Program-made: the position numbers and the translations under genes | DNA from: an uncultured archaeon | Lineage (GTDB): Archaea; Thermoproteota; EX4484-205; JAAOZP01 | Reading direction: 5' to 3' | DNA length: 64,000 bases | Assembly: GCA_938045545.1 (NCBI GenBank) | Contig: CALIBN010000008.1 | Span: 1-64,000 of the forward strand | The notes under the pieces: model-generated | Database searches by the model: none | What the model saw: only the letters and a program-made list of their open reading frames with translations | What the model was told of the DNA's origin: nothing | Shown: piece after piece, positions 1 to 64,000 of the stretch | Layout: each line of letters opens with the position of its first letter | Numbering within the stretch: position 1 is the first letter of the stretch

Positions 1-158
1 TGACCTTTCCTTTAACAGTGATTTTGAAGAAACACTCCTCGCCGCCAAGCACGCTCCTTATTTCGCTAGCCTTAAAGTAAAGTTGTCTATACTCAGGCTT
101 ATGGCCTTTCTCAACCACGGCTTTGAGGATATTTTCATCCCTGCCTGAGCCTTGCATG
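1..158 (-). CDS. Hypothetical protein, 5' part only (runs off the window edge)
   Basis: Open frame MQGSGRDENILKAVVEKGHKPEYRQLYFKASE... from the ATG at 158, with a TATA-like tttatata about 25 bp upstream. Confidence 0.45.
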
Positions 159-250
159 ATTCAGGAGATCGAGTATTTTCTTATATAAACGCCACTACTC
201 CGTTTTAATCAATTTAAAATTCAACATTTTGAATTAGTGATTACACGCTT

Positions 251-1426
251 TTAAGTGCATTCCGCTTTTATTTTCTCCATGTTTCGTCTGAACAACTCAA
301 GGTTCATTAGGAAGGGTATTGGCGATGGATCTAACTCATGCTCTTTGATTTCAAAATCCAACATTTCCCTAACATTCTTAACCAAACCGAACCACCCCAT
401 TCCGTCAGTAATGTAGATGAGCCTGTATTTTCCTCGACAGGCCTTCTTCAACTCCATGAAGTGGCGGACAACCTCTCTTATTTTCGACATCGAGGTTGTG
501 AAATAGTTTGTCTCAACCACGAACTGTATACGGTTGTTCGCTATCAGAACGAAGTCAAAACGCTTATCTTCCTTCCTCCAGAATTTCTCTGCAGTGTAAA
601 CGTATCTCGGCTCGCTTTGCAGGGTGTTCTGCGTTTTAAGAAAAGCCTCTAGGTCTTCGATATCACTAATCTTATCGTAAGGCTTGAAGATAAAACCAGA
701 GCTCTCTAGGATTTCCCTTACTTTCTGCGACCCATATTTTCCCCTCTCTCTTTTAATCAATTCAACATTGACTGTTCTGAGGCTCCGTTCAAGCGAGCTT
801 CTGACAGTATCGTTTTCAATAAGCTTCTTCAAATCCTCGTTTCTCACGACAAACTCGGCGATTCTTCGGGGAACCGTAGCGTCGTTCTCTATTCTGGCCC
901 TCCACAACGGCCAACATTCTTTCTCGCTACCAGTGTAGCCTGTAACTACTTTCTTGAAAGTTGCAAGCCTAACAACCTCGTCAGAGCCTAAACCATTAGG
1001 GCTAATGTAACTGTTCCATTTTTTCGAAGAGTATGTTTTCTCAAACTGTTTCCTAAACACCGGTTCCGTCTCGAGAAGCCTCTCATAATACTCTATGTTA
1101 TGAATCTCGTTCCGATCAAAGAAGAAGTGGATCAGCTCCAGGTTGGTAAAGCGAAGCTGCCTATGCAGGTGGGCAAGTATGAGGAATATCCGGGGGTCCC
1201 GCTTTATCAGTTCAGCTATCCTGTCTATAAGTTCCTCCTCTGTCACATATCTTCCCTTCAGGCTTTGAATGCTCTCCACAGCCCTCCAGAAGGCCTCTTC
1301 ACCTGAGAAAACCCTCTTTAAAAAGGGTGTGACACCCTCCGCCGCCATGGTGATGGGGATCTCGCATGCGAGGTCTAGCGTGCTATAGAACTCTGCCAGC
1401 CTCCGGTACACATGCCTCATGGCCAA
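251..1426 (-). CDS. DpnII-family type II restriction endonuclease (true start possibly 1348)
   Basis: C-terminal KRFDFV...VETNYF..SMSK..E and YITDGMGW resemble DpnII/MboI motifs; divergent from a Dam-type methylase. Confidence 0.8.
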   Translation of the reverse strand: MAMRHVYRRLAEFYSTLDLACEIPITMAAEGVTPFLKRVFSGEEAFWRAVESIQSLKGRYVTEEELIDRIAELIKRDPRIFLILAHLHRQLRFTNLELIHFFFDRNEIHNIEYYERLLETEPVFRKQFEKTYSSKKWNSYISPNGLGSDEVVRLATFKKVVTGYTGSEKECWPLWRARIENDATVPRRIAEFVVRNEDLKKLIENDTVRSSLERSLRTVNVELIKRERGKYGSQKVREILESSGFIFKPYDKISDIEDLEAFLKTQNTLQSEPRYVYTAEKFWRKEDKRFDFVLIANNRIQFVVETNYFTTSMSKIREVVRHFMELKKACRGKYRLIYITDGMGWFGLVKNVREMLDFEIKEHELDPSPIPFLMNLELFRRNMEKIKAECT

Positions 1427-1547
1427 GCCTCAGCCAAAAACCCTAACTCTTCTGGACTGAAAAATCTTTCCTAGAAAGCTCTGGAAAAACTGGTAATTCT
1501 CTTAGGATATGTTTTTAGGCAGGTAGCCTGAGAAATATGATAGGAAT

Positions 1548-2528
1548 ATGGTTGGAGCTGCACAAAAACTTGGTTTAAACAAGACGCCGAGTGGACATAT
1601 TGGGGAAAGAGCTCCTGAGCCCTTTGTAAAATGGGCCGGGGGGAAATCGCAGCTCCTCAAAGTTTTCAGCATGCTTTACCCAAGGAGGTTTAAAACATAC
1701 TATGAGCCTTTTCTGGGCGGTGGAGCCGTTTTCTTCGACCTTTACGCTAAGTGTAAGATAAGCAGAGCAGTCCTATCCGACTTGAACGCTGACCTGATGA
1801 ACCTGTGGGCAGCCATCAGGGAGAACGTCGACGAGCTGATCAGTCAGCTGGAGGCTCTCAGGAGGAAGGTGAACGACCGGGCTTTCTACTATGAGAAGAG
1901 AAAGGAGTTCAACTCGATCAAGCTCCGCGAGAATTTTCTCGACGAGCCGGATATTCGTAAAGCCAGCCTGCTGATATTCTTGAACAAGACTTGTTACAAC
2001 GGGCTTTACAGGGTTAATGCGAAGGGAGAGTTCAACGTTCCCTTCGGAAGATACAGGAATCCTCAATTGTTCGACGAGGCGAACCTAAGGGCTGTGCACC
2101 AAGCTCTGAAAGACAGGGATAGAATAAGGCTGCTCTGCACGGATTTCCAAGATGCTGTAAAGGATGCTGAGAAGGGAGACTTCATATATTTCGACCCGCC
2201 TTACCAGCCTCTTGGGAAAACGGCGAATTTCACAGAGTATACTGCAGGCGGCTTCGGTCCAGATGAGCAGAAAAGACTGGCCGAAGTCTTCAGAAACAGG
2301 GACGAGCGCGGCTGCCTCCTCATGCTGAGCAATTCTAGCAAAAGGGAGTTTCTCGAACCCCTCTACAAGCCCTATTTTGAAAAAGGCTATGTTTTAGAAG
2401 TTAAGGCTGCCAGGGCAATCAGCAGCATAGGCAGCAAGCGTGGTCCTGTGAAGGAATTTGTAATAATGAACTACGCCCCTAACCGTGACCAAAACCTCAG
2501 CCGCTTTTTAAGAACCGAAATAGATTAG
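1548..2528 (+). CDS. Dam/DpnM-family DNA adenine methyltransferase (D12 class, probably GATC)
   Basis: KWAGGK, YYEPFLGGGAV, LNKTCYNGLYRVN..G.FNVPFG, YFDPPY. Confidence 0.93.
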   Translation: MVGAAQKLGLNKTPSGHIGERAPEPFVKWAGGKSQLLKVFSMLYPRRFKTYYEPFLGGGAVFFDLYAKCKISRAVLSDLNADLMNLWAAIRENVDELISQLEALRRKVNDRAFYYEKRKEFNSIKLRENFLDEPDIRKASLLIFLNKTCYNGLYRVNAKGEFNVPFGRYRNPQLFDEANLRAVHQALKDRDRIRLLCTDFQDAVKDAEKGDFIYFDPPYQPLGKTANFTEYTAGGFGPDEQKRLAEVFRNRDERGCLLMLSNSSKREFLEPLYKPYFEKGYVLEVKAARAISSIGSKRGPVKEFVIMNYAPNRDQNLSRFLRTEID

Positions 2529-2624
2529 GAGGAAACTTAAGCAAGCCGTAGGAAGCTTTTGCCGATTAAGCATTCCTAATATTTGTGGTTAAAAGGCAAT
2601 CAACCATAATTTTATTCGGAAAAA

Positions 2625-3611
2625 TTGTTAAATTTAAGTGAAGATGATGAAGCATACATAGTAGACTTGGTGAGAAAGAGAAAGGAGAAACAGGTTTCCA
2701 AGTATATCGTTATGCAAGAGTTTAAAAAAGAGGATTATCTACAATTCATCAAAAATCATAGCTCTGTAGTAATCGAGGATACTCGGGTTCCCTTAAGGAA
2801 AAAATGGAGAATCAAGACTTTCACCCCTCCCGATGCTTATATTCCTGAAAGGGAAACAGTCTGGAGCTTCCCGGACAGGGGAGACTGGGCTACGCACGTC
2901 GGCGACTACAGAGGGAACTGGTCGCCCTACATTCCGAGAAACCTGATTCTGAAATACACCGAAAAGGGAGATACTGTCCTAGACCAGATGGTGGGGAGTG
3001 GAACAACGCTGGTTGAATGCAAACTATTAGGTAGAAACGCTATCGGCATAGATATAAACCCCAACGCGTTAATAGTGACTCACGACAGGCTTAACTTTCA
3101 GTATAGACCGTTAACCGGGGAATACACGGAGCCGGAGATACGGGTTTACCTGGGTGACGCCCGGAACCTGGATAAAATCCCTGATGACTCAATAGACTTG
3201 GTGGCGACCCACCCTCCTTACGCGCATATTGTTTCATACTCGAAATCACGCGTTGAAGGCGATCTTTCAGCGCTATCGTTTGAAGACTATTTAAGGGAAA
3301 TGGGCGTGGTTGCGAAGGAAGCCTACAGGGTTCTTAAGCCCGGAAAACACTGTGCCATACTGATAGGCGATACGCGGAAGCATAAGCACTACGTGCCCAT
3401 ATCCTTCAGAGTGATGCAGAAATTCTTGGAAGCAGGATTTATACTTAAGGAAGACATTATCAAGCAGCAGTGGAACACGAAGACAACGAGGGAGAAATGG
3501 AGGAAGGCGGTTTATGATTTCTACCTGATAGCACACGAGCATCTGTACGTTTTCAGGAAACCCTCGAAAAAAGAGGAGCTTAGAAAATTTAAATTGAGCA
3601 CAGCATGGTGA
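2625..3611 (+). CDS. N4/N6 amino-DNA methyltransferase, TRM11-like SAM fold (probable start 2712)
   Basis: YRGNWSPYIPRNLI, motif I DQMVGSGTT, motif IV THPPY, HEHLYVFRK. Confidence 0.85.
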   Translation: MLNLSEDDEAYIVDLVRKRKEKQVSKYIVMQEFKKEDYLQFIKNHSSVVIEDTRVPLRKKWRIKTFTPPDAYIPERETVWSFPDRGDWATHVGDYRGNWSPYIPRNLILKYTEKGDTVLDQMVGSGTTLVECKLLGRNAIGIDINPNALIVTHDRLNFQYRPLTGEYTEPEIRVYLGDARNLDKIPDDSIDLVATHPPYAHIVSYSKSRVEGDLSALSFEDYLREMGVVAKEAYRVLKPGKHCAILIGDTRKHKHYVPISFRVMQKFLEAGFILKEDIIKQQWNTKTTREKWRKAVYDFYLIAHEHLYVFRKPSKKEELRKFKLSTAW

Positions 3612-3645
3612 TGAAAAAGTGTTCAGAAAAGTAAAAGTCGGAGAT

Positions 3646-4185
3646 ATGGTAAGAGAAGGCAGTGAAAGAAAAAGAGTTCTGGAAATTGTAGAGTTGTCGA
3701 ACGGTTGGCAAGTAGTTAAGACTGAAAACAAGAAGTCTCCCCGTGACTTTAAGGTTAAGATAATTAACCCTAAACACCCGCAAGGCCTAACCATCAAGCA
3801 CGCTCATTTCGCTATCGACTTATACGGGAAGCTTTGCCAGAATAGAGAAAAGGCCCTCAAGGTTCTAGAGGCAATCAGCAAAGTTTGGCAGGGCGTAAAC
3901 GTGAGAGAAGTATTGGATAAGTATGAGCCCTATACCCGTGGTCTAGTCGGGTATAGTTTAGAGTATATCCTCTACTCGTTAAACTGGATTTTAGAGCAGG
4001 AGGATGTTAACTTCACTGGACGACCACCTAATAAGCAGAAAGAGCTGGATGAAAAAATAGAAAGGCAGGGGATTAAAACTCCAGAGGGAAGACTGGGCAG
4101 CCAATTAGCAGTCGCACTTCTCTGCGATATTGCGAGCGGGGTCCACCCGGTAGAAGCCTTCTATGGTGCTGGATTAAAAATATGA
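3646..4185 (+). CDS. Hypothetical protein co-oriented with the methyltransferase
   Basis: Intact ORF with GGAGA just upstream of ATG 3646; no family recognised. Confidence 0.65.
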   Translation: MVREGSERKRVLEIVELSNGWQVVKTENKKSPRDFKVKIINPKHPQGLTIKHAHFAIDLYGKLCQNREKALKVLEAISKVWQGVNVREVLDKYEPYTRGLVGYSLEYILYSLNWILEQEDVNFTGRPPNKQKELDEKIERQGIKTPEGRLGSQLAVALLCDIASGVHPVEAFYGAGLKI

Positions 4186-4219
4186 TTTTTAAGCCGGATA
4201 AGCGCGGGCCAATATTCTC

Positions 4220-4700
4220 ATCTATAAAAACCAAAACCACAATCATTATATAAGCTTTTACATCCTTTCTAACCCCGTCAAATACTTTAAGAGCATGTTC
4301 TTCAACAATCTTCCTGTCCTTCTCAAGGATTACCGTGTTCGGTGACCTTTCTGCTATAAAGTACTGAGATAAAGAGGCTCACTCTTATTCATGCTCTCTA
4401 ATCATGATTCTTTTAACATCCTTATACACCATGAGGCATTGGGACAACCATGATGGAACGAGTTTAAGCGCGCCCAGATTTTATCTTTTCGAATTGTCGA
4501 TTTGACCTCAATTACTATGAGCTCATTCTTTACTGTTATGACAACTATATCTACTTTTTCGTTCATGCCATAAACTCGGCGTTCAAACAGTATATCTTTC
4601 ACTTCCTTTCCGAATATCTCGCCTTTTCCCTCCTCAACTGGATCAGAGGAGACGCTTGCAATAGCAATTTTTGAGAGTTGTAGAGAAAATTTGAGTTATT
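4220..4700 (-). pseudogene. Degraded PD-(D/E)xK nuclease-like fragment
   Basis: ILFER...KVDIVVI....LIVIEVKS motif; frame broken by stops and shifts; boundaries approximate. Confidence 0.5.
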
Positions 4701-5000
4701 CGTAGTATCTGCTTATTTTTCTATGTCCTGTTATTTTATTACTTTCCTCTTAGTGTATCTTCATCCGCCTTATAGCATCAAATGCCATCGGATGAGCCTG
4801 TCTAGTAACCAGTAAAAGACTAGCGCGGCTATAAATACGGTTATATTTCAAATATGATACTTACTCTAGCCTTATCTAACATATGAATGATCTTCTAGAT
4901 GACATTATTTTTCCTGTACAAATTTGATTTGTAAGTTCGGCTTTAAAATTGCTCCATGCAAAGGATAATATTGGTTTGATGAAGAAGATGTTAATAAGAA

Positions 5001-5183
5001 GTGGAGAAGCTTGAGGTTAAGGATTTAACCGAGGAGGAGATTAAGATCGTGAGAGAATTTATCGATTTACTAAGGACAAGGAGGGCTAAGAAGCCAAGGG
5101 GGAGTAAGGAAATAGCCTTCAAAAGCTGGCCCTTGAAAGTTAAGGGTAGGCTTACGAGAGAAGAAATCTATGGCCACCTCTGA
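5001..5183 (+). CDS. Small VapB-type antitoxin
   Basis: 60 aa, ends LTREEIY, overlaps the start of a PIN-domain ORF. Confidence 0.65.
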   Translation: MEKLEVKDLTEEEIKIVREFIDLLRTRRAKKPRGSKEIAFKSWPLKVKGRLTREEIYGHL

Positions 5184-5307
5184 CGTTATCGCCCTTCTAG
5201 ATACTAACGTTCTGGTTTACGCTGCTGACGAGGCATCGCCTTTCCATCGAAGATCGAGAGATTTAAGAAATAGTTCAGAATCGCCTTCTCCTCGTAAACA
5301 TCGCTAG
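5170..5307 (+). pseudogene. Truncated VapC (PIN) toxin, N-terminus only
   Basis: MATSDVIALLDTNVLVYAADEASPFH; PIN DTNVL motif, stops after 45 codons. Confidence 0.7.
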
Positions 5308-5377
5308 TCTCTTCCTAATGAGCATCAATAAACTAGTGGAAAAGCCTTTTAAGCAGACAACCCTTCAATATTTCAGG

Positions 5378-5622
5378 CTGTCTGAATATGTCGCTCTATT
5401 TGAAGAGTATGAGAGGAATTGGTCCTGGTTTAGGGAAAACTATGGGGAGTTAGTGAAGAAGTTTGACGGTGAATTCGTAGCAATATCCGAACAGAACATA
5501 GTAGATCATGACAAGGAGCTGAGTAATCTAATGGAGAGGATCAGAGAAAAATATCCGAGGAAAACGTTTTCGTTGATTTCGTGAGCCGCGAAAAGCTGAT
5601 GCTGATACTCGAAGCCGCCTGA
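5378..5622 (+). pseudogene. DUF5678-like small protein, frameshifted near the C-terminus
   Basis: NWSWFRENY.EL.KKFDGEFVAI....IVDHDKEL; natural tail EENVFVDFVSREKLMLIL lies in another frame. Confidence 0.6.
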
Positions 5623-5638
5623 GGAGCCCGTTTTCTAA

Positions 5639-5752
5639 ATGAGGATTTCATGCTACTTTGACAATAGGTTTGAGCCTCCAGCTCCGTTCATCAAGGCAAC
5701 GCTTGAATCAAAAACAGCGTCAACCTTTTCACAGCTTATAAACTCTTATTAG
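5639..5752 (+). pseudogene. Possible 5' fragment of a retropepsin-like partner of DUF5678
   Basis: MRISCYFDNRFEPPAPFIKATL resembles the N-terminus of such proteases; ends before any DTG motif. Confidence 0.4.
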
Positions 5753-5787
5753 CACACGCTATAGGATCCCATCATATAGCTGCATTA

Positions 5788-6120
5788 TCATATTTCCTCT
5801 TCTACTACTTCTTCCGTTAGTTTTCGACCACAATTACTACAAAACTTTGCCCAATGAAGAACTGGTTTCCCACAATAAGGACAGAAATACATCCTCTCCC
5901 AGTAACTCCTTCGCCTCATCTTTACTGAATGTTTTCTGATTTTTCTTGTAATAACAGCTATCAGGATTGTTGACGGAATAGTAACTATTATTATAACTAT
6001 TGGCAGCCATTTAGTTTTTCTCTCAACTCTCCACTCTGCCTGCACGGTTTTTGGTGCATTAATCAAAACCTCATTTCCCTCCATCTCCTTCCAACCCTCA
6101 AACACTGCAACCCCATCCTA
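5788..6120 (-). pseudogene. 3' fragment of a surface protein (stalk repeat, TM helix, zinc ribbon)
   Basis: FEGW...INAPKTVQAEWR, hydrophobic helix, FCPYCG...FCSNCG; no N-terminal part. Confidence 0.55.
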
Positions 6121-6557
6121 AACAATTCGGATGAAAGCACAACATGGTTAAAGCTATTATTCCGAGCGGCTATGTATGCGACAACCAATTCTTTAAAATA
6201 GACATCGACAATTCGAAACTATCAGGATAGACTTCATCTTTAAAAAGTAATTTTTCCAAGCCGACTTTCTTTTTTTATTAAGTGCACACAACCCATTTTA
6301 TATCAACACAAGGTATAGCGGGCTCATAGTACAATCTGTCATATAAAATTTATTTTCAGCCTTAGAAAAGATTTACTGTAGAGAAGTATGTCTGGAAGGT
6401 CCTTGCGCGCACTAGAAACTCGCTTAAATAAACCAGAGCATTAGGCTTCTTAAACAATTTCATCCCGACCTGAATAATGGGGCCTAGTGTTTAATTTAAG
6501 TTTTTGATAGAGAAGGTTTTTAAGTTGCTTTCTCTACACTTATATGGAGGATAGTCT

Positions 6558-6914
6558 TTGGGATTTGTCAGGGTTAAAGCAAGGGTCTGGAACATTGAAT
6601 GCCCAGAGAATGCTACGGAGGTCACGCTTCTAGCTGACAGCGGCGCCATCTACACCGTCTTGCCGGAAAGCCTCCTCAAATCGATAGGTGTTAAAAGTAT
6701 TGGGAGGAGAAGATTCAGGCTGGCCAATAATCAGGTTCTTGAAAAAGACATAGGCATCGTAGGCATGGAGGTTAACGGCGTAAAGACGCATACGATAGCG
6801 GTCTTCGGTGATGAAAACGTATATCTCTTAGGGGTTGTAACACTCGAAGAGCTGGGTTTAGAAGTGGATCCGATAAGAGGTGAACTGAAACCGCTTGAGC
6901 TATTGTTAATGTGA
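6558..6914 (+). CDS. Clan AA (retropepsin-like) aspartic protease
   Basis: LADSGAIYTVLP and LLGVVTLEELGLEVDP; GGAGG RBS and upstream TATA. Confidence 0.85.
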   Translation: MGFVRVKARVWNIECPENATEVTLLADSGAIYTVLPESLLKSIGVKSIGRRRFRLANNQVLEKDIGIVGMEVNGVKTHTIAVFGDENVYLLGVVTLEELGLEVDPIRGELKPLELLLM

Positions 6915-6965
6915 ATTACCTATTAGTGCGATTATTGAGTTAATTTGAAAACTTTCCAGACTTTA

Positions 6966-7085
6966 AGAATGCATGATCCTGATGTAGTTATACTTTTATT
7001 TGCTTCCGGGAAACTTGTGTGTACTGGTGCTGTTAACGAGAAGATGATTTACGACGCCGCTGAGAAGCTTATGGCTGAGCTGATT
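6966..7085 (+). pseudogene. tbp: TBP 3' fragment, copy 1
   Basis: RMHDPDVVILLFASGKLVCTGAVNEKMIYDAAEKLMAELI matches the end of a TBP repeat; ENFP remnant just upstream (6947). Confidence 0.85.
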
Positions 7086-7117
7086 AAGTTTGTAATCCGC
7101 ATCTCTAAGCTCTTTGG

Positions 7118-7660
7118 TCAGGCTTTCTCTATGGCGTTAATTATCTCGGCATAGTCCCTTGCGCTACAATACCATCCCTCTTTGATAATCCTATCTATTA
7201 CTTGTTTTCCCTCTTGTCTCGTTAGGGCACCACGCTTTACAAGTTGTATTACCACATGAGGTGTGCTTGAGACCCTCACGCCGAGGGTTTTGGCTACATG
7301 CCTACCTCTCTTATCGTCCATGACAGCAATTCCATCGAGTTCGATGGATAAAGATATGACCGTGGCCTCGCCATAATGTATGCCAGAGTTCTTAAGCTTC
7401 TTCACAACATCTTCATTCACATGTGCCACTACTTCGATTATATGCAATTTAAATGCATTCCTCAATTCGTTAACCTCGTCGGCATGTTTCTCAACGCCCT
7501 TCTCAACTACTTCCTGATAGACTGCTCTCGTCGTAACCAGCCTGAAGGGTAGATTGGTAAGCCGCTTTATGATTCCTGCTTTTGTTAGGTATATGAGAGG
7601 CGTTGAATTGAAAACTAACGCAGTCTTTCTATCGCTTCGTCTAATTCGAATTCTGCCCAT
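7118..7660 (-). CDS. DUF3368-type PIN-domain toxin
   Basis: VFNSTPLIYL, VYQEVV..G, GEATVI.L, MDDKRGR. Confidence 0.85.
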   Translation of the reverse strand: MGRIRIRRSDRKTALVFNSTPLIYLTKAGIIKRLTNLPFRLVTTRAVYQEVVEKGVEKHADEVNELRNAFKLHIIEVVAHVNEDVVKKLKNSGIHYGEATVISLSIELDGIAVMDDKRGRHVAKTLGVRVSSTPHVVIQLVKRGALTRQEGKQVIDRIIKEGWYCSARDYAEIINAIEKA

Positions 7661-7908
7661 TCGATTCCCTCTTTCTTAACCAGGTCTATAAAGTCCCATA
7701 AAGTCATCCCCGCCATCTCAGAAGCCTTCCATAGGGAAATCCTGCCCTCCCTAAGCTTTTCGAGGGCTCTTTTCAGCCTCCACTCCCTATATCCAATATG
7801 TACCAATATCCTTAGGGCGGTTGACTTGTCCACGGATTCTTCTTTAACTACCTCCTCTACGGCACGTTCCATCTCTTTAGTAAGACGCACACCCAGTATG
7901 GATGTCAT
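7615..7908 (-). CDS. UPF0175-family antitoxin
   Basis: RHH-like N-terminus, G.ISLWKASEMAG; overlaps the PIN gene. Confidence 0.85.
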   Translation of the reverse strand: MTSILGVRLTKEMERAVEEVVKEESVDKSTALRILVHIGYREWRLKRALEKLREGRISLWKASEMAGMTLWDFIDLVKKEGIEWAEFELDEAIERLR

Positions 7909-7912
7909 TTTC

Positions 7913-7931
7913 TGTTAAACAATGTTTAACA
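7913..7931. promoter_or_regulatory. Perfect inverted repeat, candidate TA operator
   Basis: TGTTAAACA-A-TGTTTAACA between a minus-strand TATA (about 7936-7943) and the UPF0175 start. Confidence 0.6.
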
Positions 7932-8060
7932 TTCAATATAAACCTTTCTGTTGACACTCAGCTCCATGAAGGAGACAGTAGCCTCTACCATGCCCTTTGG
8001 AAACACCGATGGAATAATTGGAATCTAGCCTTTGGGGCGAGAAAAATAGAGGATTTGATT

Positions 8061-8216
8061 CTTATTTACAGAATGCATGATCCAGATGTTGTTATGTTAT
8101 TATTTGCTTCTGGGAAATTGGTTTGCACAGGCGCGGTTAATGAGAAGATGGTCTACGATGCCGCGGAGAAACTCATGAACGAGTTGATTCAGAAGGGATT
8201 GTTAATTGGATACTGA
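8061..8216 (+). pseudogene. tbp: TBP 3' fragment, copy 2
   Basis: LIYRMHDPDVVMLLFASGKLVCTGAVNEKMVYDAAEKLMNELIQKGLLIGY*. Confidence 0.88.
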
Positions 8217-8275
8217 AAAGTTTATTACAAATGGTTTTTATTCTTATCTTTCTTAATGTCGGACGGAATTCTCTT

Positions 8276-8490
8276 GATTCTGCTAATGCTTTAGTTCAGA
8301 CTTCCGACAAGGTTTACGCCATAGCAGGCATCACCATGTCCTATGGGCTGGCTATTCTGATTTTTGGCTTGTTAAGACCGATGCTTATCAAAAAACGGAC
8401 GCCACGATTTCAATTTCAGTGATGATAGTAGCAGTCGTTATAATAGTGATGGTCATAGCGGTAGTGCAAGCATTGAGGAGAATGTTTTAA
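8276..8490 (+). pseudogene. 3' fragment of a beta-propeller-repeat surface protein with TM anchor
   Basis: DSANALVQTSD..YAIAG.T.SYG (frameshift) GYSDFWLVKTD, then a hydrophobic tail and RR. Confidence 0.6.
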
Positions 8491-8740
8491 TGTTTTCGAT
8501 ACTCATGATCCCAAGTATTTTGCAATTCTAGAGAATAATACGCTGTGATAACGATTATATTATCGTCTTCTTTCCTATACACGACAATAAGAGCGTTATT
8601 ATTTGTTTTCACAATGTTTTTAGACAGATCGTGCTCAACGATAACCCTATCAGGAGACTCTATACATTTGGAAACCTTTTCAATCGGTATTTTCCTCTGC
8701 CTGATTCTTTCTAACGCATGCACCGTTAAATTATTTTCAA
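8487..8740 (-). pseudogene. DUF4258 (BrnT/RelE-like) toxin, apparently frameshifted
   Basis: TVHALERIRQR.I...VVY......IVITAY; the TTG start overlapping the upstream stop is out of frame by 1 nt. Confidence 0.65.
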
Positions 8741-8955
8741 GGCTTAGCTACAATCTCTATGCCCTTCACAAGGATTTCTCCAATATCCATTTTCGACTTG
8801 GAGAAATTAATCACCTCGATACCAAGTACCTCACCGTTCTGATCGAAGTCAACAATTACATTATCCCTGATTTCGAGACTATCCGCTATATCGCCATTTC
8901 TAACCCTGATATACAGCGCATCAGCCAAAGAATCGTATTTCACCCTATACTCCAT
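8737..8955 (-). CDS. DUF2283 antitoxin-like protein
   Basis: YDSLADALYI...VIVDFD.NG.VLGIEVIN.SK. Confidence 0.88.
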   Translation of the reverse strand: MEYRVKYDSLADALYIRVRNGDIADSLEIRDNVIVDFDQNGEVLGIEVINFSKSKMDIGEILVKGIEIVAKP

Positions 8956-9122
8956 TACTATCTAAAACATTTATTTCGACAGATTTAAAGATTCCCATTT
9001 TAAAAACATCCCAGCTAAACTACTCGCTCAGGCTAACTTCTAAGATTTTTTCGGATTCTTTTCAAGGACGGATCCTAAAGTTTAAGAAAGTGAAGAAAGG
9101 CTTAAACAGGATGGTTGCGGTT

Positions 9123-9495
9123 TAAGGTTTTCTGAGGAAGCCAATAAGGGTCTGTCACACATAATACTCTGTTAGAAGGCCCGCAACATCGCTCCGACAG
9201 GTTCGAGGGCCAGGAGACAATAGTTGAGAAGATGCTGAGGGAGATAAGGAAGTTCGGGGAATCAATCTGCTGATAGACCAGAGGCTCCTCGCAGTATCTA
9301 GGAAATACTAGGGCTCTGCGCCACGATAACCTGCCTGAGGCTACAATATGCGAGCGACGCGGGGAAGGTTGCTGACACCATGCACCTAAACGAGGAGCAG
9401 ACGTTAAAGCTCAGGAGCTCAAGCAGGGGGAAGCAATAGCATTACTCCCGAGAATGAGTATGGCAATACCGATTATAGTGCAGATATAATCCCTT
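9123..9495 (+). pseudogene. Degraded C-terminal fragment of a HerA/VirB4-like ATPase
   Basis: Across frameshifts: ETIVEKMLREIRKFGES..IDQR, CLRLQYASD..KVADTMHLNEEQ, LKQGEAI. Confidence 0.6.
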
Positions 9496-9500
9496 ATTCT

Positions 9501-9656
9501 GGCCTAATATATAGAATGCATGATCCTGATGTAATTATACTTTTATTTGCTTCCGGGAAACTTGTGTGTACTGGTGCTGTTAACGAGAAGATGGTTTACG
9601 ACGCTGCCGAGAAGCTTATGCAAGAGTTGATTCAGAAAGGATTGTTAATTAGATAG
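9501..9656 (+). pseudogene. tbp: TBP 3' fragment, copy 3
   Basis: GLIYRMHDPDVIILLFASGKLVCTGAVNEKMVYDAAEKLMQELIQKGLLIR*; not in the ORF track. Confidence 0.88.
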
Positions 9657-9748
9657 CGAATGATACCTAATCCATATTGGTTCTTCACTTGTCCAGCGTT
9701 AAGGAGCTGTTTTTCAATAGAGTTGGTTAAGAAGAGCGCGCTAGATTT

Positions 9749-9942
9749 CTAAGAGGGCTTTTTAGGGCTTGTCAACAACAATAGTATAATAATGAAGAAA
9801 GCGATGATAACGAAACCGATTATCGGGAATTGCAAGGGTGCATGTCATAGAGTATGGCTAGGTATAGAGCGAGTAGAAGAAACAGGAAGGTGAAAAACGA
9901 AACGATCGTAGCTGTTATTATGGTTTTATGCTCATCTTTCAA
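9749..9942 (-). pseudogene. Small two-TM membrane protein with a 1-nt frameshift
   Basis: MKDEHKTIITATIVSFFTFLFLLLALYLAILYD / LQFPIIGFVIIAFFIIILLLLTSPKKPS*; 194 nt. Confidence 0.4.
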
Positions 9943-10036
9943 CGAGAACAAGCTGGTTCCGTCAGCACACGCATTTGAGCGGTGCGCGCTTAACAGGCAC
10001 TACCTTCTTCCCCTGGTCTAGCTCTTTCTGACGATG

Positions 10037-10076
10037 GTAGTAACCTTTATTAGGTAGTACCAAAATATTAGTAGTA
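10037..10076 (+). promoter_or_regulatory. Three GTAGTA direct repeats at 17-bp spacing, candidate AbrB operator
   Basis: Copies at 10037, 10054 and 10071 around the TATA-like ctttatta upstream of the antitoxin. Confidence 0.5.
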
Positions 10077-10082
10077 CTAAGA

Positions 10083-10313
10083 ATGGAACACGAGGTCGTG
10101 GTTACCAGGAAGGGGCAGACGACCATTCCAGCGGAGCTAAGGAGGAAATACAATATCGTTGAAGGCACAAGGATGGTGGTAATGGATACGGAACAAGGAA
10201 TCCTCTTTAAACCCGCTCAGAACACCTTGGGTCTTGCAGGCTCAGGCTCCAAACGTGCGACGCCGAGGGAGATGAAAAGGTTGCTTGACAGGCTCAGGGA
10301 GGAGGATCTTTGA
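10083..10313 (+). CDS. AbrB/MazE/SpoVT antitoxin (VapB)
   Basis: VTRKGQTTIPAELRRKYNI.EG. Confidence 0.9.
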   Translation: MEHEVVVTRKGQTTIPAELRRKYNIVEGTRMVVMDTEQGILFKPAQNTLGLAGSGSKRATPREMKRLLDRLREEDL

Positions 10314-10690
10314 GCGTTTACGACACAAGGTTCTTCATTGAGCACTACTATTCTGGCGATGATGAAATCCTGAAAAGGACAACCAGCATGCTAAGGACAG
10401 ATAGGAACAGGATTATTTCTACAATAGTTGTCCACGAGGTCTTCAGGTTGACGCTGGAAAAAGAGGGGAGGGTGTTGGCCGAACTGAGGACAAGGCTTCT
10501 AGAAAAGGATTTCAAAGTGGTGGGCGTTGATGTGCAAACAGCCAAAGCTTCCGCCGAGCTCAGACATAAGTACAGGGTGCCGATGGCGGACAGCATTATA
10601 GCGGCGACAGCTAAGGTTTTAAATTTAACGTGCATAACTGACGATAAACATTTGACGCAGATGGACGAGATAAAGACGAAATGGATTTGA
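10310..10690 (+). CDS. VapC PIN-domain toxin
   Basis: YDTRF, VVHEV, MADSIIAATA, ITDDKH; 4-nt overlap with the antitoxin. Confidence 0.9.
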   Translation: MSVYDTRFFIEHYYSGDDEILKRTTSMLRTDRNRIISTIVVHEVFRLTLEKEGRVLAELRTRLLEKDFKVVGVDVQTAKASAELRHKYRVPMADSIIAATAKVLNLTCITDDKHLTQMDEIKTKWI

Positions 10691-11199
10691 CGAGTTCTGT
10701 TATTAGGCTGTTCGCCATCAGCAAACATTAATATTATTAACCCAGTGAGCACAGACCTTTATTTTTTCAGAAAGCTGTTTACCCTCGGATAGAATTCAGA
10801 AGGGTTTGCCGTTCGGATGATTTTTATGCTAATTTCTTTACCATAAAAAAGCTCGTTACAAGCATTAGAACAGAGGATAATGTTTAAGCCATGTTAAGGT
10901 TGATTTTAGAGGGTCTCGTTTGGCAAGATTGTCCATCTTAAAAATTAGTTTGATTTTTCTACTTCTTTTTTTTCTGCAGCGCCTCCTCGTAATGTTCCTC
11001 TTTTAACTTGATAAAAATTTACACCGACCATTAACGCCGATAAGCCTCACGGTTTACTGCGAAGCAGGCACAACAGGATACTGCAACATAACTATACAAG
11101 TGCTGCTCCAGGCGAACCATGGATCATCAAACTTAACGGAACAGACTGGACTTCAGCAAGGGGAAAATGACACGGTGCGCCCATCGGTTTACTTAAAGC

Positions 11200-11355
11200 C
11201 AGAAGGGTTGAGAAGCCGAGAGAGTGAGAGAATAGCATTCGAAAGCTGGCCTTTAAAAGTCAAGAGTAGGCTTACGAGAGAGGAAATCTATGACTATCTC
11301 TAACACTATCGCTCCCTTGGACACTAACGTTCTGGTTAACGCATGCTATGATTAA
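11200..11355 (+). pseudogene. Second remnant of the antitoxin/VapC junction seen at 5001-5307
   Basis: IAFESWPLKVKSRLTREEIYDYL* overlapping MTISNTIAPLDTNVLVNACYD* (11290-11355). Confidence 0.7.
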
Positions 11356-11826
11356 CGCTTTTAACCGTAGGAGGATACCTCATGAACCTGAATCGATTTC
11401 CATATGGTGAATATTGTCTTTTCCGGTGCTTATCGCTCCGAATCCTGTGTCTTCGACGACTTTACTCATAAACCGGTGTTTCAGAACTACTTGAGCATCG
11501 GCTAAAGGTTCTCCATTACATGTAACTCTATGAAAGATGTAATCCATGGAGGCAACTATGTACGAGATCGCCCGGATTCGCTTATTCTTCTCCTCATGAG
11601 TGTTGTCGAGCGTGCGCGATTCGATTTGCCAGTGAAGCCTACCAGTGCTTAAGTAAATCTCTTAACCGTTACGGGTTCGTTTTAAAGGTTGGCGAAATAA
11701 CGCGCGCTAAAGGGCGTCTAAATCTTTCAGATTCGAAACTGAAGCTGGAATTCTGAAGCTGTTCGTTTTACGACACTATCGCAAAGCGTGGGCTTAAACT
11801 TTCTTCTACCGTGTTTCAGTTTCAAC

Positions 11827-12282
11827 TTAAGCGTCTTGCTGCTGTAATGTTTCTGTTTTCCTAAGCCTTACCTGCAGTATTCCGTTGGCATACTTCTCGT
11901 CTTGCAGTTCTACGCCTTTCGGCACCTGTATTCTTTTCAGAAAGTTTCCCCCTCCCCGTACTTCTAGCATGCCCCTGACGATTTTTACTTTCACCTCTTG
12001 CGCGGGACCTGGCACCTTCGCTACGAAGGTTATGTTTTCCTCCTCCTCAATAAGGTCGTAGAACCATTCGGGCTCCTCTAAGGCGGGGGCTTTCTCTTGG
12101 AAAATTCTCTTGACCTCCATCAACCAGTATATTAGAACCAGGGCCGCAACAGTTCCTATGATAACCCCCAGTATTCCTGCCTTCAGCTTAAAGAGCACTA
12201 TTAAGAGTATGATTACAACGGCTACTCCTACCATCAGCAGGTTTCCCAGAGTCTCATCCTTCTTCTCCCCCTCCCGCCTCAT
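11827..12282 (-). CDS. Hsp20/alpha-crystallin domain protein with N-terminal TM helices
   Basis: Two TM helices, then YDLIE....FVAKVPG...YANGILQVRLRK. Confidence 0.8.
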   Translation of the reverse strand: MRREGEKKDETLGNLLMVGVAVVIILLIVLFKLKAGILGVIIGTVAALVLIYWLMEVKRIFQEKAPALEEPEWFYDLIEEEENITFVAKVPGPAQEVKVKIVRGMLEVRGGGNFLKRIQVPKGVELQDEKYANGILQVRLRKTETLQQQDA

Positions 12283-12292
12283 GAGTCACACC

Positions 12293-15103
12293 CTAGGTGA
12301 GCTCAACCGTTATGTAATGGAGTTCAACCACTTCTTCGACGCGCACCAGAATCCCGATGCTCACCTTCTCCTCTACCTTCCATACTAATACTCTTTTAAC
12401 TTGATGAGCATCACATAGCTCTAGGAGCTTGGTGAGAAACGGCTGGACACTCACCCAGTCCTCATCAGAAATGTATCTAGTGTTCCCGTAATGGAAGGAA
12501 ACATCAGGGTTGACAGCTGTTGGCACAAGCACTGTTAAGCCTTCTTCTTCGAACACCTCCATTAGTCTAGCGATCCTTTCCTCCACACTCTTTTCAGGTG
12601 CTGGCGGAGGAGTTTCAACTCCGGCGACCTTGGCTAGGAATGCCCTGAAGCTTTCCACAACCGTGGAGCCTAAACCCACGTAGTATTCGCCGGTGAAGTC
12701 AGCCCCCACAGTCGCGATGGTTCCAAGCTGGGTGACAACACCACCTCCAGGCGCTGTGTAAACCGGTATGAAGAACACGTCGAAACCGCCAATCCTATAG
12801 AATATCTGGTTCCCCACGCGGGGGTTTCGCAGAAGGGTTTTCAACGTTGCATAATCCGGGTTTCTGTCCAACGCTTCGTTTATTGCAGTGGGGCCTAAAA
12901 GCTTGCTCTCCGCCTCAAGAGGCACCTTGAAGAAAAACATCTCGCCGGTGTGCGGATGGTCGTTTTTAACCACCATGTATCCGGCAAGATTTTCCCCTAA
13001 TGCTCCACGTAGCTCGAGCGACAGTATTCCTACAAACTCCAATTCTTTGAAGCCGTGGGGCTGGGCAATGATGTAATAAGTGTCGAGACCACTAGGCACG
13101 ATGTAGAACTCCTTGGCCGCGATGAAGGTCGAGGGGTCGGTGACATGGTAAAAGTTATACATGGAGATCCTCCATTCGAAGAGCTCCTCAGGATACCTGA
13201 TCTGGGTCTTTAACCATTCAGGTACGCCCGTGGAAACGTATTCGCTGTAAACCGTTTTAAAGAGTTGGCTGAAGTAATCTTCACCGGTAATTATCAGCTG
13301 AATATCCCCATGGTAAATGTTTATCAAAGCGTATCCAACGAGCCTCCCCAAGTAGTTTCCACGGCTCCACGGCACTTTTCCAGCGTCGAAAAACGCTATG
13401 AGGGGCATTATCCAGAAGGTTTGTTTACCATCGGTTACTGGCCATATGTCTATGCGTCGCCCTCCGATTTCATACGTGAAGTAGGGGAAGAGCAGCTGCA
13501 TGCGGTCGAAAACATCCCTGTACCTGAGAACCCGCATAGTAGTCGTAGGATAGGAAAGGAGGAAGTTTGGCTCGAAGACCCAGCTTAGAGGTGGAGAAAT
13601 ATCTACTCCGCCGTTGCCATCGTAGAAGTAGCCACCTACTTCGTCGCTCACTGTTCTCCCAACAGGGTATGCGATCCATGTCTCCCGAAAGAGCCCACCC
13701 TCCCCGTAGTAGATTCTCCTCTGGGGGAAAAACTTAGCGGCGTCAACAATTCTTCCAGTGTGAGCGTCAAGCATGAGGAAGCCGTTTGGTACATGCGTGT
13801 ATACGAAATGGATGGCGTACCATCGGTCTTCCTGCCTAACGGTTTGAGGCAGAATGAGGTCCATTGAAGCACTCCAGTAGAGCGTTCTGTTGAAACGAAG
13901 AATATCCGCGTCTGCGAAATCTATATAGGGTATTAGACCTATCTCCGGCCTTAGTTTGTCAAACGAGCCCTGCTGGTCCCAAAGGCGTACTTTTTCCAGT
14001 AGCTCTCCGTATTTCTTAACATAGTCGTCGATCTGGCTTGGAGGAATAGATGATAAACCGAACTCATACGGCACTTCCACTATCTTGTCCAGTTCTGCGA
14101 GATGCCTGTTTACAGAAATGGTTTGAGAGATATATGGGCCAAGCATCTCCAGCTTCCTCACGTTTGCAATAGTGTTGTTAAAAAACATCATGGAGCCGAC
14201 GGCTAAGCCTATTACGAGTAGAACGCCTAGGCGGAGGTATAGATGCCGGCCTTGTGAAGCAGGGTGCACCGCCACCTCTCTTCTCTTATCTAGGAGGGCA
14301 AAGATGGCTAAAGCAACACTGGTGGCGGCAAACCCCAAAATCTGGTACTTCGTATTATAATCGATGAAGGGGGTGAAGAAGCTGGTGAACATAAGCCATG
14401 AAACGAAGACCGCGGCCAAGCCCTGTATGGTCGGCGCAAACCTTCTCGGGTCCGGCATGCCTAAGCCGAAGATGTAGAATGCGAAGAGAGGCACGAATAA
14501 GCGGATAATGTGAGTCGCCGCAACAAGTATCAAGCGTATCCAGAGGGAGCGGAGTAATGGTGGAGCCAGAAGAGTCAATATCGGGATTAAGGGCATGATT
14601 TTTTCCTCGGCGTAAGCCATGTTCATGGGTGGAGTAGAGAAGGGGAGACCAAATATCCTGGGGAATGCTTCAACATGCGGGTTCCAACCCATTATGATAG
14701 CGTTTAAAGCCATGCCGAGCGTCACGTTTGCGAAGAAGACCGTTCCGACTAGGACTTTCGTAACCTGCCACACAAGAAACTTGAAGGGCCGCATTTTGAA
14801 ACTTTCGAAGTCAGGCAATATTGGGGGAGCAGTTTCACCGATGCTTAACGAACGGGCTAGCTTAAGTTTGCGCACGCTATTAATAAACCACCATGTTATG
14901 GATCTTCTGTTTTTAAAGTCTACTCTAAATAGGGCTAAGGCGGCAAGAACAAGCCCACCCAGAAGGCTGAAGAATAATGGTTTGAAGAACATGTCTCCGA
15001 ATTCTGAGAGATTAAGCCAGAAAACCACGATTTCGCGGCTGAGGAAAACAATGGAAACTGAAACAACCACTAGCATTATGAACAGCTGGTACGTGAAACG
15101 CAT
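12293..15103 (-). CDS. UPF0182-family membrane protein
   Basis: Multi-TM N-terminus; VRLWD, HFVYTH, RIYYGE, QIRYPEELF, YHVTDP..F. Confidence 0.85.
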   Translation of the reverse strand: MRFTYQLFIMLVVVSVSIVFLSREIVVFWLNLSEFGDMFFKPLFFSLLGGLVLAALALFRVDFKNRRSITWWFINSVRKLKLARSLSIGETAPPILPDFESFKMRPFKFLVWQVTKVLVGTVFFANVTLGMALNAIIMGWNPHVEAFPRIFGLPFSTPPMNMAYAEEKIMPLIPILTLLAPPLLRSLWIRLILVAATHIIRLFVPLFAFYIFGLGMPDPRRFAPTIQGLAAVFVSWLMFTSFFTPFIDYNTKYQILGFAATSVALAIFALLDKRREVAVHPASQGRHLYLRLGVLLVIGLAVGSMMFFNNTIANVRKLEMLGPYISQTISVNRHLAELDKIVEVPYEFGLSSIPPSQIDDYVKKYGELLEKVRLWDQQGSFDKLRPEIGLIPYIDFADADILRFNRTLYWSASMDLILPQTVRQEDRWYAIHFVYTHVPNGFLMLDAHTGRIVDAAKFFPQRRIYYGEGGLFRETWIAYPVGRTVSDEVGGYFYDGNGGVDISPPLSWVFEPNFLLSYPTTTMRVLRYRDVFDRMQLLFPYFTYEIGGRRIDIWPVTDGKQTFWIMPLIAFFDAGKVPWSRGNYLGRLVGYALINIYHGDIQLIITGEDYFSQLFKTVYSEYVSTGVPEWLKTQIRYPEELFEWRISMYNFYHVTDPSTFIAAKEFYIVPSGLDTYYIIAQPHGFKELEFVGILSLELRGALGENLAGYMVVKNDHPHTGEMFFFKVPLEAESKLLGPTAINEALDRNPDYATLKTLLRNPRVGNQIFYRIGGFDVFFIPVYTAPGGGVVTQLGTIATVGADFTGEYYVGLGSTVVESFRAFLAKVAGVETPPPAPEKSVEERIARLMEVFEEEGLTVLVPTAVNPDVSFHYGNTRYISDEDWVSVQPFLTKLLELCDAHQVKRVLVWKVEEKVSIGILVRVEEVVELHYITVELT

Positions 15104-15223
15104 TTAACGCGTGTAAGTGGATGTCATCGTATTTAAGCTTTGCACGGATGCTGTTATAATAGTCGGTTCTCATCAAATGCGTGAGGAAGTGGGGTACCGT
15201 TTTGAGAAGAAGGTTAAACCTTT

Positions 15224-15424
15224 TCAGCACACTAGCGGCGCTAAACAAAACGGTTGAAGAAACAGCTTGTTTATGAGAGCAAACAGGCAAGCTATGAGTA
15301 TGGGGCGACGAGTATGTTCAGAGCTCCTACGTCGCGACCTCTTGTGCTTCTTTTTCTTCTTCAGCTCCTCCAGTTTACTTTTCGCAATCCTATGTCTGAT
15401 ATACCAATGAGGAGCATCACTCAT
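15224..15424 (-). CDS. Small highly basic hypothetical protein
   Basis: LKKKKKHKRSRRR; GGAG upstream of the ATG. Confidence 0.35.
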   Translation of the reverse strand: MSDAPHWYIRHRIAKSKLEELKKKKKHKRSRRRSSEHTRRPILIACLFALINKLFLQPFCLAPLVC

Positions 15425-15694
15425 ATATAATCACTCTCCTTTAATACATTGACCTTGGTTTATCCCTAAGGACCTCACATTGGATTCGAAATGCAAAGTT
15501 TCTCTCGGCTTTAAAATCTTTCATCTTCCAATCCTCCTTATTGAAATTCAACTACAGCGTGCGCTCCTCCCTGCTCAATCCTACGAAACCTCCTTAAAAT
15601 GATCTCTATCATCCTCAGTTTCTCCTAGACGTTCATTCAGAAAGGCTTGCTAATAAGATAGTAGGATGTACGACGCTTGAGTGAACATGCGATG

Positions 15695-16102
15695 CTAAGG
15701 AATCTGAATTAATTTGGCCTGCACTATTTTAGGCTCTACGAGTCGGGAATCTGTCGTGATTAGGATTCCTCCCAGCATCTTTGTAGCCGCTAGGATATAG
15801 GCATCTACTAGAGAAAACCTGTCCCTATGAATACACTTTAAGCTTCCTGCGACACGTGTAAGCCGTTCATCCAAAGGCAATATTGAGATTCTGGAGTGTC
15901 TGATGGATGCACTCCTAACTTCGGCAGCCTCTCGACCAAGCTTCTCGCAGGTTTTATAGTAAAGTTCCGCGATGTTGACCTCACATGTATAACCCTCTGC
16001 CTTACCTGCTATAACTTCATCGAAAAAACCTTTAACACGATTATCCTCAGCAAAATAGAGAAGAAGCGGACCTGTATCAAAGATAAGCTTATCCTTTCTC
16101 AG
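15695..16102 (-). CDS. VapC PIN toxin, intact, probable CTG start
   Basis: Frame open from CTG 16102: RKDKLIFDTGPLL...NIAELYY...SLVDAYILAA...ITTD; GAGGAG upstream; overlaps the antitoxin end. Confidence 0.8.
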   Translation of the reverse strand: MRKDKLIFDTGPLLLYFAEDNRVKGFFDEVIAGKAEGYTCEVNIAELYYKTCEKLGREAAEVRSASIRHSRISILPLDERLTRVAGSLKCIHRDRFSLVDAYILAATKMLGGILITTDSRLVEPKIVQAKLIQIP

Positions 16103-16328
16103 ATGCTTCTCTCCTCCTCTCCTCTTGCAGCTCTTTTATCATTTGATACGTTATCTTCTTAAAGTTCTTATCCGCGCCGAAAAGATCCTCTAATGGGATA
16201 ACTGGGACAAGCAAGATTCCCTCATCGGTCTCTATGAACTTAACCCGTGAGCCCTTTTTCAGCTTGTACTTTTTTCTGATCTCTGCTGGAATTGTTACCG
16301 TACCTTTCTCGGTTATAGTATAACTCAA
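16089..16328 (-). CDS. AbrB/MazE/SpoVT antitoxin
   Basis: ITEKGTVTIPAEIRKKYKLKKG. Confidence 0.9.
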   Translation of the reverse strand: MSYTITEKGTVTIPAEIRKKYKLKKGSRVKFIETDEGILLVPVIPLEDLFGADKNFKKITYQMIKELQEERRREASEKG

Positions 16329-16498
16329 GTCTTTTTCACCATACTTATACTCTTAAAGTATCCCTATTTAACCTTTATGCATACATATGCTTTCTAATCT
16401 CCAACTCGCCGGGTTTCCAGATTTTTAGCAAGGCTGAATCGCCTTAATCTTGAGATCTGCTTACTTTCTTCTAAAGGCGTTTGCAAAAAGGATTCCAG

Positions 16499-16636
16499 CT
16501 CATATACCGTATGCAGGATCCAGAGGTTGTTATCCTACTTTTCACCGGTGCAAATTGGTGTGTACCGATGCGGTTAACAAGAAGATGATTTACGGGCCGC
16601 GCAAAACTGATGAACGAGTTAAAACAGAAAGGATTA
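16499..16636 (+). pseudogene. tbp: TBP 3' fragment, copy 4 (degraded)
   Basis: LIYRMQDPEVVILLF / KLVCTDAVNKKMIY / KLMNELKQKGL across two frameshifts. Confidence 0.8.
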
Positions 16637-16659
16637 CGATCAGATGAAGCTAATCTGGT

Positions 16660-16995
16660 TTAATCAGCTCTAGAAATTCGGTTTGGTGAGAGAATTTTAA
16701 TACTTTTGAATCTGCCCAGTGCTAGGAGATGTTTATTTCCTGTGATAATCGCATTGGCCTTCGCATAAAGGGCACAATCTAGGACTATATTGTATGCTGG
16801 ATCGTTGCGAATAATGTTGTCTAATGTCCTAGGTTCAATAGTTCTCAATATTATCCGGTAAAATCCAACGGCGCTGCTATCTAGTCTTCAGAAGGCTTGA
16901 ACTTAGGATGGTTCATAACCTTTTCAAATTCCTGTATTAATTGGAGTGAGATACAGCCGGTAACAATGCCATTTTCAACTAGTTCAACGATTTTA
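16660..16995 (-). pseudogene. PIN_3 (TIGR00305-type) toxin pseudogene
   Basis: IQEFEKVM.HPKF, internal stop, then DPAYNIVLDCAL...ANAIITGNKHLLAL. Confidence 0.7.
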
Positions 16996-17124
16996 GACAC
17001 GCGCGGTTGACACTCTAGGTTAAAGTTCCATTTTTACCCGTGACACGCTGTTGTGTTTTACAGACTTCAGCATATCCTTATAAGACATCTCGGCAAAGCT
17101 TAAATTGATTTTCGTTGATAACCA

Positions 17125-17763
17125 TTGTCAATGTTCAAGAAGAAGACCTTTCTTCTATTAATGGCTTTGCTTTTAGTTATAGTTATTACGGGTGGTGGAG
17201 TTTATTACTGGTTTGCGATGAGACCTGAGCCTTTACCCATCGTTAGGGGCGCGAAGGTCTTAGTCTTGATTGCCGACCGTTATAACCATGTGGAATACAG
17301 CTACGTGGTGGATGCTCTTGTGAGACAAGGGGCCGAGGTTACGGTAGCCTCGTTCGAAGTCAAAACCGTCACTTCCTATGACGGAGGCACTGTAAATTCT
17401 CAGGTGACATTCGAAGATGTGAAAGTGGACGAGTTTCACGCCATCTATATCCCCGGAGGCTATGCCCCTGAGGATTTAGCCAAAAGCGAGCTCGTGTTAA
17501 ACATCGTCCGTGGAGCTAGAACTAAGGGGCTCGTAATAGCGGCTATATGTCACGGCCCCTTGGTCCTAGCCAAGGCGGACGTCATTAAGGGCGTCAGAGT
17601 AACGGGTTACTCCGCCATTTTAAACGATTTGAAAGAGGCTGGCGGGATGGTTGTGAACGACCCGTCCGTCAGGGCTGGTTTGATAATAACGGGCGTAGAT
17701 CCTAAAGCCTTACCGTCGTTTACAAAGCTTTTCTTAGAAGCCCTAGAAGAGAGGATTAAATAA
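17125..17763 (+). CDS. DJ-1/PfpI-family protein with N-terminal membrane anchor
   Basis: YNHVEY, IPGGYAP, AAICHGP. Confidence 0.88.
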   Translation: MSMFKKKTFLLLMALLLVIVITGGGVYYWFAMRPEPLPIVRGAKVLVLIADRYNHVEYSYVVDALVRQGAEVTVASFEVKTVTSYDGGTVNSQVTFEDVKVDEFHAIYIPGGYAPEDLAKSELVLNIVRGARTKGLVIAAICHGPLVLAKADVIKGVRVTGYSAILNDLKEAGGMVVNDPSVRAGLIITGVDPKALPSFTKLFLEALEERIK

Positions 17764-18389
17764 AAACAGGAAGCCAAATCTTCCCTGGCGCATGCTAGCT
17801 CAAATCCACCTCCTACATCGCCTTTTTAGGCTAGAAATGATGTAGTTGGGGATTAAAATTAAGAAATAGTAAATTTGGGTTACATACAGTCCTTATAGAA
17901 AGGATGAGATATTTTCTATACTTTCGGACTGGAACTTTTGGGGGAAAAGGGTTTGATGTCGGACATGAAGGGGCATTTTACTTGGACAGGATTTTAAGCT
18001 TTTTTGAAGGTGTTGAAAAGGTAGTTTCGGTTTATGAGGTAAGGAGGAGCGAGAAAAGCTTTTTGCTAGCGCGCTACAACTTCCTGCTTTCATGAGGTAG
18101 TCGTTGAAAACAGAGTTAGCATGAAATTCTTCGAGTATCTTATGCAGCATTATATCGTTTTCTATTAGGTTGATGCTCTTGATTCAGATTTCTCAGCGCG
18201 CTTTATGGGTACTCTATCAGTTGGATTAAGAGGGTAAATCTTCATAGTAAGAATAGCTCCGAACCCTCGCATCAACCCCGGCCTCAACCGTCTCCTCTAG
18301 CGTGTGCCATCTTGTTTTCACATAAATACACATAGCATGCAACCCTCTTACACAACACTTATAAGTTTCCACATGCTTCCCATAGAGTC

Positions 18390-21300
18390 TTGACTGTAAC
18401 GGTTAGGGCATTGTTGCTTCTAACACTATTCTCGTTAATGCTCGTCTCCGCCACGCCTGTCTTCGCCTCCCCAGGGATCAAGCCTGATGCTCTTCCAGCC
18501 GGGCTGGTTGGCAAGTTCTACCAGGTTATTCTAAGATGGGAGGGACACCAGCAGCCTCCCCCGATCACCTGGTTCCTAGTGTCCGGCAGTCTTCCGCCCG
18601 GGCTCCGCCTGGAAACGCTTGCAGACGGTTCCGGCTACATATATGGGACGCCGACTCAAGGAGGGACATACGAGTTCAGAGTCAGGGCTCAACAGCCGTT
18701 CGGCTTGATAGCGATAATCAAGGAGGAGAAGGATTACACTGTTTCGATAGCTGGCCTAGGGATTCACCCCGAGTCTCTCCCCGAAGCCACTGAGGAGACA
18801 GGTTACGATGCTAAAATCAACGTGGTCGGCGGAACACCCCCGTATGACTGGGGCATAACCGGGTTGCCTCCAGGCTTACGATGGAGTTATCTTGACTTAA
18901 GAGACAAAGAGGTGGTGGCGATACACGGTTCCCCGGAAGCCGGCTCCGCTGGAAACTACTCGGTCACTGTGACTGTCCGCGACAATAAGGGCAATGTAAT
19001 TTCAAGAACATACGTTCTAACGGTTAAGGAGCCCCCCTGGGATTACAGCGTCACGATAACTCGTCTAACCTCTGAAGGAGAGTCTTCCCGCGCCACAGTG
19101 TATATAGATGAGCTGATAATAGCGCCGGGAACCCTGCCTGTAGACTTCTCCACCGGAAAGCCCTATTTAGCTGAAGATGTTTTCGAAGTCAGGCTCCACC
19201 GTACCTCGGGAAGAGGAGACAAGCATGTTGAGCTTTTCCTCTCCATTCCGGAAACAACTCCACCTGGAGTAACCGTGGAGATGGAGTCTCCCTGGAGGGG
19301 AGAGTTCGGCGGCATGGATCTTGTGAGAAGAATATCCGTAAAGGTTGACAAGAGATACCTGTCGCTTCACGAGAGTTTCACCACAAAGGATGTGCCGAGA
19401 AACCTTGTTGTTAAAGTCGCAGGGGTGAGGAACGAGACTCACCCGCTCACAGTGACCATTAAAGGCCTTAAGATAGATGTTTACTTCGGGTACCCGAAGC
19501 CCTGGCAGGCTGAGCCGATCCAGGTGGTGGAGAGCTACGACGTGAAAGAAAGCCTTGTTGAGCGTAAATCCACTGTTTTCAAGACCCAGGTGTGGGTAGT
19601 GTGCAGCAGGACCCCGCGAGTGGACGTCAGCTTCAAGGTGGCGCTGGAACTGCCTTTTGAAGACTGGGATTGGGACATTCCGGACTGGAGTTCAGGAACT
19701 AATGGGCTCTCCTATGTTACAGTAAGCATTCCTAGGGCCGAGATCGTTCTGCCTTCAGGCGCCTCCTGGACAACCCCGGTTTCCCGCACCATCTATATTC
19801 CCAAAGTACACTCTCAAGCAGTGTTTGAATACTTCTACATTTCGTTCCCATTGTCCATGCCGCGGCCCAGGCTCACGCCAAGCCGAACCGTCAGGTATAA
19901 GCTTTATGTGGATGCTGGAGCAGACATATCTGAGTGGAACGAGAATAACAATCTGTACGAAGGAACATGGCCGGTTGTCCGGACCCGCCGGCTCCACCTG
20001 CTTTTCGTACCATGGGTTAACGATGACGAGGAGCTTCACGCAGCAATAGGGCTTTTCCCAAATGTCCCCCCATATGCACCCTATCGATTGGGTGACTATT
20101 TCTACAATGGGAGCGGCCTCTGGGGAGAATGGACGCCGAATGTCTGCGTTAAGTTCCCCGTCAGCACGTCAGATTTCACAAACATCACTGAGGCCTACAG
20201 GATTAAAGCCAGGGCTCTAGCGGAATACGTGCAGGCCACTTACCCTATAGCGGAGTTGGAGCTAACATATTCCGTGAGGCCCGTCTGGATTGACTTGGAG
20301 GCGCCAGGCCTGCCCATAATAATATTGAAAAACAGGGATCACGGGAGGGTTCTGAGGGAGGTCGCTAGACTGGCTAGGATATATGGCTACGATGCCGGCG
20401 TGGCGATGAGGATATGCGGCTCAGGAGGACAGTCGCGGGGAGTCAAATGGGCGGTTTTCACAGATGTTTTCGCGCCAGTGACTACGCTTGCGCATGAGCT
20501 GTACCATCTTTTAGGCCCAATGAATTACGATGATTATGATCAGCATCCTGCGGACGCTGGGTACTGGGTTAACAAGGGTCAGGTAAGGGGGCAGGGGGAA
20601 AGCTACTTCATGGCGGGGTTCGGGCTCACGGCTCCCAGCACTCTTCTAGGGGGAACTAATGATGCTGAACGTTCATGGCCTCCCTACTTCGAATGGGCTT
20701 GGGAGAGCAGCCACTGGATTACGTTACAGATGTATAAAAGACTGATGGAGGGATGGTTCAACCCTGAAAACTCTAGGGATCCGCTCGCCATCCTGGTGGG
20801 CGGGGCGGTTTTCAAGAATGGTTCAGCCTTCTTCGAGCCGTTTCTGGTTCAGGAGGCTGAGATAGACCTGCTGCCGGGTTCAGCCGGAGACCACTATATA
20901 GTTTTTCTTGATAAGGAGGGCATGGTGTTGAAACGGTTCGGCTTCAACGCCAGTTTCCTGGTTTTCGACAGTCCCTTGGAGAATCAGGTGGACGAGTCTT
21001 ATTTCAACTACTATCTGGAGGCTGTCGACGGCATCCGAGCAATCGAGTTAACAGACTCGAGTGGGAGAACACTGGCTCGCAGAGAAGTATCTGAGAACCC
21101 TCCGACCCTGCGTCTAAAGTTCCCCTTGGGCGGAGAAAGGCTGACAAACCTGCGGAGCAGTAAGACTTGGATAAGCTGGGAGGCAAGCGATCCAGACGGG
21201 GACACGCTGTACTACTATGTGGCTATCAGCCCGGACAACGGTACAACATGGCTTCCCCTGGAGGTTGACTACACGGATACGAGCCTCGGGTTCGGCGCAT

Positions 21301-21755
21301 GGTGTTTCGAGCCCGGAGACAAGTACCTGGTCAACGTTAAAGTGTCCGACGGCTTCAACACCATGGAGGTTTTATCGAAGCCGTTCAGCATAGGCCCCTA
21401 TGTTGAGCTTAAAATATTATCGGAGATCGGGGGAGTCAACGGGTCCGGGTGGTATCTGAAGGGTGAGGAAGCAACCTTCAACGTGCTCTTCACAAAGAAG
21501 ACTATGGATGGGCTTCTAGGGCTGCTGGGAGGCTACTACGAGTTCACAGGCTGGGGTGGAGACCTTGTGTCAAAGGAGACGCGAGTCGCAGTCACGATGG
21601 ACAGTGACAAAACGGTAAAAGCCATGTTCCGGGCAGACTATACAATGCCGTTAATATACGTAGCGATACTGGTCACCATACTGTTTCTCACAGTATTCAT
21701 CATAGCGCGCGTGCTTAAGGCAAGAAGACCATTGCCTCCGCCTCCGGTTGAATAG
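18390..21755 (+). CDS. Secreted, membrane-anchored protein with two putative Ig domains and an HExxH metallopeptidase-like domain
   Basis: Signal peptide; GSLPPGL..GTPT..GTY.F.V repeats; LAHELYHLLG; WEASDPDGD; C-terminal TM. Confidence 0.8.
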   Translation: MTVTVRALLLLTLFSLMLVSATPVFASPGIKPDALPAGLVGKFYQVILRWEGHQQPPPITWFLVSGSLPPGLRLETLADGSGYIYGTPTQGGTYEFRVRAQQPFGLIAIIKEEKDYTVSIAGLGIHPESLPEATEETGYDAKINVVGGTPPYDWGITGLPPGLRWSYLDLRDKEVVAIHGSPEAGSAGNYSVTVTVRDNKGNVISRTYVLTVKEPPWDYSVTITRLTSEGESSRATVYIDELIIAPGTLPVDFSTGKPYLAEDVFEVRLHRTSGRGDKHVELFLSIPETTPPGVTVEMESPWRGEFGGMDLVRRISVKVDKRYLSLHESFTTKDVPRNLVVKVAGVRNETHPLTVTIKGLKIDVYFGYPKPWQAEPIQVVESYDVKESLVERKSTVFKTQVWVVCSRTPRVDVSFKVALELPFEDWDWDIPDWSSGTNGLSYVTVSIPRAEIVLPSGASWTTPVSRTIYIPKVHSQAVFEYFYISFPLSMPRPRLTPSRTVRYKLYVDAGADISEWNENNNLYEGTWPVVRTRRLHLLFVPWVNDDEELHAAIGLFPNVPPYAPYRLGDYFYNGSGLWGEWTPNVCVKFPVSTSDFTNITEAYRIKARALAEYVQATYPIAELELTYSVRPVWIDLEAPGLPIIILKNRDHGRVLREVARLARIYGYDAGVAMRICGSGGQSRGVKWAVFTDVFAPVTTLAHELYHLLGPMNYDDYDQHPADAGYWVNKGQVRGQGESYFMAGFGLTAPSTLLGGTNDAERSWPPYFEWAWESSHWITLQMYKRLMEGWFNPENSRDPLAILVGGAVFKNGSAFFEPFLVQEAEIDLLPGSAGDHYIVFLDKEGMVLKRFGFNASFLVFDSPLENQVDESYFNYYLEAVDGIRAIELTDSSGRTLARREVSENPPTLRLKFPLGGERLTNLRSSKTWISWEASDPDGDTLYYYVAISPDNGTTWLPLEVDYTDTSLGFGAWCFEPGDKYLVNVKVSDGFNTMEVLSKPFSIGPYVELKILSEIGGVNGSGWYLKGEEATFNVLFTKKTMDGLLGLLGGYYEFTGWGGDLVSKETRVAVTMDSDKTVKAMFRADYTMPLIYVAILVTILFLTVFIIARVLKARRPLPPPPVE

Positions 21756-22060
21756 CGCACGTTAGGTTGAAGCCTAGTGAGGAGGTTTCTCCCGGTGTTC
21801 ATTTGCTGCTCCTCGCTGTCGCAGGCCCAAAGCCATCAGCATCCTCCAGCACATACTCGCCAGCTATTCTGAAGCTTCTTCTATGAGATGCTTTTTAAAA
21901 CAATAATGCGCGTGCGGAAAACATTATGATGCGCAGCGCAAATATTACAGTTTCCGTAACGTGAACTTAGCAAGATAAAAAGACAGAATTATACGCTCAG
22001 CGATAATCTCTGCACACGCTTGTGATGATCCCGGTTAAACCGGCCCATGTTATAATTTGC

Positions 22061-23509
22061 TCAAACGCTCTTTGGTTTAGGCGTTATTTTAATCGCATAT
22101 GCAGGAGATTCTGGCAGGTCCTTTGGAAGAACAATCGTCAAATCCGTACCTCTTTGCTCCCATTTCAATTGTTCATTAATACTTAAAAGATATGCGTTAG
22201 TATCTTTCTCTGCGTGTAGCGACTTTAACGTGATTTTATCACTTTTCGGTTTATCCAGTATGATGATAAAGAGCGAACTCGCCTTCTGCGTGAAACGCAC
22301 TGGTATGCGATCTTCAGTTACTCCTTCAGCCCTTACCCACGGCCTTGTACCATAGATGGCTTCCCCATTTACGCTAAGCCATTGTCCTAACTCCAATAAA
22401 CGTCTCCGCTGGTGTTCAGGGATTGTCCCATCGGCCATGGGGCCAACACCCAATAAAAGGTTTCCATTTTTGCTAACAACATCCACTAATAAAAAGACAA
22501 GTCTCTTTAGTGAAAGAATATGCTCTTGGCCTTCATTGCGGTTATACCCGAACGAGTAACCGAGCGCCTGCACGCATTCCCACTTGCCTTTTGATATTTT
22601 ATCAAAAGTAGCGTATTCCAGCGTCCTAAAATCATAATGGAGCCCCCCAAGAGAGGAAAACCTTCCCGACATCAGACGCGAGACAACCCTATTCGACATC
22701 AGCCTAACTAGGAAACGGGATATACGACTGTTCATATTAAATTGATAGAAACGATCGTTTATTACGCCATCGGGCACATTATTATAATAGTATGAGAAAA
22801 GATCTAAAAGATTAGATGCAACAGGATATCCAATATCACCCCATACGACCGACGGCTTATAGCGATCTATTAGTTCATGCCAATGATTATCAACATACTC
22901 TGCATATTCTCTGTCCTGTGGAATTGCAGAAAGCAAATCAGCAAGATCTTGTATCACGGTATCGTTAAATGTCCAGTCTAACCCGCCTGAGTAGTATAAA
23001 CCCATTTTCAGTCCGTTGGCTCGCACGGCTTCTGCTAATTCGCCTATGGTGTCCCGTTCAGCAAAATATTTCTCTTTTTTCGGATTAGGGTGCTCGCTGG
23101 GCCATAGAAGAAAGCCATCGTGATGCTTAGCTACGAAAATCACATAACGGGCTCCTGCCTTCTTAAACAAGTCCGCCCAATCTTTAGGGTCCCAACTCTT
23201 AGATGCCTCATTAAAGATCGAAACGAAATTGTCATACGGAAAGTTTTCTCCATATGTATCAACGTGATATCGGTGGGATGGGCTGTTTTTGATCCTAATG
23301 GAATTAAAATACCATTCGGAATAAGGATTTTTGGCAAACCATCTCCTCCAACCCTCCTTTGAAATGACTTCGGAAGGATTGCCTGTAAGTGGCGCCCATC
23401 CGGGGATGGAGTACAATCCCCAATGAATAATGATTCCGAACTTGGCATCTTGAAACCAATCTGGAACTAAATGCTTACGTAAAGATTCAACAGTAGGTTC
23501 GTATCGCAT
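22061..23509 (-). CDS. Alpha-L-fucosidase (GH29)
   Basis: PDWFQDAKFGIIIHWGLYS, AKHHDGFLLW, WGDI, VSKNGNLLLGVGP, NGEAIYGTRPW. Confidence 0.95.
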   Translation of the reverse strand: MRYEPTVESLRKHLVPDWFQDAKFGIIIHWGLYSIPGWAPLTGNPSEVISKEGWRRWFAKNPYSEWYFNSIRIKNSPSHRYHVDTYGENFPYDNFVSIFNEASKSWDPKDWADLFKKAGARYVIFVAKHHDGFLLWPSEHPNPKKEKYFAERDTIGELAEAVRANGLKMGLYYSGGLDWTFNDTVIQDLADLLSAIPQDREYAEYVDNHWHELIDRYKPSVVWGDIGYPVASNLLDLFSYYYNNVPDGVINDRFYQFNMNSRISRFLVRLMSNRVVSRLMSGRFSSLGGLHYDFRTLEYATFDKISKGKWECVQALGYSFGYNRNEGQEHILSLKRLVFLLVDVVSKNGNLLLGVGPMADGTIPEHQRRRLLELGQWLSVNGEAIYGTRPWVRAEGVTEDRIPVRFTQKASSLFIIILDKPKSDKITLKSLHAEKDTNAYLLSINEQLKWEQRGTDLTIVLPKDLPESPAYAIKITPKPKSV

Positions 23510-23666
23510 AATCTAAATACGCTACAATAAAACTTACATTTAAATTTTCTAACCACCTCGCCGAATGCGCACGCTATCGCTGCTGACAGAACAGGCTACG
23601 GGTTCACCCTGGTGTTTTTAACTATCCTATGACTCGTATTCTTAGAAAAATATTGAGGGCTAGGTT

Positions 23667-24788
23667 TCAGTTCTTCTCCACAAGCTTCAGAAACTTCTCA
23701 AAATATATTCTTGCGTCAAGAGGACCCGGTGAAGCCTCAGGGTGGAACTGTACGCCAAACACGGGTTTATCTTCCATTTCAACACCCTCCACCGTCCCGT
23801 CGTTCACGTTCAGGTGTGTAAGCTTCAGCCCGGAGTCTCCAAGGCTCTCCCTGCTGACTGCGAAACCATGGTTCTGGCTCGTTATGAGAACCCTGCCTGT
23901 CTCAAGGTCTATGGAAGGATGGTTCTGGCCTCGGTGGCCGAATTTCAACTTGTAAGTGGTTGCTCCAAGGGCTAGGGAGATCAGCTGGCTTCCCAGACAG
24001 ATTCCGAATACAGGTAGGCCGTATTCGATTAACCCTCTAACTGTTTTGAAAGCGTAGTCGAGGATTGCAGGGTCTCCGGGCCCGTTTGAAATGAGAACAC
24101 CATCCGGCTCAAAACTCATGATTTTCTCCAGGGAAGTATCGTGCGGAACCTGGATTACTTTGAAACCGAGCTGCAGGAGGTTCAGTATAATCGACTTCTT
24201 AACGCCGAAATCTAGCAGAACTATTTTGTAACCGTTCTCTTTAGCAGGAGTGTGCTCTTTAATCTTCCTGGTGGAGACTTCGGCTGCGAGGTTTCTCCTG
24301 TTGGGATCCTGAACCCTCCTGGCTTTCTCCAGGAGCTCGTCGACGTCCACTTTCTCATCATCATAATACACTTTTAAAATCCCTAGCTGAGTCCCCTTTG
24401 CCCTTATCTTCTGGGTCAGCATCCTCGTGTCCACCCTTGAAATACCCGGCACGGATTCCTTCTCCAGCCACTCAGGAAGGGACATCACTGAGGTGCGGTG
24501 GCTGGGTGTTTCTATACACTCTCTGACGACGAAACCCCTGATCTTAGGCCTGTCCGACTCGAAATCCTCAGGGTTAACGCCGTAGTTTCCTATTAGCGGA
24601 TAGGTTTGAATAAGAATCTGCCCCCAGTAGGATGGGTCTGTTATTGACTCCACGTATCCAACCATGCCGGTGTTGAAGACGAACTCGCCGTCAACCTCGC
24701 CTACGGCGCCGAAGCCTTTACCGTGGACAAGCGTCCCGTCTGCAAGAACTATTACAGCCTTCTTACTCTCATACTTGTTTTCAGTCAC
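23667..24788 (-). CDS. carA: Carbamoyl-phosphate synthase small subunit
   Basis: TDPSY.GQI, SNGPGDP, GICLG, QFHPEA. Confidence 0.97.
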   Translation of the reverse strand: MTENKYESKKAVIVLADGTLVHGKGFGAVGEVDGEFVFNTGMVGYVESITDPSYWGQILIQTYPLIGNYGVNPEDFESDRPKIRGFVVRECIETPSHRTSVMSLPEWLEKESVPGISRVDTRMLTQKIRAKGTQLGILKVYYDDEKVDVDELLEKARRVQDPNRRNLAAEVSTRKIKEHTPAKENGYKIVLLDFGVKKSIILNLLQLGFKVIQVPHDTSLEKIMSFEPDGVLISNGPGDPAILDYAFKTVRGLIEYGLPVFGICLGSQLISLALGATTYKLKFGHRGQNHPSIDLETGRVLITSQNHGFAVSRESLGDSGLKLTHLNVNDGTVEGVEMEDKPVFGVQFHPEASPGPLDARIYFEKFLKLVEKN

Positions 24789-24866
24789 AGATTTATTCGA
24801 GGAGGGAAGGTTGCTGTCTCGTCTATTTAAAGGTTATCCGCAAAGAAAATAAGCCTGTGTCAAGCA

Positions 24867-25613
24867 TTGGGAACGATGTTGGAAAGCGTGTTTAGAAGAA
24901 GAATCCTTGAGAAGGCTTTTGAGAAGGAAAGCAGAATAGTGCTGGCTTTCGACGAGCATAACGGCGAGAAGGCTGTTAGCAGGCTGAGCGCGCTGTGTGA
25001 AAGCCTTGGTGAACACGTGGTTGGGATTAAGATAGGTTTGCCAACTATGCTTTCAACCGGCCTAGATGTTCTCAGCGGGCTTGTTAAAAGGTTTAACGAG
25101 GATTACGTGTTCATATCGGACGTTAAAATGGCTGACGTTTCGCATGTGAACAGCCTTACTTCCAAGCTTCTCTACGAGGCGGGTTTCGACGCTGTGATAT
25201 CGCACGGCTTCATAGGCTACGAGGGTGGTTTAGAAGGTGTTTTCAACGAGGCTAAACGGCTTTCGAAAGGAGTGATAATCGTGGTGAGCATGAGCCACGC
25301 TGGCTCAAGGGACTTCATAGACCCTGTTGTAGACAGGCTTGTTAAAACGGCTTTGAAGCACGGGGCGGAGGGGGTTGTTGCCCCAGCCACAAGGCTCAGA
25401 ATAGTTGAGGAGGTGAGGAAGACGGCTGGCAGCAGTCTTCTAATACTGACCCCGGGCGTGGGTGTTCAGGGAGCGCCCTATGGCGCTGGGCTTTCAGCCG
25501 GGGCTGACTTCGAGATAATTGGTAGAAGCATAACTGGTTCCATGAAACCTGTTGAAAAAGCTTTGGAGGTGAAAAGGGAGCATGGAAGAATCCTTGCTCA
25601 GAGAGCTTGTTAA
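24867..25613 (+). CDS. pyrF: Orotidine 5'-phosphate decarboxylase
   Basis: DVKMAD, MSH.G, APAT, TPGVG.QG, GRSI. Confidence 0.93.
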   Translation: MGTMLESVFRRRILEKAFEKESRIVLAFDEHNGEKAVSRLSALCESLGEHVVGIKIGLPTMLSTGLDVLSGLVKRFNEDYVFISDVKMADVSHVNSLTSKLLYEAGFDAVISHGFIGYEGGLEGVFNEAKRLSKGVIIVVSMSHAGSRDFIDPVVDRLVKTALKHGAEGVVAPATRLRIVEEVRKTAGSSLLILTPGVGVQGAPYGAGLSAGADFEIIGRSITGSMKPVEKALEVKREHGRILAQRAC

Positions 25614-26235
25614 AGATATCTACAGGGCAGGCGGGTTTAAAACAGGGGATTTTAAGCTGACTTCAGGGGGTTTAAGCCCCTACTACGTGGATCTGAGGAT
25701 GCTTGTCTCCAGGCCGAGGCTTTTCGAAAGGCTCGTCGACTCCTACATCAGCAGGATGAGGATGATCGGTGAGGGCTTCGACGTCGTGGCGGGTGTTGAA
25801 ACCGCGGGCATACCTATTGCAACCCTGATATCATTCAAGACCAGTATGCCCATGGTTTACGTTAGAAGTGGTGAAAGAATGCATGGGACTGGGAGGCTGG
25901 TTGAGGGTGAGCTTGAACCCGGGAGCAGGGTGGTTATTGTCGACGACGTTTTAACAACTGGCGGAAGCATTATGAGCGCCGTTAAATCGATAAGTGCTTC
26001 AGGAGGAAGAGTAGTTTACGCGCTCGTCTTCCTAGACAGGCTTCAAAACGGTGTTAGAAGGCTCGGCGAAGCAGGGGTTAAGGCTTACTCAGTGGTGGAG
26101 ATAGACTGCTTTCTCAAAATACTTTTCGAGGACAAGCTTATATCAGAGTTGGAGTACGAGAGGATAATGAAATATTTGGAGGGTTTTCGAAATGTGGAGA
26201 AACAGGGACCTGGTAGACTTAACCGAGTTCACTAG
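25582..26235 (+). CDS. pyrE: Orotate phosphoribosyltransferase
   Basis: FKLTSG..SPYYVDLR, VDDVLTTGGS. Confidence 0.95.
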   Translation: MEESLLRELVKDIYRAGGFKTGDFKLTSGGLSPYYVDLRMLVSRPRLFERLVDSYISRMRMIGEGFDVVAGVETAGIPIATLISFKTSMPMVYVRSGERMHGTGRLVEGELEPGSRVVIVDDVLTTGGSIMSAVKSISASGGRVVYALVFLDRLQNGVRRLGEAGVKAYSVVEIDCFLKILFEDKLISELEYERIMKYLEGFRNVEKQGPGRLNRVH

Positions 26236-27136
26236 GAGAGACTTTGAGGCCCTGTTTAAGCAGGCGGATGTCTTCTTGGAGGCTGGGCTGGCGCCGACGA
26301 AGATGCTTGAGGGAAAGATCATGGCTGCAGCCTTCTTCGAGCCGAGCACCAGGACTAGGCTCAGCTTCGAGTCGGCGATGCATAGGCTCGGAGGATCCGT
26401 GTTAGGGTTCTCCTCAGCCGAGGGCACATCCGTCGAGAAGGGTGAGAGCACTGAGGACACTATTAGGATGCTTGACAACTATAGCGACGTGATAGTTGTT
26501 AGGCACCGCGAAGACGGTGTGATGCGTAGGCTTGCCCAGCTCGCTAAAAAACCGCTGATAAACGCTGGCGAGGGGCAGAGCCGCCATCCTACTCAGGCGC
26601 TCATCGACATCTACACTGTTCTAAAGGAGAAGGGCATGGTTGAAGGGTTGAACTATGGCGTGATGGGCGACGTTAAGCATGCTAGGGCTGCTAAGGATTT
26701 CATAAGGGGTTTAAGCCTGTTCGGTGTTAAAGAGGTTAACCTAGTGACGCCGAAGGAGCTTATGCCTGAGGAGGCTTTCGTTAAAGAGATGAATAATAAG
26801 GGTGTCAGGCTAAACCATTACGAGAGGATTGAGGACTTGATAAGCATGCTCGACATTCTTTACGTCGTCAGGCTTCAGGTTGAAAGGTTCAGCGATAGGA
26901 GTGAGGCTGAGATGCTGAAGGGGAGCTACTCGATAACCTTGAAAACGCTTGAGCGGGCGAACAGGGGGCTAAGGATTCTCCATCCTCTTCCAAGAGTCTG
27001 GGAGCTTTCAGGCGAGGTCGACGGCACGCCTTACGCTGCATATTTTAAACAGGTTTACTACAGCATACCCGTGAGAATGGCTGTTCTGAGCCTAATACTC
27101 ACGGACGTGGAGATGATTCGAGAGGGCTTGATTTAG
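26192..27136 (+). CDS. pyrB: Aspartate carbamoyltransferase catalytic subunit
   Basis: FFEPSTRTRLSFE, HPTQAL, HPLPR. Confidence 0.96.
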   Translation: MWRNRDLVDLTEFTRRDFEALFKQADVFLEAGLAPTKMLEGKIMAAAFFEPSTRTRLSFESAMHRLGGSVLGFSSAEGTSVEKGESTEDTIRMLDNYSDVIVVRHREDGVMRRLAQLAKKPLINAGEGQSRHPTQALIDIYTVLKEKGMVEGLNYGVMGDVKHARAAKDFIRGLSLFGVKEVNLVTPKELMPEEAFVKEMNNKGVRLNHYERIEDLISMLDILYVVRLQVERFSDRSEAEMLKGSYSITLKTLERANRGLRILHPLPRVWELSGEVDGTPYAAYFKQVYYSIPVRMAVLSLILTDVEMIREGLI

Positions 27137-27139
27137 CGC

Positions 27140-27949
27140 ATGAACGCTTCCCACTACTATTTAGAGGCTACCGTTGCCTCCAACATCAGTGAGACGAGCA
27201 GGGTTAACACGCTGGTCCTCAGGCTTAGCGAAGAACTGAAAATAGCGCCTGGACAGTTCCTAATGGTTTGGAGGCCTGGAGACGGGGAGATACCGATAAC
27301 GCCGTCGCTTACCATGGGTGAGACGCTCTGTCTCACGATAGAGAAGGTGGGCTTCACTTCCAGCAGGCTAGCGTCGCTAAAGCCTGGTGAAAAGGTTTTC
27401 CTAAGGGGCCCCTATGGCAATGGCTTTAACCTTAGCCTCCCTGGAAGATACTTGCTCATCGGGGGAGGAACCGGCGCAGCGTCTCTGACACCATCCTACC
27501 TGAGCCTTGTCAGAAGGGGTGTTGAAACCCTTTTCCTAGTCGGGGCCAGGAATAGGGAGAGCCTCGTATACGTGCGTAGGCTGAGGGAGCTTGGAGCAGG
27601 GTTCCAAGTGGCTACTGACGATGGGAGCGAGGGCTTCAAGGGAACCCTGCCGGAGTTTTTCATGGAAGTGTCTTCAAGAAACCGTTTCGAAAACGTTCTT
27701 ACAATCGGGCCTGAGAGGATGATGGTTAAGATAGCTGAGAAGTGTGTTGAACAGGGTGTTTCCTGCCAGGTTTCACTGGTTAGGATTGTTAGATGCGGGC
27801 TGGGGGTGTGCGGGTCATGCGTGCTCGACCCTCTTGGGCTGCGGGTCTGCGTAGACGGGCCGGTTTTCCACGGTGAGAAAATCCTGGGCTCCGACTTCGG
27901 AAGATTCATGAGAGACGAGGCTGGCAGGAGGGTTGAAGTCGTTCAATGA
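27140..27949 (+). CDS. pyrK: Dihydroorotate dehydrogenase electron-transfer subunit
   Basis: RGPYGNGF, TDDGS.G, CGLGVCGSC...VC.DGPVF. Confidence 0.93.
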   Translation: MNASHYYLEATVASNISETSRVNTLVLRLSEELKIAPGQFLMVWRPGDGEIPITPSLTMGETLCLTIEKVGFTSSRLASLKPGEKVFLRGPYGNGFNLSLPGRYLLIGGGTGAASLTPSYLSLVRRGVETLFLVGARNRESLVYVRRLRELGAGFQVATDDGSEGFKGTLPEFFMEVSSRNRFENVLTIGPERMMVKIAEKCVEQGVSCQVSLVRIVRCGLGVCGSCVLDPLGLRVCVDGPVFHGEKILGSDFGRFMRDEAGRRVEVVQ

Positions 27950-29253
27950 CGCACTTAGACAGGATTCTAACAGGCAGAATATACTTTGAGGGTGACTTTA
28001 TAGAGGGGTGTGTGGGTGTAAGCGGGGGAGAGATAGTCTTCATCGGCAAGGAGGCTAATGCCCCGTCTTACGATGAGAAGATTGACCTTGGAAGACTGAT
28101 CGTGGTCCCAGGCTTGATAGATATTCACGCGCACCTCAGGGGGATGAGGCTCAAGCATAAAGAGGACTTCCTGACGGGGACATGCGCCGCGGCCGCAGGA
28201 GGGTTCACCCTTGTACTGGACATGCCTAACACGGAGCCTCCTACTAACAACCATCTCAGGATGATGGAGAAGATTGAGGAGGCCAGTGATAAAATAGTTG
28301 TCGACGTCGGGTTCTATTTCGGGAAGCCTGAAAACAGAAGGGAGCTTGAAAGGCTTCTCAACACTGTTGCAATAGGGGTTAAGCTTTATCCTGAGGATTA
28401 CTGTGGAGCCGGCCAGGCTGAATTAGCCGGAATTTTGAAGACCGTTAGAGAATCAGGTAGGAAAATAGTCTTCCATCCAGAGGATCTTTCAGTCATAAAG
28501 GAAAACAGGAGTAAATACCCCGCGCAGTTGAAGGGTGTTGAGAAACACGGCTTCATAAGGCCTCTTGAAGCGGAGCTTTCAGCCCTGGACCTCTTCGGAA
28601 GGCTTTCGGAACCCGGTTCGCACGCTGCTCATTTAACGAGCGTGAAGAGCATTAGGAAGGCTAGGGGGAACGGTTTCACGTTCGACGTGAGCGTGAACCA
28701 TCTGGCTCTTAGTGATGAAGACCTGTCTTCCATGGGAAGCATTTGTAAGGTTAACCCTCCTCTTAGAAGCCCTGAGGAGAGAAGCATGCTGGTTGAGAGC
28801 GTTAACAGAGGGAAGGTTCCGGTGATAGTTACGGACCATGCTCCCCACACGGTTGAGGAGAAGAATGCAACGCTTTACGACGAGGTTCCCTCCGGGATAC
28901 CTGGGTTTGAAACAGCTTTCCCGGTTCTTATAGACATGGTTAACAGGGGTTTTCTGAATCTTCACAGCGTTTTGGAAGCGCTGACAAAGGGTCCTGCCGG
29001 CTTCCTTGGGGACGCTAAGCTGGGAGGCATTGTTGAAGGGAATGTTGCTAACCTGACGGTTTTCGACCCTAAGGAGGAGTGGCGTGTTGAACCTGAGGAT
29101 TTCTACACGAAGGCGAAGCATTCTCCTTTTAAAAACAGGGTTCTCAAGGGCAGGGTTAAAGCAACGCTGGTCAGGGGCGAGTTTGTTTTCCGGGACAACG
29201 AGATATTGGTGTCAAAGGGTTTTGGAAAAATATACGGGTTTAAACGCCCGTAG
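27946..29253 (+). CDS. pyrC: Dihydroorotase
   Basis: DIHAHLR, DMPNT.P, KVNPPLR, TDHAPH. Confidence 0.94.
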   Translation: MTHLDRILTGRIYFEGDFIEGCVGVSGGEIVFIGKEANAPSYDEKIDLGRLIVVPGLIDIHAHLRGMRLKHKEDFLTGTCAAAAGGFTLVLDMPNTEPPTNNHLRMMEKIEEASDKIVVDVGFYFGKPENRRELERLLNTVAIGVKLYPEDYCGAGQAELAGILKTVRESGRKIVFHPEDLSVIKENRSKYPAQLKGVEKHGFIRPLEAELSALDLFGRLSEPGSHAAHLTSVKSIRKARGNGFTFDVSVNHLALSDEDLSSMGSICKVNPPLRSPEERSMLVESVNRGKVPVIVTDHAPHTVEEKNATLYDEVPSGIPGFETAFPVLIDMVNRGFLNLHSVLEALTKGPAGFLGDAKLGGIVEGNVANLTVFDPKEEWRVEPEDFYTKAKHSPFKNRVLKGRVKATLVRGEFVFRDNEILVSKGFGKIYGFKRP

Positions 29254-29369
29254 AAAACGGGCTGGCTTGACAGGCTTCAAAAACCCTGTGTAAATCCGGC
29301 TTTCAGCGTTGCTCAGCTTTTCCGTTAGAAACGCGGCTGAGCTGCGAGCCTTGGCAAGGTTAATAAAGT

Positions 29370-30317
29370 TTGAAGCGCGCTGAATGCAGCATGCATCCCG
29401 GCATGGAGGTGGAGGTTGCGGGCCTGGTTCTCAGGTCGCCGCTGATGGTTGCTTCCGGCGTCTTAGGGTCTTCGCCGAGCCTGATCAGGATTATCGCAAC
29501 CAATCCGGATGTTGGAGCAGTCGTTACGAAAACAGTTACATACCTGCCGAGAACGGGCTACGAGAACCCTACCGTCGTCGACCTTGGCTACGGGTTTCTG
29601 AACGCGATGGGCCTGCCGAACCCCGGCTACTCGGAATACAGGTTTGAGCTGGGTTCCGTAAAGAAGGGTTTGGAAATACCATTGATAGTTAGCATCGGGC
29701 CCTCTGATGAGGATGAGGCGGAGGAGATGGTTGAAGAGCTGGACAGCGTGGCCGACGGTTTTGAAGTTAACCTTTCATGCCCCCACGTGGAGAACCTTGG
29801 GGTGGAGGTTGGTTCTGACGCGTCAAAGGCCAGTGGGATTGTTAAAGCCGTCCGAGGCTCAACTGGGAAACCGGTTCTAGCCAAGATAAGCCCTAACGTT
29901 ACGGATTTCGTAGCCAACGCTAGGAATGCTGTTGAGGCTGGTGCCGACGCGATAACGGCGATAAACACGGTTAGGGGGATGGCTATAGACGTGAACGCTA
30001 TGAGGCCTGTTCTCTCAAACGTTTACGGGGGGCTTTCGGGGAAGGCTATACACCCGGTGGCGGTGAGAATAGTCTTCGAGCTCTACGAGAAGATTAAAGC
30101 ACCCATAGTCGGATGCGGCGGGGTCTATGATTGGAGGGATGCTGTGGAGCTTATCCTAGCCGGCGCCACAGCCGTCCAAATAGGGTCTGCAATAGCGCAT
30201 AGTCAAACAGGGTTGAAAGTTTTCAACGAAATAGGTGAGGGTGTCAGAAGGTACCTGGCGTTGAAAGGGTTTAGCAGCGTTAAGCAGATCATTGGCTTAG
30301 CGCATTCTGAGCGGTAA
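29370..30317 (+). CDS. pyrD: Dihydroorotate dehydrogenase catalytic subunit (true start probably 29391 or 29403)
   Basis: NAMGLPNPG, NLSCPHV, AINT, GGLSG. Confidence 0.96.
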   Translation: MKRAECSMHPGMEVEVAGLVLRSPLMVASGVLGSSPSLIRIIATNPDVGAVVTKTVTYLPRTGYENPTVVDLGYGFLNAMGLPNPGYSEYRFELGSVKKGLEIPLIVSIGPSDEDEAEEMVEELDSVADGFEVNLSCPHVENLGVEVGSDASKASGIVKAVRGSTGKPVLAKISPNVTDFVANARNAVEAGADAITAINTVRGMAIDVNAMRPVLSNVYGGLSGKAIHPVAVRIVFELYEKIKAPIVGCGGVYDWRDAVELILAGATAVQIGSAIAHSQTGLKVFNEIGEGVRRYLALKGFSSVKQIIGLAHSER

Positions 30318-30346
30318 TCCAGTTTTTCTCAGGATAGCCGCGTTAG

Positions 30347-31267
30347 TTAAACAGGCTCAAGCCAGTGAGAGTATTTCTCTGATTGTCCTCTGACTATCCT
30401 GTAGAACTCTTCCTGTATCCTTCTAGTAATTGGCCCAGGCTTACCGTCGCCGATCTTATAATTATCCATCTCAACCACAGGCACCACTTCCGCGGCGGTT
30501 CCGCTCATGAATGCCTCGTCAGCATAGTAGAAATCGACCCTCGTAAGGTCTCTTTCAACAACCTTCAAACCCATGTCTTCAACAATATGGAAAACCGTGT
30601 CCCTCGTTATTCCTTCAAGTATGCCGGACGAGGTTGACGGAGTATAGACTATGCTGTTCCTCGCCATGAAAATGTTTTCCCCGCTTCCCTCTGAAACCAT
30701 GCCGCGGGAATCCAGCATCACCGCCTCATCATACCCAGCCATCTTGGCTTCAACCTTTGCTAGAACACTGTTGATGTATTGTCCAGTGGCCTTAACCCCG
30801 GCCGGGATAGTGTTAACGTCGATCCTTCTGAAGGACGATGTCTTAACCCTTATGCCGTTTCTAATGCCCTCGTCACCCAAGTATGTTCCCCAGGACCATG
30901 CCGCTACGGCAACATCCACCGGCGAGTTTAAAGGGTAGAGCCCCATCTCCCCGTAGCCTCTGAAAGCTATGGGCCTGACGTAGGCGCTGCTGAGATGATT
31001 CTCCCTGACTACTGCTTTGCATGCCTCTCTAAGCTCGTCGAGCGTGAACGGTATATCCATGAAGTATATTTTCGCCGAGCGGTAGAGCCTCTTTAAATGG
31101 TCTGTGAGCCTGAAGATAGCTGTACCGTTTACAGTCTCGTACGCCCTTATGCCTTCGAAAACGCCGGTTCCATAGTGGAGGCCGTGCGTAAGAACATGTA
31201 TCTTAGCGTCCTTCCAGTCGACGAGTCTACCGTTAAACCATATTTTCTCAACTTCCCCTATCGGCAC
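30347..31267 (-). CDS. ilvE: Branched-chain amino acid aminotransferase
   Basis: LHYGTGVFEGIRAY, EGSGENIF, LEGITR, GTAAEV. Confidence 0.96.
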   Translation of the reverse strand: MPIGEVEKIWFNGRLVDWKDAKIHVLTHGLHYGTGVFEGIRAYETVNGTAIFRLTDHLKRLYRSAKIYFMDIPFTLDELREACKAVVRENHLSSAYVRPIAFRGYGEMGLYPLNSPVDVAVAAWSWGTYLGDEGIRNGIRVKTSSFRRIDVNTIPAGVKATGQYINSVLAKVEAKMAGYDEAVMLDSRGMVSEGSGENIFMARNSIVYTPSTSSGILEGITRDTVFHIVEDMGLKVVERDLTRVDFYYADEAFMSGTAAEVVPVVEMDNYKIGDGKPGPITRRIQEEFYRIVRGQSEKYSHWLEPV

Positions 31268-31340
31268 GGCTTATGCACTGCGGCTGTAACCGTAGAGGGG
31301 TTGAAAATAAACTTTCCTGGAAAAGCTTGGCGGAAAATAC

Positions 31341-33545
31341 TCAGGATACTATTACTTCCTCCTTTCTGCGAAGCCTGTATAAGAGCAGCGCTGCAATCAC
31401 TATGCTTCCAACGGATAGTGCTGCCGCAACCATGTTCAAACCTGTTTTAAGAGGAGTTGTTGTCCCGCCGGGTTTCACCGTGATGGTGATGCCTTTTCCG
31501 AAGGTCGGCTGGACTATGGAGTAGCTTAAAGCTTCGCTCCTCTCGCCAAGGCTGCTAGCCATAGAATAGTCTACTTCAACCCTTATCTGAGAGCCTTTAG
31601 AGAAGAGTAGGCTAACTTCCTGCCCGTTCCAGAGGGTTAGGATATTGCCATCGTCGTAAAACCTGAACTGCTCTATGACTACGCTGTTTCCCGAAACCAG
31701 TATCCCCATCGGGCTAAGGTTTGCAGAGTACCTGGAGCCGTTTAAAACGACTCCCTCGAAACTACCGTTGTAACTTACCTTGACGCGTCTAACCCCGATT
31801 CTGGTTTCGTTCGCTAAAACCACCCTGTTTAACACTAGAAAACCGTCTTCAACCGCCTCAGGTTTGAAAATAATACTCGCCCCGTTTAAAACCTCTGGGG
31901 CAAGAAGGCTAGTTCTGGCCTCGCTATAATCTATAAGCCGGAGGATCAGGGTCAGCTCATCGTAAACGTTCATCAGGGACGTCATGTTCTCGCTTAGGCT
32001 TTTTTGAACACTCTCTAAACCTGAGGAGACGTTTTCAAGCATCGGGGTGACGCTGGTCAGATTGCTCCCCATCATCATGTTTGCCTCGCCGATAAGCTTT
32101 AAAGCTGAGCCCATCTCGGCTAGCGCTGACGATGTTTGTGACAATGCTGAGGCACCTAAGCCTAGGCCTGAGCTCATCTCTACAATTCTGGAGCCATATT
32201 CCTCCAGCGTGTTTATGAAGGATTCTAGGCTTTCGAACAGATGGTCCAGTTGAGGCCCGGCTGATTCGAAATAGCTTTCAGCGAGGCTTAAGCGGCTGTA
32301 CAGATTGTTTATCCTCCGTGTGGCGTTTTCCAAGAGGCTTATCTGGTCAGGGTTAGTCAAATTGTTTCTGACCGCCGTTAAAGTATTGTTAATCTCCAAG
32401 AGGCCCTGTTTCGCGTCTACAATCATCCTGTAGGTTTCGTTTAGGATTAGGCCGGCTGCCTGTCGAGAGGAGTTCAACCCTTTCCTAAGCCTGTTGAAAT
32501 CCACTTTGGAAACGTTTTCAGCGATCGCGGAGAATAGTGAAGCCGCCTGGGAAAGCTGGGATGCTGCCGAGCTGAGTCCAAAGCCTATTGCTTTCAATGC
32601 TTCACCGATCATAATGGTTTGATTACCAGTTGTCTCCAAGCCGTAGCTCAGGTTTCCAAGCATATTCTTCATCAGGTTAATGAAACCAGTAAGGTTACCG
32701 ATGGGTGTCAGAATCATATTCATCATGCGGATCGACGTGTTCAACCCGTTCAACTGTGAACGTATAGACTCTCTAACGGATTCTCCAATCGGGGAGGAGG
32801 AGATCGATATCGTGGTCAACGGGATGGTGCCCCAGTCGTCAAACCCGTCTACAACCGCTTCAACTCTGATCTCCGCCTCCCCCCTCAGTATGAGCATCCA
32901 TGAAACCGAATCCTTTTCAAAGGGGCTAGTCATGTTTGCGGGAGGGTTGAAAACAATATTTCTAAAATATTTTTGAGGAATATTCATCGTCATGGAGACG
33001 AACACCGGGGGTTTTGAAGAAGCGTTCGTCAACGGGTCTAGGAGAACCGGATTATTGTTCTTGAGCCTTACCACCCATTCTGCAGAATCGCCCTCCTTGC
33101 ATTTTACGAAGAACACTCCGTATGCTGAACTATAGTTCGGCACCGCTCCGTTTACCCTTAGGCTTGCTTCAACAGTGAGTGGAAGCCAAAGAGACTTGCC
33201 GCTAAGCTCGAAGATTCTTGTACCCGGCTTAGCCTGAACATTCCATTCAATAACGCATGAGTCTCCTGAATAACTTAGGAGACGTGCCTCCGGGGGCAAT
33301 ACTAGGCTTGAAGAATCAACTCCGGATAGCCTTTGAGTGAAACGGTACTGGATGGTTGACTGACCCGTGTTTTTAACCGTCACTGTTGATTTGAATTCCG
33401 TCGTCGAGTTACCGATCAACGGGTTTAGATCTAGGAAATAGGTGATGTTTTCGCTTACAGTGACTCGGGTTTCCTCCGGGGAGGCTTGGGTCGCCAAGGG
33501 CAGCATCAGCATCAGTATTAGGAGAAAGGCTTGGGCGCGTCTCAT
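31341..33545 (-). CDS. Large exported, C-terminally anchored protein with a long helical central region; co-transcribed with the ABC exporter
   Basis: Signal peptide, about 300 aa of heptad-like L/S/A-rich sequence, C-terminal TM; 4-nt overlap with the ATPase gene. Confidence 0.7.
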   Translation of the reverse strand: MRRAQAFLLILMLMLPLATQASPEETRVTVSENITYFLDLNPLIGNSTTEFKSTVTVKNTGQSTIQYRFTQRLSGVDSSSLVLPPEARLLSYSGDSCVIEWNVQAKPGTRIFELSGKSLWLPLTVEASLRVNGAVPNYSSAYGVFFVKCKEGDSAEWVVRLKNNNPVLLDPLTNASSKPPVFVSMTMNIPQKYFRNIVFNPPANMTSPFEKDSVSWMLILRGEAEIRVEAVVDGFDDWGTIPLTTISISSSPIGESVRESIRSQLNGLNTSIRMMNMILTPIGNLTGFINLMKNMLGNLSYGLETTGNQTIMIGEALKAIGFGLSSAASQLSQAASLFSAIAENVSKVDFNRLRKGLNSSRQAAGLILNETYRMIVDAKQGLLEINNTLTAVRNNLTNPDQISLLENATRRINNLYSRLSLAESYFESAGPQLDHLFESLESFINTLEEYGSRIVEMSSGLGLGASALSQTSSALAEMGSALKLIGEANMMMGSNLTSVTPMLENVSSGLESVQKSLSENMTSLMNVYDELTLILRLIDYSEARTSLLAPEVLNGASIIFKPEAVEDGFLVLNRVVLANETRIGVRRVKVSYNGSFEGVVLNGSRYSANLSPMGILVSGNSVVIEQFRFYDDGNILTLWNGQEVSLLFSKGSQIRVEVDYSMASSLGERSEALSYSIVQPTFGKGITITVKPGGTTTPLKTGLNMVAAALSVGSIVIAALLLYRLRRKEEVIVS

Positions 33546-34420
33546 TGTTTCACCATCAGCTCCTTCTCCTCTATGGATTTTAAAGCTCTCTCATAGGTTT
33601 CCCCGGATATAACCTTGTTTTTGAAAAGCCTTTCAACGTTCTCCCTCTCCAGTTTTAAAAGGTCTAGTTGAACCTGCTTCTTAAGCCTTGTCGACTCCTC
33701 GTCCATGGGAATGCCTTCCAGGAAGCTTCTGGGGGCTTCCTCGAATACTTGGCCATCCTTCATAAACAGGATCCTGTTAGTAACCCGGGCCAGCTCCACG
33801 TTATGAGTTACAATGATAATCGTGTTTCCAAAACTGTTCAGGAGCCTGAAGGTTGCTATTATTTCTGTTGATGAAGCGACGTCCAGGTTGCCCGTGGGCT
33901 CGTCTGCAAGAATGTAGGCAGGATTATTAGCGAGGGCTCTCGCAATAGCCACTTTCTGCTGCTGGCCTCCGCTAAGCCTGCTAGGAGGGTTTCTCAACCT
34001 GTCTTCAGGGAAGCCGACAAGCTTCAGCAAGTAGAGAGCCTTAAGCCTAGCCTCCTTGAAAGAGTATCTTTTAGAAAGGAGCATCGGGAGCATCACGTTC
34101 TCCACGGCTGAAAGGTTTCTGAGAAGGTTGAAGAACTGGAAGACGAAGCCTATCTTGTTCTTCCTGAAAATGGATAGCTGGCTCTCGCTGAGCTTAGTCA
34201 CATCGACACCGTCAACCAGAACCCTTCCCGAGGTGGGCCTATCCAGGGTTCCAGCTATATGGAGCAGTGTTGACTTTCCTGAGCCAGAGGGCCCGACGAT
34301 AGACACGAAATCCCCCCTCCGGATTGTGAGCGAAACGTTCTTCAAAGCCTTCACCTCTATGTCTCTACCCATAACGTAGGTTTTAGAAACATCTATGCAT
34401 TCTAAGGCTGGGCTACTCAT
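33542..34420 (-). CDS. ABC transporter ATP-binding protein (LolD/MacB type)
   Basis: GPSGSGKST, LSGGQQQ, LADEPTGNLD. Confidence 0.95.
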   Translation of the reverse strand: MSSPALECIDVSKTYVMGRDIEVKALKNVSLTIRRGDFVSIVGPSGSGKSTLLHIAGTLDRPTSGRVLVDGVDVTKLSESQLSIFRKNKIGFVFQFFNLLRNLSAVENVMLPMLLSKRYSFKEARLKALYLLKLVGFPEDRLRNPPSRLSGGQQQKVAIARALANNPAYILADEPTGNLDVASSTEIIATFRLLNSFGNTIIIVTHNVELARVTNRILFMKDGQVFEEAPRSFLEGIPMDEESTRLKKQVQLDLLKLERENVERLFKNKVISGETYERALKSIEEKELMVKQ

Positions 34421-35579
34421 ATCTTAAAGCCTCCACGGGCCTTATCCTGGAAGCGTTCCATGAAGGGAGCAGGCTGCTCAGGAAGCTAGCCGCAACTGCG
34501 ATCATGAGACCGTTTAAAACAGGCTCATAGCTGATTATGAAAGGTAGGCTTATCTGGAACCTGAAGACCCTGGGGAGCAGGTAAGTAACAATAACGTAGC
34601 CCAAGCCCATGCCGAGGGCTGACCCGAATAATCCTCCTGAAATGCCGAGCAGGATCCCCTCGACCAGAAAAATGTAGAGGACCTGCAGGGGTGACGCGCC
34701 TATAGACTTCAAAACCCCTATCTCCCTTATCTTCTCCCTTATGCTCATCGTGATGGTGTTCATGGTTCCAACGCCTGCCACGATTATGCTTATGGCGCTT
34801 ATAGTGAATATTACTGCGTCTATCGTGTCCAGAATAGCCTGGCTCTGCTTCAGAACATCCTCCTCGGTTGAGACTGAGAGGCTAGGGTAAGTAGACCTTA
34901 TAGCATTGACAACGCTGCTCATGACGCTTGAATTATAAACTCTAACGAGGATCATGTCTGCAAGCCCCCTCTTGTTCAGAATCCTCTCCCCCTGCTCAAG
35001 GCTCATTACGACAACCGAGGCTGGACCCGCCAGCGCAGCTTGGAAGAGCCCGCCGATCTCCGAAAGCCCCGTAACCTTGAAGGACACTCCTTCCTGCACG
35101 TATGAAGTCACGATCCTCACGGTCGAGTTGACCGAAACACCTAGTTTCTTAGCCGACTCCTCGGGCATCAAGCATTCTCTAGCGTTTGGAGAGGAAACTC
35201 CTGAGCCGCTTACGATCGTCTGGAATGCTTTTATCTCCTCCACCGGCACAGCTAGTATGAACGCGTTGCTAGACTCCACTAGGCCTGAGCCGATTATGAC
35301 TGGAACAGCCCTTTCAACGCCGGTGATGTTGCTTATCAGGTGGACAACGTAGATCGACATGGGCTCGCTGTTCCTTGTCCTCACTATTATCGACGACCCT
35401 AGTAAAGTGTTTATCTCGCTCTCAACCCTTGCGCGCATACCGAGTGAAACTATGAAGAGCGAGACAAGCGAGGCTATGCCTATCGAAATACCTAATATAG
35501 TAAGGCCTGCTCTGAGCTTTTTACTCGCGATATCCCTGAGCGCGTAGCGCGTCAAGTATAGGAGAGTGATCATCTTCAT
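34413..35579 (-). CDS. ABC transporter permease (MacB/FtsX type)
   Basis: LTILGISIGI, REIGVLKSIGA, PVEALRYE. Confidence 0.93.
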   Translation of the reverse strand: MKMITLLYLTRYALRDIASKKLRAGLTILGISIGIASLVSLFIVSLGMRARVESEINTLLGSSIIVRTRNSEPMSIYVVHLISNITGVERAVPVIIGSGLVESSNAFILAVPVEEIKAFQTIVSGSGVSSPNARECLMPEESAKKLGVSVNSTVRIVTSYVQEGVSFKVTGLSEIGGLFQAALAGPASVVVMSLEQGERILNKRGLADMILVRVYNSSVMSSVVNAIRSTYPSLSVSTEEDVLKQSQAILDTIDAVIFTISAISIIVAGVGTMNTITMSIREKIREIGVLKSIGASPLQVLYIFLVEGILLGISGGLFGSALGMGLGYVIVTYLLPRVFRFQISLPFIISYEPVLNGLMIAVAASFLSSLLPSWNASRIRPVEALRYE

Positions 35580-35615
35580 TCGTGCAGCCGGATGAGTAGA
35601 TAAATATTAGCCTGT

Positions 35616-36449
35616 TTATAATGCTGCGGTGAAAACATATATCATGATGCCGAGAATGCCCGCTATAAGGTTTGAGACAAGGTTTACAACATGGTTGTCA
35701 AAGCCCTTAAACCCTTTCACTAAAACGTATTCCCCCTGCTTCCCGGGCTTTTCACGAAGCCTGCCGTCAGTCTTAGACACGTATGCCTCTTGAACGGTTG
35801 CTCCAAGCAGGCTGTCTACAATCATCCCTAGGAAACCGCCGGCTGAGCACGCTACAAATAGGCCTAGAGCATCACCGACCCCGGAAATGATGCCTGGAGC
35901 ATTAGCCTGCCGGAGTGCCACCGAGACCAACGCTATCACAATTGCTCCTGAAAGCCCTGCGAAAGTGCCCAGCAGGGTGACTCCTCCAGAAACCCCTTTC
36001 TCAACACTCCTCCTAAGGTTTGTTATAAGCCTAGGCTTAGAGCTGCTTAACAGTCCCAGTTCAGTGGCCAGCGTGTCTGCCGCAGCCGAGCAAACTGTGG
36101 TGGTGAAGAAGACGAGAAATATCTCCATCCGGAAAAAATGCTCAAGCATGATGGACATTGCCGCGGGCCCACCGTTTGCGAGAACGTTAACCCAGCTTCT
36201 AACCCCACCCTTCTCCTGGGCCAAAGCATCCAGCTCCTTGTCTTTACGCCTATACTTCGTGGAGGCGACGCCCAAGACTAGGAACGCCAGCATTATTATG
36301 AAGCAATCCCAGCCCCCTAGGAAGAGCACTATTACCCCTAGGAAAATAGAGGCTAGGACCCCGGAAAAGCTTAGGGAGCGCGAGACATATGTTGCTACCG
36401 CCAGCATGACTATCGCGAGCGTTTTAACCAGGGTTTCGGCAATCATCAA
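35616..36449 (-). CDS. DUF92/TMEM19 membrane protein
   Basis: NVLANG, ADTLATELG, SGGVT.LG, DSLLGAT.Q, DNH.VN. Confidence 0.92.
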   Translation of the reverse strand: MMIAETLVKTLAIVMLAVATYVSRSLSFSGVLASIFLGVIVLFLGGWDCFIIMLAFLVLGVASTKYRRKDKELDALAQEKGGVRSWVNVLANGGPAAMSIMLEHFFRMEIFLVFFTTTVCSAAADTLATELGLLSSSKPRLITNLRRSVEKGVSGGVTLLGTFAGLSGAIVIALVSVALRQANAPGIISGVGDALGLFVACSAGGFLGMIVDSLLGATVQEAYVSKTDGRLREKPGKQGEYVLVKGFKGFDNHVVNLVSNLIAGILGIMIYVFTAAL

Positions 36450-36484
36450 AAGCTGGATGACTCTTCTTAAAGGGCTATTTAAGC

Positions 36485-37222
36485 TTAGCCTAGGGAAGTA
36501 AGCCTTTCTATAAGCTCTCTCGTTGAGCCGAGGTTTGACAGTGCCACAACTATCCCGTCAACCTTAGCTATCTCCATAGCAACCGGGTCAAGCTCCTTGG
36601 GGCCGTGGAGAACGATCATCTTAGGCTTAAACGGGTAGAGGTGTATCCCGACCAAGGGGCTTCTACCGTGTTGAACATTCGTGAAGACAAGCGTCCTTAT
36701 GTTCGTGTACCCGAAAACATTAACCAGGTCGTACCATTTGAAGTAAAGTATTGCTTTAACGCTGTCGAGCACCGTGTGGCCGAAAACAAAGTCGTCAAGC
36801 ATGTCTGGAAATGTTTCCACCTTGCCCGCAACAGCCTCAACAACCTTACGCATTGAAACAGGCTTGGAATACTCTTTCATGTCTAGAATTATCCCTTTGA
36901 GAATGGGCTCTGTCTTCAACAGGTCTATCAGATGTGCTCCTCCTCTTTCAGCATCGCTTTCAACAAGGTTCTGAACATAGTGTCTGAGAAAGCCTATTCC
37001 AGGGTTTCTCCTCCTGCCTGTCTCATAGTCACTTATCACTGAGGCTGAAATACCCATTCTGCTGGCTAGGGTTTTCTGAGACACCCCGAACTTCTCACGC
37101 CAGTTCCTCAGGACCATGAAGGGCTGCTCCGCTAGGACAACGTCGCTGATAATCTTCTTCATAGACACTTGCTTGGCTACTGTAAGCAGTTCGCTGAGGT
37201 AGGGAGCAAGTTCATCGCTCAT
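36485..37222 (-). CDS. Archaeal XRE-HTH transcriptional regulator (COG1709-like)
   Basis: WREKFGVSQ..LA....SVISDYE.GRR.NPG, GRSPLV. Confidence 0.85.
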   Translation of the reverse strand: MSDELAPYLSELLTVAKQVSMKKIISDVVLAEQPFMVLRNWREKFGVSQKTLASRMGISASVISDYETGRRRNPGIGFLRHYVQNLVESDAERGGAHLIDLLKTEPILKGIILDMKEYSKPVSMRKVVEAVAGKVETFPDMLDDFVFGHTVLDSVKAILYFKWYDLVNVFGYTNIRTLVFTNVQHGRSPLVGIHLYPFKPKMIVLHGPKELDPVAMEIAKVDGIVVALSNLGSTRELIERLTSLG

Positions 37223-37495
37223 AGTCGAGACAGGAATTAACTTTAGCCGATACTTAAGCCTTTACTGCTTATCCAACCAGAGACGGTTCCCGTAGACCAG
37301 CTTAAAGGTTGAAAACGAAAGTTCGCCGAGGTGGCGCCAGTTTATTATGATCGCGCGCAGACCCTCATCCTCCCTCTAAGCGGGTTTTCTTTTGCCTGCT
37401 CATTTTATATTGAAAAATATCAAAAACATATCGTCTTCGAAGTTCTGTATCATCATATTTAAAAGAGGTGGGGTGAAGCATACGCCGGCTAAACG

Positions 37496-37918
37496 CTAAA
37501 AGCGACCGCTATAGACTTTTCTAGGGTCGAAAACCTTTTCACCGACCGTTTTAAAGTGGCCGCTTTTAACGATCTTCCTGTAGAAACATGTTTTATAGCC
37601 CATGTGGCACGCGCCAGGACCCTCCTGCTTAACTGTGAAGAGTAGGGAGTTGTTTTCACAGTTAACCCTGACCTCCAGAACCCTCTGCACGAAGCCTGAT
37701 GCTTCTCCCTTCATCCATATTTTCCTCCTTCTCCTAGAATAGTAGTGCATGAAGCCTGTTGAAAGAGTTTTTGAAAGAGCATTCCTATTCATGAACGCGA
37801 CCATCAGGACTTCCCCGTCAACATTCCTCGCCACCACAGGGATCAGGCCTTTTTCAAAATTGAGTTGGGAAATAATCCTCCTGGTTTTCTCAACGCTTGC
37901 TTTAAACAATTGTCCCAT
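37496..37918 (-). CDS. hisI: Phosphoribosyl-AMP cyclohydrolase
   Basis: VLMVAFMN, YYSR.R.KIWMKGE.SG, ACH.G..TCFY. Confidence 0.92.
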   Translation of the reverse strand: MGQLFKASVEKTRRIISQLNFEKGLIPVVARNVDGEVLMVAFMNRNALSKTLSTGFMHYYSRRRRKIWMKGEASGFVQRVLEVRVNCENNSLLFTVKQEGPGACHMGYKTCFYRKIVKSGHFKTVGEKVFDPRKVYSGRF

Positions 37919-38522
37919 CTCCGCAGAGGCTTAAGAAGTTTCTGAGGATTCTTAGCCCCGGCTGCCAGCTTTTTTCAGGATGGAACTGCACGCCGAAAAC
38001 GTTTTCCTTCTCGAACACAACTGGGAACCTTATGCCTCCGTATCTGGCGTAGGCGGCAGCATCATCCTCAGCGTAATCCAAGGGAGCGTAGGAGTGTGCA
38101 AAATACATGTAAGAGTTGTTCTCTAAACCTTTGAGAATAAGGGATTTACCGGCTATTTCTATGCTGTTCCAGCCTATGTGTGGAAGCCGTTTAACAGGAA
38201 TCTTTTTAACAAATCCTCTGAAAAACCCGAGGCCCTCTTCACCCTGCTTCCCCTCTTCACTTCCGTTGAACATGAGTTGCAGGCCTAAGCATATTCCAAG
38301 CACTGGGCGACCCTCCTCCACGATACTCATGATTCTTCGCCTTTCCTCATCGACCTTCTTGAAAGCGGCGGAATAGCTTCCGACTCCTGGAATAACTAGG
38401 CCGTCGAAACCCTCCTCCAAGACTATTGACGAGACTATTCTAGGTTCGGCTCCTACTTTTTTCAGGGACGCGCTTATGCTTGCAAGGTTTCCGACTCCGC
38501 AATCAAGAATCATTATCCTCAT
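37902..38522 (-). CDS. hisH: Imidazole glycerol phosphate synthase, glutaminase subunit
   Basis: PGVG, GICLGLQ, PHIGWN, QFHPEKS. Confidence 0.96.
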   Translation of the reverse strand: MRIMILDCGVGNLASISASLKKVGAEPRIVSSIVLEEGFDGLVIPGVGSYSAAFKKVDEERRRIMSIVEEGRPVLGICLGLQLMFNGSEEGKQGEEGLGFFRGFVKKIPVKRLPHIGWNSIEIAGKSLILKGLENNSYMYFAHSYAPLDYAEDDAAAYARYGGIRFPVVFEKENVFGVQFHPEKSWQPGLRILRNFLSLCGDGTIV

Positions 38523-38803
38523 CGGTGTCTGCGCCTTCTCTCAAGCTCCCTTGCGACTTCCTCAAGCTCCACTCCGGATGCTGCCAGCACTATTAGGTAA
38601 TGGAAGAGAACATCGGCTGCCTCCGCAACCTTGTCACCATTACCCTGGACCGCTGAGGCGAATTCGAAGGCTTCCTCCCCGAATTTTCCGAGAACCCTGT
38701 CCATCCCTCCTTCGACGATGCTCGCCACGTAAGACCCCTTCGGCTTCTCGCGCACCCTGCTTTTCACGACTTCAAACAGTTCAGCCAAGTACTCCAGGGT
38801 CAA
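38519..38803 (-). CDS. hisE: Phosphoribosyl-ATP pyrophosphohydrolase
   Basis: [18 protein letters not shown]. Confidence 0.93.
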
Positions 38804-39567
38804 AGCCTTACTTCAACCCCCCTCTCCTTCAACCATTTCTTAATTTGTAAGACACTGTACTGTTCATAGTGTAGGAGTGAAGCGATGAGTGCAGCGTCAG
38901 CACCCCCTTTCGTAAGGGCCTCGTAAACGTGTTGCAGCGAGCCGGCTCCGCCCGAGGCTATTATAGGGATGTCGACGCTTCTTCTCGCCGCGTGCAAAAG
39001 TTCAACATCGTAGCCTAGTCTGGTGCCGTCCGCATCTATGCTTGTTAAAAGTATTTCGCCAGCACCCTCGTATTCACACGTTTTAATCCATTCAAGCGCG
39101 TCCAGTCCAGTCGGCTCCTTCCCAGCTTTAACATACACCTCCCACCCTTTCTCAACTCTTTTAGCGTCGACAGCAACAACGACGCATTGATGCCCGAAAA
39201 TACTGCTAGCCCTTCTAATCAGGCTCCTATCCTTGACGGCTGCAGTATTGACTGAAACCTTGTCTGCACCTGCTCTAAGAAGCTTCCCAAAATCCTCTAC
39301 GCTTCTAACCCCTCCCCCGACGGTCAGAGGGATGAAAAGGTTTTCAGCGGTCCTCTTAACCACTTCCACCATGGTTTCCCTCCCCTCCGGCGTGGCGGAG
39401 ATATCGAGGAAAACTATTTCGTCAGCACACTGCTCCATGTATTTAACAGCGAGCTCCGCAGGATCCCCTATCCTCTTAAGGTTTGAAAACTTAACGCCTT
39501 TAACCACGACGCCGTCGTAAACATCAAGACACGGGATTATTCTCTTGGTTAAGCCCATTTCTTTCAC
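38800..39567 (-). CDS. hisF: Imidazole glycerol phosphate synthase, cyclase subunit
   Basis: [29 protein letters not shown]. Confidence 0.97.
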
Positions 39568-40145
39568 AAAACCCCCTTTTCGCTAGGGATTGTTGAACCT
39601 GTTACTGCAACCGCCTGTTTGAAAGCAAGGCCCGCGGCTTTAAAAACGGCTTCAGCCAAGTGGTGCGGATCACCGTTTCTAAAGATCAGGACGTGAAGAG
39701 TCACACCGGATGAGTTTGAAAGGCTTCGGAAGAAGTGTGGAATCATGCTGGTCCCCATGTTCCCAATGGTTGTCTGTTTAAACCGCATGTTGTGGGAGAA
39801 GAACGGTCTTCCGCTCAAGTCTAGTGAAACGCAAGCGAGCACCTCGTCCATAGGGACGATGGAATAGCCGAACCTGTTCACTCCCCTTTTTTCGCCGAGA
39901 GCCCTCCTTAAAGCCTCGCCAAAAGCTATTGCAACATCCTCGATTAAATGGTGCTCATCGCATTCAACCGTGTTTCTAGCGTTGAGCCTAAGGTTGAAGC
40001 CTGAGAACCTGATCATGCTTCCGAGCAGGTGGTTGAACACAGGGTAAGGCGTCTCTATAGTGTGCGCGCCTTCACCGTCCAAGGTGAGCTCCAGCTCAGC
40101 CACTGTTTCAGCAGTCTCTCTACGAACCATGGTTGTTCTAGTCAA
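39564..40145 (-). CDS. hisB: Imidazoleglycerol-phosphate dehydratase
   Basis: [28 protein letters not shown]. Confidence 0.95.
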
Positions 40146-40864
40146 TCCTCAACCCTCCTTAAATCCTCTAGGCTTAGCAGCCCGTTGTATAAAGCTTTCC
40201 CGATGACCACGCCTTCCACACCAGTCTTTTTCAAAGTCAAGATGTCTTCCAGTGAAGAGACTCCTCCAGCGTACATGAGCCCCAAGCCTGTTTCCCTAAG
40301 TATTGATAATAGGGAAAGCGTTTCACGGCGCAACCCTGCTAGCGAGCCCTCTCTTCCAACATCGGTTAGAAGTATTCCCTTCAAACCTATTGCGTCGTCA
40401 ACCTTTAAGACCCAGGTGGCAGCCTTCTCCTCACTGATGACGATGCTTTCCTTACCGATGCCTCTAAACATGTTTCTCCCCAGGTAGTCTATTCCTAGAA
40501 CGATTTTATCCAATCCTGAGAAATCGCTTAGGGCATTCGTCGAGCAGGGCCTTGGTCTCACAACAATCCTTGAAGCGCCGTTTGAAAGATAGTCTTCAAC
40601 CTGCTTCCTACTCCTGATTCCGCCCGCGACTTGAACCGGTATCTTGACTGAGCGTATAATCCTCTTAATAATGCTAGCGTTACTTCTCCCAGTGTTCAAC
40701 GCAGCATCTATATCGACCACGTGGACCATGCTTGCACCAGCCTTCTCCCAGTATGCTGCTATTTTAACGGGGTCAGAGCCTTCAAGAGCCTTGTCCACAA
40801 CATGGCCTATTACCTCAACCCTCTTTGAATCCATTAGGTCTATCGATGGAATTATCCTCATCAA
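40142..40864 (-). CDS. hisA: ProFAR isomerase (divergent)
   Basis: IIPSID, HVVDID, GGIRS, AGGVSS..D, GKALY; position in the his operon. Confidence 0.85.
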   Translation of the reverse strand: MMRIIPSIDLMDSKRVEVIGHVVDKALEGSDPVKIAAYWEKAGASMVHVVDIDAALNTGRSNASIIKRIIRSVKIPVQVAGGIRSRKQVEDYLSNGASRIVVRPRPCSTNALSDFSGLDKIVLGIDYLGRNMFRGIGKESIVISEEKAATWVLKVDDAIGLKGILLTDVGREGSLAGLRRETLSLLSILRETGLGLMYAGGVSSLEDILTLKKTGVEGVVIGKALYNGLLSLEDLRRVED

Positions 40865-41775
40865 ATAATCACCTTGTCGATGTTTAGAACGAGAATGTCC
40901 CGAGCACCCTTGTTTTTAACGTTGTAAACCACTTCGAAAACCTTATCTGAATCAACGACGGTTATGACTTCCCACATGGGTTCCTTAGACTCTACTTTAG
41001 AGATCGTTGGGCCGCTCATGCAAGGCAGACAGCTAACAACTTCCTTCAAGCATTCTTCAGGCACATTCATCATAAGAAGCTTCTTTCCCTGTGCCATTTG
41101 GGTTGCTTGAATAATTGATATGATGCTTCCAATAATGGGTTGCTTTTCAGGGGTTTTAAGGCTGTTCCTGTTTCCTATTAGAACTGCTTGCGAATCCATG
41201 ATTGTTGAAAGAACCTTCAGTCCGTGTATTAGAAGCGTTGTGCCGGTGCTCATCACTGAGACTATGCAGTCGGACAAGCCGAGGTTCGGCATTGTTTCAG
41301 AGGCCCCCTCGACATTTATGATTTCAGCATTAGCATTCAGGCTTTGGAAGAAGCTTCTCGCTATGTTTGGAAACTCTGTTGCCACTTTGAAACTCTCTCT
41401 TTTAAGCAGGTCGCTAAGTTCGCTGAATCTCGAGGAGGGTGCCGCGAGCACAAGCTTAGCGTGACCGTAGTTGAGTGGAAGAACCTCCTCAACGTCTACG
41501 CCTGATTCCTTGACGAGGTCCCTCCCAGTAATGCCTAGGTCTACAACACCGTTTTCAACCATCCTCGGAATATCTGCAGCTCGGTTGAAAACCACTACAA
41601 GTCCTTTTAAACGGGAGAGCGCTTGATAACTCCGATCATTAGGGAAATAAGTTATCAGCCCGGATGAGCCCAGTAGTTCAAGCGAAGGCTGGAACAGCCT
41701 CCCCTTGCTGGGAAGAGCTAGGAAAACTTGGCTGTTCAACTTGCCAGGGCCCTCCTTAAGGCCTGTAGAAACCAT
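40861..41775 (-). CDS. hisG: ATP phosphoribosyltransferase, long form
   Basis: ALPSKGRL, DLGITGRD, ATEFP, TGTTL, C-terminal GPTI regulatory domain. Confidence 0.95.
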   Translation of the reverse strand: MVSTGLKEGPGKLNSQVFLALPSKGRLFQPSLELLGSSGLITYFPNDRSYQALSRLKGLVVVFNRAADIPRMVENGVVDLGITGRDLVKESGVDVEEVLPLNYGHAKLVLAAPSSRFSELSDLLKRESFKVATEFPNIARSFFQSLNANAEIINVEGASETMPNLGLSDCIVSVMSTGTTLLIHGLKVLSTIMDSQAVLIGNRNSLKTPEKQPIIGSIISIIQATQMAQGKKLLMMNVPEECLKEVVSCLPCMSGPTISKVESKEPMWEVITVVDSDKVFEVVYNVKNKGARDILVLNIDKVII

Positions 41776-42725
41776 TTCAGCTCAATCATGGTTCCAACAG
41801 TGACTCTTAGAAACGATCCCTCGATTCCTCCCCATTCAGATGTTACTGAACGCACCCTTATGTTTTCAGCGAGAAGCTTCTCAAAGACTCTTTGAGCGTC
41901 TTCCACGTAGACTGGGACGTAATTCGCCTTAGAATCACATGTCTTAACACCGTCAAGCCTGTTCAACTCGTCAACCATGTAGGCCTTGTTAATGGAAGTT
42001 GATTCGACAACCATTCTAAGCCAGTCTTCGTCTTCAAGAGCTGCCTTAGAAGCCTCCACAGCCGGAGTGGGGACATCGAAAGGCCCCATTGCTTTCTCGA
42101 CTTCTCTTAAAACAGAGCTTTCCCCTAAGAGATACCCGGATCTTAAGCCTGCTAATCCGTATGCTTTAGAAAAAGTCCTGACTAGCACAAGGTTGTTGAA
42201 GCCGCGTAGAAATGAGACGAAGCTTTTACCATAGTACTCGGCATAGGCCTCATCCATAATAACCATTCCGAATTCCTCCAGAAACCTTCTTACAGTGCTC
42301 TCTTCAACAACCTCCCCCGTCGGATTGTTTGGTGACCCTAACAACAGGACGGCGTCGCTGCCTGAAAGTCTGAATACAGCGTCCCAGCCCCTGCCCAGCC
42401 AGGAGGGTGGCTGCTCAACCCTGTTGAAGAAAAGCCTGGAGAAACGCGTGTACATCAGGAAGGCTGGTGAAGGTATTACGATGCGCGCATATTTTTTCGA
42501 CAAGCATTGCAGCAGGGTCTGCAGTCCTCTGTCGCTACCCGGGGTTGGAAGAACCTCCTGGGGCTGCAGAGCTAGACGGCTGGAGATGAACTCTCTGTAC
42601 TCGACGTAATCCGGATACCTGTTTAGGCGCATGGCTGTCTTAAAATAGGCCGTTATTGCTCTCGGAGACGGGCCGAACGGGTTTTCGTTCGTGTCTAGAC
42701 GAATAGGCTTTGGTGGGAATATCAT
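41736..42725 (-). CDS. hisC: Histidinol-phosphate aminotransferase
   Basis: LDTNENP, SPNNPTG, DEAY, RTFSKAYGLAGLR; ATG 42725 about 30 bp from a TATA. Confidence 0.93.
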   Translation of the reverse strand: MIFPPKPIRLDTNENPFGPSPRAITAYFKTAMRLNRYPDYVEYREFISSRLALQPQEVLPTPGSDRGLQTLLQCLSKKYARIVIPSPAFLMYTRFSRLFFNRVEQPPSWLGRGWDAVFRLSGSDAVLLLGSPNNPTGEVVEESTVRRFLEEFGMVIMDEAYAEYYGKSFVSFLRGFNNLVLVRTFSKAYGLAGLRSGYLLGESSVLREVEKAMGPFDVPTPAVEASKAALEDEDWLRMVVESTSINKAYMVDELNRLDGVKTCDSKANYVPVYVEDAQRVFEKLLAENIRVRSVTSEWGGIEGSFLRVTVGTMIELKWFLQALRRALAS

Positions 42726-42794
42726 GGGAATGAAGTTCCATTGGAAACCCACATGTTTATAAGCTTTTCCCAATCCTCCTAAGATGAGGCGAGC

Positions 42795-43211
42795 ATGCCG
42801 AAGACATACCTGCTTAAAATAGACGATAGGGGTAGAATCCTGATTCCTCAAGCCGTTAGAGACCTTATGGGGCTTAGGCCCCAGTCTGAGACAGTTGGAA
42901 CATATGACTCTGAGAGAAACGTTTTCACGCTCATGCCCGCCCGCCAGGGCGGTAACTTCGTCAGGATAGTTTTTAAAATATCCGATCAGCCTGGCTCTTT
43001 GGCGAAGGTTGCTAACTCGCTTGCACTATCGGGAATAAATCTTGTAGCAACAAGCTCAACGACCCTGGTGCCCGGTAAACTGGCTGAGTGGGAGGTTATC
43101 GCGGATGTTGAAAAGAACTATCCGTTGAAGGAGCGCTTAAAAGGGGTTGTCGATAGTCTCAGGGGCATCGTGTTCGAGTTTAAAGTTGAGGAGGCCAGGG
43201 TTGAAACCTGA
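42795..43211 (+). CDS. AbrB-type DNA-binding domain fused to an ACT domain
   Basis: IDDRGRILIP..VR; D.PGSLAKVA..L...GINL. Confidence 0.8.
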   Translation: MPKTYLLKIDDRGRILIPQAVRDLMGLRPQSETVGTYDSERNVFTLMPARQGGNFVRIVFKISDQPGSLAKVANSLALSGINLVATSSTTLVPGKLAEWEVIADVEKNYPLKERLKGVVDSLRGIVFEFKVEEARVET

Positions 43212-43283
43212 GGTCCCTTTTTCCGGCACGGTGGAAAAAGGTTTTTAAGCATCCCAGAGAATCTTTTACCGAATAAAACGTAA

Positions 43284-43604
43284 ATGGTAGGGATAGAGGA
43301 AACGTTAGGTGAAAGGATAAAGCCGTTTGACGACAAGGAAATTTTCGAGGAGCTAAGTAAGGAGGAGCAGATAATAACCATAAGGCTTGAAGTGACCAGG
43401 TGGAACAAGCAGATGACTATAATCGAAGGCATTGATCCGAAGGAGGTGGACTTAGCCAGCCTTGCTAAGAAGCTTAAGGCTTACTGCGCATGCGGCGGGA
43501 CTGTTAAGAATAATGCTATAATGCTTCAGGGTGACCATAGGCAGAAGGTCTACAGCTATTTGTCTAAAAACGGCTTCTCGGAAAGAAACATAACAATACT
43601 CTAG
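43284..43604 (+). CDS. sui1: Translation initiation factor aIF-1 (SUI1)
   Basis: TIIEGID, LK..CACGGT, LQGDHR. Confidence 0.95.
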   Translation: MVGIEETLGERIKPFDDKEIFEELSKEEQIITIRLEVTRWNKQMTIIEGIDPKEVDLASLAKKLKAYCACGGTVKNNAIMLQGDHRQKVYSYLSKNGFSERNITIL

Positions 43605-43706
43605 CCTGAGAACAAGCTAAACTGATGGGGAGAATGGTTTTCTCTTAGACTGGAGTAGGCTTGTCGATAGAAAACCTTATCTTCAACAGTAAAGTTTTCT
43701 TAAGCG

Positions 43707-44228
43707 TTGGACGCGTTTGAATGCATCTCGAAAAGGAGGAGCGTGAGGTCGTTTTTAAAGAAACCGGTTCCTAAAGAACTAGTCGACAAGGTTCTTGAAG
43801 CAGCCCTAATGGCTCCCTCAGCAGGAGACATACATCCTTACAGGATAGTTGTCGTAACGGATGAGGGTAAAATAAGGCGGATCGCTGAGGCTGCTTTAAA
43901 CCAGACATTCATATCTCAAGCCCCAATAGTGATAGTGTACTTGGTTTCGCTGGAGGAGGCTTCAGCATACGGCAAGAGGGGAGTTGAACTCTACAGTATT
44001 CTGGACGTAGGCGCGTCCATGGAGAACCTTATGCTGGCGGCCACAAGCCTAGGGTTGTCAACATGCTGGGTTGGGGCCTTCGACGAGAGGCGGGTTGAAG
44101 AGATTCTCAACGCTCCCAAAGGATATAGGGCGGTTTCACTCACCCCCTTGGGTTATTCGGATTCAGCAGCCCGCGGGAGACCGCCGCCGGCTAGAAGCAT
44201 GAAGATCCTATACGAGGGGTTCCAGTAA
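43707..44228 (+). CDS. Nitroreductase family protein
   Basis: RRSVR.F, APSAG, ENL.LAA..LGL.TCWVG. Confidence 0.92.
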   Translation: MDAFECISKRRSVRSFLKKPVPKELVDKVLEAALMAPSAGDIHPYRIVVVTDEGKIRRIAEAALNQTFISQAPIVIVYLVSLEEASAYGKRGVELYSILDVGASMENLMLAATSLGLSTCWVGAFDERRVEEILNAPKGYRAVSLTPLGYSDSAARGRPPPARSMKILYEGFQ

Positions 44229-44229
44229 T

Positions 44230-44865
44230 ATGGGTGCCAAAGGGTTCAGGGATGTGGCTGAGGTGCTAAACCGGTTAAGCGTGTTGGGAGAGCAGGATGC
44301 TGTCCGGGAGATGGCTGCCTTGTTTAAAAAGGTTGACGCCGATTGCCTCGAAACCCTTCTCAGGATAATGAGGATGGATTTCGGAGAGGCTTCGCGGCTT
44401 ATCGGGACACACTTGTTGAGGAGAATAGTTTCAGAAGCCGTGGCCGAAATAACTCTTCTTAGACAGGATGAGGCTGAAGGATTAGTGCAATCCGGAAGGC
44501 TGAGGGATGTTTTAAGCAGGAGGAGCAGCATACTTCTCGAAAAAGGATTGAGCATAGACCAGGCTTATCTGGGAATGCTCGAAGCTTGCAGGATGAGTGG
44601 GAAGAGCAGCATCGGCTTCAAGGTTAAAAGCTTAATAGGGCTTCTCAATAAAGCTTCAGACGAGGAGGCTTTTCTCATCGTAAACATGCTGATGGGTAGG
44701 CAGGAGCCTGTGGATGACAGACTTATTTTAAAGGCTTTGGGCGAAGCATTCCATGGTTCAGCCGCCGCTGGCATAGGAATGATGGGCGGGGAGGCTGGCC
44801 TGAAAGACATTTATAAGGTGGCGCTACAGGTGGTTAAAAATGCGGGACGAGCCGACTCAGGCTAA
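44230..44865 (+). CDS. Stand-alone protein resembling the N-terminal DNA-binding domain of ATP-dependent DNA ligase
   Basis: F..VAE.L.RL start; SGKSS...K...L.GLL..AS..EA..IV..L.G...ILKAL..AF; no KxDG motif. Confidence 0.6.
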   Translation: MGAKGFRDVAEVLNRLSVLGEQDAVREMAALFKKVDADCLETLLRIMRMDFGEASRLIGTHLLRRIVSEAVAEITLLRQDEAEGLVQSGRLRDVLSRRSSILLEKGLSIDQAYLGMLEACRMSGKSSIGFKVKSLIGLLNKASDEEAFLIVNMLMGRQEPVDDRLILKALGEAFHGSAAAGIGMMGGEAGLKDIYKVALQVVKNAGRADSG

Positions 44866-45043
44866 AAAAGAAGCATGTGAAAGGATTGAGCAGACAATAA
44901 AGTGTGCTGAAGAGTTATCAAAGATTGTTCAGAGCCTGAATACTGCTTTATCGCGTGGAGACTTCGAAGAGCTAAGGGAAATATTAAGCAAGGTTAAACT
45001 GCGCATATCGGAATTGGAAAGCCATCTAAACATGCTTGACTAA
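44840..45043 (+). CDS. Small helical hypothetical protein
   Basis: Coiled-coil-like 67 aa; GGTGG upstream. Confidence 0.5.
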   Translation: MRDEPTQAKKEACERIEQTIKCAEELSKIVQSLNTALSRGDFEELREILSKVKLRISELESHLNMLD

Positions 45044-45132
45044 AACTGAATTTTGTTTCAACTTGAAGAGGACATGCTTTTGCCACGCGTCCTCTCCGAG
45101 TAAAATTTAATAGGTTTCCAAGATTTTTTAAA

Positions 45133-45414
45133 ATGGTGGTCTCAATGTCTGAAGTTGAGGCAAAGATTGATGAGTGCATAGCTGAGTTGAAGCCTTACAG
45201 GATGTTCTCCTCAGAGGCCAGTAGCGCTATAAAAGGCTTAGAAAATCTTAAGGAACAGTTGAAAAACATTACAAGGGAAAACATTGATGAAATTATAAAG
45301 GGTGTAGAGGAAGGATACCGGGGAAGCCTGGCGTATGCGAATTATATCCCTAAGACGGTTGAGAACCTCAGGTTCATAAAGGAGTATCTTGAGAAGATGA
45401 AGGCCTCCCTCTAG
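45133..45414 (+). CDS. Hypothetical protein
   Basis: Intact 93-aa ORF with upstream tttaata. Confidence 0.65.
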   Translation: MVVSMSEVEAKIDECIAELKPYRMFSSEASSAIKGLENLKEQLKNITRENIDEIIKGVEEGYRGSLAYANYIPKTVENLRFIKEYLEKMKASL

Positions 45415-45522
45415 TTGTAGCGACAAGACTGTAAAGCCCAGCCTTTTTTTAATTACGTTCATACATGGGTCGCAAGGAGAAACAGTTTAAGCTTTTTAAG
45501 CCTGTTTCCAAGTGAAGATTCT

Positions 45523-46566
45523 ATGAGGCAGGTTAAGTTCGGCGTAGCTGGTGCCGGAGTTGGTGCCAACTTTGCCCTCCGCGCCATGAAGCTCCTGGAG
45601 GAGAAGGAGGGTATTGTCAAAGCAGTTGCCGTATGCGACGTTGTTGAGGATTTAGCTAAAAAGACGGCTGAGGAGTTCGGGGTAAAGTATTTTATCAACT
45701 ATAGGGATTTATTAGTCAAGGAGAGGGTTGACGCGGTTTTCATTTCAACACCACACTATCTGCATTTCCCCATGACTTTAGAGGCCCTAGAGGCTGGTGT
45801 AAACGTGCTTGTTGACAAACCCATGGCCATAAACGTCAGGGAGGCTGATGAGATGATAAGGAGGGCTAGGAGGGCTGGTGTGAAGTTGGGTGTAAACCTT
45901 CAGGGCAGGTTTGACCCCAGTGTTATCAAGATAAAGGAGGCGGTGGACAGCGGTAGGCTGGGCAGGCTTTTCTACGGGGAGGCAACCGTCAAATGGTTCA
46001 GGACGAGGGAATACTATGATAAAAGCCCTTGGAGGGGGAGATGGGCTACCGAGGGGGGTGGGGCACTGATAAACCAGGCCATTCACACTCTAGACCAGCT
46101 TGTCTGGATCATGGGTCCTGTTGAATATCTTTGGGCCCAGTGCAGCACTGTTTTCCACAACATAGAGGTTGAGGACCTGGCTGTTGCCACCCTAAGGTTT
46201 AAGAACGGCGCTTTAGGCCTTGTTCAGGCGAGCACAGCCCTTTATCCCGGTTTCCCAACTGGGCTTGAGTTCTACGGGACGAATGGCACAGCCATCTTAG
46301 AGGGGGAGGTGATTAAACTATTAGACATAAAGGGGGAGAAACCGTATTCTGAGAAGGAGGCTAAGGTAGGACTTGAGACCTGGGCTAGGCCGGAGGCAGC
46401 GCCCCCGTTGAACCACGCCGCATCTATAAGGGACTTTGCCCAAGCCATCCTTGATGACAGGGAGCCGAAGGTTTCTGGCGAGGAGGGGAGAAAGTCTATT
46501 GAAATCGTCAACGCTATCTACAAGTCCAGTAAGAATAGCGAGGCAGTGAAGCTCCCGCTGACGTGA
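45523..46566 (+). CDS. Gfo/Idh/MocA oxidoreductase
   Basis: STPHYLH, DKPMA, GGGALINQAIH.LD. Confidence 0.93.
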   Translation: MRQVKFGVAGAGVGANFALRAMKLLEEKEGIVKAVAVCDVVEDLAKKTAEEFGVKYFINYRDLLVKERVDAVFISTPHYLHFPMTLEALEAGVNVLVDKPMAINVREADEMIRRARRAGVKLGVNLQGRFDPSVIKIKEAVDSGRLGRLFYGEATVKWFRTREYYDKSPWRGRWATEGGGALINQAIHTLDQLVWIMGPVEYLWAQCSTVFHNIEVEDLAVATLRFKNGALGLVQASTALYPGFPTGLEFYGTNGTAILEGEVIKLLDIKGEKPYSEKEAKVGLETWARPEAAPPLNHAASIRDFAQAILDDREPKVSGEEGRKSIEIVNAIYKSSKNSEAVKLPLT

Positions 46567-46590
46567 TTTAAACCGTTAGGGATTCGAGGC

Positions 46591-47487
46591 TTATTCCAAG
46601 TCGAGCTTCAAGACTCTCGCAGCGTTTCTATACATTATTTTATCATAGGTTTTTCGCGATATTTTTCCTTCTTCTCTCAGGCTGCGAAGGTATTTCAGTT
46701 GGGGTATGTTTTGATCCGGCATGTCTAAGTCTGTTCCAAACATCAACCTATCCTGAAACTCCTCTAAGAACTGGACTCCGAACTCCGGGTCTCTAGAGAT
46801 AGCGTTGTATCCGCTGCCAGCTGAAAGATCCCCGTAAAGGTTTTGATAGGTTCTGAACAGGTCGACGACCCTGCCGCCTGGAGCAACCCTGCCAGCTGGG
46901 TAACTGTTCCTCTCCTCCGGCTTAACGTCTCCAGATATCTCCGCCCAGAATGGTTGAGAGTGTCCTATGAATATCAGGCTTGGAAACATTTTTAAACACT
47001 TCTCAAGCCTAGGCAGGCCGGGTTCGTCAACAAGCCCGTAGCAGCCACCCAGGTGGGGACCGATATGGAATATTACGGGGAGCTCTAGTTCCTCACAAAT
47101 CCTGAAGAGGCACAGGGCCCTCGGGTCGTCAAAGTATATGTTGGCAGTTATTTCGCCAACGCCTTTGCATCCTTCGCTTTTATACTCCTCGATTATGAAT
47201 CTCAGGCTTTTCTCCGAGCCAGCGTTTAGCCTCGGATCCGGATTGCAGAAAGGGATTAGCCTACCCCCATATTTCTTGCAGAACTCCATAACATCTCTGT
47301 TGGTCACAGGCTCTATAGTGCTTTCCGGGCTTGGCAGTGGGAGAATCACCGTCATGTCTATCCCCTCTTCCTCCATCCTTTTAACGAGTTCAGACACCGT
47401 TATCCATGGTATGTACTGGTCTTTAACCGGATCGTAGGTAAGCCAGCTTTGTTTAGGGGAACAGTGCGCGTGAATATCAATAATCAT
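46591..47487 (-). CDS. Amidohydrolase_2 family protein
   Basis: IDIHAH, GVGE, IFH, IGH, LMFGTD. Confidence 0.88.
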   Translation of the reverse strand: MIIDIHAHCSPKQSWLTYDPVKDQYIPWITVSELVKRMEEEGIDMTVILPLPSPESTIEPVTNRDVMEFCKKYGGRLIPFCNPDPRLNAGSEKSLRFIIEEYKSEGCKGVGEITANIYFDDPRALCLFRICEELELPVIFHIGPHLGGCYGLVDEPGLPRLEKCLKMFPSLIFIGHSQPFWAEISGDVKPEERNSYPAGRVAPGGRVVDLFRTYQNLYGDLSAGSGYNAISRDPEFGVQFLEEFQDRLMFGTDLDMPDQNIPQLKYLRSLREEGKISRKTYDKIMYRNAARVLKLDLE

Positions 47488-47674
47488 GTTCACAGTCTGG
47501 CGAAGCAACTTATTTAAGCATTCGGTCTGAAGTTTCAAAAGAAGATGCGCACATCCCTAGGTATTGTTTTCAGGCACCTGTGAATGCTGGTCGCCTTCAG
47601 AATCGCAGTATTCGCGATCAGGGTGAAAGAAATGGGAGCGGAAATATTTAATATCTGCTGAAGCAGTGTAACGA

Positions 47675-49013
47675 TTGTTTAAAGGTAGGGAAGCGGCTTA
47701 GCTCTCTTAGGAGGTCCGAAGACTGTCAGGTCTGAACATGGAGACATATTCGCTTGGCCAATTATAACTAGCGAGGTTGAGAATGCTGTTTTAGAAGTAC
47801 TTCGCGCCGGGAAAATGTCAAACATAGATGTGACTCAAAAATTCGAGGGGGAGTTCGCCCTATGCTGGGCTTGGAATATGCGCTTGCACATAGCACTGGA
47901 ACCGCTGCTCTACCCAGCGCGATGTTAGGCATAGGGATAGGGAAGGGGGACGAGATCATTTGTCCAAGCATCACTTACTGGGCCTCCTGCCTACAGGTCT
48001 ACTCGCTCGGTGGAACAGTCATCTTCGCCGACATTGATCCCGAAACGCTCTGCATCGATCCTGAGGATATTGAACGCTGGGTTACTCCGAGAACTAAGGC
48101 GATAATGGTTGTCCACTACTTGGGAATGCTGGTAGATATGGATGGATAACGAAGATAGCTGAGAGAAACGGCTTGATGGTGATTGAGTATTGTTCTGACA
48201 CTCACGGTGCTCTCTACAAGGTTAGAATGGCTGGAACTTGAGATGCTGCAGGCTTCTCACTAATGTCCGGAAAATCACTGCCTTGCGGCGAGGGAGGAAT
48301 GATGACTACGAACGACAGGCGGGTTTATGAAAGGGCTTTGGCCTTCGGCCATTACGAGCGCCACGGGTTCGCCTTAGCGGTGGAAGACCTTAAATGTGGA
48401 GCAGGGCTGCCCTGGGGAGGATACAAGTATTAGGATGCACCAGTTGACTTCGGCAGTCGACGTGTCCGGTTGAAGCATTACCCGGAGCTTATGGCTGAGA
48501 TAGATAAAGCCATGAACTACTTCTGGGACCTGCTTGAAGGAGTCCCCGGAATCAGGAGCCATAGGCCTCCGAAAGACTCCGGGTCAACCAAGGGTGGGTG
48601 GTACGCACCCCACGGCATCTACCGTCCGGAGGAGTTGGGAGGCCTATCTGTTCAAAGGTTCTGCGAAGCAGTAAGGGCAGAGGGAGCCCCATGCTACCCG
48701 GGCTGCAACCTCCCGCTGCATTTACACCCATTGCTCAACGAGATAGATGTCTACAACCAGGGTAGTCGACGCGCATAACGAATTCTCCCCCGGGTGTTGA
48801 CGTGAGGCAGCCGCCGGGTAGCCTACCGGTTTCAGAGAGCGTGCAGGAACGGGTGTTACCGTCCCATGGTTCAAGCATTACAGGCCTAAGATCATTGAAG
48901 AGTATGCTCAAGCATTCAGGAAGGTTGCTGAAAACTACACGGATCTTCTGCCGGGTGACTCTGCACGCGGCGTGCATATCGGATGGAGCACCTTCTGGAT
49001 GGCAGGGAGGTGA
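47675..49013 (+). pseudogene. DegT/DnrJ/EryC1/StrS aminotransferase pseudogene
   Basis: LALLGGP, GTAAL, GDEII.P..TYWAS, IDPEDIE, SGKSL..GEGG; several frameshifts and stops. Confidence 0.85.
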
Positions 49014-49111
49014 AGCAAAAACCGGTAATCAGCGTGATAAACAGGTGAAGTGGAAACAAGGATCCGAATGAAGATGGTTGCATTCTGGGGCATTATGGTT
49101 CTCCACTAAAG

Positions 49112-49924
49112 TTAATACCAGCCTACTCTTTTCATCACTTCAAGCAAGTCGTCTCCACGTATAACGATTGTTCGAGCGTCAAGGCGTTCTATGCCCGGCG
49201 TTCTGAATTGAATATCCGCGTAATTCGGATGTGAATACTCGATTTTCAGAGTCACAGGCGGGTTGATTCTGAAAGGCTTAAAATCTTCAGCGTTTCGAAC
49301 AGCCTTCTCAGCGGTTTCTCGGATAAGCTTCCTGCTCCGGGCTGGCGGCAGGCAAGCCGCAAAGTTTCTACTAAACCCTTCTTTCACAACAACGGTTTCA
49401 ACCCTGCCTAATAGAGTCTTAGCCTCCTGGGCTGCCATTCTGCAACCGCTCACCAGACCCACGGGCACTTCGAAATACCCCAGTATAGCTGCGTCTATCC
49501 CGATTTCGCCAACCCGCTTCTCGTTTATGTAGGCGTTGACTATTACCCTAGTGGCCATCGTGTGGTCTAGAACCGCACCCTCTGTCCCAGCCATAGCGTG
49601 GTAGCCTATCATGAACGCTAGGCTAAAGCTCCTGTCGAGCCCAGCCATTCTACATGGCCTAGGTCCTCCTGTAACGTATTTCGCCTCCTCGTGCAGCTCC
49701 TCCGGCACAAGGTTGAAACCGTTTCGCGCCCCATGCAGGTCGTTAACAAGGACTTCTGAAGCACCTCCCTCCAAGGCTCCTTCAACAGCAGCGTTCACGT
49801 CTCTAGTTAGAAGGAGGCATGCCTCCTCGTACTCTCTGCTCCCGGGTTTAGTCTGCTGCTCGCGGACCACGTAGCTGGCGCCCTCCATGTCGGCCAGAAC
49901 GTAAACCTTCATATAAACCACCAA
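49112..49924 (-). CDS. M55 D-aminopeptidase (DppA family)
   Basis: ADMEG, VNDLH, IGYHA, LDHT, GE. Confidence 0.92.
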   Translation of the reverse strand: MVVYMKVYVLADMEGASYVVREQQTKPGSREYEEACLLLTRDVNAAVEGALEGGASEVLVNDLHGARNGFNLVPEELHEEAKYVTGGPRPCRMAGLDRSFSLAFMIGYHAMAGTEGAVLDHTMATRVIVNAYINEKRVGEIGIDAAILGYFEVPVGLVSGCRMAAQEAKTLLGRVETVVVKEGFSRNFAACLPPARSRKLIRETAEKAVRNAEDFKPFRINPPVTLKIEYSHPNYADIQFRTPGIERLDARTIVIRGDDLLEVMKRVGWY

Positions 49925-50002
49925 TTATAATGTTTTTCGAAGTATTTAAGGGTTTGTGAGGCTTGATGAAAATTTAAGCCGGCTGTCAGCATGAGTTAAA
50001 AC

Positions 50003-51400
50003 TCAGGTAGAACGCTTAATCTTCTGAATTAGACTGGTTCTTAAGGCTCGCTTTTTATACAGGATTGCTGCTGCGCATGCGGCGAAACATATTAAGGCTA
50101 TTGTCAATAGTTTAACGTAATCTATTCTCCAAACAGCCTTTATCATCCTAGACTCGTCAACGTAGATTTCAACAGTCCTCTCGTCTATAATCCTGTCCTT
50201 AGGGCCCAGTCCTTCGAAATGGTCGAAAACATAGAAGCCCCAGCTTGTAATATTAATCCCTACAGGTGCATAAGTACCCTCGTCATACCAGCCTGCGCCG
50301 AAAGCGTTTCCATATTCAGTCTCAACAGTAACATAGTGCTTCTCAGAGATCAACGCGTTTAAAAGCTCTGTTCTCCACTCTCCCTTATCTGGGTCGTAGG
50401 CTCCGAAGCCTGCACAGAACTCCCAGTAGCACCAGGCTATTCCCCTCTTCTCCGCCTCTCTCGCAACGAAACGTGTCCATCTCACTCTCGAATCCATGTC
50501 TGCTTTACTGTATGCTCCGAACTCGCCCATTAAAAGGGAAACGTTGCCGTGCTGCATCGCCCATTCGACAGCCATGTTCAACTCATCCGTAATCTGTTTC
50601 TTCTCACCCTGGGTTCCAAGCCATTTCCTGCCGACGGCGGGAGAGGGACTGACCCATTCCGCCCCCTGATGGGTAAATTCGAAGGGGGTGTAAAAGTGGA
50701 AGGTGACGATAATGTTCTCGTCCTCGGGAATCACTAGTCCCTTAAGATTGTAAACGCTGTTCCACCCTGTTGGACCTACGATTATTTTTCTCGTAGGGTT
50801 AGTTCTTCTTATTATTTCGACAGTCTCCCTGATAAGCATGTTCCATCTCTCATCAGTCAGCTCGCCGTAAGGCTCGTTTAGAAGCTCGAAGAAAAGCGTT
50901 TCAGGATAATCCTTATAATGTTCAGATATCTGGCTCCACAAGGCTTTGAAACGATCTCTGTGGCCCAAGGGGTCTTGCATTATCTCCTCATAGTGGTGAA
51001 TGTTTATTATGGTGATAAGACCCTGTTCCAGGGACCTGTTCACAACCCTATCCACCCTGTTGAAGAAGTCTTTATCGATCCCATAAGGCGGGTTGTTCTC
51101 AGCATGAGCCGACCATCTTATTGGTATTCGAACAGTGTCGAAGCCGGCTTCTCTTATTATCCTGAAATACTCGTCCCTAATGTAAACTCCCCACTCACCC
51201 TCCCTGGGTGCTTCCAAAGCATTCCCAATGTTTATTCCCCTGCGCATCCCGGATTCCACAACGGCTTCTTCAAACCGATAATCGTAAGCTGGCTGCGTTT
51301 GCTCACCATCTCTCCTCGTGCTAACAGGGTAGAATATTGTTAAGAAAAGTAAACTAAACAATAAGACGTATGATTCAAGCCTCTTTTCAAGTAGGGCCAT
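50003..51400 (-). CDS. GH5 endoglucanase with N-terminal hydrophobic signal and C-terminal stalk plus TM anchor
   Basis: RGINIGNALEAP.EG.W, IHHYEE, LNEP, HFY.P..FTHQGA.W, GEFG, WCYWEF. Confidence 0.93.
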   Translation of the reverse strand: MALLEKRLESYVLLFSLLFLTIFYPVSTRRDGEQTQPAYDYRFEEAVVESGMRRGINIGNALEAPREGEWGVYIRDEYFRIIREAGFDTVRIPIRWSAHAENNPPYGIDKDFFNRVDRVVNRSLEQGLITIINIHHYEEIMQDPLGHRDRFKALWSQISEHYKDYPETLFFELLNEPYGELTDERWNMLIRETVEIIRRTNPTRKIIVGPTGWNSVYNLKGLVIPEDENIIVTFHFYTPFEFTHQGAEWVSPSPAVGRKWLGTQGEKKQITDELNMAVEWAMQHGNVSLLMGEFGAYSKADMDSRVRWTRFVAREAEKRGIAWCYWEFCAGFGAYDPDKGEWRTELLNALISEKHYVTVETEYGNAFGAGWYDEGTYAPVGINITSWGFYVFDHFEGLGPKDRIIDERTVEIYVDESRMIKAVWRIDYVKLLTIALICFAACAAAILYKKRALRTSLIQKIKRST

Positions 51401-51425
51401 CTCTAGACTTCTCTGCTGAAAATCT

Positions 51426-51797
51426 TTAAAAATCTTGTTCTCGGGCAATGAAAGATATTTTCTCAATTCTTCCAGCATTCGGATTAATATTCACATTCAC
51501 CACCACTTCTTTTTCTGCATAGTAAAAATATGCTTTGAAGTATCGGCTTGTTTCATCGAAAGGGTATTTCTCCGTCATGACCAGGACTACCTGGAATTCG
51601 TATTCTATAGGTCTACTTGTAAGCCTGTTCCTACTTAATACCTGCACGATTCTCTGCCCCAGCTCGCTCGTCGCGTTAATAATCGAGACCCTTACATATG
51701 TACTTGGTAATATCCAAATATTTGACGCGTTATTCTTTAACCATGCTTCACCCATACTGTAAGTATATCCTGGATCATACGGGCTTTTTAGTTCCAA
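51426..51797 (-). CDS. Hypothetical protein, possibly a fragment
   Basis: 123-aa ORF; no motif recognised. Confidence 0.35.
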   Translation of the reverse strand: MELKSPYDPGYTYSMGEAWLKNNASNIWILPSTYVRVSIINATSELGQRIVQVLSRNRLTSRPIEYEFQVVLVMTEKYPFDETSRYFKAYFYYAEKEVVVNVNINPNAGRIEKISFIAREQDF

Positions 51798-51988
51798 CTA
51801 TCGTACTTACAATAAACCCATCACCATATTTATAAATATATGTGCAAACTCTATCAGTCTTATTCCCTCCCTGAGGAATAACTGCAGCTCCCTTGACGCG
51901 TTAGAATTAGACACCAACTTATAGGTTTCTTTAAGAGTTAAGAGCATGATGCTTCAATCCCATCAACCAGCAGTTCTATTAGGAGAAA

Positions 51989-52186
51989 ACAAAGCTGAGA
52001 ATATTATGCGGCGAATATGATTCACGTTTACTACCTACTCTGTACGAGTATCACGAATAGTTAAAAAAGCTGAATGTTGAACACGAATTCGTCATGGTAA
52101 AGGAAACGGGACATGATTATCGAGAAATATTTGAGGGCTATGGGCAAGGTGTTTTCACATTCTGGACCAACCCTTTAGAGACTTGA
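51989..52186 (+). pseudogene. C-terminal fragment of an esterase (alpha/beta hydrolase)
   Basis: LRILCGEYD...HE*LKKLNVEHEF....TGHDY with an internal stop. Confidence 0.45.
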
Positions 52187-52530
52187 GGTAATAACTTAAA
52201 GTATTGCGCGCCAAACCGAGTATTTTCAATCCTCCGTGCAGATTGCTCTTAAGAAACCCGAATCGGTACATGACATGGTTGTCGGCGAGGACCGTATGCC
52301 TGCAAAGGTGCTCTAGCATGGACGTGAGCAAGAAGCGAAAATACAATACCTTCCCGATGCAAAACAGTGAAGCAGGTTCAGGGTAAGTGGGTCGATGAAT
52401 TTCAGGCATTTGAGAAAAGATCAGATGCACCATATATAGATGGGGGGCTGGACTAAAGAATCCCTGAACATTCACCTTAGACTCGATTAATCTAAGGCTG
52501 TTGAAGCCTTCGCGGTTTCTGAGCTAGTTG

Positions 52531-54258
52531 TTAACCCAGTGTCCCGAAGGGAAATACGCCTGCTGAAACCCAGGCGAACAGGAGCGCGTTAAAAACTGTG
52601 CCCGTGCCTATGGATGAGGTAAGCCGGTGAAACCACCATGAGCAAGCTGTTGAGATGATGAACAGTACTGTTATGAGTGGAAGGAACTCTATCAGGAAGC
52701 CGAGGAAAGAGGTGAGCGGCTTAAATTCGAACAGGAACATCGGGATGTACTGTATTCCCATTACGAGAATGTAGGGTGTAATCTTGATCCCGATGGTTCT
52801 ACCCATCTCTAAGGCTTCCGGGAGAAACCCGTTTTTCCCACCTCCCCTACGCAGAACATGGAGGTAAATTCCTTCTACGTAAAAGAAGACTAGGAAGAAC
52901 GGTATGAAGGTCAGAAACAGGGTGATTCTCGCCGGAATTCTGAGAACTTTGAAAATAGGCACGAAAATCCAGAGGTTCACGCCTAAAAATAGATCTATAA
53001 GGTAAACAATGATATACAGCATGAGGAACAGGCTTATCGCGACACAGGTCTCCCTCCATGTGAAGGATTCAGATGCCAGTCTCCTAATTCTCAGCCTAAC
53101 ACCTGAGAACCTAGGCATGACGAGCAGGATGAGGAAAACACCGGCTATAGCAACCATGAGCAGCCACCAGGCGATAGACGAGCCGAATAAAACCGGTGGG
53201 AAGGATAGGCTGAAGCCCAGTATGAATGTTGGTAGGAGCAGCACTATGCTCAGGGCCCCCCAAATAACCATAATCTTCCAGTCCTTAAGAGAACCATGCT
53301 TCATACTACTCTTATTCGAAGGCTTGCGCAGCAAGATTAGCAGGGAAACCGGGAATGTTAAACCCACCAGTGAGAAAACGCTCAGGAGCATCATTGTTTC
53401 ACGGTAGGGGTATGTTAAGCCTTCTTCCAGCCGCCTGATTTGGCTGGTTTCGCCAGGCCTGAGAGCGCTGCCCATCCAGACGACTGTTTCGGAAACAATG
53501 GTCGGGTCAAGGGGTTCAAGCAGATGAGTTGTAGCCGGTGCTACTAGTTTCCTCGCAGTCCCAGAGTTGAAATCGCCGTATAGTCTTCCAGGAGAAACCT
53601 CCTGAACCCCGAAAACCGGGGGTAGCCATTCCTCAGTAACTTGGTCAAGGTTGAAAAGCACGTCCTCCCTACCTATGGCTACCAGCAGGTTCTTTGGGAA
53701 AGTAGTGTTGAGAACCCCGTATTCCAACGGGCTGGAAGCCATTCCGCCTAAGCCTCCCGCTATGAGCACGGTTGCTTTAACCCGCCGGTGTGCGGCGGCA
53801 GCAGCCCTGACCGCCCCAGCCCCCAAGCTGTGCCCAACTAGGCCGAGTGAAGAAGCGTTAACATACGGCAGCGTTTCAACGTATCTTAAGGCTGCAAGAG
53901 CACCGAGGCTGGGATCCTTAGTTGCGCCGAGCCGCCCGCCGGAATCACCATGACCCACAACGTCTATCGATAAAGCGACGAAACCCCTTCTAGCGAGCTC
54001 CAAAGCTATGCTGCTCATGGATTCTTTAGCACTACTAATACCGTGCACAAGGACTACGGCCGGCAAAGGGTTTTCCTCAGCGGCTTCACGCGGACGATAC
54101 AGTACCCCGCTTATGTAATGTTCGCCGTCCGGTATTTTAACGGTTTTTACTTCAAGCCTTCCAAAGTCATTGTTTATGATGAACGCGGCAGCTGTTCCAG
54201 TAAGGAAAACAACGGCTAAAGCAATCAACGCCAAACAGCCTGTTCTTGCTGGTCCCAT
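52531..54258 (-). CDS. Alpha/beta hydrolase fused to a multi-TM C-terminal domain
   Basis: VHG, D..GHGDS, GHSLG nucleophile elbow; several C-terminal TM helices. Confidence 0.88.
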   Translation of the reverse strand: MGPARTGCLALIALAVVFLTGTAAAFIINNDFGRLEVKTVKIPDGEHYISGVLYRPREAAEENPLPAVVLVHGISSAKESMSSIALELARRGFVALSIDVVGHGDSGGRLGATKDPSLGALAALRYVETLPYVNASSLGLVGHSLGAGAVRAAAAAHRRVKATVLIAGGLGGMASSPLEYGVLNTTFPKNLLVAIGREDVLFNLDQVTEEWLPPVFGVQEVSPGRLYGDFNSGTARKLVAPATTHLLEPLDPTIVSETVVWMGSALRPGETSQIRRLEEGLTYPYRETMMLLSVFSLVGLTFPVSLLILLRKPSNKSSMKHGSLKDWKIMVIWGALSIVLLLPTFILGFSLSFPPVLFGSSIAWWLLMVAIAGVFLILLVMPRFSGVRLRIRRLASESFTWRETCVAISLFLMLYIIVYLIDLFLGVNLWIFVPIFKVLRIPARITLFLTFIPFFLVFFYVEGIYLHVLRRGGGKNGFLPEALEMGRTIGIKITPYILVMGIQYIPMFLFEFKPLTSFLGFLIEFLPLITVLFIISTACSWWFHRLTSSIGTGTVFNALLFAWVSAGVFPFGTLG

Positions 54259-55001
54259 GCGTATTCGTGTTTCCCCTTAAGCCTATATATCTGTTTTCTC
54301 CACACCCCAAGTATTGTTCAACTTTTCATGGGTGCATCAAACCATTTCTGCTTAAGACTGATTTCGCCTTTTTGCCTATGTTCTCCATACTTAAATCCTT
54401 ATATGTATTATCGGGGGCAGAATTAGAAGTAAGGGTGTAGAAAGAAGGTCGGTCGAAAGGAAATTAAAAGCTTCTTTTAATGGTACCAGTGCTTTCGAGC
54501 AAAAGAACTGCCGGCTGAGTAAGAGATGGAACGGATGTGACGGCACCGGTAAATTTAAACTAATAGTTGGAGAAGCCTCCAGGGGGAATACAGGCTTTAC
54601 AAGACTATCTGAAATCTAAAGGTTACGGCATGCGGGTTGACAATAGTGGATGATAGCGGTGAACCTTGAGCGGTTAAAGAGGGTGGAAACCGCTTACCTG
54701 CATGAGTGTTCAGCAAAACCAGTACTGCTAGAGCAGGCGTGCTTGATATAAAGGACTCATGATCCTTTCTATTTCGCGAAAGAACATTACAGGGATAGAG
54801 GGCAGCTGGGTGAAGACGCTGTAGTTTCCAGACAAAGAACATTTGCAGGATGGGTTGTACGTCTTCCTTTCACACTGCTCTGGCCGCGTGCGGGTTACCT
54901 ACACAGAATATGTGAAACCTTAACCATAATGGAATCAGGGGAAAGCATGAATAAATGTTTTGCAAGATAAAAATATTTGTTCTCTAAAGGGTTTCATTCC
55001 G

Positions 55002-55488
55002 TCAGCCCTCCGGCGTCCTTGTTTTTCTTTCAACGGCTGTTTTAGCTAGAGTCTCTCCAAGCCTCTTCAACTCAGACAAGTCCTTTTCAAAAGGAGCCCC
55101 ATCTCCCTAAGACCCCAGACAACGCCTCCAGTAGCCTTCTCCATTTTGAAAAGCTGGGAAAATCCTCTTTGTGCTCAGCAGCGCTGAGTCGCTTGAACTA
55201 CCTGCGCATGTGAATGCTGCCGCCGGTTTCCCCGCGATCTTCTCCCTTACGCTTCAGGCTCTGTCGAAGAAATCCTTCAACAATCCCGCCATGTAGCCGA
55301 AATAGTTGGGTGAGCCGAATGCTACAGCGTCGCACGATATAGGGTCTTCAACAGTAGCGTAGTCTACGCGTTCCAGCTCAGCGGTGGCTCCTTCAACCTT
55401 CTCCACGCCCTGGGCAACCGCCTTAGCTAAGGCTTAAACGTTCTCTTCTCGAGAATAGTAAAGTATTAAAACTCTAACCTGTTCCCAA
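55002..55488 (-). pseudogene. Flavodoxin/WrbA-like pseudogene
   Basis: VLILYYS, DAVAFGSPNYFGYMAGLLKDFFD, KPAAAF; two in-frame stops plus frameshifts. Confidence 0.8.
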
Positions 55489-55611
55489 GCCTCCTGCTGT
55501 TAACCCTCCCCTAATAAAAATATTTTACTGTGAAAGCGTCTATGCTGAACTTTTGGATTGCCAGAACTATGGAAATAAAGGTTAAAAAGGCGGCTGAAGA
55601 AGTTTTTTATC

Positions 55612-56784
55612 ATGGAAAACTTCCAGTTTCAATGTCCCACTAGAATCGTTTTCGGCAGGGGTGTTGAAAACCTGGTTGGGGAAGAGGTGAAGAAATACAG
55701 CGATAAGGTTCTTTTCCACTATGGTGGTGGAAGCATAAAGAGAATAGGTCTCTACGACAGGGTTGTCGAATCCTTGAAGAGTGCAGGCGTCAGGTTTATC
55801 GAGCTTCCGGGTGTTAAGCCTAATCCCCGTTTAAGCCTTGTTAGAAAGGGAATAGAGGTCTGCAGGAGTAGTGGTGTAGACTTCATACTGGCGGTTGGGG
55901 GCGGGAGCGTCATAGACTCTGCTAAAGCCATAAGCGTGGGCGTCCCGTATAAGGGTGACGTGTGGGATTTCTACGTTGACAGGGCTGAGCCAGCGGAGGC
56001 TTTGCCCGTCGGGGTGGTTTTAACTATACCGGGGGCGGGTAGCGAGGCGAGCAGCAGCTCCGTTATTACGAACGAGGAGGATTGGCGTAAGCTTTCACTA
56101 ACAACCGAGCTCTTACGCCCCAGGTTCGCGTTGATGAATCCTGAGGTTACTTTTTCAGTGCCACCCTACCATACTGCTTGCGGAGCAGCCGACATAATGT
56201 CTCACGTCATGGAGCGGTACTTCACCAATGTGCGGCATGCTGATCTGACGGATAGGCTTTGTGAAGCTACTTTAAAAACAATGATCAGGAATGTTCCAAT
56301 CGCCTTAAGGGAGCCTGAGAACTATGATGCTCGGGCTGAAATAATGTGGGCCAGCACTGTTGCGCACAACGATCTTCTTGGAACAGGCCGGATAGGGGAT
56401 TGGGCTACGCACGTAATAGAGCATGAGCTCAGCGGCCTATACGACGTGCCGCACGGCGCTGGGCTGGCAGTATTGTTTCCAAGCTGGATGAGACACGTGT
56501 ATAAGCATCGCGTAGACATATTCGTGCAGTTCGCCGTTAGAGTCTGGGGTGTTGAGCCTGATTTCCAGGATCCTGAGAAAACAGCTCTTGAAGGCATAGA
56601 GATGCTGAAATCTTTCTTCAAGCGGATAGGGCTTCCGACGACGCTCAGGGAACTGGGTGTTCCTGAAGACAGGTTGGAGGAGATGGCGCTCCGGTGCACC
56701 GACTCAGGCCGCTCTAAAATAGGAAGCTTCGTAAAGCTGGGTAGGGAGGATGTCCTGAGTATTCTGAGAAACGCCAGAGGATAA
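55612..56784 (+). CDS. Iron-containing alcohol dehydrogenase (butanol dehydrogenase-like)
   Basis: AVGGGSVIDSAK, DIMSHVMERYF, WATH.IEHELS..YDV.HGAGL. Confidence 0.94.
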   Translation: MENFQFQCPTRIVFGRGVENLVGEEVKKYSDKVLFHYGGGSIKRIGLYDRVVESLKSAGVRFIELPGVKPNPRLSLVRKGIEVCRSSGVDFILAVGGGSVIDSAKAISVGVPYKGDVWDFYVDRAEPAEALPVGVVLTIPGAGSEASSSSVITNEEDWRKLSLTTELLRPRFALMNPEVTFSVPPYHTACGAADIMSHVMERYFTNVRHADLTDRLCEATLKTMIRNVPIALREPENYDARAEIMWASTVAHNDLLGTGRIGDWATHVIEHELSGLYDVPHGAGLAVLFPSWMRHVYKHRVDIFVQFAVRVWGVEPDFQDPEKTALEGIEMLKSFFKRIGLPTTLRELGVPEDRLEEMALRCTDSGRSKIGSFVKLGREDVLSILRNARG

Positions 56785-56789
56785 TTCGA

Positions 56790-58004
56790 CTAACGTTTCC
56801 TCTTTAAGAGCCCGTTCGCCCTGTCGATTGGATCCTGGTACTTTGAAATCCTCCCGTTGAGAACATCCTTATACCTTACGGCTGCACGTAGCTTAGCCGA
56901 CTCATATATGGCTTCGGCTATTGCCTTGGCCCTCATCCCGTCTTCGCCGTCAACCTCAGGCCTCCTCCTTTTCTGAACGGCTTCGAGAAAATCGTAGCAC
57001 TCTAAAGTAATCCCGTCGGTAAAACCATGTGGAAAAAGCCTGTTCCTACCCTCCTCGCCTATACTCCTAAGGAATTCTTCTCGAAGCTCAGGCATGGTGC
57101 GCTGTGATCCATCTTTTAGAATGAGCACCGCATTATCGAAGGGACCGTGGAAGACATCGCCCGAGTCTAGGAGACACCCCTCAGACCCATAGTAAACAAC
57201 CTTCGTGAAAGAATGGCCCGGCGCGGCCATCGTCCAGCTCCATGTTCCGACGAGACCGTTTTCAAAGCTTATTAGCGCAACCCAGCTGTCCTCCACTTCG
57301 CTGTAAACGGTTTCCCCATTCTTATCATGAGGCCATTTTTCAAACTGTCCTACGAAAGCGTAAACCCTATCGACCTCTCCGAAGAAGTACCTCATCGAAT
57401 CGCAGAAATGTGCCCCACTATCCAGAACCAGGCCTCCCCCGCTCAGGTTCTTCTCAATCCTCCAATGCCACCTCCTAGGCTTCAACGGGTCGTTCCAGGA
57501 AGCGTGGATCGCGTAGAACATTCTTGGCTTGCCGATCAGCTTAGCCTCGTTAATCAGCCAGTGCATAGTCCTCTGGTTCACACCGCGGCGTATGTTCTCC
57601 GCAGTCGCAACAATCCTACCGTGTTTCTTCCCTGCAGCTATTATCATCTTGCTAGCCCTCAGCGTCACCCCTAGAGGTTTCTCAACCATAATGTCCGCCC
57701 CAGACCTGATGCATTCCAAAGCAACCCTATGGTGTTCAGAATGCGGTGTACATATGTCGACTGCCCCAGGCTTAGCCTTCCCCAGCATTTCCCTAATGTC
57801 TAGGAAAACAGGGGGCCTGTAGCCCAGCAGTTTCTCAGCCTCATCTGCAAAGGCTTCAGCAGACTCTTTCGAGACATCGTTTAAGGCGACAAGCCTGAGT
57901 TTCCCTGGTTCTTTCTCGTTGATCCTCGCATAAGCCGTAAGGTGTGCACGGGCTATTCCTCCGCAACCAGCTATTGCGAGTTTAACCTTCCTGCTTTCTC
58001 CCAT
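56790..58004 (-). CDS. Gfo/Idh/MocA oxidoreductase
   Basis: GCGGIA, TPHSEH, EKPLG, LDSGAH. Confidence 0.92.
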   Translation of the reverse strand: MGESRKVKLAIAGCGGIARAHLTAYARINEKEPGKLRLVALNDVSKESAEAFADEAEKLLGYRPPVFLDIREMLGKAKPGAVDICTPHSEHHRVALECIRSGADIMVEKPLGVTLRASKMIIAAGKKHGRIVATAENIRRGVNQRTMHWLINEAKLIGKPRMFYAIHASWNDPLKPRRWHWRIEKNLSGGGLVLDSGAHFCDSMRYFFGEVDRVYAFVGQFEKWPHDKNGETVYSEVEDSWVALISFENGLVGTWSWTMAAPGHSFTKVVYYGSEGCLLDSGDVFHGPFDNAVLILKDGSQRTMPELREEFLRSIGEEGRNRLFPHGFTDGITLECYDFLEAVQKRRRPEVDGEDGMRAKAIAEAIYESAKLRAAVRYKDVLNGRISKYQDPIDRANGLLKRKR

Positions 58005-58270
58005 GGGTCCTTGTGTTAAACGCGTCTTAAAAACATATTCATTTTTCCTTATTGTTTAAGAAATTCCCTTTAGTTTGATGATGCTGGAGTGTTTAAGCCG
58101 TTTTAACAAGCGCTAAGAGATCATTAGAGCCTTTGAAGAGTCTAGTTTCCCATGGTTTTCCTAGGCTTAGGTTTATCGCACCCGCTGTGCCCATAGGAGC
58201 CAGCCACCAGAAGTCCCGTTTAAAAAGGTTTTCTAAACAGCCGTAACCTTAATATTCTCCCTTTTAGCGG

Positions 58271-58705
58271 ATGGGGATACTGAAAGTAAGGTCTAGAGAA
58301 AAAATGGACACGATAGTGTTTAGAGAGGTCGATTCGCTCGGCAGATATTATGAGGAGGCTCTTAAGAATGTTGAAACCAGTAAAAACGTTAAGACCGGTG
58401 GGGCTCTCGTCACCTTCCCAGATAAAGAGCGGAAGGTTTGCGAGCTTTCAGCAACCTACCTGGTGAAGCTGGGCAGGTTTTCAAAGGAGCAGAGAGTGGT
58501 GGTTACTCTAACGTTCAATAGGGATGCTAGTGGGGTTTACGTGGCGAAAATCGATGACTCCGTTTTCCACGTGGTTCAGGAGGAAAAGGGGGGTCTGAAA
58601 GAGGTTTGGAGTGGAAGGCTTGCGGAAGCAATGGATAAGCTGGGGGACGTGGCTAGGATTCATGTAAACGTAATGTCCAATCTCTCCCGTAAGTCTTCAT
58701 CCTGA
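58271..58705 (+). CDS. Hypothetical protein
   Basis: Intact 144-aa ORF with upstream cttaata. Confidence 0.6.
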   Translation: MGILKVRSREKMDTIVFREVDSLGRYYEEALKNVETSKNVKTGGALVTFPDKERKVCELSATYLVKLGRFSKEQRVVVTLTFNRDASGVYVAKIDDSVFHVVQEEKGGLKEVWSGRLAEAMDKLGDVARIHVNVMSNLSRKSSS

Positions 58706-58799
58706 TTGAAACATTAATTTGCAGCATGCAGTAGGCCAGCCTCCTCGTTTAGACTTGGAGAGGCCTATCGTTTTTTGATTTAACGCTAGTGCGAAGCGT

Positions 58800-59222
58800 C
58801 TATGAAAACCTGTCTTTAAGAGACACTATTTTCCTAAAAAGTTCTTCCTCACCATGGCAGTCGGCGGTAAGCTTTTCAAACGGGCAAACGTCATTCCTTT
58901 TTCTGTTCAGGATTTCAGGGACCAGTTCTTCATATTCAACCCTTACGTCTTTCTCTCTCAAAGCTTCTAAACCTTTCCTACTTACTACTTCAGCATATAC
59001 TTCAGCAATATTGGCATACAGGCAGAGCATCGCCGCTGCCCTGCCAACGACCCTGTCGGCCACAGCCGCCCCGGATAGTTCCGAACCATAGTTTTCAATG
59101 GCTTCAACAAGCCCTATGACACCGTACTTCCTAGTAGCGTGAAAAAGCGTTCCGGGTTTAACTATAACTAGGCTAAAACCATGGTCTTTCAGCATTCTCC
59201 TAGCTGTCTCTAGACCCTTCAT
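58800..59222 (-). CDS. DUF1893 (TM1506-like) protein
   Basis: VADRVVGRAAA, ILNR....CPFE. Confidence 0.85.
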   Translation of the reverse strand: MKGLETARRMLKDHGFSLVIVKPGTLFHATRKYGVIGLVEAIENYGSELSGAAVADRVVGRAAAMLCLYANIAEVYAEVVSRKGLEALREKDVRVEYEELVPEILNRKRNDVCPFEKLTADCHGEEELFRKIVSLKDRFS

Positions 59223-59359
59223 TTTTTCAAGTCGTATTGTTTTGTTTCAGTCTCGGTGCGATATAAGGCTGTTGTTCAACTTGTGGCCTCATGGTCGGAA
59301 AACGGTTCCAAAACGTTCTAAACAAAATTTATAAGGTTTACCCCTCTATCCGTGAAGGC

Positions 59360-60496
59360 ATGAAGTATAGGCGGTTTGGGAAGCTGAACTTGCAGGTGTC
59401 TGCGCTCGGCTTCGGATGCATGAGGCTCCCGGTAATAGGCAACGACCATTCTAAGGTTGATGAGCCTGAGGCCATCAGGATGATAAGGTACGCCATAGAC
59501 CATGGCGTCAACTACGTGGATACTGCTTACCCTTATCACGGTGGGAATGGTGAGATCGTTGTTGGAAAGGCTTTAAGAGACGGCTACAGGGAGCGGGTTA
59601 GGCTGGCAACCAAGATGCCCATCTGGAACATTAATTCTAGGGAGGATATGGATAGGATTTTTGAGGAGCAGCTTAAGAAGCTTCAGACAGAATACGTGGA
59701 TTTCTACCTTCTTCACGCGCTGAATAAAAACAGCTGGCTTAAGATTAAAAACCTGAATGTTTTCGACTGGGCTGAAAGGGTTGTTTCCGAGGATAGGATA
59801 AAGTATTTAGGTTTCAGCTTCCACGACGACTATGAGGTTTTCAAGGAGATTATAGACGCGTATGACAAGTGGGCCCTCTGCCAAATACAGTATAACTATG
59901 AGAATGAAGAGGATCAAGCCGGGACAAGAGGGTTGAAATACGCTGCTGGGAAAGGGCTTGCCGTGGTTATAATGGAGCCTCTTTTAGGAGGGGCTTTAGC
60001 CAACCCGCCTCCGGCTGTGAAGCAGATCTGGGATGAGGCTGGTAAGGATCCTGTGGAAATGGCCCTACAATGGCTTTGGAACAAGCCTGAAGTCTCAGTG
60101 GTCCTAAGCGGCATGAGCACGATGGAGCAGGTTAAGCGAAACATTGAGTTCGCCTCAAGATCGGGTGTTGGGCTGCTTACTGAGGAGGATCTTAAGCTTA
60201 TAGCTAGGGTTCACGTTAAGTATAAGGAGCTCCGCCCAATTCCATGCACGAAATGCGGCTACTGCATGCCGTGCCCGAACGGTGTGGATATACCTTGGAA
60301 CTTTGAGGTTTACAATAATGGTGTCGCCTATAACTCGATTGGCTCAGCCAGATGGACGTACAATAATATCCCTGCTGAGAAGCGGGCGAGCGCATGCGTT
60401 GGCTGCAGGAGCTGCGAGGAGAAATGCCCTCAGAGGATTCCGATCAGCGAATGGATGCAGAGGATCGATAAGGAATTAAGATTCCAGCCGCCTTGA
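59360..60496 (+). CDS. Aldo/keto reductase with C-terminal 4Fe-4S domain
   Basis: LGFGCMRLP, DTAYPYH, GFSFH, CT.CGYCMPCP, CVGC..CE.KCPQ. Confidence 0.93.
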   Translation: MKYRRFGKLNLQVSALGFGCMRLPVIGNDHSKVDEPEAIRMIRYAIDHGVNYVDTAYPYHGGNGEIVVGKALRDGYRERVRLATKMPIWNINSREDMDRIFEEQLKKLQTEYVDFYLLHALNKNSWLKIKNLNVFDWAERVVSEDRIKYLGFSFHDDYEVFKEIIDAYDKWALCQIQYNYENEEDQAGTRGLKYAAGKGLAVVIMEPLLGGALANPPPAVKQIWDEAGKDPVEMALQWLWNKPEVSVVLSGMSTMEQVKRNIEFASRSGVGLLTEEDLKLIARVHVKYKELRPIPCTKCGYCMPCPNGVDIPWNFEVYNNGVAYNSIGSARWTYNNIPAEKRASACVGCRSCEEKCPQRIPISEWMQRIDKELRFQPP

Positions 60497-60739
60497 ACAT
60501 GACGCTTTAAAACTCTAAACCGGGGGGCCGGGTGCAGTTTATATCTTGCACAGGATTTTCTACTGCGATATGTTTATGGGTGAGGCGGCGCTTTGGGTCC
60601 CGAGGTTCTGAGAAAACTACTGGTTTTCTTATACTTCTTCAAATAGCGTTCGTGAAAAAGGGTGTTGCAGTCAGGATGCTTGAAACATTTGTCGTTAGGG
60701 ATGATGATGGAAACATCATTAGGGTTGAGCACGCGCTAG

Positions 60740-61050
60740 CATCCTGAGTATGGGTGCAGAAACTCATGCTTAACAGCACAGCCCCATTGGTTTACATGTC
60801 TGTGAACATTGATTCTTAGCATACACCGCCTTCGAAGGATTGAAAATATCTCCCTACCCGGGATCCTGGAGCGGCTTCAAGGCCTGAAGGGTCTTAGGAG
60901 TGACGTACGATATTTTCGTTAAACTTGTTTGAAAGGGTAAGAGGGTTTCGCTCAAAGTGAATGGTAAACATGTTCACAGCGACGTAGTTCCGCTTCCAAC
61001 CGAAGATGCGACGAGCATGGAAGTATGGGTCGCGCTCGAGGACAATAGTT
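60740..61050 (+). pseudogene. Degraded C-terminal fragment of a GH94-type glycoside phosphorylase
   Basis: Across frameshifts: HPEYG, RNS.LT, GLKISP, PGSWSGFKA, GVTYDIFV, LKVNG...VVP. Confidence 0.5.
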
Positions 61051-61121
61051 CTGCTTACTCGGAGCCCAGTCTGTTCCAGCAAAGTTTAAATTAAAATTTA
61101 AATGGTTCAAACCTGTAAAAG

Positions 61122-62210
61122 ATGAGGAGGTTTCTTAAACTCCCCACGGATCCGATTGACGTCAATCCGGATAAAAAGATTAGTCAGCTGACTGATGAAA
61201 TGCTGTTTACAGGTTTTCAGGGTAGGAAGGTTGCTGAGGTTGTTCAAGTATGGTCGAGAATGCTTAAGAAAAGGAATATCGTAATATGGTTCGGCTTGGC
61301 CGGCGCCATGGTTCCAGCCGGGATGAGGAGGCTAATCTCATACCTGATTGAAAGGAGAATGGTCGACGTGGTTGTCTCGACTGGCGCAAACCTTTACCAC
61401 GATCTTTTTGAAGCCCTAGGCGGGAAACATTATGTTGGAACCCACCTGGTAGATGATGTCAAGTTGAGGAGGGAGAGGGTTGACAGGATTTACGACGTTT
61501 TCGCAGACGAGAACAAGTTCTACGAGACTGATCTCTGGATAGAAAAGGTTTTCGCTAGGACGCTTAGGGACGATTACCCATATTCCTCCCGTGAATTACT
61601 CTATCTTCTCGGGAAGCTTTTAAGCAAGAATGCTAAGGATAAAGACTCCATTCTTGTAAGCGCCTACAGAAGCGGCGTCCCGATATTTTGCCCCGCGTTC
61701 GGAGACAGCTCCCTGGGTTTCTCAATAATGTTCTCTAACAGGAGGGAGAGGGTTACAAGCGTCAATGGGAAGAAGGTTGTCCTTAAGAAGAAGAGGATAA
61801 TCGTCGACTACCTAAAGGATGTCGACGAGAGCTCTAGAATAACTGAGAAAGCGAAGCAGACCGGGGTGATATACATAGGTGGAGGCGTGCCCAAGAATTT
61901 TATTCAACAAACTGCCGTGATAGCGAGCTACCAGACTAGGCACGACAGAAGCCATGGTTTTGCGATACAGATCTCCACGGACGTGCCGCAGTGGGGGGGC
62001 TTATCGGGATGCACGTTCGAGGAGGGTCAAAGCTGGGGGAAAATCGGGTTCCGAGCACAGAGGGTGCAGTGCTACGCTGACGCCACCATAGTGCTTCCTC
62101 TCGTAGTTCATTCTTTAAGCGAAAAGTTCAAGAGGCTTAGAAGAGACATCCCGATTTTCGAATGGAAGGGTAGTGATTTGAAGATAACTTATGAGAGGAT
62201 GAGGCTTTGA
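61122..62210 (+). CDS. dys: Deoxyhypusine synthase
   Basis: AGAMVPAG, TGANL.HD, GGGVPKN, GGLSG, SWGK. Confidence 0.92.
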   Translation: MRRFLKLPTDPIDVNPDKKISQLTDEMLFTGFQGRKVAEVVQVWSRMLKKRNIVIWFGLAGAMVPAGMRRLISYLIERRMVDVVVSTGANLYHDLFEALGGKHYVGTHLVDDVKLRRERVDRIYDVFADENKFYETDLWIEKVFARTLRDDYPYSSRELLYLLGKLLSKNAKDKDSILVSAYRSGVPIFCPAFGDSSLGFSIMFSNRRERVTSVNGKKVVLKKKRIIVDYLKDVDESSRITEKAKQTGVIYIGGGVPKNFIQQTAVIASYQTRHDRSHGFAIQISTDVPQWGGLSGCTFEEGQSWGKIGFRAQRVQCYADATIVLPLVVHSLSEKFKRLRRDIPIFEWKGSDLKITYERMRL

Positions 62211-62212
62211 CA

Positions 62213-63613
62213 TTAGACGATAGCTTCCCCCCTTTCGGTTAGGGAATAATACTCTCTCTTCCTACCCATGATCCTCTTGGCCTCCACTCTTTTAACATAC
62301 CCTTTTTCAACGAGATCGGAAAGATGCTGGTAAACCGTTGGAATCCTCACGTTCATGCCGTATTTCTCCCTCAACCCTCTCCAAACTTCGTAGCCGTACA
62401 TGTTTTTTTCAGACAGCAGCCTCAGGATGGCTGTCTTAGTAGAACCAAGTCTAACACCTCCGCTCAACTCCTCTATCAACACGCCTAGGCTAGACTTACT
62501 GTAGGCTATTTCCTTCATAACCCTAGGATCCTTGAGGCCGCTTCCAGTTACGACGCAAACCACTTTGGCGTCTCTCCTCACCTCTCCGCTTTCAACCAGC
62601 TTCATCAAGCCTGCTAGAGGAAGGCTTCCAGCCGGTTCTGCAAGTATCCCTTCTTTCTCAGCCAGTAGGCTCAGGGCTTCAAATATCTCTTTTTCGCTGA
62701 CGGATACTGCTAGCCCATCCGTCTGTCTTATTGCTCTGAGGGCAGCGTTTCCGAACCTGGGATTGGCCACGTTCAGGTCGAATATTCTGCTTCTCGGCTC
62801 GGCTTCAGCCTCGACAGCATCGAAGCCTTTTTCAAAAGCCCTCACTATAGGCTTACAGTCCTCCGTCTGGACTCCGACTATTCCTACGCTGCCCCCAGCG
62901 ACGCCAAGCTCCCTCAGCTCTCTCATCATTTTATAGGTTGCGTAGACGAGGCCTCCCTCCCCCATTGGGAGGACCACGTAGTCAAGTGGGCTCCCACTGA
63001 GCTGCAGGAGTATTTCAAGCATGATTGTTTTCTTAGCCTCGTTTATCAACGGGTCGTGCTCCGCCGCGACGATAGTTCCCCTTGAGGCGCGTTTCCCGAA
63101 GGAGTTGACTACGCTAACCTCCGCACCATATATTATCATCTGGTAAAGTTTCCCAACGTCTATCGTGGGCTTAACCTGAACATGCGTCTTTAAACCGGCT
63201 TTAGAGGAGTATGCTGCCAGCGATGCGCCAAGGTTCCCGGTTGAATAGGTGGAGATCCTTCCGTAACCTAGACTTAGGGCAACCGACACGAATAAGGCTG
63301 AGCTCCTGTCCAAGTATGAGCCCGTTGGTTCAACGGTCTCATCCTTAATCCATAGCTCTTCAACACCTATGCTTCTCCCGATTCTTAAGCCGTGTTGGAG
63401 CATTGTGTATCCCTCTCCTAAGGAGACTCTGAACTTTTTCTCAACAGCCGGAAGTATTCCGCTGTGCCTCCAGATTCCGTGCTCTCCCGGCTCCTCTAAA
63501 AAGGATGGTTTCATCTCCAGCGTTAATCCCTGTCCACACTTTTCACACAGCTTTCTTTCAACGCTGAAACTGTAGGCTGCCCCGCAGCTCGTGCATCTGA
63601 GAGCATGATTCAA
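62213..63613 (-). CDS. Threonine-synthase-like PLP fold fused to a PadR winged helix; catalytic Lys absent
   Basis: N-terminal CxxC...CxxC, SLGEG.T, PTGSYLDR, STGN, TGSGLK; ILRLL...MYGYE...TVYQHL..L..KG.V...YYSLT..G. Confidence 0.85.
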   Translation of the reverse strand: MNHALRCTSCGAAYSFSVERKLCEKCGQGLTLEMKPSFLEEPGEHGIWRHSGILPAVEKKFRVSLGEGYTMLQHGLRIGRSIGVEELWIKDETVEPTGSYLDRSSALFVSVALSLGYGRISTYSTGNLGASLAAYSSKAGLKTHVQVKPTIDVGKLYQMIIYGAEVSVVNSFGKRASRGTIVAAEHDPLINEAKKTIMLEILLQLSGSPLDYVVLPMGEGGLVYATYKMMRELRELGVAGGSVGIVGVQTEDCKPIVRAFEKGFDAVEAEAEPRSRIFDLNVANPRFGNAALRAIRQTDGLAVSVSEKEIFEALSLLAEKEGILAEPAGSLPLAGLMKLVESGEVRRDAKVVCVVTGSGLKDPRVMKEIAYSKSSLGVLIEELSGGVRLGSTKTAILRLLSEKNMYGYEVWRGLREKYGMNVRIPTVYQHLSDLVEKGYVKRVEAKRIMGRKREYYSLTERGEAIV

Positions 63614-63809
63614 GCTATGTTCAACCCTATATATAGGGGGGTACTTATATATATTTCTCCGCGCTTTTAAGATGGTCGGTTTCCCGCAGAGGCCGCTGCA
63701 CTTGATTCTTGAGTAACCAAGGTATTGAACGCTTCCAAAAATCCCTTTTCAAGGCTGATCACAGTATCATAGTAATGTTTTATAGATAGTTCGGGAAAGA
63801 TGCCTAGGA

Positions 63810-64000
63810 ATGGCCAAGCTGGATTTAAGGATTCTCCTCCTGCTAGCAATACTTATTACAACGGTTTCCTGCATAAGCCTGCTTATGATGCAGCAGCCTG
63901 GGAGAAGGGTGTTGCAGGGAAACTCAAGCAGTATCGAAGAGTATTTCAAAACAGTTCCCCTGGAGAGATTGGAGGTTAAGTTCTTCGGGTGGGTTACGCC
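63810..64000 (+). CDS. Exported or membrane protein, 5' part only
   Basis: MAKLDLRILLLLAILITTVSCISLLMM signal-like start; frame open to the window edge. Confidence 0.5.
   Translation, partial: MAKLDLRILLLLAILITTVSCISLLMMQQPGRRVLQGNSSSIEEYFKTVPLERLEVKFFGWVT

What the first reader, a model, noticed from the sequence alone, without database searches (positions are those of the whole stretch)
6947..16636. Four tbp 3'-end copies punctuate a toxin-antitoxin cargo array: candidate tbp-anchored integration or cassette system
Seen in the sequence: four plus-strand copies of the last 40-50 codons of a TBP gene at 6966, 8061, 9501 and 16499. All start within a few codons of the conserved FPGLIYRM segment. 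Copies 2 and 3 reach a stop codon, copy 4 ends near it, and copy 1 is clipped slightly earlier. No full tbp is in the window. TA modules or TA remnants lie downstream of each copy: UPF0175/DUF3368, DUF2283/DUF4258, AbrB/VapC and PIN_3. Established knowledge: elements that integrate into protein genes, such as phage 21 and e14 in E. coli icd, carry a replacement 3' end and leave the displaced end behind, so tandem accretion yields several 3' ends with a shared left edge. Inference: a TBP gene is the attB of a mobile element family and this is a decayed tandem island array, or the fragment acts as a recombination anchor for cassette exchange. I know of no described element targeting tbp. No recombinase is visible here.
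Basis: partly seen in the sequence, partly recalled or inferred. Interest (0 to 1): 0.85.

Follow-up and report, generated by a model that had tools for sequence, protein, structure and literature searches.

The report
Gene cassettes bounded by tbp-end repeats
In a genus of hot-spring Bathyarchaeia the last 150 bases of the essential TATA-binding-protein gene are repeated many times downstream of the gene and mark the joints at which small toxin-antitoxin and defence gene blocks are gained, lost and swapped between species.

Summary
The window holds four same-strand copies of the last ~50 codons of tbp, and the named toxin-antitoxin (TA) genes lie between them.

- **Parent gene:** the full tbp lies on another contig (C12). 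Synteny with a relative places it upstream of the window on the same strand.
- **Spread:** 11 of 16 congeners carry such fragments, often in arrays of up to 7. None was found beside tbp in about 78 other Bathyarchaeia loci.
- **Left edge:** 47 of 52 fragments start within 21 nt (parent nt 419-439).
- **Re-assortment:** left and right flanks re-assort freely between genomes. The same cassette can follow the full gene in one genome and a fragment in another.
- **Selection:** fragments differ mainly at synonymous sites (pN/pS about 0.05-0.15). The 3' end of the working gene is itself swapped.
- **Crossovers:** they map to several positions (about nt 408-530), including a recent one near nt 490.
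- **Recombinase:** none lies on any fragment-bearing contig. Three near-complete genomes have none at all.

Best reading: an integration hot spot anchored on tbp, seeded by Campbell-type insertions that carry a replacement tbp end. It is now shuffled by homology-dependent recombination. An integrase acting in trans is not excluded. I rate it a new variant of a known kind.

The parts
1..250 (-). Island cargo at the contig start. It is a remnant of the upstream end of a gene family of about 400 aa that recurs in tbp islands. The family's C-terminal part looks weakly PD-(D/E)XK-like.
   Evidence: Window 3-208 matches L036, L047 and L043 at the homologous gene starts. The nuclease signals are weak.
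251..3611 (.). DpnII-like restriction-modification cargo. It comprises the REase (251-1426, minus strand), a D12 Dam-type methylase (1548-2528, plus strand) and an N6_N4 methylase (2625-3611, plus strand).
   Evidence: Pfam.
5001..5307 (+). TA remnant: a short antitoxin-like ORF plus a truncated PIN N-terminus. It is repeated at 11222-11342 (81%).
   Evidence: repeat family D3. Pfam gave no hit for 5001-5183.
6558..6914 (+). Retropepsin-like aspartyl protease gene. It forms the left flank of copy 1. The same flank (98%) lies before a tbp fragment in G006.
6966..7088 (+). tbp 3'-end copy 1 (parent nt 433-555; clipped before the stop).
7118..7908 (-). Cassette A: a DUF3368 PIN-like toxin (7118-7660) with a UPF0175 antitoxin (7615-7908). 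The whole unit 6968-8212 recurs in G010:C56 at 87%.
8061..8216 (+). tbp 3'-end copy 2 (parent nt 424-570; frame open, 98% amino-acid identity).
8487..8955 (-). Cassette B: DUF4258 (8487-8723) with DUF2283 (8737-8955).
9141..9490 (+). Frameshifted remnant of the 3' end of a HerA/DUF87 ATPase gene. It is the right end of cassette B and the 'alpha' left flank found before at least 7 tbp fragments in 5 genomes.
9501..9656 (+). tbp 3'-end copy 3 (parent nt 421-575; ends at the parent's stop).
10083..10690 (+). Cassette C: a MazE/AbrB antitoxin with a PIN (VapC-like) toxin. Together with copy 3 it is 91% identical to G006:C21.
10722..15650 (.). Block absent from the otherwise collinear array of G006. 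It holds a TA remnant (11100-11342), an Hsp20-like membrane protein (11827-12282, minus strand) and a UPF0182 membrane protein (12293-15103, minus strand).
   Evidence: A contig of run X4 skips 12006-15303.
15695..16328 (-). PIN remnant (15695-15880) and a MazE/AbrB antitoxin (16089-16328).
16499..16636 (+). tbp 3'-end copy 4. It is the most decayed copy (74%, with a frameshift and a stop) and lies farthest from tbp.
16660..17000 (-). PIN_3 toxin gene broken into two ORFs.
17125..23666 (.). Distal part of the variable region. It holds DJ-1/PfpI (17125-17763), a 1121-aa Ig-domain surface protein (18390-21755) and a 482-aa gene (22061-23509). It is shared with G006 (95-97%) but absent between tbp and carA in G002.
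23667..24788 (-). First conserved backbone gene. I call it carA from the look of its translation; it was not scanned. From window 23674 on, the window is collinear with the DNA that follows tbp in G002.

Best explanation
The four copies are joints of a variable island that hangs on the 3' end of the single essential tbp gene of a Bathyarchaeia genus.

**Shown**
- The island lies between tbp and a convergent backbone gene.
- It consists of blocks (0.9-7 kb; TA pairs, restriction-modification, Dnd-like and other defence genes). Each block is preceded by a copy of tbp nt ~421-576 in the orientation of tbp.
- Blocks are present, absent or differently ordered in related species and in an independent metagenome. 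The changes of context fall inside the tbp copies.
- The 3' end of the working gene takes part in the exchange.
- The copies diverged under selection for the TBP protein sequence.

**Inferred**
- The copies arose by Campbell-type, single-crossover insertion of circular DNA that carried a tbp 3' end. Each insertion leaves a whole gene and pushes the former end downstream.
- Such circles can be made by pop-out between two repeats of a donor array.
- Most present-day gain, loss and exchange runs by homology-dependent recombination between the repeats, with crossovers in the best-conserved tracts. The agent would be the host's homologous recombination or an integrase with that activity.
- No recombinase resident in the array is needed.
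- TA pairs are enriched because they penalise loss of a block by repeat-repeat deletion.
For: **Position of the island**
- G002 has tbp, then 4.6 kb, then 12.6 kb collinear with window 23674-36232 at 82% on the same strand.
- G004:C40 holds tbp and a fragment 6.2 kb downstream on one contig and one strand.

**Spread**
- 11 of 16 congeners have fragments at E<=1e-5. One more has only a weak hit.
- Arrays include 7 same-strand copies in G003:C26 and 4 in G010:C56.
- No fragment lies beside tbp in about 78 loci of other Bathyarchaeia with up to 10-kb flanks.
- Of the 80 metagenome loci fetched, only a few hold a fragment away from a full gene, notably L158 and L159.

**Edges and flanks**
- 47 of 52 fragments start at parent nt 419-439, and none starts left of 419.
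- Apart from pairs of full genes, which share the tbp gene body as left flank, about 30 pairs of copies share only the left flank and about 30 only the right. Only 2 pairs share both.
- The downstream cargo of the full gene of G004:C11 follows a fragment in G011:C67 at 98.7%.
- One Dnd-like block, 99.8% identical over 6.1 kb, follows the full gene in G004:C40 and another block's end in metagenome contig L158.

**Gain and loss at the copies**
- G006:C21 is collinear with the window but lacks 7073-9513 and 10722-15650.
- Contigs of an independent hot-spring run join 7078 to 9633 and 8089 to 9570.

**Crossover positions**
- Change points fall at about nt 430, 453, 456, 477, 498, 501, 519 and 528.
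- The recent L158 event maps to about nt 490.

**Swapping of the live 3' end**
- Three tbp contigs in one MAG (G004) are 97.6-98.4% identical upstream but 88-92% identical in nt 421-573.
- The mean gap between 5' and 3' identity is 4.7 points in 15 genus pairs, against 1.1 points in 91 pairs of other Bathyarchaeia.

**Selection and cargo**
- In-frame fragments have pS 0.4-0.86 and pN 0.025-0.12.
- Among 144 mechanical ORFs from 11 arrays: PIN 7, MazE 7, UPF0175 4, DUF3368 4, ParE 4, RelB-like 3, DUF2283 3, DUF4258 2, PIN_3 2, HicA 1.

**No recombinase**
- No PF00589 match lies on any fragment-bearing contig in the 11 genomes searched. G003, G004 and G016 (91-94% complete) have none.
- Of the six genomes searched for PF00239 (G000, G003, G004, G006, G010, G016), only a pseudogene in G016 scores over the cut-off.

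**Mirror case at the 5' end**
- A displaced tbp 5' end with its own ATG lies 3 kb upstream of tbp. Two ORF pairs that look like VapBC modules lie between. This fits homology-driven Campbell insertion filtered by the need to keep tbp whole.
Against: - **Too tidy an edge.** At least seven unrelated left-flank families all join tbp homology within about 15 nt. That is tidier than random events would give. It either needs descent from very few founders or points to a site-specific step.
- **A shared change point.** Several left-sharing pairs change over at about nt 449-456, right after the best-conserved tract ATGCATGATCCnGATGT. Two have a narrow-interval change point at 453 and 456, and a third (L036_10734 / L041_5958) changes there by eye only, its fitted interval being wide. 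This could be a core site.
- **Adjacency not shown.** The link of C12 and C8 in this genome is inferred from synteny only. The contig ends share no overlap.
- **No intermediate seen.** No circular form was observed. The runs available were contigs, not reads.
- **Incomplete genomes.** These are MAGs, in which mobile elements with integrases are often left unbinned. 'No integrase found' is therefore weak evidence.
- **Rough mapping.** Change points on sequences 75-90% alike have wide intervals for many pairs.
- **A quiet relative.** G008 and G002 carry no array next to tbp, yet their tbp 3' ends also differ.
Confidence: 0.6

Rival explanations
1. Classical site-specific integration. A tyrosine integrase, or an unrecognised one, is supplied in trans by a virus or plasmid that was not binned. 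It recombines a core at the left end of the repeat (about nt 421-450). The cassettes are integrase-less satellites that carry the core plus a replacement tbp end. Mid-repeat breakpoints are later gene conversion.
For: - 47 of 52 left edges fall within 21 nt, across at least 7 unrelated flank families.
- Two left-sharing pairs have a narrow-interval change point at nt 453 and 456. A third changes near nt 449 by eye only.
- One right-sharing pair stays near-identical leftwards to about nt 431.
- The design mirrors e14 and icd with its icdC pseudogene (PMC13626634, passages read).
- Right-end families such as 'delta' and 'alpha' are conserved over 190-350 nt, as attP arms would be.
Against: - No PF00589 or PF00239 gene lies on any fragment-bearing contig. 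Three genomes of 91-94% completeness have no tyrosine recombinase at all.
- The most recent event seen (99.8% identical cargo) crossed at about nt 490, not at the left core.
- Other right-sharing pairs break at about nt 498-507.
- No motif common to the different left flanks was seen by eye.
Confidence: 0.3
2. Local origin without mobile intermediates. One or a few tandem duplications of the tbp end plus its downstream DNA occurred. Unequal crossing-over, insertions and decay followed. The copies are plain pseudogene debris.
For: - A hard left limit at nt 419-421 with a tail of shorter copies fits descent from a founder plus nibbling.
- About a third of the copies are frameshifted or hold stops.
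Against: - Identical or near-identical blocks sit in different contexts in different species.
- Fragments differ by near-saturated synonymous change with a conserved protein sequence. Decay in place would not give this.
- The working gene's own end is exchanged.
Confidence: 0.05
3. The fragments are kept because they do something themselves. They might encode a 46-residue peptide starting at Met146 of TBP that interferes with transcription, or act as a DNA signal. The cassettes merely sit between them.
For: - Nearly all copies keep the ATG at parent nt 436-438 and an open frame to the stop.
- Amino-acid identity is 90-98% at 75-89% nucleotide identity.
Against: - About a third of the copies are broken.
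- Conservation is explained by time spent as the live gene end.
- Neither expression nor a promoter was examined here.
Confidence: 0.04
4. Assembly or binning artefact: chimeric joins between strains at a conserved gene.
For: Contigs often break at tbp copies. Examples are G004 C11, C40 and C44, G006, and the unitigs of run X1.
Against: Up to 7 diverged copies lie inside single contigs. They occur in at least 12 genomes and in independent metagenome contigs, with different sequences.
Confidence: 0.01

Closest known systems
e14 and phage 21 in E. coli icd (prophage carrying a replacement 3' end; displaced icdC pseudogene)
   Same: - The insertion is in the 3' end of an essential or central gene.
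- The element supplies a new end that differs mostly at synonymous sites.
- The old end is left behind as a fragment.
- Excision makes a chimeric gene (PMC13626634, passages read).
- The role of phage 21 is recalled; I did not read it.
   Different: - Here there are up to 7 ends in a row and blocks as short as 0.9 kb.
- No integrase or phage genes are present.
- Crossovers are spread over about 100 nt.
- The host is archaeal and the target, tbp, is new.
Integrated elements of Thaumarchaeota in 3'-distal regions of protein genes, and tandem integrations
   Same: Archaeal elements use the 3' ends of protein genes (14 of 68) and can pile up at one site (PMC6563490, passages read).
   Different: - Those elements carry integrases or casposases.
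- Their att sites are described as generally short.
- tbp is not among the targets in the passages I read, and 'TATA' occurs 0 times in that text.
- Its Table S2 is a supplement that I could not open.
Sedentary chromosomal integrons
   Same: Long same-locus arrays of small cassettes rich in toxin-antitoxin pairs, with re-assortment of cassettes between relatives. This comparison is recalled knowledge.
   Different: - No IntI gene is present.
- The repeat is a gene fragment without hairpin potential (z from -1.57 to +1.56).
- Cargo genes lie on both strands.
- The anchor is a coding sequence.
Tycheposon-fed islands of Prochlorococcus
   Same: - Islands sit at fixed sites.
- Newcomers push older elements inward.
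- Partial copies of the target gene are scattered through the island as marks of old insertions (bioRxiv 10.1101/2020.12.28.424599, passages read).
   Different: - The targets there are tRNA genes.
- 937 integrase-carrying elements were found there, and none here.
Int-pTN3 of Thermococcus nautili (integrase with homologous-recombination-like activity)
   Same: An archaeal enzyme that recombines any identical segments from 104 bp (review PMC8371274, passages read). It could give scattered crossovers in a 150-nt repeat.
   Different: No such gene was found near the arrays. The repeats here are only 75-90% alike.

Membership tests
Integrative element in the 3' end of a protein gene (e14/icd type) | Whole target gene upstream, with displaced 3' ends downstream on the same strand | tested here: met
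   G004:C40 holds both on one contig. For this genome the arrangement follows from synteny with G002 only.
Integrative element in the 3' end of a protein gene (e14/icd type) | The element-borne end keeps the protein intact (differences mostly synonymous) | tested here: met
   pS 0.4-0.86 against pN 0.025-0.12 for in-frame copies.
Integrative element in the 3' end of a protein gene (e14/icd type) | A site-specific recombinase gene within the element | tested here: not met
   No PF00589 match on fragment-bearing contigs in 11 genomes, and no PF00239 match on them in the 6 genomes searched for it. None appears among the first 25 of 47 Pfam families found in array ORFs.
Integrative element in the 3' end of a protein gene (e14/icd type) | One short core at which all crossovers fall | tested here: inconclusive
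   Breakpoints fall at about nt 430, 453, 456, 477, 490, 498, 501, 519 and 528. Two narrow-interval change points at nt 453 and 456 could mark a core.
Integrative element in the 3' end of a protein gene (e14/icd type) | Empty site in relatives | tested here: inconclusive
   G002 has no fragment and only 4.6 kb between tbp and the backbone, but that stretch is not empty. In G008 the contig ends 1.1 kb after tbp.
Integron | intI integrase gene beside the array, with attI | tested here: not met
   The genes next to tbp differ between genomes, and none is a recombinase.
Integron | attC: imperfect palindrome that folds as single-stranded DNA | tested here: not met
   Six folds of three copies, both strands: z from -1.57 to +1.56.
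Integron | Short cassettes in one orientation | tested here: not met
   10 of 25 spacings are 0.9-1.5 kb and the rest reach 7.4 kb. Cargo lies on both strands.
Replacement genomic island exchanged through flanking core genes | Fixed site between conserved genes, with different content in relatives | tested here: met
Replacement genomic island exchanged through flanking core genes | Recombination breakpoints inside the flanking core gene | tested here: met
   The tbp 3' end is swapped. The backbone side (carA) was not examined.
Casposon or transposon with target-site duplication | Terminal inverted repeats, a short (about 15 bp) duplication, and a Cas1 or transposase gene | not tested
   Cas1 was not searched. 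The repeat is about 150 nt and diverged, which a fill-in duplication would not give.

The most novel reading that the evidence does not exclude
This may be a recombinase-free counterpart of an integron. The last 150 nt of an essential gene would serve as a universal, selection-protected homology tag.

- Any DNA circle bearing the tag can enter by host homologous recombination without harming the cell.
- Pop-out between tags releases transferable cassettes.
- Toxin-antitoxin pairs hold the array against collapse.
- Synonymous recoding of the tags sets how fast neighbours recombine.

The displaced tbp 5' end with TA cargo upstream of the same gene would be the same process at the other end.
Probability: 0.35. 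Interest if true: 0.8.

Novelty: new variant of a known kind. Interest (0 to 1): 0.66.

Why it matters
- **A reading frame for other islands.** It shows how an uncultured archaeal lineage builds and trades defence and TA gene sets at one fixed site. It also gives a simple sequence mark, gene-end repeats, by which such islands can be read as a record of successive insertions.
- **A possible new platform.** If the exchange needs no dedicated recombinase, cassette platforms can arise from ordinary homologous recombination plus selection on an essential gene. That would widen the search for such systems beyond integrase-centred screens.
- **A practical warning.** These repeats break assemblies at tbp, and they make the 3' end of a phylogenetic marker gene a mosaic.

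Tried and rejected
- **Known RNAs or tRNAs as targets.** No tRNA in window 1-30000. No Rfam match at E<=1 in window 1-25000.
- **An RNA element before copy 3.** The conserved 350 nt upstream of copy 3 first looked like a non-coding or guide-RNA-like element. It is the frameshifted 3' end of a HerA/DUF87 ATPase gene with paralogues on C24 and C4.
- **Viral contigs.** The scan with the 51-aa end gave one weak hit at 52%. It gave no lead.
- **Metagenome scan.** Five close loci came back, none with an integrase-like large ORF by inspection of ORFs of 110 aa or more. They were not scanned with Pfam.
- **The ~400-aa family as candidate nuclease or recombinase.** It has no Pfam family. Its Cas4/PD-(D/E)XK signals are weak (E 7e-4; structure TM 0.24-0.53). 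It occurs in 9 of 17 genomes, also away from tbp and fused into giant ORFs. I keep it as a lead only.
- **A crude breakpoint rule** (3 mismatches in 12 nt) was too noisy. A likelihood change point replaced it.
- **Contig-end overlap between C8 and C12:** none.
- **Depth in run X1.** The unitig over 8165-9564 has depth 14 against about 31 for its neighbours. This may hint at a cassette-less subpopulation. Depth of contigs is not a safe measure, and no bridging contig was listed.
- **Parts without cover in runs X2, X4 and X7:** no conclusion drawn.
- **Calls that gave nothing.** The inverted-repeat search failed on a strand argument and was not repeated.
- **Literature.** Searches for tbp as an integration target found nothing relevant. 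Subscription journals and supplements are outside that search.


Full report
**1.

The window is G000:C8:1-64000. I searched the 3' end of the genome's only full tbp (C12:7531-8106, minus strand, 191 aa) against the whole assembly. It finds four plus-strand copies in the window:

| Window position | Identity | E-value |
|---|---|---|
| 9501-9655 | 89% | 5e-53 |
| 8061-8207 | 87% | 6e-46 |
| 6966-7088 | 89% | 5e-41 |
| 16499-16636 | 74% | 5e-15 |

- A fifth, shorter piece lies at C16:16414-16514.
- In parent coordinates the window copies start at nt 421, 424, 433 and 424 and end at nt 575, 570, 555 and 564. The stop codon is nt 574-576.
- It also shows a DpnII-type restriction-modification set at 251-3611.
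- The 350 nt before copy 3 are the frameshifted 3' end of a HerA/DUF87 ATPase gene.

**2. Where the array sits**

- The organism is a member of Bathyarchaeia. The closest named records are hot-spring MAGs (record titles).
- In congener G002, tbp is followed after 4.6 kb by 12.6 kb that is collinear with window 23674-36232 (82%) on the same strand.
- Everything from the stop of tbp to window 23673 is therefore a variable insert. It lies between tbp and a convergent backbone gene, which I call carA from its translation (not scanned).
- In G000 the insert is at least 7.5 kb on C12 plus 23.7 kb on C8.
- The C12-C8 link is an inference. The contig ends do not overlap.
- A direct link of gene and fragment on one contig and one strand exists in G004:C40.

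**3. A trait of the genus**

- Of 16 congeners, 11 carry fragments at E<=1e-5. One more has only a weak hit, and G001, G005, G008 and G014 show none.
- Arrays lie on one strand: 7 copies in G003:C26, 4 in G010:C56, 4 in G006:C21 and 3 in G011:C67.
- The 25 spacings between neighbouring copies range from 884 to 7370 nt, and 10 of them are under 1.5 kb.
- Among the 24 genomes searched outside the genus, 4 have isolated short hits and none has an array.
- About 78 tbp loci of other Bathyarchaeia, with flanks of up to 10 kb, hold no separate fragment. All extra hits there were the gene's own internal repeat.
- Of the 80 metagenome loci fetched, only a few hold a fragment away from a full gene, notably L158 and L159.

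**4. The copies are joints**

- Of 52 fragments in 28 sources, 47 begin at parent nt 419-439 (29 of them at 419-424). Five begin later, and none begins further left by blastn.
- Four copies show weak protein-level likeness a few codons further left.
- The 300 nt to the left and to the right of the copies fall into families that combine freely.
- Apart from pairs of full genes, which share the tbp gene body as left flank, about 30 pairs share only the left flank. About 30 share only the right, and 2 share both.

Examples of re-assortment:
- The cargo behind the full gene of G004:C11 stands behind a fragment in G011:C67 at 98.7%.
- Window 6968-8212 (copy 1, cassette A, copy 2) recurs in G010:C56 at 87%.
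- G006:C21 is 91-98% identical to window 6407-7073, 9513-10722 and 15650-23686 in one run. It therefore lacks the two cassettes between copies 1 and 3, and also the block 10722-15650.
- Contigs of an independent hot-spring run (X4, another study) join 7078 to 9633 and 8089 to 9570, both inside tbp copies.

**5. The working gene takes part**

- In all 15 pairs of the six complete genus genes, nt 421-564 are no more alike than nt 100-420. The mean gap is 4.7 points.
- The gap is 1.1 points in 91 pairs of other Bathyarchaeia with similar 5' identity.
- These pairs are not independent, so the figure is only indicative.
- The clearest case is the MAG G004. Three contigs carry tbp with upstream parts 97.6-98.4% identical. 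Their 3' ends are only 88-92% identical, and different islands follow.
- In-frame fragments differ from the parent at pS 0.4-0.86 but pN 0.025-0.12. About a third of the copies carry stops or frameshifts.
- The copies therefore diverged while serving as live gene ends, and they decay once displaced.

**6. Where crossovers fall**

- For pairs that share one flank I fitted a change point to the mismatch series and read the alignments.
- Estimates with narrow intervals lie at nt 430, 453, 456 and 477 for left-sharing pairs, and at 501 for a right-sharing pair.
- Estimates with wider intervals lie at 498, 519 and 528. For many other pairs the intervals are too wide to place a crossover.
- The best-dated case is a Dnd-like block that is 99.8% identical over 6.1 kb. 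It lies behind the full gene in G004:C40 and behind another block's end in metagenome contig L158.
- In that case identity runs from the cargo into the repeat and stops near nt 490.
- The breakpoints sit at the edges of the two best-conserved tracts (about nt 431-448 and 505-533). Homology-dependent exchange would give this pattern.
- The stretch between them (nt 449-504) comes in two synonymous versions. All 11 full or contig-truncated genes carry one version, and many fragments carry the other. I cannot explain this fully.

**7. No recombinase**

- PF00589 matches in G000 lie on C23, C11, C12 (113 kb from tbp), C13 and C46.
- In ten further genomes no match lies on a fragment-bearing contig. 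G003, G004 and G016 (91-94% complete) have none at E<=1.
- I searched six genomes for PF00239 (G000, G003, G004, G006, G010, G016). Only a pseudogene in G016 scores over the cut-off.
- The genes next to tbp differ from genome to genome. None of the first 25 of the 47 Pfam families found among 144 array ORFs is a recombinase.
- The copies do not fold as hairpins.
- These are MAGs, so elements that were not binned could still supply an enzyme.

**8. Mechanism**

*Shown:* repeats of the tbp end bound blocks that are gained, lost and exchanged at the repeats, and the live end is swapped with them.

*Inferred:*
- The repeats arise when a circle with a tbp 3' end enters by one crossover. This keeps tbp whole and displaces the old end.
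- Only such insertions survive in an essential gene.
- A mirror image supports this. At C12:11160-11219 lies a displaced tbp 5' end with its own ATG and an ancestral-type N-terminus.
- It is separated from the present gene by 3 kb. By the look of their translations (not scanned), these hold two VapBC-like pairs and a riboflavin kinase gene. The present gene has a different N-terminus.
- The scattered crossovers and the lack of a resident recombinase favour homologous recombination for present-day exchange.
- The tidy left edge across unrelated flanks, and the shared change points at nt 453 and 456, keep a site-specific founder step in play.
- I put the whole reading at 0.6 and the integrase-in-trans rival at 0.3.

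**9. Comparison with known systems**

- The design is that of e14 in icd with its icdC fragment (PMC13626634, passages).
- It also matches archaeal elements in the 3'-distal parts of protein genes (PMC6563490, passages).
- The island dynamics resemble tycheposon islands with scattered partial tRNAs (bioRxiv 10.1101/2020.12.28.424599, passages).
- The array of small TA blocks resembles chromosomal integrons (recalled), but the integron's defining features are not met.
- An archaeal integrase that recombines any identical 104-bp segments is known (PMC8371274, passages).
- Three full-text searches found no paper naming tbp as a target. Subscription journals and supplementary tables were out of reach.

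**10. Verdict**

It is a new variant of a known kind. What is new is the target gene, the archaeal class, the integron-like density of TA blocks without any linked recombinase, and the crossovers spread over the repeat.

Noticed in passing
G000:C12:8107-11233 (locus L151), outside the window: A displaced tbp 5' end lies at C12:11160-11219 (nt 27-88 of the gene, 93% identity). It has its own ATG (MQAEAEKPIVEI..) and sits 3 kb upstream of the present tbp on the same strand. Between them lie two ORF pairs that look like VapBC modules and a gene that looks like riboflavin kinase; none was scanned. The present gene has a different N-terminus.
   Followed up: partly
G000:C16:16414-16514 (locus L152): A truncated tbp fragment (parent nt 480-572) lies directly after the stop of the ribosomal protein L2 gene. 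About 2 kb of unrelated ORFs follow. In the congeners, homology stops at the end of the L2 gene. Only G006 reaches the fragment's start, and there its contig ends.
   Followed up: partly
window 9141-9490; G000:C24:22772-24967, C24:12718-14690, C4:776-2247: A HerA/DUF87 ATPase family has several whole and broken paralogues in the genome. On C24 and C4 it lies next to ORFs that look like TnpB of IS200/605 (by eye, not scanned). Its 3' end is the commonest left flank of tbp fragments.
   Followed up: partly
window 5102-5222 and 11222-11342: A 121-nt direct repeat (81%) covers the end of an antitoxin-like ORF and the start of a truncated PIN gene. The two TA remnants share a common origin and lie 6.1 kb apart.
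   Followed up: no
genomes G003, G004 and G016 (whole): Three genomes of 91-94% completeness give no Phage_integrase (PF00589) match at E<=1. That means not even a XerA-like enzyme, although the control archaea all score.
   Followed up: no
parent tbp nt 449-504 in all copies (for example window 8089-8144 and 9529-9584): This stretch comes in two synonymous versions (..GTTATAyTnTTATTTGCTTCTGG.. against ..GTGATTCTTCTnTTyGCnAGTGG..). All 11 full or contig-truncated genes have the first version. Many displaced fragments have the second.
   Followed up: partly
L131:6158-7372, L149:5533-6717, L047:7718-8938; remnants at window 1-250 and 4319-4467 and at C12:1150-1245: A protein family of about 400 aa without a Pfam family, with a weak PD-(D/E)XK or Cas4-like C-terminal part, recurs in tbp islands. 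It also occurs elsewhere and as the end of ORFs of about 2350-2450 aa.
   Followed up: partly
window 8165-9564 in run X1: The unitig that covers cassette B has depth 14 against about 31 for its neighbours in the probable source run. Part of the population may lack this cassette, but contig depth is not reliable.
   Followed up: no
L134:9688-10749 (G007:C8): A 353-aa ORF starts inside a tbp fragment (MHDTDVVILLFASGKLVC..) and runs on into an HPr-kinase-like domain (weak Pfam hit, under the cut-off). It is a possible fusion made at a joint.
   Followed up: no
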